Assembly (NCBI RefSeq): GCF_963921235.1
Contig: NC_086108.1
Coordinates: 84,818,001 to 84,882,000 of the forward strand
DNA from: Mobula hypostoma
Taxonomy: Eukaryota
Direction: 5' to 3'
DNA: 64,000 nt
Below are positions 1-64,000 of the stretch, in pieces. The translations under genes and the position numbers were made by a program. The notes below the pieces were generated by a model. It was given only the letters and a program-made list of their open reading frames with translations. It was not told the DNA's origin and did not search any database. Positions within the stretch are counted from its first letter, which is position 1; the number at the start of each line of letters is the position of its first letter.

Positions 1-484
1 TTACTACTAGCAATGGTTGGAATGACCTAGCTACTTTGAATCCATGGAGCACCCATAGAAAAGAAAATTCCTGACTGAAACAAGCAGTATATTTGGAGGA
101 GAGAAGAGATATTTCCCAGAAGTCTAAGCTTATTTTCCCACACATATTCTAGGTCAAACGTAGCCAAAATCAACATGACTGAAAACTAATTTATACCTTA
201 CATGTAGCCAATATCTTGAATTGCACACAGACAGGTTTATGCACATTTACTCTGATCACATTAACCATAGCTTTAGTCTATTCAAATTATTTTTGGCACT
301 TTTGACATGGATTTACTGTACATGAAGCAGATGTGCAAGTGAAAATATAACCAAATCAACTGCTTAACTTATTAGATCAATAAGCTCTTCAAAATATGAG
401 GGAATGCCAAAACAGGAAAGTAAAGGTAAAAAATCTAATTGCCTTAAATCCCTGAATACAAGAAAATAAGAAGCAGGAGTAGTG

Positions 485-912
485 TGGAACAAGCTGCCAG
501 CGCAACTGGTATTCTCTGTGAATTCTCTGCCACAGGAAACAGTTGAGGCCAGTTCATTGGCTATATTTAAGAGGGAGTTAGATATGGCCCTTGTGGCTAC
601 GGGGGTCAGGGTGTATGGAGGGAAGGCTGGGGCGGGGTTCTGAGTTGGATGATCAGCCATGATCATAATAAATGGCGGTGCAGGCTCGAAGGGCGGAATG
701 GCCTACTCCTGCACCTATTTTCTATGTTTCTATGTTTCTATGTGAGTTTGATTTCAATGTTTAAGAGAAGTTTGGATAGGTACATGGATGGTAGGGGGTA
801 TGGACGGCTATGGTCTCAGTGCAGGTCAATGGGAATAAGCAGTTTAAATGGGTTGGCAAGGACTAGATGGGCCAAAGGGCCTGTTTCTGTCCTGCTCTTT
901 TCAATGACTCTA
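485..912 (+). mobile_element. Two tandem CR1-type LINE/SINE 3' ends
   Basis: Motif tggaattctctgccacag...gggcggaatggcctactcctgc recurring in window, (TTCTATGT)n tail near 720-743, second end gggccaaagggcctgtttctgt. Confidence 0.7.
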
Positions 913-1344
913 TGAGGAGGGCGCCAGGCCCTTCAAGTCTTCCATGCCTTTTAAAATCTATGCTGACATCAGCTCCTCTTCTATATTCTTCTATATTTCT
1001 CCATAACTCTGTTCATCAATCTTGCAAATATTTATTGCCTTCTGTTTAAATAATACTAATGATCCAACATCCACTATCCAGCAGGAAGAGGATTCCAGAT
1101 ATTCACCACCCTCTGCAAGAAGAAATTTCTGTTCACTTCAGTCTTAAATGACTGCTCCTTTTCTTGCAGTTATGTCTCCTTATTTGAGACTCTTTCACAA
1201 TTCAGTAGTTCCCTACCAAGACCCCTTAGGATTCTATATGTTTGAGTACGGTCAACTCTCATCTCTTTAAACTTTAAGCTATACAGGCCTGAACTATTTA
1301 GCCTCTCTTGGTCAGACAATCAACAGTACAAGTGATAAAAGGAT

Positions 1345-2105
1345 GCCAGTATTGGGCGGAGCTTAGGAGGACAATGGCGCCTAACGGTGATTCCTTTGCT
1401 TGCATTTTCGGAAACAACTCTATTTCTATCTTTAGTATCTCTATTTTTATCCATTTCAGAGTTCTTTTGAAGACCCTGACCTGGAGTTGCACGCTAACTT
1501 CAGTTCTTTGCGGAAATGGGTCCCGCTCTCAGGGTCTCACGACTGGCCGCTTTTCGATATGCCAAGGACGCGGCTTAGAAGACTAGCACACCTTCAGGGT
1601 GCCAGATTTTCGTGGCTCTGCAGGCGGGCAGACTCGAGAGCAGCAAGCTGGCTGCTGGCTGAGTGCCCAGAGGCCTGAGTTCTTTGGACACAGAGCTCGG
1701 AAAAAGCTACGCAACAGACTTTTAATACCATAAATTGGTAAGTTGTTTTGTTATGTCTCCTCTCTTGCTGTGATACAGGGACACCTCATTTTCCTTTATT
1801 AGGGAGAGAGAGAAAGAGCCTGTGGTATGTTGAATTACCGAATGAATGAGTAGTCTTTGAGACACTGCAAGTTTGTGTCTTTACTGATGCTTTGCTGCAT
1901 GCTTGAGTGCTTGGTGGGGTGTGGGGGGGTGCCAATGCTTTTTTGCTGGTGGGAGGGGGGAGCTGGGGGGTGCCTTGGGGTTCTAACATTTAACTGTCAT
2001 TCACTCTTTGGGGCACCTCTGCTTTCGTGGAAGTTTGCGAAGAAAAAGAATTTCAGGATGTATATTTCACACATATCTCTGCCATTAAATTTATCTATTG
2101 AAACC
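1345..2105 (+). mobile_element. Unclassified interspersed repeat (GC/CpG-richer island)
   Basis: Abrupt compositional change, starts near ggacaatggcgcc, ends near attaaat; no credible protein; family not recognised. Confidence 0.4.
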
Positions 2106-2699
2106 AGTATTTTTAAATGTAGTTGCAAGTTATAAATTTGGGGCCAATAACACATTCAATTATGAAAATTATAATTGTATTGTTAGATTCTTCTTAAAGG
2201 AAAATAAATTTTTATGCCCAAATATCACTGTTGTAAATCTCTAGGTTTACACAGTACATCAAAATAGCCCTTGTACCTTACAGACTGAAAGTTCAAATTT
2301 ATTATCAAGGTGTGTATACCGTATACAATCTTGAGATTTACATTCTTGAAGAACACAAAAGACAAGGAAACTCAGTAGAATTCATGAAGAATCACATACA
2401 ACAAAGAACGCCACACATCACAGCTGCAGTTTCGAAATAATTCTCAAATACAATGCTCCTTTCATGATACCATCTTAGAAATGAACAATGCACAACTATA
2501 TTGTTGTTCTGAACCCTATTCCAATGAAGAAGTTGTCAAATTACTGAACTGCATGTTGATAGAGAGGGGATTAATTGATTTCTCATGACAGCCTAAATCA
2601 AAACATGACAGGTATCTATGTATCTTGGCAAAATGCCTTACAATGGAAAAAATATAAATACTTTGAGCTCATCAAGAGTCAGGGTATACTGGCCATTAC

Positions 2700-4030
2700 C
2701 AAGGAGAAGGTACCCTGGAATCAAAAGGCCTGAAGCTCAATAAATTACCTGAAGCAAACAGACTACACCTTGAGTTCTGAAAGACGTAGCTGAAGAGATT
2801 GTTTGAGAAGGGAGGGAGGCAAAAGACAGGAAATTGCAGGCTGGTTAGCCTGACCTCAGTGGTTGGTAAGATTTTAAGAGTCCATTATTGAAGGTGACAT
2901 TTCAGAGTACTTGGAAATACAGGATAAAATAGGGTGAAATCAATGCTGTTTCATTAAGGGGAGATGTTGTCTGATAAATCATTACAATTCTTTGAGAGGA
3001 TAACAAGTAGGATAGAAAATATAAAGTCAGTGGACGTTATTTACTTTATTTTCAGAAGGCCCTTGACAAGGCGCAGCCACACATGAGGCTGCTAAACAAA
3101 ACTGAAACCCAAAGTGTTGAGAGGCAAGGTACTAGCATGGATAGAAGATTGCCTGACTCGCAGAAGTCAGACAATTGGGGATAAAGGGGTCCTTTTCAAC
3201 ATGGTTGCTGTAGGTTAGTAGAGTTCTGCAGGAGTCCACATTGGGGCTGCAAGTTTCACTTTTTACATCCAGGAACTGATGGCATTATGGTCAAATTTTC
3301 AAATAATATCATGAAGGGACAGGTATTGTTAAAGAAGCAATGAGTCTGCAGTTCGACTTGGACAGGGTGAGAGAATGGACAAAGAAGTGTAAGATGTGAT
3401 ACAGTGCAGGGAAACATGAGATTATGCACTTTAGTCAGAAATGTAGACAGGTATGCGACGTTGGCATTCATTTTGAGAGGAATAGAACATAAAAACAAGG
3501 ATGTGCTGCTGAAGCTTTAAGGCATTGGGCAGGCCACATTTGGAATATTGTGAGCAATTTTGGACTCCATATCTGGGGAAAGATGTGCTGCCCTTGGAAA
3601 GGGTCCAAAGGAGGTTTATAAGAATGATCCCAGGAATGAGAGGCTTGAAGCATGAATTGTGTTTGACGTCTTTGGGTCTGCACTGAGTTCAGAAGGACAA
3701 GGGAAGATCTCACTGAAACCTACCAAGTACTGAAAGGCATGGGTACAGTAGGCATAGAGAGGTTATTTCAATAGTAGGAGGGTTTAAGATCCAAGGACAT
3801 GGGTCAGAACTGAAGAGGCATTTCTTCAGTGAAGTTGTTGCCATAGAGTGCATGAAGGCTGTTATTGAGTGCAGTTAAGCAGAGACTAATAGGTTCTGAT
3901 TGAAAGGGAATCAAAGGAAGAAAGTGACAGAATGGTGTTAAAAGAAGTAAAATCAGCCATGATTGAATGACGAAGATGACTTGACAGGTCAAATGGCATA
4001 ATACTACTCCTACATCTCATGGTCTAATTT
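2700..4030 (+). mobile_element. Degenerate CR1 LINE (RT region to 3' end)
   Basis: Colinear with CR1 copies at 46.4-50.1 kb (agcctgacctcagtggttgg, ttcagaaggcccttgacaagg, ccacatttggaatattgtgagc); frameshifted. Confidence 0.75.
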
Positions 4031-5204
4031 ATTTATACTGACTAACAGATACTAACTAAATATCACAAATATTCCTGACTGAAAATAACAGATTATGACA
4101 ATATATAGAGGGAGGAGGGGAGGTGGAAACAGAGAATTAAATGTTCGTCAGTTGGTTTGACTCTTCTTTGGCAGAGAAATATATTTAATGAGTCCAAATG
4201 CACAAACCATAAAAAATTTTCCACCAAATGAACATGGAAAATAAACTGCAGATAAGGAATAAGAAATCTTCCTGCCTCGATATTTCCACACAGTAAATGT
4301 GCATCAGTATAGTTCCCTTGACCAATTTAGTGAACAAGTTATGAACAATCAAAACCAAATACAGATTATGTATCAGTAGATTTTGCTGTTAAATGCAATA
4401 GTCCGCAAAACACTCTTCCAATGTGGCCATTTGGAACACACAAATTATTGTTTAAAATTGTAAGCTGGTATGTGATTACAAAGAGAATTATTCTAAATCA
4501 TAAACTTAGGAAAGCTAATAGAAAACATTATATTCTGAAGTATAGGTGCAGCCAAACTCAGTTTCACTAGAAATGCAGAAGTCAAAAGAACCTCTTCAAG
4601 AAGTCTTTCAACTGTTTTCATCACAACTGAGATGCACAAAGAAAATATTTGGAACTTGGTAACTAAATATTTGGTAAACAGAAATAAAGAAACAGTTACT
4701 TGCCAAGTGATAGCTCAGGCAGCATAAACAAAAAACTATTGGATGCTTTGATTACAAAAAGCTTTTGTCTGAAATCTATATTGCCTTCACTTCTATTACT
4801 CTGCAAGCAAAAGAAATAAAAAATTTGACGTTTCAGTATTTTTGAGGGAACATCAACTTCATTGTTAACACGCATTTTTAGACACAGATGTCAACATGAA
4901 ACCCTCTACAAGATCTTATTAATAAGGGTTTTGCCGGCTATGCAGTACTAAGAACTGAACTACTATGGATTAACCCCTGGACTGCCAATGTACCAGAGAT
5001 TTATTCTTTGTTAACATGGTCAAGAACCAGTATTTCAACTTTTGAACACAATACTATTTCCATTGTGAAACAGTATCACTATTGATCACAAAACCACGTT
5101 AAACAGTGTGTCCTGTTCAATTTAAACTTCTGAAATATGAAGATAATGTGATCCATACCAAATGAACTACTTGTACCTACAGCCACCAATAAAGTGAATG
5201 TCGA

Positions 5205-5810
5205 ATAGTATAGCATAGATACAGGCCCTTTGGCCCATGATATCTGTTCCAACAATAATATCAACTTAAGCTCATTCCTGCACATGGTCTATGTCCCTCC
5301 ATTCCCCTGCAAGTTCGTGTGCCTATTTAAATATCTCTTATATTTTGCTATCATATCCGCTTCCACCACTTCTCCTGATAGTGTGCTCCATGCACCTACC
5401 ACACTCTCTCTGTAAAAGATTTGCCTCATAAATCTCCTTTAAATTTACCCCCTCTCACCTTAACTATGCCATCTACTATTTGACATATCCACACAAGGGA
5501 AAAGTCTCTACCTACCCTATCTATGCCCTTATTATTTTATATACTTCTATCAAGTTGCTCCTCAGTCTCTGACATTCCAGGAAATCATCCAAGAATGTCC
5601 AACCACATCGTATAGCTGATACTCTAATCCTGGTTAAACTCGTCTGCACCCTCTCCACAGCCCCCACATCTTTCTTTCATGTGATGACCAGAACTGCACA
5701 CAATACCATAGATGTGGCCTAAACAAAGTTTTATAGAGCTACAGGGTGACTTGCCAAGTTCTATAATCATCCTGAATGATGAAGGCAAATATACTGTTCG
5801 CCTTCCCCGT
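5205..5810 (-). mobile_element. Degenerate CR1 LINE 3' fragment
   Basis: acaggccctttggccca terminus and reverse-strand CR1 C-terminal motifs (gaccagaactgcacacaatac). Confidence 0.65.
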
Positions 5811-7302
5811 CACGGTAGAAGTGAAGAGAATAGATTACCAGGAAATAAGTGAGAGAATGAGCTTTCTCTGAAAGCTGACATGGACTTGATGCTCAATATT
5901 AATTTTTGTTACATCAAAAAATAAGAAATATTAAAATATGTTTACAAAGTTTAAAATGAGGGAGCTGCATTTGAGCATGATAGTGAGATAGTGATAGTGT
6001 ATATTATTTTTAATTCTGAATTACGTCTTACAATACTTTTTCTTCCTTCCAATACAATGTAACATTTACAATGAACATTCTAGTTTTACCTGAATTCATA
6101 TTTGAAAAGTACTGAAATACTGAAATGTCTTATCTTTTGTAAAAACATAGATGGTCATCACCTAATATGATCTAAAATGTGCTGAGGTTTATATACAGCA
6201 TACATTTACCAATACCTACATTAGTTCATATTCTTAGTTTTAAATACATTTACATGTACAAAGAAATCAATTCATTAACAATTTATTGCAGGCCTCAAAT
6301 CTGACTCTGGTAAATTCCCTGTGTTTTCTAGGAAAATTAATGACAACATGTCTAAGTATATAAATTATTTTCAGGAACTAGGCATTTGCTGTTCTAAGTT
6401 ATAAGCTATAAAGGAAGAACACCGAGGCAATGGATAAGAGGTTAGGATTACAAAAAGACACCTTTGGCATTTTTTTAAGAAGAGCTTCTAAGAAAGCGGA
6501 TCAAGCAAAAGAAACATCAATTGCTAAAAATAAAAAGAGAAAATGTTGGAAATACCCTAGCAGTCATTCAGTATTTGTGAAGGAAGAGAGACATGGCCAA
6601 CGTTTCAGGTCACTGAATTTTCATCAATCACTGAAGAGTATTCCCAGGATTTTCATTTCTGATTTCTGGCTGCTGCAGCTTTTAGTCAATTTTTGATCAA
6701 TATTCTGATACTATTTGTTAAATTTGAAGTTTGTTGTACATATAATTTTATACAAATTCTACTCAAATTGACAGGAGTTACTCAGGATTTTGTGGAATAA
6801 AATGGTTCCACATGAAATGAGCAGTAAAATAAGTTGAATTGCTCCATCTGGTAATCTCTGTTATAATGAGGGCAGCTGCTTATAATAATAATTTTATAAC
6901 CCACTATGTCCTTGCATAGTTTTTTCTTCTTTAGCTTAATGGTACAAAGACATATTGATCCCCACCTGAACAAATGCTTTGTTTGTAATCATATTTTCCC
7001 TGCATGGTTTAGTTCCAGCTTGTATTGAACATGAGGTCATTTATCCACAAGCCTTAGTAGAAAAAGCGTTTTTCAGATGAACATAAAATATAAATTCAAT
7101 ACTGCCAGCAGGAAGTAACAAATTCACTGAGAACAGAAATTGTAAGGGAAGTAAACAAATAAGACATTTTTAATGATTGGTAGTTAATAATTTTACATGG
7201 TTTAGCTCAAAATTACCAATAACAAAGAACTCTTCAATTGGGATTTTAACAGCATGTAGATAGACTTTTAAAAATTCAAGAATAATCTTCTGACATGTTT
7301 AC

Positions 7303-7415
7303 CTGGAGTTTGGTAGTTTAATCGTCTCATTTCCACAGGATCTGAAGAGTGTGCCAACAGTGGGTCTTTTCCACCAGGAACGTCATCTTTTGCGGATGGA
7401 GAACTTGCTCGTTTC
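7303..7415 (-). CDS. PTPRF: PTPRF cytoplasmic juxtamembrane exon (113 nt)
   Basis: Translated by hand: RKRASSPSAKDDVPGGKDPLLAHSSDPVEMRRLNYQTPG; LLAHSSDPVEMRRLNYQTPG is characteristic of PTPRF; GTTCAG acceptor, CAG|GTAAAC donor. Confidence 0.94.
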
Positions 7416-8439
7416 CTGAACCAACCAAATGTCATTATTATCTAAAACTGCAGAGATTTCCACAGACTATTGTTACCCCTAATATCGTAATCTACAGGCA
7501 GAATTTGATGCTCTGCTTTTGTCAGCTAAGGTACTGTACATGAATAAATTACTTTATAAAATTCCCTTTAATTGAAACATCAAATGCTAAGTAATTCCTG
7601 GCCTTATCGTTTGCATTCCATATGTCTGATGGTACAAAGACTTTTTACATGACTGCAATATATGTAAAAAGTGGCGATTTCATTTGTGACCATTAGACAT
7701 TCTGATGAAACTTTTTGACATGGGAGTTCCACTTGAACCATTGTCTTTCAATCAGTCAGTAGCAGATATGGACCTTCAACAGTTACTATAAAGTTCCTTT
7801 TGCATTTAATTTAACAATGTAAACTGACCAGCGATGTTTCCAGACTTCACTGCCTTTTGATACAAAGATTAATGTTTAACTAACTTAAGAAACTTGTTTT
7901 CACTATCTTTTGGTATTTGCCAGTGTTTCTCAGTGTACTAAAGAGAACATAAAAGGTGACTTTTTGGACTTTCTGGAAAGTGCTAAATACTTGCAGGGAT
8001 CAGGTTCATGGTTACAATACAGTCCAGTGTTTATGCCTGACAAATATGTTTGTCAGGTGTTTTTCATGTTTGTTCACAGCTTATTAAACAATAAGCAGAC
8101 ATTTATGGATATTACGGATAAAATAAGTTTAATTTTACAGCTTGAATTAATTTTTTTATTATTGATGTAGAGGTAAAGCCAAATGTATTTTAAACACAAA
8201 GAATTTCTAAAACTCAAGAAGAGGGGGAAGGTGAAGATGGTGTGGTACGTAGAGTGTAACATTCATAATGATTTCTACAGATTAGCATTTACAACTCCAA
8301 AAATAAAAGGTTTTCTTTTTTTTTTTGCAAAAGTTTGCCATTTTCTGGCAAAACATGCTGCCAGAAAATAAACATTAGCATTCTGCTGATACCAATTCCC
8401 CGTACCAAACTTGCTATGCTCAGCAGAAAAACACAATAA

Positions 8440-8929
8440 CAGACATCCCAACCTGCAAGAACTCATTTCAGGGAGGTAGCATCATCAATTTGCGGGAGAC
8501 TCCCGGAACTTCTGGGAGAGGTGGGATGTCTGCAATAGCGTAGCTCCTTAGCAGCTAGCCAGCTAGTTTAAATAACGTTAGCTATGCTAATGAACGAATG
8601 ACACCTGATAAACTCACCTCAACATGTCTTTTACAGTCTTAACCCACCAGGGACAATCGAAAAGTCACTGTTGCAAGCAGTGCAGCGAGCAACACTGTCA
8701 TTATTTTTGACCCTTATTAGGCAGGGGTACACTTTAGGGTAGTCTGGGGTGATGTACGTTTTATTTTTTTTTTGGAACACTCTCCCATGGCACACTCTCT
8801 CTCTCTCCCTCTCTTGGTTGCTCTCAAAAAAATTGATTTCCGTGATATTGTATATAATTTGTGGGCATCAGGGAGCCACTATTAATTTGCGGGAGACTCC
8901 CGGAACTTCCGGGAGAGGTGGGATGTCTG
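8440..8929 (-). mobile_element. Non-autonomous hAT-like DNA transposon, copy A
   Basis: TIR cagacatccca / tgggatgtctg; 6-bp flanking duplication caataa; remnant zinc-finger exon (CTACNSDFSI..GG..CKRHVE); same family as 13265-13764. Confidence 0.8.
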
Positions 8930-9108
8930 CAATAACCTTCAAACCATCTTCAAAGAAAGACATAAAAACTTCAATGATAGTTGACCTAAGTTGCAAGAGG
9001 TTAAAGAGCAAATTTTCTGCTTGTCTTCTTTGGTAGGTATGCGAGAACATATGTGAATATTGCAACCAAGATCATTTTAAGGTAACATTACACTAGAGAG
9101 AGTCTTAC

Positions 9109-9120
9109 CTTTCCTGTTTA
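9109..9120 (-). CDS. PTPRF: PTPRF 12-nt juxtamembrane microexon (adds SKQE)
   Basis: T-tract..TGC..GGACACAG|TAAACAGGAAAG|GTAAGA; phase 2-2, gives ...LFK-SKQE-RKR...; LAR-family RPTPs have a 4-aa insert here. Confidence 0.85.
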
Positions 9121-9545
9121 CTGTGTCCACAAGATGGCAATAAACAAAAAAAAAAAATCAGTAAGCGATTTCTCCTTATTTTACCCATAATATTCCCTCT
9201 GTCTTCCTCAATCAGATGGACTCTCAGGAAAGGGTCAGAATATATGTCCGACTCCCAGAGGTGCTGCCACATTCTCAGTTCTAACTCTCTTGGTTATTCT
9301 GTTATTCTCACTTTAGCATTTCTTTGCACTACTACAGATTATATGACCGGCTTAGCACCATTCCGCTGTTTAGTGCTTGTCACTAAAATTTATTGAAGTG
9401 TTTATTAGTACCATGTACACTGTTTCCTCTGTGAACTTCATGGAAACAAGCAATTTCATTGCACCCTAATAATAAACTAACCTGAATCTGAACTTGTTTG
9501 CCATGAGACATTACAGATACTGCAAAAATAAAAAACCTATAGCTA

Positions 9546-9789
9546 CAAACAAGAGAAAATCTGCAGACACTGGAAATCAAAGCAACACACACAAAATGCT
9601 GGAGGAAGCTGCAGGCCAGGCAGCCATCTATGGAAAAGAGTAAACAGTTGATGTTTCAGGTATAGACTTTTCATCAGAATAGAACTTCATCAGGTTCTGA
9701 TGAAGAGTCTCAGCCCGAAACACCGGCTGTTTATTCTTTTCCATAGATGCTGCTTAGCCTGCTGAGTTCCTCAAGTATTTTGTATGTGT
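9546..9789. mobile_element. Palindromic Penelope-derived short element with two degenerate hammerhead cores in opposite orientation
   Basis: Inverted arms (acaaaatgctggagg...ctatggaaaag / cttttccatagatgctgc...gtattttgt); CTGATGA..GAAA on + at 9697-9720 and on - at 9645-9677. Confidence 0.75.
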
Positions 9790-10300
9790 CGAAAACACTG
9801 TAGCTTGCAGTTACATTCCCATGACATCAAATTTGAATCAAATCCTAACAATCAATACTCTGTATTTTCAGCACTAAACTAGCCATTCAGATAAATCAGA
9901 ACTATTTTGGAAACTCAATTTTCAAAGTGACCACCCTTTGTACTACTTCTTTTCACTTCTTGTCCTGTTATCTAGATAAACCATATTCCAGAAACATTGT
10001 GGCCTTCAAAAGGCTTCAATTCAAAGATTGATACATAAAGACACGTGTGCATATAAGCAAGTCTAAGAACCAGTGAGATAATCATGTCTTTTGTGAAAGA
10101 TTGTGAAGAATCAAAGAATCACATTTGTAAATTAAAAGAGAAATATTTCTAGCAGTTCCCAAGTTGGTGCTTTCACTTAATGTACAGTTTGATCTTATTT
10201 CCAAGTTACTGTTCGTAAGAAATTGTGCTGTAAAGCTAAATAGCCTCAGCATCCACCCTGAAGCCACAGGACTCTTCAAGTAATTGTGATACTATCTCAC

Positions 10301-10455
10301 CTTTTGAACAGAAGAATGGCAATGACAATGATGATAATTAACACAACGGCAAGCACTGGTCCCATCACCCACAACATCTCAGGATCATCTTGTGTACTTG
10401 ACGAAGCCTTTACCTCCACTAGGATTCTATCAGAGTAGGGACTGGCAGCGTACAT
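10301..10455 (-). CDS. PTPRF: PTPRF transmembrane exon (155 nt)
   Basis: Translated by hand: MYAASPYSDRILVEVKASSSTQDDPEMLWVMGPVLAVVLIIIIVIAILLFK; pyrimidine tract + GGGCAG acceptor, AAG|GTGAGA donor. Confidence 0.94.
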
Positions 10456-10814
10456 CTGCCCAGCAAAAGAAAAAGATATTACTGCATTAATTCATGACCT
10501 GCCTATTTAAGCTATTGTTTACTTATTCTCAGCTTCAAGAGTGAAAGGTGTGCTAATAATTCCACTTAAATAAAAGAAAAAAAGTAACAGTTAACATATT
10601 TTAATCGCCAATTTTCAAGAGCAAATATTTTATTGCAGGGTATGAGTTCACAAACTATTAATAAATCATTTCTGAAAATTCGATACACTGAGTGCAAGTA
10701 CACTCAGACCCTGCATAGCATTGATTTGTTACAACTCAGTTATTCAATTCTTTATTGAAAATTTTTTAAATGGCTAAAATTTATTCTCAACAACATTTAA
10801 GAGCGGTTGCCATT

Positions 10815-11400
10815 ACAGTAATCATCTAATCAGCCAATGAGAGTGCTTTACATACGCTCTGAGCCACTCACAACCAATCACATATTAGTTCATGCTCTGC
10901 TCCATGGCAAATGTAAACATTCTTGCTCCCTTGCCAATTATTCCATTTTATTCACCCATGATGCCTGGAAAACTCCATCAACTTCCAGTGAGGGTAGTAC
11001 ATCTAAAATGTCGAGGAAAAGCATTAGCATGGATGCGAAACTGCAAGTGACATGGCGTTCAGAAGCTGGTGAGCGTGAAGTTGATGTTAGTGCCTCTTCG
11101 AAATTTGCAATGTTCATTGATAATGATTCTGACTGGGAGCAAAGCACTAAGGCAAAGAAAGGTGTTCGACATTGAGAACTGCTTCACGAGAGAAAACTTA
11201 AGAAAAGGCAGCCAAATCTTGCGCCTACTTGAAGAAACCAAAGTTAGAGAAAGACCTACAGCCTGGTCCCTCCTCTAAGATGTAACCAAGACCCATTTCC
11301 CTCCACTGCTGCTGCCATGTGTTGCTGCTCCAATGATGTACAGGTTTGGCTATTTGCGTGTTTGTTACTCCATGAATTACTGTGTGTATATAAAATAGCA
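10815..11400 (+). mobile_element. Decayed, internally deleted pogo/Tigger-like DNA transposon
   Basis: RKSISMDAKLQV..RSEAGEREVDVSAS resembles the CENP-B/pogo N-terminal helix-turn-helix, followed by a C-terminal-like DSDWEQSTKAKKGV; ends unresolved. Confidence 0.5.
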
Positions 11401-12944
11401 TATCATACATCTTGGGCTTGTTTTTTGAAAACCAGGCACACATGTCCATTTACTTCATGTTATGATGACCCCACATAGTGCTGAATTGCATGGAGCTTAG
11501 AAAAATAGAGACCTATGGGTAAACCTAGGTAGTTCTAAGGTAGGGGCATGTTCGGCACAGCCTTGTGGGTTTCTAGGTTTTCTATGTTTCTATAGCATTC
11601 CACGTCCAAGGAACACATCCTCAGTGTTAAGCAGGGTCTGAGTGTAACTGTTTTGTGTGTACATGAAAGGAAAAAAAATCCTAACATACTTTCACACGAG
11701 ATCAGTGGGTTAGAGTCAACTTGGGGAGTCTGGCAGATCATTGGCCTAAAAACGCAACAGAGCCTCAATAGTGACTACAGCTAATGGATATGTTATGTGC
11801 AGTGAAATGAAAGGGTTCATAAAGTAGCATAGCAATTGGACATGATAATTAGTGACAAAGATAAGCAATCAGGACATAGCTTGAAAGGCTCTGTTCTTCA
11901 AAAAATTGTATTGTAAAGACCTCAGAAGCTACTAAGGGCAAAGTCCTGCCAGACTCCCCTGTGCTTGTGTAGACCTGCCAACCTCACATTTAGATATATT
12001 AAGATATTTCTCCCTCATTTACCTACAAACGGTTAGAGGCTCTGATTAAATTACAAACCATTCTGTTTCTCTTCTCTCAGTACTACATAACGATCTAGGC
12101 ATTTTATAATCTTACCTAAAATTAGGATTCAAATCACTACTCTTTCTTAATTACAAAGAAAATAGAAATTCATGTATTCGACATACCCGAAAAGGCAAAA
12201 TAACTCATTGGCAATACTAAAGTAATAACAATATTTCCCTCGATAACAGTTGCTACATCTAACATGCAATCTAGGTAAATAGCGTAGGTGATTTTGCCTA
12301 GATTCAACATCTCATGATAATCAACAAATTCTCACACCGCCAAATTACTTCAAGGTTTGTAGAAATTTCAAAACTCATCAACTGATTTAGCATTTCCCTT
12401 GTATATAAACTTTAAGAGCCTGGTAAATCCATTTTTCTTGTCATTACTTCACACTACATAACTAATTGCCTTTGCAAGATAGTCTCTCCTGAAATATGAC
12501 TGCATTAAACTGTAATTTAAAAGAGGAGGAATGTTTTTTCTTGCTGTCAGATAAATTTATTGTCTATTTTTTCCTTAGTGCTCTGTGACCCTACATTGAA
12601 AGCATTCTCAGCAGATGAATAATGAATAGTTTGACCAGTCCTAATGACCCATTACAGGAAAATGGTCTTAGAGCTGAATGTCGATTGGTAAGAAATTTTG
12701 TGGAAAATTACTACCCAGATGTCTACATAAATGCTTTGGGTGGGTACTTATCAGACATTTTCAATTGCAGCAGGTATGACTTTGTAACTGTTAATATACT
12801 ATCATCTTATTGTAATGGCTGCTTAAGTGATTACTCAACATCTTTATCAAGTGGATAGTTTGCTCAGAACTCAACAATTTCTATTTTCCAATATTATAAA
12901 TCATAGGAAAAAATTTACAAAATAAATTCAGGCTGTTGTCACCA

Positions 12945-15068
12945 CAGTGGCAAGCAAAAGTTTGGGCACCCCGGTCAAAATTTCTGTTACTGTGAATAGC
13001 TAAGCGAGTAAGAGATGAACTGATTTCCTAAAGACAAAGTTAAAGATGACACATTTTTTAATATTTTAAGATTACTTTTTTATTTCCATCTTTTACAGTT
13101 TCAAAATAACAAGAAAGGAAAAGGGCCCGAAGCAAAAGTTTGGGCACCCTGCATAGCAGTACTTAGTAACACCCCCTTTGGCAGGTATCACAGCTTGTAA
13201 ACACTTTCTGTAGCCAGCTAAGAGTCTTTCAATTATTTTTTTGGGGGATTTCCGCTCAATCTTCCAGATATCCCACCTCTCTCGGAAGTTCCGGGAGTTT
13301 CCCGTATATTAATAGTGGCTCCCTGATACCCACAAATTATGTACAATATCAGGGAAATCAATTTTTCAGAGAGGGAGAGAGGGAGAGAGGGAGAGAGGGA
13401 GAGAGAAAAAACACGCACGCCATGGGAGAGTGTTCCAAAAAAAGAAAATATAAAACGTATGTCACCCCAGACTACCCTAAAGTGTACCCCTGCCTAATAG
13501 GGGTCAAAAATAATGACAGTGTTGCTCACCGCACTGTTTGCAACAGTGACTTTTCTATTGTCCATGGTGGGTTAAAATGTAAAAGACATGTTGAGGTGAG
13601 TTTAACAGGTGTCATTTGTTCATTAGCATAGCTAACGTTATTTAAACTAGCTGGCTAGCTGCTAAGGAGCTACTCTATTGCAAACATCCCACCTCTCCCG
13701 GAAGTCTCCCGCAAATTGATGGTGCTACCTCCCTGAAATGAGTTTTTGCAGGGTGGGATGTCTGTTCTTCCTTGCAAAAGGCTTCTAGTTCTGTAAGATT
13801 CTTGGGCTGTCTTGCATGCACTGTTCTTTTGAGGTCTATCCACAGATTTTCGATGATGTTTAGGTCAGGGGACTGTGAGGGCCATGGCAAAACCTTCAGC
13901 TTGCGCCTCTTGATGTAGTCCATTGTGGATTTTGAGGTGTGTTTAGGATCATTATCCTGTTGTAGAAGCCATCCTCTTTTCGTCTTCAGCTTTTTTTTTT
14001 TACAGACGGTGTGATGTTTGCTTCCAGAATTTGCAGGTATTTAATGGAATTCATTCTTCCCTCTACCAGTGAAATGTTCCCCGTGCCACTGGCTGCAACA
14101 CAAGCCCAAAGAATGATTGATCCACCCTCGTGCTTAACAATTGGAGAAGTGTTCTTTTCATGAAATTCTGCACCCTTTTTTCTCCAAACATACCTTTGCT
14201 CATTGCTGCCAAAAAGTTCTATTTTAACTTCATCAGTCCACAGGACTTGTTTCCTAACTACATCAGGCTGCTTAGATGTTCCTTTGAACCTTTTGAATAG
14301 AACTTTTCGGCTGCAATGAGCAAAGGTATGTTTGGTGAGAAAAGGGTGCAGAATTTCATGAAAAGAACACCTCTCCAACTGTTAAACACGAGGGTGGAAC
14401 GATCATACTTTGGGCTTGTGTTGCAGCCAGTGGCACGGGGAACATTTACTGGTAGAAGGAAGAATGAATTTAATTAAATACCAGAAAATTCTGGAAGCAA
14501 ACATCACACCGTCTGTAAAAAAGCCGAAGATGAAAGGAGGACGGCTTCTACAACAGGGTAATGAACCTAAACACACCTCAAAATCCACAATGGACCACCT
14601 CAAGAGGCGCAAGCTGAAGGTTTTGCCATGGCCCTCACAGTCCCCTGACTTAAACATCATCAAGAATCTGTGAATAGACCTCAAAAGAGCAGTGCATGCA
14701 AGACGGCCCAAGAATCTTACATAACTAGAAGCCTTTTGCGAGGAAGGATGGGCGAAAATCCCCCAAAAAATAATTGAAACACACGTAGCTGGCTGCAAAA
14801 AGCGTTTACAAGCTGTGATACTTGCCAAAGGGGGTGTTACTAAGTACTGCCATGCAGGGTGCCCAAATTTTTGCTTCAGGCCCTTTTCCTTTTTCATTAT
14901 TTTGACACTGTAAAAGATGGAAATAAAAAAGTTTTCTTGCTTAAAATATTAAAGAAATGTGTCACCTTTAATTTTATGCCTTTCGGAAATCAGGTCATCT
15001 TTTACTCGCATAGCTATTCACAGTAACAGAAATTTTGACCGGGGTGCCCAAACTTTTGCATGCCACTG
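12945..15068. mobile_element. Fold-back Tc1/mariner element (two inverted 3' halves)
   Basis: Termini cagtggcaagcaaaagtttgggcacccc / ggggtgcccaaacttttgcatgccactg-TA; Tc1 motifs WTDEVKIE, VKHEGGSIILWAC, WPSQSPDLNIIENLW read outward on both strands. Confidence 0.92.
13265..13764 (+). mobile_element. Non-autonomous hAT-like DNA transposon, copy B, nested in the Tc1 left arm
   Basis: TIR cagatatcccacc / ggtgggatgtctg; TSD atcttc/ttcttc; ORF 13422-13631 with zinc-finger-like TVCNSDFSIVHGGLKCKRHVE then GAG|GTGAGT donor; absent from the right Tc1 arm. Confidence 0.82.
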
Positions 15069-15214
15069 TATGTACACAACTGCCTTGCCCAAGGAAAAAC
15101 AGATAGCTCAATGAAGCATGATCCTAAGAAGTAAAATGTTGTACAGAGATTTATTAACATACTGTACATTAGCATGAAATAATTATGAGGTTCAGTACCA
15201 TTTCCGACACCTCC

Positions 15215-16290
15215 CTTCACTATCTCCATCTCTCTGCCTCGATCTCTGGAGACAGTTTATCTATTGATATCTTTTATAAACCCGCTGATTCTCACAGCTA
15301 CCTGGACTAAACTTCTTCCTACCCTGCCACTTGCCCATCTCCGCCACATCTGTTCTCTGAATGAGGCTTTTTTTCCACAACTAATGAGATGCCCTCCTTC
15401 TCCAAAAAAAGGGACTTTCCTTCCTCCACCACCAATGCTGCCCTCACCTGCACTTCTTCCATTTCGTCCAAGTGACCCTTCTGCACTGATCTCCCTCCTG
15501 GTACTTATCTTTGCAAGCAGAACAAGTGCCGCAGCTGCCCCTGCACCTCCCCTGTCACTACCATTCGGAGCCCCTCACAGTCCTTCCAAGTGAGTCTGTT
15601 GGGGGTTATCTACTGTATCTGGTGCTCCTGGTATGGGCTCCTGCATATCGGCAAGACGCGACGTAGACTGGGAGACCACTTTGCTGAGCACCTACACTCC
15701 ATCTGCCAGAAAAAGTGGGATTTCCCAGTGGCCACCCATTTCAATTCTGTTTCCCATTCCGGCATATTGGTCCATGGCCTCCTCTATTGCCACGATGAGG
15801 CCACACTCAAGCTGGAGGAGCACCTTATTCCATCTGGGTATTTCTCAAACTTCTGGTAACTATCCCCTCCTCTCTTTCACCATTCCCATTTCCCTCTCTC
15901 ACCTTATCTCCTTACCTGCCCATCACCTCCCTCTGATGTTCCTCCCCCTTCCCTTTCTTCCATGGTCTTCTACTCTGTCCTATCAGATTTCCCCTTCCAG
16001 CCCCTTATCTTTTTCACCAAATCAACTTCCCAGGTCTTTACTACGCCCCTCCCCTTTCCTGGTTTCTCTTATCACCTACCACCTTGTACTTATTCCTGCC
16101 CTCCCCCTTGTACTTACTTACCTACTGCCTTGTGTTTCTTCTTCCTCTCCCCCCACCTTCTTACACTGACTTCTCATATATTTTTCCCCAGTCCTGATGA
16201 AGAATCGCGGCCTGAATTATCAACTGTTTACACTTTTCCACAGATGCTGTCTGGCCTGCTGAGTTCCTCCAGCATTTTGGGTGTGTTTCT
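15215..16290 (+). mobile_element. Penelope-like retroelement fragment (RT C-terminus, GIY-YIG endonuclease, pyrimidine-rich tail, degenerate hammerhead)
   Basis: GVIYCIWCS...LHIGKTRRRLGDHFAEHLHSI = GIY-YIG remnant (15590-15859); DIFYKP-DSHSYLD RT-end motif; cagtcctgatgaag near 16188-16202. Confidence 0.85.
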
Positions 16291-17059
16291 CGTGTTCAGC
16301 ACCATTTGTTCAGGTAATAGACTTGCCTTTAAATTCACCTCTTGTGACATACCCACAACTCGACATACCCACAACTCCACTTACCTTTTATGCCTGCATC
16401 CTTCTTCAACATGCACACTTGAGCTAGTTACAGCTTCTATATAGAATCACTGTCTAAATTTTTCACTTTCGACCCACTTTTGCAAACAGGATAATCCAGT
16501 TCAAGAATTTCATTTCAGCAGTACGGGACAATGAAAATATAACAGAAACAAAAGCTATTCTGACCATTAAGTTAGTCACTTAAGCTAAAGACTTATTTCA
16601 CTCTTTAGAAGTTAACAAAATAGTTCTGAGAATGTGCAAAGATAATGCTCCTTGCAAAGGAAGTGGTGAATATGGGTCTAAATAATTATAGGTAGAAGAA
16701 CTCTTGTAAGCACAGCTAATAGATCAGCAGATTTTTAATGATTTTAATTAAGATTAAGAGTTTTGTTGGGAAATAGCATGTTTAATTTCAATCCAAAAAA
16801 GTATTGGGAGTCATCACACTTAGTACAAGGTACACATATGGTCTTAAATAGGTCCATGCTAAAGCAAAGTCCAGGTTATAGGAAATTGAAGATGGATAGC
16901 ATAATTTATTTTGTTACAGAAACACATTGAAAAGGACACAAAATTTGGAGTGAACTAACTTACACTACACAAGGGTTTTCATTTCACGTAACACAAATTA
17001 AGATGACTTCGTTAGGCAGCATCTCAAAATGCTAAAAAAAAACAAGCAATATTAATATT

Positions 17060-17338
17060 TGGGGCAGCACTGTAGCATTGCAGTTAGCGCAACACTATTA
17101 CTGCGCGACCTGTCCAAGTTTAGAGTTCAATCCTGGTTTCCTCAGGAAGAAGTTGTACGCCTTCCTTGTGGAATGTTTCCTCCCACAGTCCAACGAAGTA
17201 CTGATGAATGGGTTAATTGGTCATTGTAACTTGTCCCGTGATTAGGAAAGTGTTAGATTTCGGGTTGCTGGTGGCATGGCGCGAAGGGCCAGAAGGGCCT
17301 ATCCTGTGCTGTATCTATAAACAAACAAATAAATAAAT
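17060..17338 (+). mobile_element. tRNA-derived SINE with CR1-like 3' end
   Basis: A/B-box-like head (ggcagcactgtagc...gagttcaatcc), body, gggccagaagggccta...(AAAT)n tail. Confidence 0.7.
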
Positions 17339-17346
17339 ATACTTAC

Positions 17347-17556
17347 TGCATCTTTTTCTTCAAGAGCCGCCAAAACAAAGCACAGGTAACTATGGTTGGG
17401 AGAGAGCGGCTTGTTGTAAAATCCTCCATAACTTTGCTCATCACCAAGCGTGAATGTATCTGGTAGTTTCTTTAGCTGGGCAGCAATGTATGGCTTTAGC
17501 CTCTCAGACTGCCGTCGACGTCGAATGCCGTGTTGCTGGCTTATCCCGTCAAACAA
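17347..17556 (-). CDS. PTPRF: PTPRF exon with furin-type cleavage site RRRR (210 nt)
   Basis: LFDGISQQHGIRRRRQSERLKPYIAAQLKKLPDTFTLGD...YNKPLSP...CFVLAALEEKDA; TTTTAG acceptor, GCA|GTAAGT donor. Confidence 0.93.
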
Positions 17557-18159
17557 CTAAAAATACAAATGCAATTTAGAAATTTTTCATTTTTTCCACT
17601 ATTTTAGTCAGTCACAATCAAGACTATACAGATTACATTATTCTATGTTATACAAGTGTACTGCTACTTCCCAGGGCCCTAGAAACAGTGGAACTAATTT
17701 TCCAATACTCTTTGGACTCCAGATCAGTTCTTGCACATTGGTGTGCGGCTAGTTTTGGAAGAAATGGGTCTTTTACAAAGTGGCAGACAATAACAGCTGG
17801 AGCACCACAGGGTTCAGTGCTTGGATCACAACTATTTGTATATATGGTAATGATTTAGACAAAGAATTTAAATGTGTTATCTACAAACTTGCAAACATCA
17901 CAAAACTGGCTGTAATGAGCTGTGAGGAGAATACAGGGATGCCCTGGTGTACATAGAATGTCAGCTGCAGCATGATGTAAATAAATATGAAATCATACAT
18001 TTTGGTAGCAAAAAGAGAAGAGAAGAGATAGAATATTATCACTTGAACATGCCTTCCTGCTACTGTTGAAGATCTTGTGAGTGTGTGCAGTTTATTCTCT
18101 TTAAATGAGCAATGAAGAGAGTGCAGTGAAAGTTCACAAAACTATTTATTGGGGCAGCA

Positions 18160-20215
18160 AAGTTTAAAGTAAATTCATTATATAAGTACATAAATGCCAT
18201 CATTTACAACCCTGAGATTCATTTTCTTGCAGGCATTCACAGTAAATACAAGAAGCACAACAGAATCAATGAAAGACCACATTCAACAGGACAGACAAAC
18301 AACTAGTGCGCAAAAGACAACAGACCGAAAATACAAAAAGAAAGAAAAAAATAAGCAATAAATATTGAGAACATGAGATAAAGAGCCCTTGAAAGTGAGT
18401 CCATAGGTTGAGGGAACAGTTCAGGGGTGGGGCAAGTGACGGTGAGTGAAGTTATCCCCTCTGGTTCAAGAGTCTGATGGCTGAGAGATAACCTGGTGAT
18501 GTGGGTCCTGAGGCTCCTGTACCTTTTGGCCATGTCGCAACCAGTCAACATGCTCTCTTCCACACATCTGTAGAAGTTTGCCAGAGTTTTAGACGACATG
18601 CTAAATGTTTGCAAACTTCTAAGAAATTAGTGACGCCACCATGTTTTCTTTGTAATGGCAATTATATGCTGGATCCAGGACAGATCCTCTGAAATGATAA
18701 CACTGAGGAACAAAGCTGCTGACCCTCTCCACCTCAGATCCTCTGATGAAGACTGGCTCATGGATCTCCAGTTTCCTCCTCCTAAAATCAATAATCACCT
18801 CCTTGCTCTTGCTGACATTGAGTGAGAGGTTGTTGTTGCTGCGGCATCACTCAGCCAGATTTTCAATCTTCCTCCTATATGCTGATTCATCACCATCTTT
18901 GATTCGACAAACGACAGTGGTGTCGTCAGCAAACTTAAAATATGGCATTGGAGCTGTGCTTAGTCTCACAGTCATAAGGAAAAAGTAAGTAGAGCAAGGG
19001 GCTAAGCACACAGCCTTGTGGTGCACCTGCACTGATGAAGATTGTGGAGAGCAACACACATAAAAAATGCTGGTGAACGCAGCAGGCCAGGCAGCATCTA
19101 TAGGAAGAGGTACAGTCACCTTTTCGGGCTGAGACCCTTCGTCAGGACTAGATTGTGGAGAGACATTTTTGCCAATCAAAACTGACTGGGCTCTGCAAGT
19201 AAAGAAATCAAGGATCAAGCTACACCAGAAGATATTGAACCGCAAGTCTTGATTAGTATTGAATGCCAAGCTGCAGACAATGAAGAGCATCCTGATGTAT
19301 GCACCTTCATTGTCCAGATGTTCCAGGGTTGACTGAAGAGAATGAAATGGCATCTGTATGGACTTGTTGTGCCGGAAGGCAAATTGGAGCAGGTACAAGT
19401 CATTTCTCAGGCAGGAGTTGATACGTTTCATCAGCAACCTCTTCAAGCACTTCTTCATAGTGGATGTAATTGCTACTGGACGACAGACAGGTTACGATGT
19501 TCCTCTTTGGAACCTGCTTCAAGCAGGTGGGTGTGTCAGACAGCTGAAGTTAAAGATATCGGTGAATACTCCAGCCAGTTGATCAGGACAGATCTTTAGT
19601 TCTTGGCCAGATACCTCATCTGGGCTGGATGCTTTCCGTGAGTCCACCGTCCTGAAGGAATTTCTCACATTGGCTTCGGAGACTGAAATCACAGACTGGT
19701 GGAATTCCTGGTATGCCTCCATGTTTGGACAGTCAAAGGGAGCATAAAAAGCATTGAGCTCATCTGGGAGTGAAGCCTTGTTGATACCTATATCACTTGG
19801 TTTCACTTTGTAGGAGGTGAAAGCATTCAAGCACTGCCACAGCTGATGAGGATCCCTCAATGATTCAAGTTTTGTCTGGAGTTGCCACTCCACATGTAAA
19901 AAGGCTTTCTGGACATCATACTTGGATCTCATAGTTCATCCAGAGCTATTATTTGGGGAAGACTACATATGATTTTGTGAGGATACACTCATCGACAACT
20001 ATTTTTATTAAGTCCATGAGAATTGTGCTGTATTTGTTCATATCCTCGGATGAGTCCTTGAACATGGCTCAGTCCACCGACTCGAAGCTGTCCCGTGGCT
20101 GCTCCTCTTCCTGCAGCTACCACCTCTTTGTTCTCCTTCTTGCTGGAACCTTGCTCTTTAGCCTCTCTTTGTATGCATATAGGAGGAGGACAGCCAGTGA
20201 TCAAACTTCGGGAGT
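18160..20215 (-). mobile_element. Rex1/Babar-type LINE, degenerate RT
   Basis: ORF remnants LPDELNAFYA, ADQLAGVFTDIFN, LQFAFRHN, KFADDTTVV..IKDGDESAYRRKIENL. Confidence 0.85.
19052..19149 (-). mobile_element. Short Penelope-derived hammerhead-type insertion inside the Rex LINE
   Basis: 13-bp TSD agattgtggagag (19039-19051 and 19150-19162); AGTCCTGACGAAGGGTCTCAGCCCGAAAAGGTGACTG on minus strand. Confidence 0.85.
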
Positions 20216-21378
20216 GGTGTGATGAAGAAAGGTGGGGTTTATTGGGTTTGTATTTCACTGGAGTTTGGAATGAAAGGGTACCTCATTAAAGCTTATAAAA
20301 ATTGGATGGGACCAGCTGAACTAGATGCATTTCTAATGCTAAGGAGGTGTTGAACCAGGGGTCACAACCCCCAAAGGGGTATGCTCTTTCGGGCTGAGAT
20401 GAGGAGATAAAGAGTCTTCATAGAAAGTGTTCTGAAACTGAAATTTTCTACCACAGAAGGCAATTTAGACTAAATGATTAAATATATTTCAGGAGGAATT
20501 AGGTGTGCTTCACATAATTCTTACTGATGAAGAACAACACAGCAAACAAGCTCCCACAGAGGAAAAATGCAGCATGTTGGATAGAAAGTCCACTCATGGA
20601 TGTGCTTCTATAGTCTACTATTGTGAAATATTATCACCATCCTGTCATCTAGGGAGAAAACACAATGGCAATATCCACTGACCATCCAACGTGGTAGCTT
20701 TTGTACACAGGGGCCAACTCATGATTTCTATTTGATCCTCAAAGATCATTTTCTTTATACAGCTTTGTCTTCCCACAACATACCATTCTAAAATATTCCA
20801 TAACTAACCAGAATACATAGTTGATGATCAGCATGGAGTTGGTGGGCAAAAGGGCCTGTCTCTATATTATATTGCTGTATGATTCAATCTGACAAGCATG
20901 AATCTGTGATCAAAGTCTACTTACCCAGTATTGACCATAAACGGATTTGCAGGCACCAAAGAAACATTCCACAAAATACAAGAAATAAATGAAATATTTT
21001 AACACCTTTAACTTTTATAAAACTTGGACAGGATCAGAAACTCTGCAAATGGAAGAACTTATCCACAAGCTAATTATACTGAGTACTTAAGATCTTCTTC
21101 CAGACTTAAGCAGGACAGCATTATGGGTGCATATTCTCCATAATGTAGAGAGGTTTTCCTATTTTTCTCTGTTAATAATACTTTGAAGGTATGAAGTGGT
21201 AATGGTTGCGGGAAAGGGAAGTTGAGAGTAAAATGAAGCATTTTTTTTTACTATAAAGCATATACCTTTGATCTCACTGTAAAAATCAAATGAATGTGTA
21301 ATTGACTAAGTATTAAGTAACAGAATGTCACACAATATGTGAAGTACAGATAACATGGTTCTGAAAACAAAGTCTTAC

Positions 21379-21469
21379 ATCATAAAGATCCATCTCCTCA
21401 GGATTTTGCAGTTTTTCTGTAACTGAACGTGCAGTTCTATCTAGCGGTACCACCACAATAAAATACCAC
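21379..21469 (-). CDS. PTPRF: PTPRF exon, membrane-proximal ectodomain (91 nt)
   Basis: Translated by hand: WYFIVVVPLDRTARSVTEKLQNPEEMDLYD; CTTTCAG acceptor, GAT|GTAAGA donor; phase 2-0 fits neighbours. Confidence 0.9.
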
Positions 21470-22547
21470 CTGAAAGAGTGATTAAATAGTTAAAATTTTA
21501 AAAAAAAACAGGAAAATAACAAAAACTTAAAAGCAAATGCATAAGCTGATTTTTCAATTCACCGCTTTACAGAAATGATGCTGACAGCATCAATAGGGCA
21601 ATATTTTACTTTGGTGAATTCAGGCTTGGGAAGGACATATGTGTCAGAGAACTGAAGGCCTAACTTGTATGTTGACACTACATCGTAATGAGGTAGGATG
21701 AGGTAATTGAGGTAGGCAGCCCATTTTACCTGTAAGCATAGTGAAGGCCTACATGATCTCAAAGTTTATGACACTGTTCTGAAAATCGCTTCGAACGACT
21801 AGTTTCAATGACATGCAATGCCTTTTGTAATATGTTTTATGATAAGAAATGAGATTGGATGTATAAAATTTTCTGGGCAATTTCAAACCAAAGTGTATAC
21901 AAAGTTCAAATCTGGAGAAACAGATATATCCATAATTAAAATACTTAATAATAATCAATAATAACACACATTTTTAATACAGAAATCACATTGGTTCTGC
22001 AAGTTACAGTGATACCTCATCACAAGGATCAATGGTGCTGGAGAAGGAGAGGTTGGTGTTGGTCAGTTAAACTGGCCCATTCATTAATTTTCAAACTATA
22101 TTTCAAGGTTGCAGGCAGACCATCACAGAGGCTATGCCACATGAAAATCTGAACAACTTATTATTGCTGGCTGCCCCAGCACATCCTTAGGTTGTGTTGG
22201 TTTTGTACACAAACAATGCATTTCACTGTATGTTTTTGTATACATGTGATAAATAAATGAATCTGAAATCTGAATCTGCAAAGGAAAAAAATCTTTGTTT
22301 TTCTAATTTTGAGTTGCAGTTATGCTTCTGTGGACTTTAGTTGTTTTTCTTAATTCCATGAAATATTTAAGTGACCTATGTTCCTTGGGGTTGTTCTCAA
22401 CCAAGGAAGTGAATGGAACAAGGGCTAACCTAGTTTAAGTACGGCGAACACATTTCCTTATAAATCTTCTAGAAAACTGAACAGAGTTATGCTTTACCAC
22501 ATAACTCCAGTTATGTGGTAAAGCCCTCCGTTGAAAATGATATTGTA

Positions 22548-23120
22548 TCTGTTAAATAGGGGCCGTGGACAATTCTGATTTGATGGAGACAGACGTGAAA
22601 GCACAGAGGAACATCTGGAGAAATTTCTGAAACGCAGGTTCGCTGCCGCTGTTACTGGGCGATCGAGAATCTTCCAAGGGAAGGCCCCAAAATCCCCGGC
22701 TTTGCCTGCTGCTGGCGACCGAGATTGAGGTCGAATCGTTCGGATAGAGATGGTGCTCGGTACTCGGTGTCGGAGAGCCGATCGGAGGCTCAAAGTTCTC
22801 GGACGACTCAAGAGTTGAACTGTGGTCGGGCATGGCAGGGAGAGTTTTCTTCCTTCTCCCGTCTGAGTGAGATGTGGGACATTTGAGAGACTTTGAACTT
22901 TTTACTGTGCCATGGACTGTTCTTCATCAAGTTATGGTATTGTTGCACTGTTGTAACTATATGTTATAATTATGTGGTTTTGTTAGTTTTTTCAGTCTTG
23001 GTCTGTCCTGTGTTTTGTGATATCACACCAGAGAAAATATTATATCATTTCTTAATGCACGCATTACTAAATGACAATAAAAGAGGACTGCGTGTCTTCA
23101 TAATCTAATAATAATCTAAT
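22548..23120 (+). mobile_element. Unclassified young-looking retroposon
   Basis: CpG-rich 570-bp island ending aataaa...(TAATC/TAA)n tail; no credible ORF. Confidence 0.5.
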
Positions 23121-23292
23121 ATTTAAATGCAACTGCAATGATAACCTTCAGGACCAACATTGACCAAAGCTGTCTCTCAAACTATCAACCCCCAAAAATG
23201 GAGCTGTGATGACTAATATGAATATGAATAAGTGATTATAACCAACATTATCAGGAACCTAAATATGCAAATAAAGTTGATTCATATCTTAC

Positions 23293-23546
23293 CTGACAAT
23301 GGCAGTGGTCTGAACCTTGGGCAAGTTGATGGGTAACTTGCCATCCTGGATGTTCTTGGTGAACACAATTGGCTTTGTTTTCAGCAAGTTAGGGGCAGTA
23401 CGGATCGATACCACCTGCTGTAGTCCACCAGCACTATTCCCACGGTTAGTTAATACAAAGGAGTATTCAGTATCAGGCTGAAGCTTTGTAATAAGTTTTC
23501 GCATGGATTGTCCATCCACTTCTACACTTTGGCCATTATACAGGAT
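23293..23546 (-). CDS. PTPRF: PTPRF exon, FN3-8 second part and linker (254 nt)
   Basis: ILYNGQSVEVDGQSMRKLITKLQPDTEYSFVLTNRGNSAGGLQQVVSIRTAP...; ILYNGQSVEVDG fits PTPRF better than PTPRD/S; TGTCAG acceptor, CAG|GTAAGA donor. Confidence 0.94.
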
Positions 23547-23849
23547 CTGACAGAGGAATAACAGAAACAACTAAAACCTGATATTAAAACATTGCATTTA
23601 ACTTCTTCCCGTTTGCTATCAAAGGAATAATCAACATCCAAGAATGCTGGAAAAATACATAATATTACAGATCAAAACACACGTAACAGGAGTTACTTAA
23701 TGGATCAGGCAGCATCAATGGTGATTAACTAAGTGAATAGATCAGGTCAGCAGTTTATTATCAGGACTTAGAAAAGTTAGAAATTCCTATAAATGGTTTA
23801 ATATGTCTCAGTTGGTATCTTGACTTAAAAAAATTGTATGTTTAATCCC

Positions 23850-24610
23850 AAGGCACAGTGGTATAGCTAGTAAAGCTGCTTCCTCACATCCTATGATCCA
23901 GTGTTGATCCTGAACTCCTATACTATCTATGGAGAGTTTGCACATTTTCTCTGTGAACCTGTGGGTTTCCTCTGGACACTCCTAAGATGTGCAATTTGGT
24001 AGATAACTGGCCATTGCAAAGTGCTCTCATGTGAGGGTATGTGCTTTCACATCTACCATATTGAAATTCTTCAAGAGATTCTTTCTGGCTAGAATTAACT
24101 CCTGCCTTTGCAAGGACCAGAACTTCCTGCAATTGGCTTACCCCCACAACAGGTCTACAGCCGTTGCAATCTCAAGGGCTCTCCACTCTACTATGGAGCA
24201 CATAGACAACAACAAAACACGTGGCTGGCTGCTTTCCAAAATCGATTACAGCTTGGCATTAATACCATTATCCCCTCAATATTGATCACCAACCTTCTAC
24301 ACATGGGCTTCTGTACCCCTCTCTGCAACTGAATCCATAACTTCCTCTTCAGAATTCCATGTCAGTACGGATCAGTAATAATATCTCCTTTCACTAACAA
24401 TCAACACATAAGGATGTGTGCTTAGCCCACTGCTCTATTCTCCTTAGACTCATGACTAAGCACAGCTCAGACACTTTCTATAAAATTGCAGATGACATCA
24501 GTGATGTTGGTAAAATCTGAGAAGGTGAGATAGATCGAGCGGTTGAGGAAGGGCAAGTCAGGAGAACACACACCAGTCCCATTGAGGGGTCAGCAGTGAA
24601 AAAGGTGAGG
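23850..24610 (+). mobile_element. tRNA-SINE followed by Rex-type LINE fragment
   Basis: ggcacagtggta...gtgggtttcctctgg SINE body; ORF remnant RINSCL..LQLAYPHNRSTAVAIS. Confidence 0.7.
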
Positions 24611-25241
24611 GGTAGCATAACAAATAAATGAGTGAATAATGAATTGGGAAAATCACAACTGTTTCCAAATCACCTAGTAAGCTGACTTCAAAGTTATTCC
24701 TTAAATCACAATAAACACTGTGGTACCATGTTTAAACATAGTACTTAATTATTGATATAATCAATACTATTCTCAATAGCTGGATCAGGATTTCATAAGT
24801 TTTTAGGTTTTTTGCCCACTTTCTGAACAGGAAGGTGAAACAAATGCTTGAAATTCATACTGAAAAATGATACCAATTTGTTTTTGAAAAAACCATGAAT
24901 ATTCAAGTACACGTAATAATCAAGGGAGAGGAAAGGTGCATGGTATACATGAAAATAAACTTACTGTAGTTTATAAAGATTGGTAAGAATCTACCAAAAA
25001 TTAGAACAATGAATTACATTCCAGACCAGTTCAGTTCAAGAAAATGCAAGATTTAAATGTTCTTTTAATTGGATGCTGAACATTACCTGCTAAGATGTAG
25101 TTACTCCATATACATCTAATGAAAACCTACACGGGAATGTAAAATGTTGTAAAACCTTATCTCACATAAGGGGAGAATGTTCAAGGGCAGAAAGTAGTTA
25201 GCATTGTTGTTTCTTTATAAATAGAAAACAATAAGCTGCAC

Positions 25242-25321
25242 CAGGGGTTCATAACCTGAGGTCTATGGACCCCTTGCTTAATGGTATTGGTCAATGACAT
25301 AAAAAAGGTTGAGAACTTCTG
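25242..25321. mobile_element. 80-bp hAT (Charlie-like) MITE
   Basis: Imperfect TIR caggggttcataacct / aggttgagaacttctg; imperfect 8-bp TSD agctgcac/ggctacac. Confidence 0.6.
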
Positions 25322-25640
25322 GGCTACACTAATATAGTAGAATAATACTGAAACAGGGCTTTACATATTGATTTGACGGGCATCTGAACCAACAGGTAGA
25401 ATATAGAAAATCTGTTTGTGACATTTTCTTTGAAAAAGCAAGAAAGACAAGGTGGAGACAAAAGACTTGTGGCTCTACATTATTGTATAATTATTGTGCT
25501 GTTAATTTACTGAAGAGAATTGTGTACACCTAGGAATGAAGTATTTTGCTCTGTTATTAGGATAAGCGTAGGTTATGTATTTTCTTTGAAGTTGGTGGAT
25601 GGGGTTGAAGTAAATTAATATGCTGTTATGCTGCACTAAC

Positions 25641-25738
25641 CTTGAAAGACACCCCTGGCTTATATGTTTCTGGCACTTCCCAGCTCAGCAACACTGATGT
25701 CTTCATTACTGCCTTCACCCGAAAATTCTTGGCAAACA
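25641..25738 (-). CDS. PTPRF: PTPRF exon, FN3-8 first part (98 nt)
   Basis: Translated by hand: [39 protein letters not shown] acceptor, AAG|GTTAGT donor. Confidence 0.92.
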
Positions 25739-27622
25739 CTATGAGAAAAGGTCATAAAGATCACAAATTGGATGTTCCTCAATATGGCTCTGCATCAACA
25801 GTAACTGAACAAACTAATATCTCACCATTGCCTTTGACAGTGCACAATACCAAATTGTATGGATTTTAAATCAAATACTGTATAAGATGACTGTACATTC
25901 ATATTGAATATGCACCCAAATTCTGGTTCAGAAGTCATATTTAGCCTTCTACACTGGTTTATGTGAGGCTGAATGGTTGTTAGTAGTGAGGGAGCAATGA
26001 AGGAATAGAAATTACACATCCACCTTTTTAAAAACATATTTATTTAATAGGATATGAGCATCACCAACCAGATTAGAATTTATGGAATTCACTTTAAGGA
26101 GGCTTTGGTGAGTTACCTACTTGAACCACAGCAGTTCTGTTGATGTGGATACCCTCACAATACTATTGGATAGAAAGCTTCCAAGGTTATATAGTAAGAG
26201 ACTTGGAAGGGAATCTATTGGTGGTAATGTTTCCGTGTATCTGCTGCTCCCAACTTTCTTGGAGGTTTAGGTCTTGAGCTTGGGAGGTACTTTCAGAGTC
26301 TCCTTGGTGAATAACTGCAGTGTAATTTGTAAACAAATATACCTTGCAGCCATAATGTGCTCATGCAGGAGGGAATGAATATAAAAAGTGGGATGCCAAT
26401 CTGATGGGCTATTTTGTACATTTCCTAGGTGGTGTTGGAACTGCATAGGTACAAGTGGAAAATGTTCCATGAGCTCCTGACATGTTCCTTGTAAATTGAA
26501 GAGATCCTCTGGGCTGTCAAATTGAGTCTCTTGTCACAGGAAAACGAGGTATTAATATACCTATGTAGCTATAGCATTTATGTGGCCGATCCAGGATTTT
26601 GACGGTGAGAGACATAGCAATGGTAATGTTTTTGACTGAAGAATAGACATTTATATGCTCTTTTAATGGAATTGGTCATTGCCTTTTGCTTTTAGACTTT
26701 TATGACACAGCTATCATTTGCCATTTATCAATGATGGTTGAACATTGCTTAGGGCAAGCATAGATAATTTCTTTGCTTATTCCCTCTCCTCTTAGTCGGA
26801 TTAAGATTAACTCCCTCTTCCCCTCATCTTACAAACCTCCACATTTAACAAATACACAATTTCCAACAATCTTCAATGAGATTTCAATACCAGACTCATC
26901 TTCTTCCCTCTTCCCTTCACTAATTCTCTCTCTCTCCCACCCTGAACTACATCTTTGGAGCTCTTACTTGGTCTATCAACATAAGCTCAAGAGACAGTAC
27001 CTGGGAGAGTTGCAATTCCCAGACTTAACACTGAATTTCAGGTAATATCTATCTATCTATCTCTCTCTCTCTCTCTTTTTTTTCCTTCCCCCTCTATTTC
27101 CTATTTTTTTAAAATTGCTTCTTTGACAATTTTGGCCTGCATTCTATCAGTCAATCCCATTATTCTTTTCAATCCCTCTGCATATCCCCCATGGCCAATA
27201 CAACTGAAAACATGTCTTTTTTCCCCCTTGCTTTTTCAGCTCTGATCAAAGGACCTTGCCTGATTCTTCAACTTTGTTTCTTTTCTCACTGATCTTGCCC
27301 GGTTGCTGGAAGTGTTCAGCATATTTTGTCTTTGTTTTGGAGTGGACTGTCTGAAGTTTTTTGCTCAGAAATAATACATTGCCTTTTTCTTTTCTGACTT
27401 TCAAGTCCTTCATATATGGTATTGAATACCTACTGCACTGCAAGGCTTTGTTCTGCCTGCCAGTGCAGTATAGTTCCAACCGTCAGTGTGAACTGGGAGG
27501 AGTACAGCAATCAGATGTTGACTACTTTTCTAAAGAAGCACTAAATGTGGAATTCTGAACCTATTACTGACTATTACCATCATTCATTTACGCTAAGGCC
27601 ATTGCTCAATAATTGTCCTTAC

Positions 27623-28201
27623 CTTGGTCAACTGGCATTGTACGGGACTGAATACTGGGACTATATGGACCAGGTCCTTTGGAAGTGTGAGCTCTCACTC
27701 GAATATCATAAGTAGTATCTGGTTTCAGGTTACTCAGGGTTATTTGAGTTTCATTTGTAGTATTGGTGAGGTCCTTCAGACTGTTGATATCATGGTACAT
27801 CACTGTGTAGAGTATCATCTTCCCATTCCTCTTTGGCATAAATGGTGGGTCCCATGAAAGATCAGTGGTGGATGTTGTTAGCCCCACAACATGCAACTTC
27901 TGTGGAAAGCCAGTTGGTACACTTTCCTGTGTTATTATTTTCTTCACCATCTCTTCACCAAATCCAGCTTTGTTTTTGGCACACAACCGAAAGGTGTATG
28001 TGGCCCCCTTGTGCAAGTTCATAACTGTGTGATGGTCATCATTTTTACTCAAATCAATTATGTTTGGCTCATCTTCGTCAGCCCGGCTGTACTGCAGTCG
28101 GAAACCCAGCAGTTCACCCACCATCTCCTGTGGTGGCTGCCACTGAATAAGGGCAGTGTTCATATGGGTGACACTGATAACCATTGCAGGTTTTCCAGGA
28201 A
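27623..28201 (-). CDS. PTPRF: PTPRF exon, FN3 repeats 6-7 (579 nt)
   Basis: VPGKP...HKGATYTFRLCAKNKAGFGEE...AHTSKGPGPYSPSIQSRTMPVDQ; CTTTAG acceptor, AAG|GTAAGG donor. Confidence 0.95.
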
Positions 28202-28289
28202 CTAAAGATTTAAAAAAAAGCACAATTATAATAAACTTATGAGTACATTCTTACTTAGCTCACACAATTACCTTTCAAAGGTACCTTTT

Positions 28290-28525
28290 TAGCTAGAGGG
28301 TGGTGAATCTATGGAATTTGTTGCCACGGGCGGCAGTGGAGGCCAAGTCATTGGGTGTATTTAAGGCAGAGGTTGATAGGTATCTGAGTAACCAGGGCAT
28401 CAAAGGTTATGGTGAGAAGGCGGGGGAGCGGGACTAAATGGGAGAATGGATCAGCTCATGATAAAATGGCGGAGCAGGCTCGATGGACCGAATGGCCGAC
28501 TTCTGCTCCTTTGTCTTATGGTCTA
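28290..28525 (+). mobile_element. CR1 LINE 3' end
   Basis: gtggtgaatctatggaat...gaggccaagtcattgggtgtatttaaggcagag...ttctgctcct..tcttatggtct, same as 47880-48113. Confidence 0.8.
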
Positions 28526-29455
28526 AAGTCATTAGTCTCACAGGGGCCAAATATTCCTGCAACATTGAAAAGTAATGCAAGTATCAGTTACTAATTCAAA
28601 CACATTTTTTCAGTGCTTGGGTTTTCTTCCTCTCTTCAAAAACTCCTTGCTGTGCACACACTCAAAACTCAATATACGGCTGCTTCTTTCTACTTTAGTC
28701 TCAATGTATTGAGTAAACAGAATTTATATATTCAGACCAGTAAGTTACTTGTCTAATATTAAACATGCCCATAAAAGCAGGAATCTCACATTTTGATTAT
28801 TTTTATCCAACTCTTGCTAACAATCAGTTCTCTTCCTCTATCATAAATATAGTCTATTTAAAAAAAGAATTCCCAAAGAGCAAGTGAAAAATTGCACCAA
28901 TGCAAGGCTCAATTATTTATGTTTTGTGGTGTACATTATGGTAGATTACAACATTTTGAGAATCTCTGACACTCACCTTCAATCTGAAAAATTGAAACAG
29001 TTGCTTACCAGTCAACAATATTTTTACCATCTTACTCAGTTAAACGTGCAGTACCTTCAGATCTAGATAGCCATTCCATCACCATTACAGATGAGTCCAA
29101 CTATCTTCATTCCTTTCAATGCTACAGAACTTTGGGAGGACTTAACTTACGGTTCATTCTTAACATTCATTGAACTGAATCTAACTCAGTATAACAATTA
29201 ATGCTGTAAAATTCTGATTTAATAATTTTCATCTACAACTCTGCATGCACAGAATATATCATTTGTTTAATCTCTAAATATTTCCATTTAATGCCAATGT
29301 TTAAGATTAAGTCTATTTAAAGGTAATCACTAATAACTCATGTCAATACCAAGATGAAAAAAAAGTTCTTCCTCGGAATTCCACTTGTCAAAAGAACTAC
29401 TCTTAGTATAAAAACACAAGCAGACAAGGGCTACAGTACTTGAGATACTACCTAC

Positions 29456-29573
29456 CAGCCCCCGAAGTAGTAACCAGTTTGGGCTTGCTACGAGCTCCAT
29501 CCCCTCGAATGGTATATGCTGCTACTGTAATGGAATATGTTGTTTCAGGCATCAGTCCCCCAATGGAAGCTTC
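29456..29573 (-). CDS. PTPRF: PTPRF exon, FN3-5 second part (118 nt)
   Basis: Translated by hand: [45 protein letters not shown] acceptor, CTG|GTAGGT donor. Confidence 0.93.
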
Positions 29574-30914
29574 CTATTATAAATTGCACCAGAAATAAAT
29601 TTGTTACACAGAAATCAACATGACATATATTCCAATAAAGCTCAATCAGGATTTGCCGAGAACCAAAGGACAGAGGCCTTGCTGGCACAGAATCTCAGGT
29701 ATAAATTTGATTGCTGTATAGGCAGCCAACTAGCTGTACCAAGGAGGCTTATCCAGCAACAGGACAAAAGGCAAAAGCTATCAGAGGGCAGAGTAAAAAT
29801 ATCACTCCAGAGCACAAGAACATCTTAATTTAAATGAACATAAACAAAATACATATACATATTCTATTGACTGTTTAAAGAAATTACCAATTGGAAATTT
29901 GTTAAGTCTTAAACTGCACTTTGTAAAAAATAATCACTGTATCAACATCTGTATCCAGGTAATTAAAAAAACGTATTATTTGTGCAAGCAATCCAGGTGA
30001 ATTGATCACATCTGTTAGCTGCCAGTTATTTCAGAGGTGCCAAACTCAATAATCCACAGAAGCATACAAACATATGAATGATATAATGCAATAGAATTAT
30101 CAAAGAGGATCAACCAAGGAAATAATTTACAGAAATCAAAAAGCAACAGCAAGTGCACTGTAAACCCCAAACATGCATACCAATATAGACACACTGTCAC
30201 CTCATCCCAATGCTGCATCAATTACTTTAGACAATAACATTTTGATTCTTTCAGGTCATCTGGTAAAATTGATCATTTGTGAGCAAACAGGAAAAAGGCT
30301 CTCTGTACAGAAGCATATTATGAGTTTTTTTTCCTTCTGTGTGTAATACAACTGACACGTACTGTTAAATCGTATATGCGTATGTAGATTGTGTATAGAT
30401 AACACAATTTATAATTTTATTTCCTTGGTCATTTGGGCATTAATAAAATTTGTACCATATCCTTTTCTAAAATTAGTAAGCAAATGTTGCACTTTACGAC
30501 AAGAAAAACAGCAATTTTGTGTGAACAATTAAGTCAGCCTCTTTCCATGAATTATGTCATTGCCTTGAAATAAAGTTATCTCAATTTCAGGACAATCTCC
30601 TGAGCTTTAATAACTGGGAATGGAAATTAATAACGTAAATATGTAAAGATGTATTTCTGTTTTCCTGCTGGTTGATGTGATGTCTACCGGAACCCAGATT
30701 CCCAATTTAGTGAATCAATAAACATTCAAACTGACACTCCAATGCCTCGATTAATAAGTGAGAGTTTGCTGCCAACCTTAAACTAAATATAAATGGAGCT
30801 TTATAGGCAAAAGGGAAGGGAACAATATTAAGAGACATGAAATAAAAACATAACAAAGCCTTCAAAGGGTCACTATTTGGGAGGGAACCACAGTATATCA
30901 CTGAAGAGGGAGCA

Positions 30915-32440
30915 GCTGAAAGTCTTCAAGAGGTGAACCCCTCATGGAAAACATCCCACCCAGACAGGGTACCTGGCCACAAGAGACCTGTGATCAACTG
31001 GCAGGAATGTTCACCTATACCTTTAACCTCTCACTTCGGCCGTCTGAGGTATCCACCTACTTCAAGCAGGCAGCAATCACATTGGTACCCAAGAAGAATG
31101 TTACCTGCCTCAATTACTATACGTCACATTTACATCTACGGAGTTCTTTGAGAAGTGATGAAACGTATCAATTCCTGCTTGAGAAGCAACTTGGATCCAC
31201 TCCAAATTCCCAACCATCTCTACAGCTCAACAGTGGATACTATTTCATTGTCTCTTCACACAACCCTGGAATGTCTGGACAGCAAAGGTGCAAACATCAG
31301 GATGCTCTCAATGACTACAACTCTGCATTCATAGTATCATCCCCTCAGAAGGAATCAATAAGCTTCAAGAACATGGCCTCAATACCTCCTTGTGCAACTA
31401 GATCCTCGATTTCCTCACTTACAGACCCCAGTCAGTTCAGGTTTGCAATGATATCTCCTCCTCAAACTCCATCAGCACAGGTGCACCGTAAGGCTGTGTG
31501 CTTAGCGTTCTGCCTTACTTACTTTATCCTTATAACTGTAAGGCTAAACACAGCTCCAATGCCATATTTAAGTTTGCTGATAACACCACAGTCTGCATAT
31601 AGAAGGGAGACTGAAAATCTGGCTGTGTGATGCCACAACAACCACCTCCCACTCAGGGTCAGAAAAACCAAGGAATATGATTGCTGACTTCAGGAGAAGG
31701 AAGCTGGAGGTCCATGAGCCAGTCCTTTCTGGAGGATCAGAGGTGGAGAGGGTCAGCAACTTCAAATCCCTTGGTGTTATCATTTCAGAGGATCTGCCCT
31801 GGGTCTGGCATGCATCCATTATGAAGAAAGCACAGCAGTACCTCTACTTCCATTGGAGTTCGCGAAGATTCATATGTTATCTCAAACTCTGACAAACTTC
31901 TATAGATGTGTGGTGGAGAGTATACTGACTGGTTGCATCATGGACAGGTATGAAAACACTAATGCTCTTGAACAGAAAAGCCTACAAAAGTAATGGATAC
32001 AGTCCGGTCCATCACAAGTCAAGCCCTCCCCACCATTGAGCACATCTACGTGGAGCACTGTTGCAGGAAAGCAGCAGCTATCATCAAGGTCTTTCACCAT
32101 CCAGGCCATGCTCCCTTTTTGTTGCTGCCGTTAGGAAGGTGGTACGGGAGCCTCAGGCTTAGAAACAGTTATTACCCCTCAATCATCAGGCTGTTAAACC
32201 AGAGGAGATAACTTCACTCATCTTACCTCGCCCCATCACTGAACTATTTCCAAAAACTATGAACTCACTTCCAAGGATTCTACATTTTATGTTCTCAATA
32301 TTTAATGGTTATTTATTTAGTATTACTATTTTTATCTTTTTGTATTTGCACAGCTTGCTGTCTTTCATAAATTGTTTGTTTATTCATTCTTTTGGGGGCG
32401 ATCTTTCATTGATTCTATTGTGTTTACTTTGAAATTTCAT
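30915..32440 (+). mobile_element. Rex1/Babar-type LINE, degenerate RT and 3' end
   Basis: CDQLAGMFTYTFNLSL, FKQAAITLVPKK, VERVSNFKSLGVIISEDL remnants; same family as 18160-20215. Confidence 0.85.
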
Positions 32441-33424
32441 ATCACCAAGGTATATAATTATCTTCCCACTGGCAGTCCAGAGACAAGATCAATACATGAA
32501 TGAGCTTATGGTAATGAAACGAATGAGAAACCTCAATCTCCACATGCATATATGTTTGTTTACTGTGGGCAGCAATAGGCCCATGAAGGGCACGGTAAGT
32601 GAAATTCAGGTTTGAGCAGCAAAGTGGAGTAGTCTTGGCTAGTCAGTTTGCCCAATTCTCTTTCACATTCATGCTTGTTGAGTTTTGACATCTTGCAATT
32701 TGGTTAAACAAATAATCCAACTGATAAAGCCTAGAACATCTTTTCCTGAGAAAGGTACCTTCTTAAAAATATCCTCAGTAGCCAGAAAATGAATTACTCA
32801 CACATCTTCTATCTGGAATGTCAATACTAAGTTGACTGTGGGTTTGTTTTTTTTCACTGATCCTTTCCATTGTTTATCCTAAATCCTTCATGCTATGCTG
32901 AAAACAAGCTGATCTTGATCATGTTTTGTTGTGAAGACTGGAGATTTAGCCAGATGAGTTGTTCCAGCACCACTGTTTTACATGAAATCAGTACCAATGA
33001 AACAAACCTCAATTTGCAACACATCACACAAAACGGTGAAGAGGTAAAGCATGCATTGTGCCAGCACCATTAAAACAGAACAGCAGAATGCCCATGAGAT
33101 ACTCCCAGCAGGTATACTTCTCATGCAAATGTGCAGTTTAATGAATAGAGGAAGATCAATGCAAAATGGCAAGTGAGGGATGTCAAAGAGAGATTAACAA
33201 AGGTATACACTCTCTGTCACTTCTTTTTAAATTTGTTTCTCAAGACCCAACAAGTACCTCTATTGTTCCTTTCAGTTTATCAATAAATCTCTACATTCTC
33301 ACTCTATGCTGATTCATGCAAGCATAGCAATTCTCACTGCACCATGTTAACTTGAATCTTAACATATGTTGTAAATATATGGTACTTTTTTTTCCAGAAA
33401 ATTTTATCTTAAATGGTTGCTTGA

Positions 33425-33730
33425 GCAGCATGGAAGCACAGCAGTTGCTCTGCTGCTTCAGAGTTCCAGGGGCCCAGACTCTATCCTGAAGTTAGTGTAT
33501 TTGTGAAGCTTGAACATTTTCCTATGATCATGCAGGTTTCCTCTGGCTGCTCTGGTTTCCTCCTACATTGCAAAGGCATGCAGACAAATTAACTGGATAC
33601 TGTAATTCCCTTGAATTTTAATGACGAAGAAAAACCAAAAAGGAGTTGATGACTGTGTCTGAGAGAGAACAAGTCTTAAGGGTACAGGGAAATGGGACTA
33701 ATGGGATTGCTCATCAGGGAACCCGCATAG
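33425..33730 (+). mobile_element. Degenerate tRNA-derived SINE
   Basis: SINE body motif ggtttcctctggctgctctggtttcctcctacattgcaaag shared with other copies. Confidence 0.6.
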
Positions 33731-34495
33731 ATCTGGACAGAGATTCTTATTCATGGGGAAGTTAGATTTCTTCAAGGAGGTTTTGAGAGCACAGCTCCAA
33801 GGAACTAGGCTCTGTTCTGACCTCTGTAGAGTTCACACATTCTCTCTGTGTGAAGGGAAATGTCAAGATGTTTTGGAATTTCCTTTGCAGATCAGTAGCA
33901 GTTATTAGTGTTAGGAAAACTAAATTTTTTTTGGATTGCAACATTGCACTTATCTCTTTCCAGCACTGGATTGTAAATAATAGCTGCCAAAACCTTTTAT
34001 AAATATTTGCAGATAGTTCAACCATTAATAGAAACTTCTAAATCTCTACTCTATTTGTATTTGTTTTAGGCTTTTTTAAGTGGACAAAAACTGAGGAAAC
34101 TGCAAGATTTAATTATACATTTAACCCCAGAAGTATTGTTTCAAATCAAGTAGGACCAGAAAAAGTTGAATTTGTATGGTAGATTGATTATCTAAAAAAA
34201 TGCATTTGATAGTGATTTTTTTTAATCATTGACCTAGACCATGCTTGCCACAAGGCATGATAGGTGCGGTCAGTACCACTATACAGTGCAGAGTGATTGC
34301 TACATTGAGTCATGGAATGGAACGTAGGCTTCCGTAAATATAGAAACTCTCAACAAAAAAATTATAGAACTAATAGTTTTGAGACCCTAACTGTTTCTTT
34401 CTTACTTAAATCTGCTTTGTAACATTCACCTTTGACATCCCTCTAATGATTTGTGATTGAAGGCCCATGCCCAGAATTGCATGTTTATTACTCAC

Positions 34496-34522
34496 ATAAT
34501 CCTGGGTGTCCTCAGACTCCCA
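34496..34522 (-). CDS. PTPRF: PTPRF 27-nt microexon in FN3-5 (mini-exon C / LASE-c equivalent), WESEDTQDY
   Basis: CATTTAG|TGGGAGTCTGAGGACACCCAGGATTAT|GTGAGT; phase 0-0; 9-aa W...Y insert at the position of the LAR-family meC exon. Confidence 0.88.
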
Positions 34523-35084
34523 CTAAATGGATGGTTGGGGGAAAATAAAGACAATCAGAAAGAAGGGATTAGAGGAAAGACAATTCAGACTAGATTAGTA
34601 AGGATACATGCTAACTATAAACAAAAAAAACTACAGAACATATCAAAATATAAACTTTACCCTGGTTTGAATGGCAGGTTCATCTTCCAAACTGGAACAA
34701 GATTCAGCCACTGTATTTACAGTGGCAGTGTTTGAGACATGCTCGTTCAGTAGCTGTTGCTTACCCTTTGTTTAACCTTTCGTAGAGCATAGCCCTTAGT
34801 TGTCATACCACACTTCAGGTCATCAGAGATGAGACATATATTCCAGAAATATTACACAAACAAAAAGTAATACCGAACTACAAAATCAAGAACAGCATAT
34901 ATTCACATTACAGTCACCCTCAATTATCCTCTACGCATTTCACATCTTTTTAGATTGTCAACTATTATCTGGGTGGCATTCAAGTACTCTACAGATACAA
35001 AAATATGATTACAATATTATTTTAAATTTCAGCAATGAATATAGGTGACAATTAAATCAACCTGATTAATTTCCACTCAAAAAC

Positions 35085-35772
35085 AAGGATATTGTTCATT
35101 CATATACAATATTTTGAGCAGTTTTGGACCCCTTTTCTATGTTCTGTCATTGGTGAGGGTTCAAAGGAGGTTCACAAAAATGAACCTGACGAAGGGTCTC
35201 GGCCTGAAACGTCGACTGCGCCTCTTCCTATAGATGCTGCTTGGCCTGCTGCGTTCACCAGCAACTTTGATGTATGTTGCTTGAATTTCCAGCATCTGCA
35301 GAATTCCTGTTGTTCACAAAAATGATTCCAGGATTGAAAGGTTTACCATAAGAGGAGCGTTTGACGGCTCTGGGCCTGCATTCACTGGAATTCAGAAGAA
35401 CGAAGGTGAGGTGGGGGAGGGGGATTTTAATTGAAACCTATCGAATGTTGAAAGATCTCGATAGAGTGGACAGGATGTTTCCTATGGTGGCAGAGTCCAA
35501 GAGCAGAGGGCACAGCCTCAGAATAGAGGAAGGATTTCTTTAGTGAGGGAGTGGTGAATCTGTGGAATTCGTTGCCAAAGGCGGCTGTGGAGGCCAAATC
35601 ATTGGGTATATTTAAGCAAAGGTTGATAAGATTCTTGATTAGTCAAGGCACGAAGGGAAATGGGAAGGGCAGACGATTGGGGCTCAGAGGGAAATGGATC
35701 AGTCAAGATGAAATGACGAAGCAGACTCACTGGGACAAATAGCCTAAATCTACACCATTATCTTATGATCTA
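35085..35772 (+). mobile_element. CR1 LINE 3' fragment (host of a hammerhead-type insertion)
   Basis: EQFWTP, ALGLHSLEFRR, LIETYRMLKDLDRVD, VNLWNSLP remnants. Confidence 0.8.
35184..35311 (+). ncRNA. 128-bp Penelope-derived insertion with minimal hammerhead ribozyme core
   Basis: CTGACGA (35186-92), helix II GGGT/GCCT, GAAA (35206-09), C-GTC then GACTG; 14-bp TSD gttcacaaaaatga; activity not shown. Confidence 0.75.
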
Positions 35773-37157
35773 ATATGCTTGTTAGAGCAAAGTTTATCAG
35801 TATTGGAATTAACGCAAGGTGCAAAATTTATATTCAAAGTTAACATCTATCACTAGGACAAGCCACAGCAAGTAAACTGGCAGTCTGCTGTCTGAAAGTC
35901 CATTACTAAATCCTTCCAAGGGGTTATTCCGCTTCTAATAACATCAGACCAACCTAATAATCACAGATTATTTAACTAATGACTTCCTATATCTGTCTGT
36001 TATACAAACACACACTGAATATATGATAAACAATGCATTTCTCAGTAATTAATGGTAGAAAGTTTCTTGTTAAACCATAGTTATACCAAGTTGAATCATT
36101 TTATCTTATCAGACTAACAGATGAAAAACATTTGGTCAGCAATTCAGTGCCTACACAAAAACTAATAAGAAATTATTTGGAAGTGTTGAACTGCTGAATT
36201 AAACTACTAAAAAAAAGCAGAACTGTTTGCCACTATCGTTTGAAGATATTTGATAAAATGCAAATTTTTCAGCCTTTTTCAGAAAAGTAGAAGAGACATC
36301 CATTAACTGCAATATTTAAAAAATGATGAATAGGAGGAAATAATTATATTAAACACCACAATTCCTCACACACTATTCATGTCCCAACACTGGAAAACAG
36401 CAAATATAACTATCACACAAGGAGGAAGGTAGAAACATGAGACTAAAATTTAGTTTGTCTGACATGAAGAAAATGCTAGAATCCATGATTGAGGAAATAG
36501 CAAAAGGAAAATCAATCAAGCAGACTCAACATGACACTTTGAAAGGAAAAACGCCTTTTTTGAGGGTATTACAAGCTAGGCAATTAGAGGGGAACTGACA
36601 GATATAGTATATTTGCCTTTCTAGATGACCATCAGTAAGCTGCTATATAACAGGTTACTGCACAAGGTTGGAGGTCAAGGCATTGGTGGTATTTACATGA
36701 CAAACAGCTAGTATAAATGAGCGAGTTTCAGGTTGTTAAGCAACTTGAGTTGCTGCAGGAATCTGTGCTGTTGTCCCAGTTGATGATAATCTCCACTCAT
36801 GCATAGATGAAGGAATTGAATATGGCGTAGCCAAATTTGCTGATGGTTCAAAGGCGCATGAGAAATAAATTCTAAACATACTTGCTGTATTTTATATTTA
36901 TGAAGAGGCTACCAGGCATTGAAAATATGGTTTTACATACTCTATAAAGAAAAATCTGGACTTGGTGACGGAGAATGCAATTTCTAAGTTTGAGAACAAT
37001 GCAAACTCTTGCATGCTGTGTTGAAAACAAAGTTCCAATTAGATTTGGTAAACAAGCAAGACAGGTTATCTGAAAGTTGCAAGAAATAAAGAATGAAAAA
37101 AGGATACTTAAAAATAGTAAGGAATAGTATGACACCTACCATTACAACCTACTAAAC

Positions 37158-37349
37158 CAGGGGTCAGCAACCTTAAGTACAAATGATTTTCTAGCATGTG
37201 TTATTCACTAATTTGAGGCAAAACATAACTAGGTGTATTTAAATGGATAATTCCCATATTTCAAGTTTTTTAATGGCATTTATCTGGCCCATCGTCCGCT
37301 CATTAATATGCGATCCAGTCCATAGAGGCAAAAAGGTTGCCGACCCCTG
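37158..37349. mobile_element. hAT (Charlie-like) MITE, 192 bp
   Basis: TIR caggggtcagcaacctt / aaggttgccgacccctg; perfect 8-bp TSD tactaaac. Confidence 0.9.
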
Positions 37350-38346
37350 TACTAAACATTACTGAAACCTGGAAGAAGCTGCAGAAAAGTCATACAAAAT
37401 AAACCTTTTCAATGTTTGCTAACACTCCTACCCATGACCATGGGTATCTAACCAAGTACTAAAATTCTCAAAATTGTCTTTTATTGTGTATTCATCAGTT
37501 TTACTTTGATTCCAACTGGTTTCACTTGAAGGTAAAGAAAATAAGGCAACGATAGCTGCTACAAGCAGTAAAATAATTTACCAGTTACATTCTTCAACCC
37601 AGACAGAAAGTCATGATTCAAAAAATACTGATATCTATTACACAAAATACTTTAATAATACTTTAGCAACAATACAAGTCAACAACTTTTAATTGTGTGC
37701 TTGTCTTCACATTTTGTTTTAGTTATTTTACAAAATAAGTTGTATTTCCTACTTTTTTTGGAGGTAGAGAGCAGATCCAAGTATGAATAAGAGTCTCCAA
37801 ATAGTTCATTTTTCAATTCCTGCTCATGGTAAAATTTTACTGTAGACCAATACACACACGTTTTTGTGCTTGATTGTATTTTACTGCTGTCTTATATCTA
37901 CACTATGTGTGCCTTGTGCTGTGGATGACTACTGGAAGTGTGTTTTGCACCTTGGCACCAGAGTAATACTGTTTCATTTGGCTGTATTACTGGATATTCC
38001 TGTATGGATGAATGACAATTCAAACTTGAACTTGAAATTGTGGTGTGTTTCAAACACCATTTAAGGATCAAAAAGAAAAAGATACCTTTAATATTATGAA
38101 TAATCAGAGCACTTATATATTTCCTAAAATAACCATTTTCTGAAAAACACATTTTTCAAACTCAAACCTAACAAGAAAGCAAGTGTAACAAAACATTATT
38201 ATGGTTTCTACTTTTAGACTCCATTTGAGAAAACTAGTCGCATACTCTGCTTCGTTTTTAGCACTTGGTAAATGTACCTTATAGTATAGTTCCTTCCTTC
38301 ATCTCATGATTCAGAATTTCAACTACTGACAAATAACAGCTCTTAC

Positions 38347-38540
38347 CTGTTCCTCTGATAACATCACATCTTTAATTACAGGATGTCCTTGTGGTTCTCC
38401 TTTCTCCATTCGCACGTAAGTTACTTGATATCCACGGATATGTCCATGATGTTTGTTAGTCATTGGTGGCTTCCAGGTGACTTTGATTGCAGTTGAGTTC
38501 ACACACTCTGCTTCCACTTTTCTTGGAGGTGCACTAGGCA
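38347..38540 (-). CDS. PTPRF: PTPRF exon, FN3-5 first part (194 nt)
   Basis: [26 protein letters not shown]...[19 protein letters not shown]...[14 protein letters not shown] acceptor, CAG|GTAAGA donor. Confidence 0.94.
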
Positions 38541-39659
38541 CTACAGTAAAAAATGAAATTATAGTTTTTTTTCAGGAATCATTTCAGAAATCCTAATGCT
38601 CATTCATAATTGACAGTTACCATTTTCTTCTACTCTCCATCACAAAGACATAACCATTTATTATATTTAAGCGAGTCATCTCTTTTGAAAAAAAAACATT
38701 CATTACCTAGGTAATAAACAAAACAGCACTTCAGGTTAGGCTGGAGATTCTGTGCTATGTTTCAAAATCAATTTGAAAAAAAAAATTGACTAGATTTACT
38801 AATTGCCTTCAGAAAATGAAACCTAAAATTCCACAATTTGGGGTTAATTCTACAAAACTTCCAGGAGAAAAAAAGTGATCACCCAGTTCAAATTTTCTGC
38901 GCCTGATGGCTCCATATGGAGAGGAAACAAGTAGGATAACAGAACCAGCTATGAGATTACTCCTAACATTCTGTAAATCTGACGATGAATAGAAATGTTA
39001 TAAATTAATAGATGAATGCATTAAAATGATAACTTGATTTTCATGTGTGTTTAACTGTGATCACAGTGCAGGGAAGGAAAGCAAGATTATTATTTTTAAT
39101 GTTGCAGTTAAGCAATTTCTCTGATTTATGTGCACTTAATGCAGCTTCTGCTGCTTTCTATGATGTACACTTAGGGTAGATTGGAAGATCATTTAACTAA
39201 TGGCTATCATTCTGAATCTAATTGTTGTCCTCACTTGAAATTCACATAGGTCTCCTTTCAACACTTCTCACTGCTAAGTGGATTTGTGGTCTATTTTTTT
39301 TCTTCTGGAGCCTAAGAACCTCTACAGCCAACGAGCGCACCTGCGTCATTGCAACACGCACAGGGAAGGTATGATTCAGCAATGATTAATTGAGATTGAC
39401 ATATCATCTTATAGTAATTTTAAAGGAATTCCTGTATATGACATAATTTCTCCTTGCAGACATAATACAATTAGCATTAATTTCCAAGTCAATCGTGGCT
39501 CAACAAGGAAAAGATCTGAAGCATTTTCTATTTAGCACAAGACCAATATATTCTGAAGCATTCCACTTGTGCAAAGAGTCTTCTGTACATCAGGTTTCAC
39601 AAAGACCATCCCTCCTTAGAAAAGAAGATTGCTTGCCCTATAGAAAATGCAACTGAGCG

Positions 39660-41220
39660 ATTAATAATGAAAAACATGCTAGCAGATGAATTGAAGAAAT
39701 ACTTTCATAAGGCTATACAAGAGAACAATAGTAAAAACCCCGAAATAAGTTATAAATTGAGAATTGGAAAGGAGGGAGGAAATCAGGAAAATAAAATCAC
39801 AGTTGAAGCACTACTGAACACATGGTTGGAGTTGAAAGTTGACACGTCTCTGGACTTCACCTCAGTTTTAAAAAGAGCATCTAGTGAAACAGTTGATGCA
39901 TTGGTTTTAATTTTCCAAAATTTCCTGAATTTGGAGAGATTGGAAAGTGGCAAATTTAACTCATTTATTCAAAAATAGGAGGGAAACAGAAATCAGAAAA
40001 CATCTGTGATATAAAATATTGAAACAGACATTGTAACAGATGTTAAAACAAAATTTAGGCAAAGTTAGTGTGGTTTTATACAAGAGAAATCATGCTTACC
40101 AATTTATAAAGAAATGTAATATGTTTTGGATAAAGGGGAACCAGTGGACACACTATACTTAAATTTCTAAAAAGCTGATTTAAAGATTATTGTTGAAAAT
40201 AGCTTGAGCTGTAGGAGGCAACATTTTGCCATACATAGAAGATTGGATAGGTAACAGGAAAAATAGAGGAAGCATAAATGAGTATTTAGTTGGCAGGATA
40301 GGGTGTGCATAGGAACTGGTGCAGGGTCCTCAAATTTATAATTTATATAAATGACGTAAGTGAGTGACAATATCATTAAAAATGTTGCTAATGACAAAAA
40401 GAAAGCAGTTTTGAACTTTGAAGGACATTACAAAGCTACAAAGAGATAGATAGGTTTGATGAGTGAACACTTCCAACAAAGATCTGGCAAACAAAGCTTA
40501 ATGGGTGGGAAAATGTGAAGTTGTCCATTTAGCAGAAAAGTAAATAAAACAAAGCGTACCTTCTGTAAAGAGACATATTGTAGAAATCTAAGCTGTGGAG
40601 TAAACTTGATATATTAGTGTATGAAATGTGTCAGCAGGTATCAACTGTTTTTTTAGAAACTAACAGAATGGCATTGTTTATTGAAAGGGGAACTGAATAT
40701 AAAAAATAGGAGTTTATATTTCAGTTATTTCCAATTGATGAGACCACATTTGAAGTGTCATGCACAGTACTGGTCTCCTAACACAAGGAAAGTTGTTAAT
40801 ATATTGGACACATTCAGAAGTAGTTAACTAGACCCGTACATAGAATTGCTGCTTTGTCCTATGTGGAAAATTGAATGGTCAAACATATGAATGAAAGACC
40901 TTGTAGAGACTTGACAGCATGGATACGGAGAGGATGTTTTTCTTATGGGAGAATGTAAAACCAAAGTCACTTTTTAAAAAAAATAGGGATACCTATTTAA
41001 TAAAGAAAAGAGGCAAAAGTTCTTCTTTTATGGGTTTTGGAAGGGTGGTGGAATCATTTTATATAGGATAGATTCTTCAAGTAGGGAAGTGAAAGGTAAA
41101 TGGGAAGGGAGAAAGTGAATTTGAGGTTACATTCAGAACAGCCATTTTATTAAAATGGTGGAGAAAACTTGAAGGGTCCAGCCACCTAATTCTGCTGCTA
41201 ATTCACATCCTCATATCTGG
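39660..41220 (+). mobile_element. Old, highly decayed CR1 LINE
   Basis: ETVDALVLIFQNFL remnant; gaccacatttgaagtgtcatgcacagtactggtctcc motif. Confidence 0.6.
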
Positions 41221-41394
41221 ATCAACAATTGATTAGCCGATGCTTTCTAACTGGATGCATATGAATCACAATGACCAATATCAGCATAAATGAGCGTGTC
41301 TACTGTGATTAAAAACCATCTGCTATACACTAAAAAAGCCTCTTTCAAATGCCTCTCTCCCAGACATCCTCTTCCTTTCAATATGCAGATCTCA

Positions 41395-41572
41395 AGAAAG
41401 ATGCTTTCAAGAAAGAGTTAGATAGAGCTCTTAAAGATAGTGGAGTCAAGGGATATGGGGAGAAGGCAGGAACGGGGTACTGATTGTGGATGGTCAGCCA
41501 TGATCACAGTGAATAGCGGTGCTGGCTCGAAGGGCCGAATGACCTACTCCTGCACCTATTGTCTATTGTCAA
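41395..41572 (+). mobile_element. CR1 LINE 3' end
   Basis: gggatatggggagaaggcagga...gggccgaatgacctactcctgcacctattgtctattgtc. Confidence 0.75.
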
Positions 41573-43329
41573 TTATCCCACTAATTTAATTCTAAATACC
41601 ATTTCTTTTGTCAAAATTATACTCTTGGGAAGAGAAGGAGAAGGGAACTTTTAATATATCTATCTACATTCACTCAGCTTACTAAAATGGCATGATAATT
41701 AACAAATAGTTCCTAGGTTTATTCATGGAATTTAGTACATTGTTTTGAGGGAAAGGTTAAATTAATCTTGAGTAGATTAGTAAAACAGCACAACATCATC
41801 AGCCAAAGGGCCTGTTCTGTGCTGTAGTGCTCTATGTTCAATAAAATTGTTCTCCAATTGACTTTGAGTATTGAATATTTTCTAAATTATCATGTGGCAA
41901 CCACAGCAGGTTACTTTGAGAAATAGAGTTCACTATAATTATAGATCAAAAAGTTAGTCTTCAGGCAGCAACAGTACTGGCTATTGGGATTTAAACTACC
42001 CATTCAATTTACAGAATTATTGAAAGTTGAAAATAGTATTAGAAAACAAAATTTAAAAAATACAATTTCAGCCTCTTTCACTGTCTTCCCTTTCATGTGA
42101 AACAAAAGCAGGTTTGAACTTAAAATGACCTGCAGCCTTGTATGTGGGCATGTGACTTGAAGTGTACACACAACTTGTTAATAGAAGCTAAGAAACTGAT
42201 CATAAGAGGTAGGGTAGAAAATCATTAAAGTTGAAAAAGTAGCAGTAAAATAAATTTCAAACATTTGTAAGAATACATTGAGAGATTTTGGTTACAGTTT
42301 CAAGGGTTTTCCTGTTTACTTTCTATCTATTCCATTCCAGGTTCTCAACCACTGATTGTATTTTAGTAAACTGCTGATTTCCTAGCTTGAGTCTGCAGCC
42401 GAGAGTTCCGTACTGAAGACTATTTCTCCAGTAACTCACAATGAGCTCAATATATCTCCAATTTTCTACAGGAGCTGTTACTTCTGTACTTCAGATATCT
42501 GGACTTCAACTTGGCCCTCCATCAGGTTTATCATTCTCTGCTTATTCCTATCCTGGTATTGATTTTGCATAACTGTTCTCAAGACCTTAGGCTCTTCATT
42601 CATCCACTGCTTCCTGATGTCTCTGATTTCACTCATTCTCCAATGGAAAACATTTGGAATTTCCATTTTCTACAGAAGTGTTACCTTAACTCCCTCAAAA
42701 AGCTACTGGGCTCACTTGTCTGTCTGTAACTAACATAAACTCTGGACATCAGTTTATCAGTACACCAGGGAAGCCAATTTTCAAACAAGGTTCTTACCAT
42801 TGACACCCAACCTAAAATACAGCTTATAACTTGAACCAGAGTACAATTTGCTCCCCTACCCCCACCTGGTCTTTTGGAATTTCAATTTTAGAACTGAACA
42901 TTCTTTGGGTTGAAAATACATTTAGATTTCCCTATACAAACTTTGGGTTAATAGAGGAAAAAATTAATTTAACCTTTGAAGTTTTATTTTATGCTATAAA
43001 CAGTGTATATTTTCACTCATCTGTACCAGCCCCTTCCAAAAATATTCCACATGTAGACTGAAACATCAGGTTTTACTGTAATTACAAATGACTGCATTGC
43101 AATATTGATGGCATTATACCCTTAAAGTAAACTTGGCTTAATGATGATGACAACACCAGCCACACTCCCCAACCCCAACCCTTCCAAAGCTTGCTGTTGA
43201 ATCCTCAATACCTACTATGGTGGCATGAAACACTTTTCACACCATCCCATTTTGGCCTATCTTCCTATCATTCCTGCATTTGTATTCTGTTCCTTTCATT
43301 TCCTGTTATACACACTTGCTCCACTCCTC

Positions 43330-43880
43330 CCACATCAATGTTCAAGTCTTCAGTCTGTCTCACCAACTCCACCAGCAGCATCTGAAGAAATTCTCTGATG
43401 ACTCAGCAATAGTTGGGTACAATCTTCTATGCTGTGCTGTGTTGGGGCAATGGCATCAATATGGGTGATGCCAAAACCTCAATAACCTGATTAGAAGGCC
43501 TGGCTCTGTTACAGGAGTCAAACTGAACACACTAGAGGCTGTGGTAGAACAAAGGACCCTACAGAAACTCCTGGCAATTCTGGACAATATTTCTCACCCT
43601 CTGCAAGCCACCTTGGCTGAACAGAGGAGCACTTTCAGTAATAAACAAAGACAACTGCACTGCTCCAATGAGTGCTATATGATGTCATTCTTAGCCTTGG
43701 CCATGAGGATCTATAATGAGTCAACCTATAGCTGGGGAAGTGATGACCCCTCTCTTGTTAGACTGTTTGAAGTAACTTATTTTTTATTCTTTCTTACTTC
43801 TCTTCTAATATTTGTGTATCAGTGCACTTGTAATGCTACTGTGAAACTAACTTCCTTTGGGATCAATAATCTATCTATTT
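43330..43880 (+). mobile_element. LINE 3' fragment (Rex-like) with (ATCT)n tail
   Basis: HLKKFSDDSAIVG RT motif; LLAILDNISHPL C-terminal motif; tail tttgggatcaataatctatcta. Confidence 0.7.
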
Positions 43881-45059
43881 AAGTATCCTTATTGCTGGTC
43901 ATGCACACTGCACCAAGTGATTTCTCATCACTGGAGATTTCAATCTTCATCTCAACTCACTTTTCTCTCGTTCCTCTTTTAGCACTTTGCTTCTTTGTCA
44001 CAATTTGCTATTCACAAAACCTCGCATGTCATAGGATATTGGATATGTCCACAAGTCTGAGGTGTGGAAATGCTGAGAACACACTGACAAAGAAACCAGA
44101 ATAAATATTGCAGATGACTGCAAGATACAGCTTTTAGTGCCACTTTTTAGATTCTTTATTCCCTGGTGCTTCATAAGTGCAAAAGACAGGTGTAGTTATA
44201 AAATAATACAACAAAATTCCACATGACATAAATCAGGGAGGTGTTTCTCAAATATATGGCCATAGAGAAATTGCAATCTCTATAAAGTCCGGATTGAACT
44301 TGGGTCACTGGAGCTGTGAAACAGCAGCACTTTGTGAGGTAAACTTCATTCAGACAAATAAAAGATAAAAGATCTATATAGTGATTCACTATTTTAAGAC
44401 AGACTGAAGATAATTGGGGCAATTCTCCTGTTATCAAAGCCCAATGATTAGACTGTTATGAACTGAGATTGACTTTATGCACTATTCATGACTCTTTTTA
44501 AAAAAAAAGCAAGTTACCTTTATTAAAGGAAGCTACTTGTGTTTCTCCTAGTCTTTAAACAGATATTTACTAATTGAAGTAATTATGCATAGGGCAATTG
44601 CTGTGAGCCTAGACATATAGTCTGCTCCATCTTAATGGATGTCACAGTGTTATTAATCGATAATTCATACACAAATATTTCTTGAATAATTGAACTGTAC
44701 AATTTCTTTTGGAGTACCTCTTTGCTAATAGATTTGTTAATATTTACAGAAAATAATTTGGAATAAATCTTGCGTATCAACATTTATTGTGGACTGCTGT
44801 TACTCTTGTTTTTAGCTTCATGAAAAAAAGGCACACATCATCTTATTTCTCAAGAACAGCCTGAATACAACATCAATCCATTTTGACTGTGAAGTTTTAT
44901 ACATTTAAATTAAAATGCACAATTACAGAAATTATCCCAATTTCTATCTAAATTTCCCTTTCTTCATTAAATGCTGTGTGGGCTTAACTATCTTTGAAAA
45001 TTTGGTGAAAGATGTACTACAATGTTAAATATATTTACATTTATTTTTGAACAACCTAC

Positions 45060-45365
45060 CATCCTCTTCTGTGCGGATAATCACAGGTGTACTCTTCGGA
45101 CCTGGACCAACGTTCGTATGAGCCATAACCCACACCTGATATTCGGTCCACTTCTCCAGACCCTCAACTAGCGAGCTGGTTGCGTCTGCCTCAATGTTGT
45201 CCAAAACATGCTTCTTGTTGTCCTCACTATCCACAGCCTGATATATAATGGAGTATTTGGTAATGACTCCATTACGACTGTTTGCTGGTGGTGGACGCCA
45301 ACTTACCCGAATGCTGGAGGAGCTGATTGCAACACCGTGAACATCTTGAGGTGGGGCAGAGGGGG
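45060..45365 (-). CDS. PTPRF: PTPRF exon, FN3-4 (306 nt)
   Basis: TPSAPPQDV...IRVSWRPPPANSRNGVITKYS...GLEKWTEYQVWVMAHTNVGPGP...RTEED; CACTAG acceptor, ATG|GTAGGT donor. Confidence 0.94.
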
Positions 45366-46419
45366 CTAGTGAATAAATGGAGGGGGTGAAAAGTAATAAA
45401 TAAAATAAAATGGTAAAAGACTAAACAGAAAATGTATACTAAAATTAAAAATACATGCAGAGAACAAGCAAATTAACATCAAAGCTCTTTTCAAACAGAT
45501 ATGAATATTCTATTTGCATTCAATCATGCAAAAATATGGTAAAACAACAGAATGGTGGGGTAAATAATACAGAAAATAAATATTGGACAATCATGCAAGT
45601 ACCTATCTGAAAGTGTACAAAATGTACTTTAAATTACATTGTTACAACTAAAATAGCAGCATTTGATACACTTACTGAAAAGATCTTGTACTGTCTGCAT
45701 GTGTACAACACTAACAGATAAGCATCTCCAATGTGACATCCTGGCTAGTGAATAGTAGGACAATTTTAAAGTGGATCCATATAGGAGGCATCATGCTGCA
45801 GCTAAGCTTGCATATTTAGAGCTATCACATACCCATGTATGAGCAGAGCATGTGAGAAATACAAGTTATTCCACTGAATCGGTAAACTATTAATACTTAA
45901 AAAGCGAAAAACAGTCGCTAGAAATTTAAGACTTTTCCTGCTGTGTGTGAGTTGAAAGGAAAACTTGCAGATTGTGGTATTATCATGTGACTGGTGGCCT
46001 TGTCATTTCAGACAATACAGCTTGCTTGATTGAGAGGTTCAGCCAGAGAAACTTTGCTGGTATTGTAATATAGGTTGCAGTAGGCAATGAACACAGCCAC
46101 AGCACAAGACCACATGAATAATGTGTTGCATCTATCCATGAATTACAAACAACCTCAGCAGCAGTAAAACTCCAACTCTCTCTGGATGCAACCTTATGAA
46201 GGATGGGCTGATTTTCTATTAGCTAATGTTACAATGATCTACAACAACAGGTGCTCAACACACCAGCTTAGCTCTCAAAACATCTTCTTTTAGTCTGTCA
46301 GTTAAAACTCATCCTTTTAGTTAAGATTTACTCTTCCCTTCCAGATATTTGGCTTGTTCCTGGTTTCATTATTTATTGAAACAAGCGCAATCAATTATTG
46401 CAAATGCTCCTAGTTCTTT

Positions 46420-48113
46420 AAGCCCAAATGTACAGTAACTAAAGGAAAAGAAATTTTTTCCCATGAGAATCCAAAACAGGAGAGAGAGATCCAGAATTAC
46501 CCAGTTTTGGCAAAATTGCTGGACTAACTGGAAAAAAAGAAAAGGGGATGATGTAGCATTATACAAATGTCACTCCACTCTTCAAGAGGGAGAGAAGCAG
46601 AATAATGGAAATTATAGATAGACCAGTTAGTCTGACCTCCGGTTGGGAAGATCATTAGAGTCAATTGTTAAGGATGTAGTTTTAGGATACTTGGCAGCAC
46701 ATGATAAAATAGGCTGTAGTCAGCATGGTTTCCTCAAGGGAAAATCTTGCCTGACAGATCTGTTGGAATTCTTTGAAGAAGTAACAAGCAGGATAGACAA
46801 AGGAGAATTGGTTGATATTGTGTACTTGGTTTTTAAAAAGCCTTTGACAAGGTGCCACACATGAGGCTGCAGAACAAGCTACAAGCCAATGGCATTACAG
46901 GAACAATTCTAGCATGGGTAAAGCAGTGGCTGATTGGAAGGAGGCAAAGAGTGGAAATAAATGGAGCCATTTTTCTGGTTGGCTGCTGTTGACTAGCAGT
47001 ATTCCACAGGGGGTCTGCGTTGGGACCAATTCTTTTGATGTTATATGTTAATGATTTGGATGATTGACTTGATAGCTTTGTTGCAAAGTTTGCAGACGAT
47101 ATGAAGATAAGTGGAGGGGCAGGTAGTTTTGAGGAAGTAGAGAGACTACAGAAGGACAGAGACAGATTAGGAGAATGGGCAAAGAAGTGGCAGGTGGAAT
47201 ACAGTGCCAGGAAGTGTACGGTCATGGACTTGGGGAGAAAAATGAAAGGGCCGATCATTTTCTAAATGGAAAGAACATACACAAAATCTGAGGCACAAAG
47301 GGATTTGGGAGTCTTTCTGTCAGGTTGAGGCTATGGTGAGGAAGGCAAATGTGATGTTAGCATTCATTTCTTGAGGACTAGAATATAAACGCAATGATGT
47401 AACGGAAAGCACTGGTGAGGCCTCACTTGGAGTACTGCGTAAAGTTTTGGCCCCCTTATGTTAGAATGGATGTGCTAAAACTGGTGAAGGTTCAAAAGAA
47501 GTTCATAAAAATGTCCTGACGAAGGGTCTCGGCCTGAAACGTCGACTGCACCTCTTCCTACAGATGCTGCTTGGCCTGCTGCATTCACCAGCAACTTTGA
47601 TGTATGTTGCTTGAATTTCCAGCATCTGCAGAATTCCTGTTGTTTTCATAAAAATTAAACGGCTTGTCATGTGAAGAGCGTTTGATGGCTCTGGGCCTGT
47701 ATTCACTGGAATTTAGAAGAATGAAGGGTGACCTAATTGCAACCTATTGAGTGGCGAAAAACCTTAGTAGAGTGGATGTGGAGAGGATGTTTCTTATGAT
47801 GGGAGTGTTTAAGACCAGATGACACATCCTCAAAATAGAGGGGTGTCCTTTTAGAATGGAGATGAGGAGAATTTGTTCAGCCAGAAAGTGGTGAATCTGT
47901 GGAATCCATTGCCACAGGCAGCTGTGGAGGCCAAGTCTTAATGTATATTTAAGGCAGAGGTTGATAGATTCTTGATTGGTCAGGGAATGAAGACATAGAG
48001 GCTAAAGACAGGAAACTGGGGATGAGGGGGAAAATGACTCAGCCATGATGAAATGGCAGAGTAGACTCAAGGGGTCAAGATGGCCGAATTCTGCTCCTAT
48101 ATCTTATGGTCTT
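46420..48113 (+). mobile_element. CR1 LINE, degenerate ORF2 RT to 3' end (host of a hammerhead-type insertion)
   Basis: SQHGFLKGKSCLTDLLEFFEEVTSRIDKG..VDIVYL; KFADD; CR1 3' tail. Confidence 0.88.
47513..47644 (+). ncRNA. 132-bp Penelope-derived insertion with minimal hammerhead ribozyme core
   Basis: GTC-CTGACGA (47516-22)...GAAA (47536-39) C GTC GAC; TSD ttcataaaaat (47502-12, 47645-55); 3 substitutions versus the 35184 copy over the shared body. Confidence 0.75.
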
Positions 48114-48454
48114 ATACTTTTATTCCACAATTCTATTAAACTCATGTTTACATGCTATCATATCAAATTTTCAGGTCAATGATCTTGAGGTTAAGAATTA
48201 TATAAATTAATTTTTATATGATAACAGGGGAACATGAGTTTAATAGATTTGCAGAATAAAAGCAGATATTGACTATGATCATAATATCTAATTGATATAA
48301 AAAAATTGTTTGAGATTTGCAAGAGGTGGAAGGATAGTATAGGGTGATGACAATATGGAATTGAGTTACAATCGGATCAATCATGACTAAATGACTTCCT
48401 AATTTGCACATTTGTATGTCCATTTCCGATCAATATTGGATCACTGGACGATGA

Positions 48455-50085
48455 TGCTAGTGAGATAGTAACTGGGGGACAAAGAAATGGCAGATGAACT
48501 TAATAAGTACTTTGCATCAGTCTTCACTGTGGAAGACACTAGCAGTGTGCCAGAAGTCTATGAGTGTCAGGGAGCAGAAGAGAGTGCCATTGCTATTACA
48601 AAGGAAAAAGTGCTAGGCAAACTCAGAAGGTCTTAAGGTGGATAAGTCACCTGGACCAGATGGACTACATGCCAGAATCCTGAGAGAGGATGCTGAAGAG
48701 ATAACAGATGAATTGGTCATGATCTTTCAAGAATCACTTGACTCTGGCATGGTCCCGGAGGACTCAAAAATTTCAGATGTCACTTCACTCTAAGGAAGGA
48801 AGGAATGCAAAAGAAAAGAGATTATAAGCCAGTTAGCCTAACCTTATAGGTTGGGAAAATGATGGAGTCTAATATTAAGGATGAGGTTTCAGGGTACTCA
48901 GGGTACTTGGAGACTATTGATAAAATTAGTCGTCAGTATTGTTTCTGTAAAGGGAACTCTTGCCTGATGAATCTGTTAAATTCTTCGAGGAAGTAACAAG
49001 CAGGGTAGACAAAGGAGAGGCAGTGGATGTCATTTACTTGGATTTTCAGGGGCGTTTGATAAGGTGCCATCATGAGGCTGCTTAACAAGATAAAATCCTA
49101 TCGCATTACAGGAAAGATACTGGCATAGATAAAGGAATGGCTGACAGGCAGGATTTAGATAATGGATTTGATGGCTTTTTGGCAAAGTTTGCACATGATA
49201 GAAAGATAGGTGGGAGGGGTAGGTGGTGCTGAGGAAGCAATGTGATTGCAGCAGGACTTAAATTGGAAGAATGGGTGAAAAAGTGACAAATGGAATACAG
49301 TGTTGGGAAATGTGTGATCATGTATTTTGGTAAAGTGTAGACTATTATCTAAATGGGGAGAAAATTCACACATCAGAGTTGCAGAAGGACTCCTCATGCT
49401 AGACTCTCAAAAGGTTAATTTAGTGGTTGAACCTATGGTAAAGAAGGTAAATGCAATGTTGTTATTTATTTTAAGGGGAATAGAATACAAAAGCAAGGAG
49501 ATAATGCTGAGCCTTTATAAGACACGAGTCAGGCCACACTTGGAGTATTGTCAACAGTTTTGGGCCCCATATCTCAGAAAAGACGTGTTGTCATTGGAGA
49601 GAGTCCAGAGGAGGTTTGCAAGAATGATTCCAGGAATGAAGGGATTAACATATGAGGAGCGTTTGGCCTGTACCCACTGGAATTTAGAAGAATGCGTGGG
49701 GATCTCAACGAAACCCACCGAGTGTTGAAAGAAGTAGATAATGTGGATGTGGAGAGGATGTTTCCCATGGTGGATGTATTTAGAACTGGAGGGCACAGCT
49801 TCAAAATTGAGGGGCTATTTTTAGAACAGAGGTAAAGAGGAATTTTTTTTTTTAGCCAAAGAGTAGTGAATTTGTGGAATGCTCTGCCACAGACTGTGGT
49901 GGAGGCCAAGTCCATGGGTGTATTTAAAGCAGAGGTTAATAGTTTCCCGATTGGTCAGGCCATCAAAGGATATGGCGAGAAGGCAGGTGTATGGGGTTGA
50001 TTGGGATCTGGAGTCAGCCATGATGGAATGGCGGAACAGTCTTGATGGGTTGAATGGCCTAAATCTGTACCTATGTCTTATGGAA
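48455..50085 (+). mobile_element. CR1 LINE, degenerate ORF2
   Basis: LYKTRVRPHLEYCQQFWAPYLRKDVLSLERVQRRFARMIPGMKGLTYEERL. Confidence 0.88.
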
Positions 50086-51490
50086 TCAGAATCAGATTTA
50101 ATATCACCAGCAATTGTCATTAAATTCATTAACTTTGCTGCAGCAGTACAATGAAATACAGGATAAATAAATACAGAGAAAAAAACATAATTACTGTAAG
50201 CATATATATATATATATTTTTTAAACAGTTAAAATAAGTGTGCAAAAAAACATTAAAAATAAAGTAGTGAGGTAATGTTCATGGGTTCAATGTCTATTTA
50301 GAAGTTGGATGGCAGAGAAGCTACAACCTGTATCCACTCCATTTTGCCTGCTGACAACAGGTCAACAGCAAATGTAGTTTCCCTGGTTCCTCACTCTGCT
50401 CCAAACCATATGGAACTCGTAACTCAGAATGCTGCTCATTGACTGTAGCTCAGCATTCTGCACAATTATCCCATCACACCTCATCAGGACCTGGGCCTCT
50501 GTACCTCCCCCCGTAACTGGATAGTCAACTATCTCTTTGTCAGACCTCAGTCAGAGGGGATTGGTGAAAACATCTCCTCACTGAGCATAATCACTGGTGT
50601 ACTTCAGGGCTGCGTGCTCAGCCCCTTGCTCTGCGCCCTATGCACACGACCTTGGCTAACCAACTCCAATATCAACTTCAGATTCACCACCAATACTACT
50701 GTTGTTCGACGAACGATAGGTGGCAATGAGTCACCTGCAAGGGCTAGGCAGGTCACCAGGATGAGTCATGCCACAAAAACAACCTTTTGCTCAACTTCAG
50801 TGAATCTAGAACTGATTGCTGACTTCTGTAAGGTGAAGAAGAACATGCACCAGTCTACAACGTGGGATCGGTGGTGGAGTCAGTGACTTTAAATTCCTAA
50901 ATGTTAACATATCAAGTAAAGGAGATGGAGCTAGCACATAGATGTAATCATAAGAAACGTTTACCAGCATCTTTACTTTCTTTGGAGGTTCAGGTTATCA
51001 TCGAACACTAAGAAATTTCTACACAGGTATTGTTGAAGATATCGTGACTAGTTGTATCATGGCCTGGTATGGCAGTTTCAATGTACAGAAACATATGAAG
51101 CTGCAGAGAGTGGTAGACTCTGCCCAATACATCACAGGGGGCACCGCTCAGAAAAGGCAATATCTATCAAGAAAGATCCCACCAGCTGGGCCATGTCACC
51201 TTTTTGCAGCTACCATCAAACAGGAGGTACAGAAGCCTGAAGACCTGTATCACGAGGTTCAATAAAAGTTATTTTCCTTCAAACATCTGGTTCTTGAATC
51301 AACTTGCAAAACCCTAATCCTGAGTCTATCACCACCTTGTTAGTGCTGTGTTTTCTTTTAAAATTGTGTATAATTTATGAATAATTTATGTTTTTCTTGT
51401 GAATGTTGCTTATATGATCCTATATGCCTGAGGCTGCTAAAAGTAAAATTTTTATTGCACCTGTACATGCATATGAAAATGAACTCAACT
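50086..51490. mobile_element. Rex-type LINE fragments (minus-strand 3' end, then plus-strand RT/3' end)
   Basis: (gaatca)n tail; QGCVLSPLL; TSCIMAWYG..KLQRVVDSAQYITG. Confidence 0.75.
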
Positions 51491-51519
51491 TCTGCATTTC
51501 AGCTGTTGAACCTTCTTAA

Positions 51520-51872
51520 GTGCTAGCTGTGGCTCAGATTTCTCTCTAAGTTGTGGGTTTAAGTCCTATTCCAGATATGAGAACAAAATATTCTAGATCA
51601 GTGCTCCAAAATTTGGAGGAAATGTTACACAAAGGCCTGGTCTGGTATATCAATTGAAAATTAAAAATTGTAAAAGAGCAGAGTTCACCAGCAGTGTTTT
51701 GGCCAATATCCCTCAACCAACATAAGTGAAATTGATGACTTGGACTTTATCATATTTTTGCTTTTGAAAACTTGTGCAGTAACTGGCTGTTGTATTTTTC
51801 ATTCTCATTTCATCATTGGCTGTTAAGCATTTTGGAGCAACTTAAAATCATGAAAGGCACATTATAAAATCA
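51520..51872 (+). mobile_element. Ancient SINE, possibly DeuSINE-like
   Basis: gctgtggctcag head, tggccaatatccctcaaccaacat core, cattggctg..aagcattttgg..gaaaggcacattataaa L2-like tail; family recalled, not searched. Confidence 0.5.
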
Positions 51873-52595
51873 TAAAAATATTTTGCAAACTACAAAATGC
51901 ACTCATCTATGGAGAAGCAGCATTTTAATGAAGCTTATTATTCATTGTTTTTGAACTAAGAAAGATAGTTGCTTATTCTTTAAAACTAATGTGCAGCTAA
52001 GGCAATCATTTTTCATGTTCTTTGCTGTATTTCTTCTACACAAAAACATTATTAACAAAAAACAAGATGGAAATGTCACATAAAAATGTACATAATCTGT
52101 AAATCCAAGCAATGTTTTGCAGAAATTACTTGTTTCACTGTCTTCTATATCCATACTCCTAATGTTTATATTGTAGCTACAGCTTACTGTCAAGGCAGAT
52201 AAGCTTTTCCAAAATTGTTAGATTACTTTGAAAGCCAAACTCACATGATTGTTCACAATAAAACCAGCTGGTTTGGAATGCATCTTACTTAACAAATGAG
52301 TTTTAGAATGAATAAACATGTTATACAAAGCACTGAACTTGTTTTCAAAGGGATATGTTTCTATTGCAATGAAGTAGTTATCTACATCAATCAGATTTTT
52401 CATAATTATTGCGATAAAATTGATATACATTAATTAAGTTCTATTTATGGACTATTCTACAGAACGAAGGGTGCAATTCAGTTGAATAAACAAACACAGC
52501 TACACCATCAGCTAAACTTGTCTACCATTTTGACCATGTTGCCTACATTTCTATTAACAATAGGCACAGATAAAAACAGAGAAGTTAAAACTTAC

Positions 52596-52740
52596 TGGAT
52601 TGCATAGTCTTTGCAGAAATTATTTGTGTGAATGCTCCTAAACCATGCTCTGAGCGAGCTGCTAAACGGAAGTAGTAGGTTTTATCTGGCTTCAGTCCTT
52701 CCACAGTGTATGAAGATTTAGGGTCAAAGATTACATGTTC
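52596..52740 (-). CDS. PTPRF: PTPRF exon, FN3-3 second half (145 nt)
   Basis: EHVIFDPKSSYTVEGLKPDKTYYFRLAARSEHGLGAFTQIISAKTMQS; TTACAG acceptor, CCA|GTAAGT donor. Confidence 0.93.
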
Positions 52741-53019
52741 CTGTAAGGAAAATTCAGTGAGTCTTGAAAACATTAACTGTTCTTCTCTGTATTTTTCTTT
52801 GAACACTACCTGTGTTGCACACTGCAAAGTATACGGCACAAGTAACAATTCGAGCTACATTAGATGTACAGAATGAGAAGAATTTACATAATACAACAAT
52901 TTATATTGTTATTTACATAAACTACATGGCACCAGATTTAAATTCCTTAATCTTGGAAAATAAATAAATAAATAAACAACAAATCTAATGCAAGAGAAGT
53001 ATGTAGTTATAAGGATCTA

Positions 53020-53320
53020 TAAAAGATTAAAAGATAAAAGATCAGTATCAAAACAACGTGAATTGTGTCGTTTGTGTCAAATCAAATCAGTGATAATGTG
53101 CTGAGTAGCCTGCAAATATTGTCACGCTTTTTGCCCACAACATACTATGCTTACTAGTACATCTTTAGAATGTCGGAGGAAACCAGAGCACCCCAAGGAA
53201 ACCCATGTGGTCATATGGAGAATGTACAATTCTTTACAATAGCAGTGAGAATTGAATCCCAACTGGGAACTGCTGGCGCTGCAGAGCAATGCACCAACTT
53301 TTATGCTACCACACTGTCCT
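53020..53320 (-). mobile_element. SINE
   Basis: ggaggaaaccagagcaccccaaggaaaccca = reverse complement of the SINE body seen elsewhere. Confidence 0.6.
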
Positions 53321-53966
53321 AATTTCATATAGTTATTTACACAGTACAGGACCTGATACCTGCTATTCTAATTGCTTTGTTCTGCACTGTTAACTCTAAA
53401 ACGTAAAATCTACTAAAAACAGTTTTGAAGTTCAAATGCACATCCATTAAACTTGCTTTGGTTGACACATCAATACTCCACTTCCCAGTTATTTTAGTCT
53501 TTTAACTGTTTTCACTTCTTAACAACCCCTTAAAAAAACATTTCGAAGTTTCTCACTACCAATTTATAACTTCATGACTGCAGGACCATTTAAGATAAAG
53601 AAATGTTTGTTGTTTTCCAAACATTTTCAAACTTTAGTGATGTGAGCTTACAAAAAAAAACTATGTCATAGTCCTGCCCCTGTTTCATTTGCATTTACAA
53701 GGTCAAATCCCAGTCTCCATTGAAGTATATAATTGGGTGCCAATATGCAAGGCACAATTTGTTTTATCATGCACAGAGAAACATATAGTTCTAACACTAA
53801 TCCAAAGCCCCCTACATTGGCATACATTGCTTTCATTAAACTTCCATCTCTAATCTACACTGGAATTGCTAGTAAAGCCATAATCATTCAAGCCTTTGCC
53901 ACTGACCAACTCTGAGAACATCTTCCTTTCTATTTTCAGCCCCAAGAGATGTGGACACCATCATAC

Positions 53967-54100
53967 CTCTTTGCCATCAACCTCCTCAGAATACACCAGT
54001 TCATATTTGAGTATTTTCTCTTGTTGACGCAACATCCAGGAGAGCACAATGCTGGTATCAGACTCTGCCTCAGCTTGGAACTCAGCAGGCTGAGCAGGAA
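53967..54100 (-). CDS. PTPRF: PTPRF exon, FN3-3 first half (134 nt)
   Basis: VPAQPAEFQAEAESDTSIVLSW...YELVYSEEVDGKE; CTACAG acceptor, GAG|GTATGA donor. Confidence 0.93.
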
Positions 54101-56362
54101 CTGTAGAAGAATGACATTCAAAGCAAAGGGAACAATTAACATTCAACCCAAGTATATTCCTTTTAGACATACAACTTTACATGTTAATTTTCTTGAATTT
54201 ACCATTTAGTTAGCATAAACTTCAAACAAACAGTCCTTTATTAAATTATTTCAATTACCTTATTTTACTAACTATTGTTTTCAATACAGGAACGTAGGCT
54301 GTGTTTGACTACTGTTATTATTTGAACATGGAAGAAAAATGTGCTGGCTCAAAGGCAATTAACTGAGCAGTTACTTGGGACAGTTGAGAGCTTGAAATCT
54401 TGTCTTCATCCACTAATTCCACTTTAGGACACTGGCACTGTGCTTTTGTACTCCTCATGAAATTCATGGAGCAGTGTAAACTAATCAAAATTTCCAGCTG
54501 TTAAGCTGAGAAATCTGCCCACTGAATCAGTGGCAGGATACCCTGGAACAAGTAGTGGGGTCCAGTTGAAGTTGGTGGGAAGAAACAACTGTCATACTTC
54601 AGTAAATAGACTTTCACACAGTACTCAACTATTTACATGTTTTTTATTGACGTTCACATTCAGTGTCAGTGACAGTTTTGACAGCAGCTTGGGTTCATGC
54701 TTTCCAACTGTAAAAGTCATTCTGGGAGTGCAGCCAGCCACCTATACAGGGTCTTGTTGATCCAGTAAAAGTTGACCACACTAATGTTGGTAGAAACAGA
54801 CAGCTACCTATTTTCTTCACTGACACTATATGACCCAGGCAATGTTCTTTTGTTAGGATATCTGTAGCTATATATAAGCAATGAAAGCAGATATCTCCTC
54901 TGGTAGGTACAAAAATCACATTTTTAATGTTTAGCCATGCCAATCTGCACATACAGCTGCTACAAAGCATATTTTTTGTGCAATGCCCATGTTACTTCAC
55001 CTTTAAACAAGATCTTCCATTTTTTTTTATTAGGTAACAAAACTTTCTGAACCATGTTAAGACTTGCCCAGGTGGGGGGGGGGGGAGGGAGGGGGAATAT
55101 CATACATTGTTTTATCATGAAGAGAAGCATGTAACATGAATCAAGCCATAAATGCTAGAACAAATGTTTCAGCATAGACAGCAAATATTCGTAGACATTT
55201 TTGGTTTGGAAATTTCACAATGAAATTTAATCCTGTCCTCAAATAATAACTGAACATGACCTTCCAGTTGTCACTGGCTGGTAATAAGTAATGGGAATGT
55301 CTCCAAGTACATAATACAGAAGCCAATGGACATACCTGTACTAGGAAAAGTATTAACTTAATGACCATACATGAGATCATCTGCTTTACCTAGTCAGTAG
55401 CGCTCTTCTTTATGGGGAAAACACATGGCCTACCCCTGTAATTACAATATATGCATGATATGAAAAATAAAAACAATTTTGCCCAATATAAATCAGATGA
55501 CCCCGGCTGGGTGGCAAAAATGAAAGTTATAGTTGCACTCAATATTACCTGTTGTGAAATACAAGTTTTCAGTTCACTGGTTGTGGATAACACTTAGTGC
55601 CCAACATTAATTATTCGTGAATTAAGTGGTTTACTAGCCATTTTAGCTGAAAAATAACCACCAACACTGTGGCTCCAGAGAGCAGCAGATTTCCTAATGA
55701 GAGACACTGATAAACTAGATGTTTTTTTAAAAATGACAATCTAGCAGTATCACAGTAATTGATGTCAGGTTTTAATCTCCAAATTTATTTAGTTAGTTGA
55801 GTTTAAATTCTCCATCTGTTGTAATGGGATTCAAAGTCATGTCTTGAAATCAATAATCCAAAGTCAATTGATTCTGGTTCAGTAGCTTAACCACAATGCA
55901 ATTGCATCCTTGTAAGATCCTTGAAAATAAATTGAAAATGAGTCACCATTCTCTACAAAGGAAACTGCTTAGTCACTTAACTTTATGACAAGAATCTCAG
56001 CATTGCCCAGTAAAATCTTTTATCTAATCCGATAGTTGTAACAGCAAAATACACTAGACAATTTGCAGTAATTCAGATGTATCCTACTGGAGAGTTACAA
56101 CTGGTGATTAGATGATTGAAACCAGTTGTCTTGAACTTGAATTCCATCAAAAATGGAAGGGATTTTTAAATCAACCTGTGCTTTGTGGAAAATTAAATTG
56201 TGTACGTGCGTGTGTGTGCATATGTAAATATATAAATAAAACAGGTTACTATCTATTAATGCTACCAAAACATTGCGGTCATGGAGATTAATTGTCATCT
56301 ATGCACTTAGGTTGAAAGTGAAATTTTTAAATAGCCATTGGTGGAAAAATTACGCGACTTAC

Positions 56363-56944
56363 CTCCTTGTTGGGTTTTAACTTGTATTATATCAGATAGT
56401 GGTCCATTCCCCATTGAGGTGAATGCCAGTACCTGGATGCTGTACGTGGTGCCTGTTGTTAAGCCACTGATGGTGGTTAGATGACTATCATCCAAGTTAT
56501 GCTTGTTCCACATATTCAAGGGCAACTTGGGTTCAGTTGTATAGTAGACCCGATAACCCCGAATCTGTCCATTGGGCTCTTCTGGCTCCTTCCACTGGAT
56601 TAACATGGTACTGGCACTGAGCATACGTGCCTGAACTTTCAAAGGTGGGCTTGATGGAGCCTGTTCACCTGTCCGGGTTTCAACTATTTCACTAGGAGGT
56701 CCTCTGCCAATATTGTTTACTGCAATAATTCGGAATTCATATTCTGAGTATGGGCTCAGACCCCCAATGCTATATCGTGTGGTGGCGACCCCATCCACCT
56801 CTTGGAAAGGTCCTGCAGAGGATTTTGGTTTATATTGAATCACGTAGAATGGTATCATTTCCATATTTCCTGATTCCCATGTCAGTGTAACACTGGTAGC
56901 CGTTGTCTCTGTAACACTTGCCATAGTTGGTGGCTTTGGTAAAG
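56363..56944 (-). CDS. PTPRF: PTPRF exon, FN3 repeats 1-2 (582 nt)
   Basis: LPKPP...[22 protein letters not shown]...[11 protein letters not shown]...[14 protein letters not shown] acceptor, GAG|GTAAGT donor. Confidence 0.95.
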
Positions 56945-57189
56945 CTAGAATGCACAAACAGTTATATTTAGAAGTTACTTGAAGGTGCAAAATAAACATT
57001 TAGATGAGTGAAATAAATAAATGTCACTTTACTAACTCAACGTATGGCTAATTACATTTTAAAACTAAATCAGTATCACAATGTAAGAAATCAGAAAAGA
57101 AGTGTCTTGAATATGAACTATACCTTAAACTGTACTGAAATAATTGCCTGACAAATTACCACTAACTGTTATGTTTCATTATTTCCATG

Positions 57190-58480
57190 AGGCAGAGATA
57201 CAGGCCTTTCAGCCCATCGTCTTTTCAGACCATTAAGGATCCATTTATACTATGCTTATTTTTACTTTCCTCTCATTCCCACTATCTCTTCCCAGATTCT
57301 GCCATTTCCTACATACTAGGGGTAATTTACAGAGGCCATTTAAGGAAGTGTTTAGGACATAGGAGAAAACTGGAGCATCCAAAGAAAACCTATGTGATTA
57401 CAGGAAGAACATGCAAATTCCACAAAGATAGCAAAAAGAGGAAAAGATTGTTGCTCGAGCTTGAAAGGCAACAGCTCAACAAGGTGTGCCACAAGTTAAG
57501 TGCAAATTTACTAATTCCTCTTAGAAAGAAATCCATGCACTGTAAAATGGAACATAGAAACACACAGCACAGGAATAGGTGCTTCAGCCCACAATATTGT
57601 GCCAAACCAATCAGAAATCAAATAGCCAAATAAACTAATCTCTTCTGCTTTCACATTGTGCATATCCTTCCATTTTCTTCACATTCATGTGCCTATCTAA
57701 ACATCTCTTAAAAAGTCCTTCATGTATCAGCCTTTACCACCATCCCAAGCAGTGCATTCCAGGCACCCACCACTCTGTGTACAAACTTGCCCCTCACATC
57801 CACTTTGAAATTACTTCCTCCCATCTTAAATGCTTGTCCTCTGGTATTAAACATTTCAACCCTAGTAAAAAGGCACTGGCTATATACTCTATCTATACCT
57901 CTCAAAATTGTCATAAACCTCTATCAGATCTCCCCTCATCTGCCACCACTCCAGAGAAAACACCCTATCCACTTGTTTAGCTACTTTCAGAGAGCTATGA
58001 ACTTGGACTCCACCACCCACCTACATTTTCATCCAGGTCATTTATCACAAACAGCAGAGGTCCCAGTACAGATCCCTGCAGAACACCACTAATGACACAT
58101 CTCCAGCTAGAATAAGTCCCTTCGACCACTACCCTCTCTCTTCTATGAAGAAGCCAGTTCTGAATCCGAATGGAAAGCTCACCATGGATCCCATGCATCC
58201 TAATCTCCTGGATGAACCTCCCATGAGGCATCTTGTCAAACACCTTACTAAAATTTATGTAGACAACATCTACAGCTCTACCACCCTCATCATCTCATCA
58301 AGAAACTGAATCAAGTTAGGAAGATACAACTTGGCCCATACAAAGCCACGCTGTCTCTCCCTAATTAGGCTATGGTTTCCAAATGCTCAGAAATCCCATC
58401 CCTAAGAATTCTCTTCAGTAACTTCCCTACCACTGATGTGAGACTCACTGCCTATAGTTTCCAGGATTACCCCGGTTCCT
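57190..58480 (-). mobile_element. SINE followed by CR1 LINE fragment
   Basis: FDKMPHGR..GIHGEL..IQNWL..SGVLQGSVLGPLLFVINDLD; RGIDRV..TRG..FK..RVVGAWNAL. Confidence 0.8.
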
Positions 58481-58900
58481 TTCTTGAACTAATGCTAGCA
58501 AGGAAGTTATTTTATCAAGTAGGAATAAACAAACAGCTGTGGCACATTTCACTTTTAGGCGAAGAAAAGCATAAACTAGAAAGGAAAAGTAGCACAATTC
58601 ATGAAATAAGATGTACATCTAATTAGTGAAGGACCTCTTGTACGATACGATGGACTTTTGAGCTTAGTCTTCTGCACTGATCTTGCACTTTATCATTTAC
58701 CTGCACTGTATTTTTTTCAGTTGCTTTTACATTATATTATGCACTGTTATTATTTTACCGTATTCTAGTTTAATATACTGGATTAGGGTTTGAACTGTGT
58801 GAATAGCATGCAAGGCAAGTTTTTTACTGTGTCTTGGTATATGTAACAATAATAAACTAATAGTAATGTTGATACTATAGTCATATTTTTATTGATTTAC

Positions 58901-59170
58901 CTTTAACCGTTATTTGTGCTGTTGCCTCAATGACACCCAATGAAGACATGGCAACACAAGTGTAGCTCCCAGATTCCTTGATATTAACCAGTTCCAGAAC
59001 ATTCCGCCCAACAGGCATATCTTCTTCTGGTGTCAATTCTACTGCTCCATTCACCCATTTCACATAGGGCATGGGTGACCCCACAGCTACACAAGTGAGG
59101 TTGACGCTGCCTCCTGGCATCACTTCATGGCTAGTGGGTGGGATAGAGAACCGCGGGGGGACACGGCGCA
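58901..59170 (-). CDS. PTPRF: PTPRF/LAR exon, Ig-like domain 3 (270 nt, phase 1-1)
   Basis: [39 protein letters not shown]...[21 protein letters not shown]; acceptor TTTTCAG, donor AAG|GTAAAT. Confidence 0.95.
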
Positions 59171-61901
59171 CTGAAAAGGAAGATATTTCTGGTAGTAACA
59201 CAAAATACCAACTCAGAAATATTACCATGCACTGAGCACAAGCTTCATCCACCCACCACACCAAAGTTTCTTTGTAAAGGACTGGTTGTTCCATTAAGAA
59301 CACGAACTGCAGTAATAAAAAAGCTTGGAGCTAATGCCTAAATAATACAAGCACCAGGCAACAATGTTTATAGTACACTGCAAATTAATCCTGTATGAAG
59401 AATAGAAGACTTCTACTCCATTTGGCATTTCTAATTGAGCAAAGAAAATACGCACTCCATTTGAATCATAGGCAGTATTTGTAAATGAAATGGCTGAGAA
59501 TGTAAAATTGTTATCATTTATTTAAATGTCTATTTTAATTAAAAAGCAGCATTTGATAATAGATTTAGTAATTTAAGATGCAACAGATTCTTTAGAAATT
59601 TAATGCAGGTTTCTGTATTGGCTGCCTGGGTAGCATGCAGAAATAGCCAATTAATTCATGAGATATTTTGAATTTTTTTATTTTTCAGGTCACCCTGCAG
59701 TACATAAAGAGGGAGTGAACTAGCAAACAGGAAATACCAGAGTGATCCAGTGATTTGCACTCCAGTTTAGCTTTTCTATAGGGATGTATTCTGCTACACT
59801 AAGCCTTGTAACTCTTATGAAGAGATCAGCAGGAACAATGAGTCCTACCATGTCATAAGCACAGCAGTATGTTAACTCCTCCTATTAACTTCACCTAAAA
59901 ATTCTCTAAGTAACTGAAACATTATTAATCGTGGAGAACATGCAATCACAAATGCAATAAGGAATCACTTTTCCAGAATCCAGAACACATTGGTCCCTGG
60001 AGACAGATATCTATACTTGCGCTCCTTCTGTATTGTTCTTACAATCAAAATATTTGTGAGGATCCGTATACAGTAGAAACAAGAATAACTGCTTAAAATA
60101 TTGCATGCATTACATTCTTTTCAGAACTTAAAATATGCAAAGCTTAAAACTAAAAGATGCATCATTCATTTTCTTAAAGGAAAGGTATAATTTCAAGTGT
60201 TATTACTGCAGTTTCCAACAAAATATGTTTGTAGTGAGCTAGTAAATTGTACAAAAATGGCAGACTGCAGAACACCACATTTTATTTTCAACTCGAAACA
60301 GAATTAAATCTGTAAGATATTTGTAAAGGTAGAAGCATGTGCATTACATCAACTAAATAGTAGGCAAATATGGTCATTTTAAAAAATAATTTTGCACCTG
60401 AAATATGTCTTTACAGATTTTCCGGTAGAATAAGAACACTATAATTTCATCTGGCAAGTAGTCATTTAACAGCAATGTAGTGGAGATGGGGCTGTTCTAC
60501 CTGACCACCAATCACCCTGTAAATACCAGGCCAAGATAACTGCTTGCCACACTTGGCTTGAGTTACAGAGATAATCATCACCTAAAATTGGCCAGCACAG
60601 CCAGCTTCGTGTGATTAAGTTTCAGTCATAAGTGTTTCTCCCCATTCTCACTATAGGGGAAAATAAGAAAAAGAACTGTATCATTGTTGCCTATTCATAA
60701 AACTGTAAGCTGGGAATTAATCACCCATACTAAATCATCTTTCACTACAAGCTGCAAAGGGAGAAAAATCTTAAAATGTGGTGCACTTGCAACTACCAAA
60801 TTCGCAAATTGGAATATCTTTGATAACATACTTTCTAAAAATTACAAAACTTCAGGTAAACCATCCTTCATAACACCCAATGTAATAGCTAACATACTGC
60901 AAGAAAAAAATTCAAAGCCAGTGGCTTCAATACATTAAAATGTTATTTAAATATAGATTATCCAAGAAAAGTGTTCTTTGGTACACATCAACATCATTTT
61001 GCTACAGTTACAGTGCCATGACCTTGGTCAATAGTAGGGCATTGTCAATACTATTTTGTCTGCTTAACACTATAATGACTGGCTTATATTAGCTGCAGTG
61101 TTATAGAGCTTCTCTGTTCTTCTCCATACTGACGTTTTGCTCCTGTTACTATTTAATGTGCAAGTAGTTACGGAGAATATCCCCGCCATTATTCATGGGA
61201 ATGGAAATGGTTTCACGTGATGGCGATTTATCAAACTGAACATCTCCAGACTATTAAATGTTGATCACTGCAGTCTTGTTTAACAAAAATGAAACCACTT
61301 TTGGATAATAACTTTGGAATAGATATTGAAAATGGGGAGTTCATTTTCACTGCACCAAAAATTGCAGTGACCAATTTACAAAAGCTTGCCACATAAGCTA
61401 AAAATGCAATGTGCTTACATTCAATCATCATGCATCAAGCTAACAGCTCCCATGCAGTTTAATGCAAGAAGTTAAAGAATCAAAATAAAAGGGAACAAAG
61501 AGCTAAGTCAATGTGGAAATAAAACGGTTTGTACAAAATTTCACAGACATGACACACCATGCACTCGAATATCTCAGAATTTCACAGGGGCATATCTACA
61601 TGATCAGATGTTTGCAATGGAACCGTAAAGCTATAAAGAATAGATGTTAAATATCAGAACTGGGATGGATTCACGATATCACTGTGAATAATTTCTTATT
61701 TTATACTGCACATTTGCCAGCATTTACAAAGTTCCAAAAATGTAGACCAAATGAAACCTCAATAAAGATACCATGTAGAATTGGTATATTTTACACGATT
61801 ATGCTTAATTGTGCTAGCTTTGTGTCAAAACCATGAACAAATAATATGTTCAAATTCTTATTTCATAATATTCTATTTGTGGAACCAATTGTAGTAACTG
61901 G

Positions 61902-61933
61902 CCTGCTGAGTTCCTCCAGCATTTTGTGTGTGT
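61902..61933 (+). mobile_element. 32-bp 3' remnant of the Penelope-derived short element
   Basis: cctgctgagttcctccagcattttgtgtgtgt matches ~16255-16287; flanked by 7-bp direct repeat taactgg. Confidence 0.6.
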
Positions 61934-64000
61934 TAACTGGAAATAATTTGAGTTAATTATATGAATTTCCACCACCAGAACTGAGCAATCAAAACAAACA
62001 TTATTTAAATGCAGAGAGCCTGGCAAAGCAGAATTTATCATGCCTAATTTTATGAACCGATGGCCCTATGACAGCAACCAATCTTATCTCTGATCTCTAC
62101 GTATGTGATTCTACAATTACACTTGGGATGTAGAGGATGATCTACTCATGTTCTACCCAAAATAAATTAAACCAATAGAAAAGAAAATTTTACATAGAAT
62201 TGAAGCCTCCACTATAACAGAAGTTTCTTATAAAATCTGCTGCTAAAAATGAGACCATGATACAAAAGATCTGCTCTTAATAAATAAAACTGCCAGTAAC
62301 TACAGAAAAAAAAACATAGGCATGGAAAAATGGGCATTAAACAGGCAAAAAAAATTGCATCAAATAAACTAGTTAAAATTCAAAATATCAATGGATGAAG
62401 GTATCATTACTCTAGACCTGACACAGAAGTGGAATCTAATTTGGGCAAGATGTCCAGCAAAACTATAGTCTTTGTCTACTAGTTTAATCTGCTAACAAGC
62501 CATATTTTGTTCAAATTACACAGGTTGACATTTCAAATTCAGCCTTTTTCAATAACATCCATCCCAGTTCCAACTGAAACCAGGGTTCAACTGATACTGA
62601 TGTCAGCACTGGGCCAATGCTAGGACATTATCTCATCTTGGCATTCTGTGCATAAGTGTTTAGCAGGTACACTATTTTGAAAGTTTTCTAAAATTTTTGG
62701 GGAAAATTGCGTAATATTGTTTGTAAGCGTAAGTATTTTTAAAACTTGCATTACAAATGAGATACTTCCAACTATAATTGATAACTTCGTCATCACTAAG
62801 CTGCTGAAGCCTTTTATTTTCAATCCTTCATGTCCGCACTTTCCAACTTCTATTCAACCTTGTCACCTAGCATTGGCAGCAAGAACATTTCTGAATGGAG
62901 ACTGCAGCAGTGATGCTTTTATTTGTTAGACGTAACATTTACTTGTTACATAAAGAACAAAAGGCAGGCAGAACTCCAAATATTTCATGCAAGAATCTAT
63001 TAAGCACAAATTCACAGAGGAAAAATAAAGAGGGAGAAAATAATAATTCAACATGCACTGACAGATTCACATAACATTAGCATTGAGCATATATTGATTA
63101 CTCTGTCACTTTCAAGCTGGTAGCTGATATGTTTAATGGCTTTAAATTAGGCCATTATTGGTTCTATAGAGACCTCAAATTATGCTGTCAGCCAAGAGAC
63201 AATAAAAAAGTTATGTGAACACTCTTTAAAAAAGATTGACATCACTTACACTTGGAATTAGATTTTAAAGTGATGACTAGAAAGGTGGAAAGCACTGATG
63301 TAGCCAACAGTGATATGATCCAGTTACAAGTCCAGTTTTCCTCCTTCATTTTCACACTCTCCAATAAGAAGGAAATAAATAGAAAGAAAAAAAGAAAATC
63401 TAAACTACTAAATGTATCTAAACACCTGAATAACTAGGACAAATGGATGTGCAGAAAAGAACTAAGTTTGAATCTTAGCTAGGGTGTATTTATGTTGCTC
63501 TGAAAATTTTGTTACAATGGGTATTTTCACAACTTTGCAGTCACAGTTTCATTATTTACAAAGATCTGAAATAAATGGCGAATGATGAAGCAACACGGGT
63601 TGCCACTTATCTCAAAGATTGCTGCCCACAAAGATCAGTAATCGCTGTGGTGAGAAGTTCCTCTAAAAGATGTGACTGGCTGTAAAATACTTTGAGGTCC
63701 TGTAAGCAACATGAAAGACACCACCTAAATTTAAATCTGTTTTCTTGATACAAAAAACTTAGATATTCTGGAAATTTTATAGTGGTATTGGTTTATTAAT
63801 CATTCAAAACTCGTATTACTTTAAGGGATTTTCCTTTAATTCTTTGCGAAAGGTTGCCTGCAAAGCAGCTTGGCAGATGCACAAGGAAAAACACCAGTCC
63901 TACAAGTGCCTACTTTTCTTCTGCATTCTTGGGACTTGGTTCATATTAAAAGAGACAGATAGATTACTGTTGAAACACAATGGTGACCATCAGGATTACT

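What the first reader, a model, noticed from the sequence alone, without database searches (positions are those of the whole stretch)
35170..47655. Hammerhead-type mini-retroposon at the same site in two different CR1 copies: possible target-specific parasite of a LINE
Seen: near-identical ~130-bp inserts at 35184-35311 and 47513-47644 (3 substitutions in the shared body) interrupt two clearly more diverged CR1 copies at the same homologous position, the VQRRFTKM codons (gttcaaaggaggttcacaaaaatg vs gttcaaaagaagttcataaaaatg). Each TSD copies its own host variant on both sides (ttcaCaaaaat twice; ttcaTaaaaat twice), and the 5' junctions differ. CR1 copies at ~3601-3630 and ~49600-49630 have the empty site, reading agaatg instead of aaaatg. 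Inference: two independent insertions after the hosts diverged, implying a sequence preference, perhaps aided by GTT microhomology between the (TGT)n tail and the target. Only two events support this, and a third family member (19052) uses an unrelated target.
Basis: partly seen in the sequence, partly recalled or inferred. Interest (0 to 1): 0.72.

Follow-up and report, generated by a model that had tools for sequence, protein, structure and literature searches.

The report
Penelope stubs hit a CR1 hotspot
Two near-identical 130-base inserts sit at the same spot in two old copies of a common repeat in ray-like fish DNA; they are cut-short ends of a very abundant Penelope-type jumping gene that hits this spot far more often than chance, likely because its cutting enzyme favours a loose DNA pattern, while nearly all its copies lie elsewhere, so it is not a dedicated parasite of that repeat.

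Summary
Observation confirmed, interpretation half right. Inserts A (35184-35314) and B (47514-47645) agree at 126 of 129 bases. Their CR1 hosts are only 74% alike. Each insert duplicates its own host's target (14 and 11 bp), and both junctions differ, so they inserted separately.

They are not a separate mini-element. The same end, with hammerhead motif, caps a 1.1-kb copy (15204-16293) that encodes a Neptune-type Penelope GIY-YIG endonuclease; A and B add the known 30-40-base tail.

Contigs of public runs show a real hotspot: about 14-27 locus-equivalents carry this tail-CR1 junction, 0.2-2% of similar CR1 sites, roughly 30-4,600 times the uniform expectation. That is only about 0.006-0.1% of the family's tail ends (hosts like A only). 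The other four family insertions in the window are not at this site. One of them, outside CR1, matches the hotspot at 17 of 30 bases (0.05% of window positions do), which favours a loose sequence preference over CR1 targeting.

Limits: no control CR1 position was laid, depth-based counts are rough, and no genome was held. The scan reported such hotspots before on other DNA (e1-8158725, e1-9119650 and others).

The parts
35184..35314 (+). Insert A: terminal repeat (pLTR) plus tail of a Penelope-like element; one extra or variant base at 35184; last 3 bases shared with the right TSD copy
35170..35183 (+). TSD of A, left copy (14 bp), in CR1 ORF2 codons RFTKM
35312..35325 (+). TSD of A, right copy (14 bp, exact)
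35186..35218 (+). Minimal type I hammerhead motif of A: core 35186-35192, bulged A 35193, stem II 35194-35205 (G-U at its base), GAAA 35206-35209, predicted cut after 35213; 5' arm of stem I cut to 1 pair
   Evidence: read from sequence against the description in PMC4209133; pattern scan; not an Rfam match; monomer fold no better than shuffles
35281..35314 (+). Optional 3' tail (about 34 bases here), present in A, B and one arm of D, absent in C, E, F and the other arm of D
   Evidence: definition in PMC8557442 and PMC11167929
35105..35775 (+). Host A: decayed 3' piece of a CR1-type LINE (limits approximate)
47514..47645 (+). Insert B: pLTR plus tail, 126 of 129 bases identical to A; hammerhead core from 47516, stem I keeps 3 pairs
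47502..47512 (+). TSD of B, left copy (11 bp matched; likely 12 with 47513)
47645..47655 (+). TSD of B, right copy, followed by a host deletion of about 10 bases
46631..48116 (+). Host B: decayed CR1-type LINE with RT remnant (left limit is a minimum)
3614..3627 (+). Empty homologous site in CR1 copy E1 (26 of 30 bases as in A's site)
49614..49627 (+). Empty homologous site in CR1 copy E2 (26 of 30 bases as in A's site)
19052..19149 (-). Copy C: tail-less pLTR stub, 13-bp TSD (19039-19051, 19150-19162), in a different RT-coding repeat
9545..9790 (.). Copy D: head-to-head pLTR pair, tail on the minus arm only; likely decayed 14-bp TSD (9531-9544, 9792-9805; 3 mismatches)
15204..16293 (+). Copy E: 5'-truncated Penelope-like element, decayed ORF end with CX4CxxC linker and GIY-YIG endonuclease (15485-15829), then pLTR with hammerhead remnant from about 16191
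15190..15203 (+). TSD of E, left copy (right copy 16294-16307, 1 mismatch); site matches A's at 17 of 30 bases in register and shows no similarity to the window's CR1 copies beyond that
61902..61933 (+). Copy F: about 32-base pLTR scrap between 7-base direct repeats (61895-61901, 61934-61940), read by eye

Best explanation
The two inserts are separately landed stubs of a very abundant Penelope-like retrotransposon (its terminal repeat with a hammerhead motif plus its short tail), and this CR1 position is an insertion hotspot, likely because the element's endonuclease favours a loose DNA pattern that these CR1 codons happen to spell. Steps. (1) Shown: the same end belongs to a longer copy with a Neptune-type GIY-YIG endonuclease. 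(2) Inferred from the TSDs and from PMC11167929: the element's protein nicks both strands about 12-14 bases apart and primes reverse transcription on the nick. (3) Inferred: copying starts inside the RNA at one of two sites, giving copies with the tail (A, B) or without (C, E, F). (4) Inferred: when it starts at the first repeat of the transcript it runs off the RNA's 5' end after about 100-130 bases, just in front of the hammerhead, which would explain why 5 of 6 arms that reach the hammerhead stop there. (5) Shown roughly: the CR1 site is hit tens to thousands of times more than an average base but takes a tiny share of insertions. (6) Inferred: the preference lies in the sequence around the nick, not in CR1 as such; 1-3 bases of microhomology may set the exact start.
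For: Identity: E's pLTR aligns to A, B, C, D, F at 73-97%. E's ORF end is 66% identical to a batoid protein with a GIY-YIG hit and has the CX2-5CxxC linker and two cysteines between GIY and YIG that PMC8557442 gives for Neptune/Nematis. Tail on one arm of an inverted pair (D) is the described pattern. Independence: host-specific base in both TSD copies, different 5' and 3' junctions, hosts 74% against inserts 98%, no segmental duplication. All 3 differences between A and B are common variants of the family (table 3). Hotspot: depth over tail positions joined to CR1 is 193 (X1), 131-142 (X6), 0 (X10), against 7-14 and 5-13 for the 8 listed single contigs per run. A class of pieces ending at 35334-35337 appears only in X1 and X6, in matching amount, so much of the junction class likely runs 20 or more bases into CR1. 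Not dedicated: 0.006-0.09% of tail depth; diverse flanks; 4 of 6 window insertions elsewhere. Motif: site E matches site A at 17 of 30, reached by 0.052% of window positions (0.006 after 12 comparisons).
Against: No control CR1 position was laid, so enrichment rests on a computed uniform expectation with wide limits (30-4,600 fold). Contig depth is not a copy number, run X1 may be the window's own sample, and A itself is one of the loci counted. I cannot show that the roughly 20 junction loci are independent events rather than later duplicates, and a few may be chance look-alike flanks. Sites C and D do not resemble A (11 and 7 of 30; 14% and 70% of positions do as well). The A-E match was noticed after the fact and E is an older subfamily. 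Mirror symmetry reported by earlier notes is not significant in my 4 sites (12 of 32, expected 8.5, P 0.11). Two of 4 sites filled in one window is unlikely even at 2% per site (P 0.002), which needs reader selection, uncounted junction types or local clustering. PMC11167929 found initiation without homology to the cut DNA and only an AT-rich preference, in a different clade. The Pfam GIY-YIG hit of E itself is weak (E 0.16).
Confidence: 0.72

Rival explanations
1. A CR1-targeting element: a subfamily (or its short derivative) has evolved specificity for this CR1 position as a safe harbour, like target-specific LINEs that insert into other transposons.
For: 2 of 4 homologous sites filled in the window, same orientation, nicks within 1 base. 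About 14-27 and 10-30 locus-equivalents in two organisms. Only hosts close to A were counted, so the true share is higher than measured.
Against: Share of tail depth 0.006-0.09%. Loose-end consensus of 316, 306 and 45 contigs behind the tail shows no CR1 letters, agreement 0.42-0.43. C, the closest relative in the window (88%), sits in another repeat. E matches the motif outside CR1.
Confidence: 0.07
2. Microhomology or repair bias, not endonuclease preference: nicks are nearly random in AT-rich DNA, and sites whose first bases pair with the GT-rich RNA end are completed more often.
For: 3' junctions of A, B, C and F share 3, 1, 2 and 1 bases with the element end (read by eye). A and E both start their TSD with the same three bases as the element's end. 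D. virilis and anole elements are reported as AT-rich cutters.
Against: Three shared bases can give at most some tens-fold enrichment, the low end of the estimate. The A-E match extends into both flanks (4 of 8 and 5 of 8 bases), outside any pairing. B uses the site with 1 shared base. PAc initiates without homology in vitro.
Confidence: 0.13
3. One insertion copied to other CR1 copies by gene conversion, duplication or retrotransposition of a composite CR1.
For: A and B are 12.3 kb apart, same strand, 98% identical. The independence of the other junction loci in the runs is untested.
Against: Both TSD copies follow each host's own variant, both junctions differ, host flanks next to the insert are no more alike than other CR1 pairs, and there is no duplication outside CR1. 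The hosts are old and broken while the inserts carry variants that are common only in organism A (19% and 33% of depth in X1, 1-3% in X6 and X10).
Confidence: 0.05
4. A self-propagating SINE-like element mobilised by a LINE (CR1 or L2) through a 3' stem-loop.
For: Many copies start at the same base (625 loose ends before 35185 in X1). The tail gives a weak match to the UnaL2 3' element model (15.9 bits, E 2.9).
Against: That score is far below the family cut-off of 55. The same end is continuous with a Penelope ORF in E. Tail-less and head-to-head copies follow the Penelope pattern. No microsatellite tail shared with the window's CR1 ends.
Confidence: 0.03

Closest known systems
Neptune/Nematis-type endonuclease-bearing Penelope-like elements (Craig et al. 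2021, PMC8557442; keyword passages read)
   Same: C-terminal GIY-YIG endonuclease with CX2-5CxxC linker, pLTR with hammerhead motif, inverted 5'-truncated arm, 30-40-base tail on one end.
   Different: The passages read give microsatellite or rDNA bias for Naiad and Chlamys but no target motif or CR1 hotspot for Neptune. The RT core needed to separate Neptune from Nematis is not in the window.
PAc, Poseidon element of the green anole (Frangieh et al. 2024, PMC11167929; parts 1-2 of 4 read)
   Same: Two internal start sites of reverse transcription that define the optional tail; cuts and extends both strands; hammerhead not needed for insertion in vitro.
   Different: Other clade (no linker motif). 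Preference reported only as AT-rich/ATT and initiation without homology; here a wider motif and 1-3 shared bases are suggested.
Minimal hammerheads of metazoan PLEs (Cervera and De la Pena 2014, PMC4209133; parts 1-2 of 4 read)
   Same: Core, extra base before stem II, palindromic minimal helix III, short helix I; mostly single motifs from truncated elements.
   Different: A and B have G-U instead of the conserved G-C at the base of stem II and a clipped stem I. Cartilaginous fish are not named in the parts read.
Penelope insertions of Adineta vaga (Arkhipova et al. 2013, PMC3846280; keyword passages read)
   Same: TSDs, inverted pLTRs, optional tail, insertions into other retroelements, microhomology at a 5' junction.
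   Different: TSDs of 8-10 bp there, mostly 12-14 here; no recurrent site in a LINE in the passages read.
Non-LTR retrozymes (Li et al. 2026, 10.64898/2026.07.22.740005; part 1 of 5 read)
   Same: Non-coding, hammerhead-bearing, derived from PLE pLTRs.
   Different: Defined as tandem repeats with two or more complete motifs; A and B are single units with TSDs and no tandem array.
Target-specific non-LTR retrotransposons that insert into repeats, including transposons (introduction of PMC4640811, passages read; Tx1L/Tx2L of Xenopus recalled, not from a call)
   Same: Repeated use of one position in a multicopy target.
   Different: Those use AP-type or restriction-like endonucleases and live mostly in their target; here the enzyme is GIY-YIG and well under 1% of measured ends lie at the site.

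Membership tests
EN+ Penelope-like elements | GIY-YIG endonuclease with two cysteines between GIY and YIG (CCHH) | tested here: met
   In family copy E, not in A or B: motif read; Pfam E 0.16 for E itself, 0.0005 and 0.002 for 2 of 3 homologues, 66% identity
EN+ Penelope-like elements | pLTR with minimal hammerhead motif | tested here: met
   Motif at the start of A, B and, altered, C, D, E; downstream of the ORF in E
EN+ Penelope-like elements | Optional 30-40-base tail, inverted 5'-truncated arm, TSD | tested here: met
   Tail in A, B, one arm of D; TSDs in A, B, C, E, likely D and F
EN+ Penelope-like elements | Telomerase-like RT core | not tested
   E is truncated after the core; 15197-15466 matches the part of P0001 and P0003 in front of the endonuclease at 52-53%, but neither shows a Pfam RT hit
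Neptune/Nematis clades | CX2-5CxxC linker between RT and endonuclease | tested here: met
   CX4CxxC in E and in P0001; definition
Neptune/Nematis clades | RT phylogeny placing it in Neptune rather than Nematis | not tested
   No RT core of the family in the window
Target-specific retrotransposon | Most copies in one position of one target repeat | tested here: not met
   2 of 6 in the window; 0.006-0.09% of tail depth for hosts like A
Target-specific retrotransposon | Site used far above chance | tested here: met
   About 30-4,600 fold over a computed uniform rate, no control position laid
Non-LTR retrozyme | Tandem units each with a complete hammerhead | tested here: not met
   No tandem array at A or B; single motifs with clipped stem I
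Non-LTR retrozyme | Self-cleavage and circular RNA | not testable with these tools
   Only contigs were available
SINE | Separate subfamily that propagates from short copies, with a LINE-derived 3' end | tested here: inconclusive
   End is continuous with a Penelope ORF; UnaL2 match far below cut-off; subfamily trees of short against long copies not possible without the genome
CR1 LINE (host) | AP endonuclease plus RT ORF2 related to known CR1 | tested here: inconclusive
   E2's ORF piece matches sawfish and bird RT proteins, 2 of 12 with AP-endonuclease domains; RT remnant in host B. The label CR1 rests on recalled knowledge (bird LINEs of this type, the RPHLEYC motif); no source named it

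The most novel reading that the evidence does not exclude
Neptune-type Penelope elements of rays have a hidden, roughly 30-base degenerate target code read by a paired GIY-YIG endonuclease, strong enough to make one CR1 ORF2 position a hundred- to thousand-fold hotspot that has been reused across species and element subfamilies. The boldest form not excluded: the youngest subfamily (A and B) is drifting towards CR1 as a safe harbour, an early stage in the evolution of target specificity.
Probability: 0.3. Interest if true: 0.62.

Novelty: new variant of a known kind. Interest (0 to 1): 0.38.

Why it matters
How Penelope-like elements choose and cut their targets is barely known: one full protein has been studied in vitro (PMC11167929), with only an AT-rich preference. 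A natural hotspot with many filled and empty alleles gives a ready substrate for mapping the endonuclease's preference, the offset between its two nicks and the role of microhomology. It also warns that shared insertions at this CR1 position are not safe markers of common descent. The inserts themselves are ordinary debris.

Tried and rejected
Whole-genome collection of copies: no genome held. Rfam: 0 matches at gathering scores in 64 kb; 3 sub-threshold matches around A, none a hammerhead. Tandem array at the inserts: none among 4 rows. Single-strand folds of 5 hammerhead regions and the 3' end: none better than shuffles, z -0.8 to +0.65; no support for a stable monomer fold. Pattern scan of metagenome contigs: 0 matches. 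Earlier findings by sequence: none. No RNA holder on record; run X5 is only guessed to be RNA, so nothing is said about expression. Presence or absence of A and B in organism B: not resolved, no listed piece spans the locus. Mirror symmetry of targets: not significant over 30 bases or flanks only. The CTG...CAG word pair of e1-9967807: A and E have CAG at +4 to +6 on the right but no CTG on the left. ESM Atlas for the CR1 piece: unnamed clusters only. Segmental duplication: rejected. Literature searches for a described PLE target motif or CR1 hotspot: (0 papers; 8; 9; 2 listed; 16 listed), judged from listings only; none showed one. The library lacks most subscription journals, Repbase and Dfam were not available, and no supplements were read, so absence from print is not established.


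Full report
Verdict. The inserts are real and independent, and the site is a real hotspot. They are stubs of an abundant Penelope-like element (PLE), not a CR1-specific parasite.

1. Observation. A spans 35184-35314 and B 47514-47645. The shared body agrees at 126 of 129 bases. A has an exact 14-bp TSD; B shows 11 bp, its right copy shortened by a host deletion. Both TSD copies of each insert carry the host's own base. The 5' junctions differ, and so do the 3' junctions: 3 bases shared between element and target in A, 1 in B. The hosts align at 73.9% over 700 columns including the insert, and 12 kb around A against 12 kb around B shows only CR1 matches and one 77-base match. Of 4 CR1 copies covering this position, 2 are filled. 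The host ORF piece matches bird and sawfish RT proteins; the name CR1 is from recalled knowledge.

2. What the insert is. BLAST of A finds further family members at 19050-19146, 9549-9677, 9697-9769, 16193-16274 and 61899-61934, plus three hits too weak to use. The copy ending at 16293 continues 1 kb upstream into a decayed ORF. That piece is 66% identical to a batoid protein with a GIY-YIG hit and carries a CX4CxxC linker and two cysteines between GIY and YIG. PMC8557442 gives that linker for the Neptune and Nematis clades and not for Poseidon (passages). This copy (E, 15204-16293) has its own 14-bp TSD with 1 mismatch. So the 130-base insert is the terminal repeat of a PLE. The last 34 or so bases of A and B are missing from C, E, F and one arm of the head-to-head pair D, matching the optional 30-40-base tail. 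The best protein relatives are from rays, so the window is likely from a ray-like fish.

3. The hammerhead. A and B carry the minimal type I motif described for metazoan PLEs (read by eye and by pattern). Rfam does not score it. Stem I is clipped at the 5' junction (1 pair in A, 3 in B) and stem II starts with G-U. Such motifs are reported to need a dimer, and cleavage was not needed for insertion of the anole element in vitro. I infer that these copies are inactive passengers. Five of 6 arms that reach the motif start within a few bases of its front edge, and 625 contigs of X1 have loose ends there.

4. Is the site targeted? No genome was held, so I laid contigs of public runs. (35110-35390, 85%, 4 runs): summed depth is 3-10 million over the insert body in X1 against 0.1-0.27 million over the adjacent CR1. 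Behind the tail, 316 (X1), 306 (X6) and 45 (X5) loose ends give a T-rich consensus with agreement 0.42-0.43 and no CR1 letters. X1 was saturated, so its counts are incomplete. One search (35298-35357, 80%, 3 runs) held only 17 bases of tail, too few to be laid alone, so depth there marks tail-CR1 junctions. It is 193 in X1, 131-142 in X6 and 0 in X10, against 101,895, 73,540 and 107,734 over CR1. The 8 listed single contigs per run have depths of 7-14 (X1) and 5-13 (X6), giving about 14-27 and 10-30 locus-equivalents. Extra pieces ending at 35334-35337 occur in X1 and X6 but not X10, so much of this class likely extends 20 or more bases into CR1 (inference from the depth table). The filled share of CR1 sites like A is 0.19% raw and about 1.8% after allowing for overlapping short contigs. 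The share of the family's tail depth is 0.006% raw and about 0.09% corrected. Against a uniform rate of 4e-6 to 6e-5 per base and strand (my assumption: 20,000-340,000 tail ends in 2.65 Gb) the enrichment is about 30-4,600 fold. These are rough: depth is not copy number, only one junction type and hosts close to A were counted, A is among them, and no other CR1 position was laid as control.

5. Why this site? Site E shows no similarity to the window's CR1 copies over 150 bases on each side, yet matches A's pre-insertion site at 17 of 30 bases in register. Only 0.052% of window positions do as well, 0.006 after 12 comparisons. Sites C and D do not match (11 and 7 of 30). Mirror symmetry is not significant in my 4 sites, although several earlier notes report it from larger sets. 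The match was seen after the fact, so a loose motif is the likely cause, not a shown one.

6. Age. The variants at 35274 (A and B) and 35220 (A) make up 19% and 33% of depth in X1 but 1-3% in X6 and X10. A and B therefore likely belong to a branch that expanded in organism A's own lineage, long after the hosts decayed. X6 has a similar number of junctions, so the site was likely hit at more than one time.

7. Mechanism. Shown: identity of the element, TSDs, two kinds of 3' end, recurrence at the site, diverse flanks. Inferred: two nicks 12-14 bases apart by the GIY-YIG domain; target-primed reverse transcription from one of two internal sites; run-off at an RNA 5' end in front of the hammerhead; a degenerate target preference that CR1 codons satisfy. 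Unexplained: 2 of 4 sites filled within 12 kb (P 0.002 at 2% per site). Reader selection among many windows, uncounted junction types or local clustering could each explain it.

8. Comparison and novelty. It works like, and by the tested features belongs to, the endonuclease-bearing PLEs of Neptune/Nematis type. It fails the test for a target-specific element and for a retrozyme. Short stubs, tails, inverted arms and TSDs are in print. A PLE hotspot in CR1 or a wide target motif did not appear in my searches (listings only). The scan's earlier notes report the same kind of hotspot in this genome and in others; they are leads, not evidence, and I took the Neptune label and the hotspot wording from them before checking both here. 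Interest 0.38.

Noticed in passing
table 5c, joint 35314 to 35214: Contigs of X1 (depth 49) join the tail end plus four bases to 35214, the first base after the predicted hammerhead cut. If same-strand, this would be a tandem unit starting at a self-cleaved RNA end; the table does not give the strand.
   Followed up: no
table 5c, joints 35217-35272 to 35184-35186: Several joints return to the hammerhead's front edge from positions at or after the 3' arm of stem I (depths 21-210). They may be head-to-head junctions using the two arms of stem I as microhomology, or tandem units.
   Followed up: no
table 5, joint 35218 to 35323: One contig of X6 joins the hammerhead region to the CR1 site on opposite strands: possibly an insertion in reverse orientation at the same site.
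   Followed up: no
window 9678-9693: Between the two arms of copy D lies a short extra piece that repeats the start of the hammerhead core on the minus strand, suggesting a second template switch at the junction.
   Followed up: partly
window 35259-35312: The tail region can be drawn as a stem-loop weakly like the UnaL2 LINE 3' element (15.9 bits, cut-off 55); the anole element also starts reverse transcription at a stem-loop.
   Followed up: partly
window 18760-19460, minus strand: Host of copy C is a decayed RT-coding repeat of a different LINE type (Pfam RVT_1, E 0.004).
   Followed up: partly
window about 14600-15070: Sequence in front of copy E looks like the 3' end of a Tc1/mariner-type DNA transposon (judged from recalled motifs); its last bases recur inverted near 12944-12963.
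   Followed up: no
window 28288-28452 and 515-584: Further short CR1 3' fragments that do not reach the hotspot position.
   Followed up: partly
window 54078-54110: Weak 33-base match to the pLTR (E 0.075), possibly a very old scrap; not counted.
   Followed up: no
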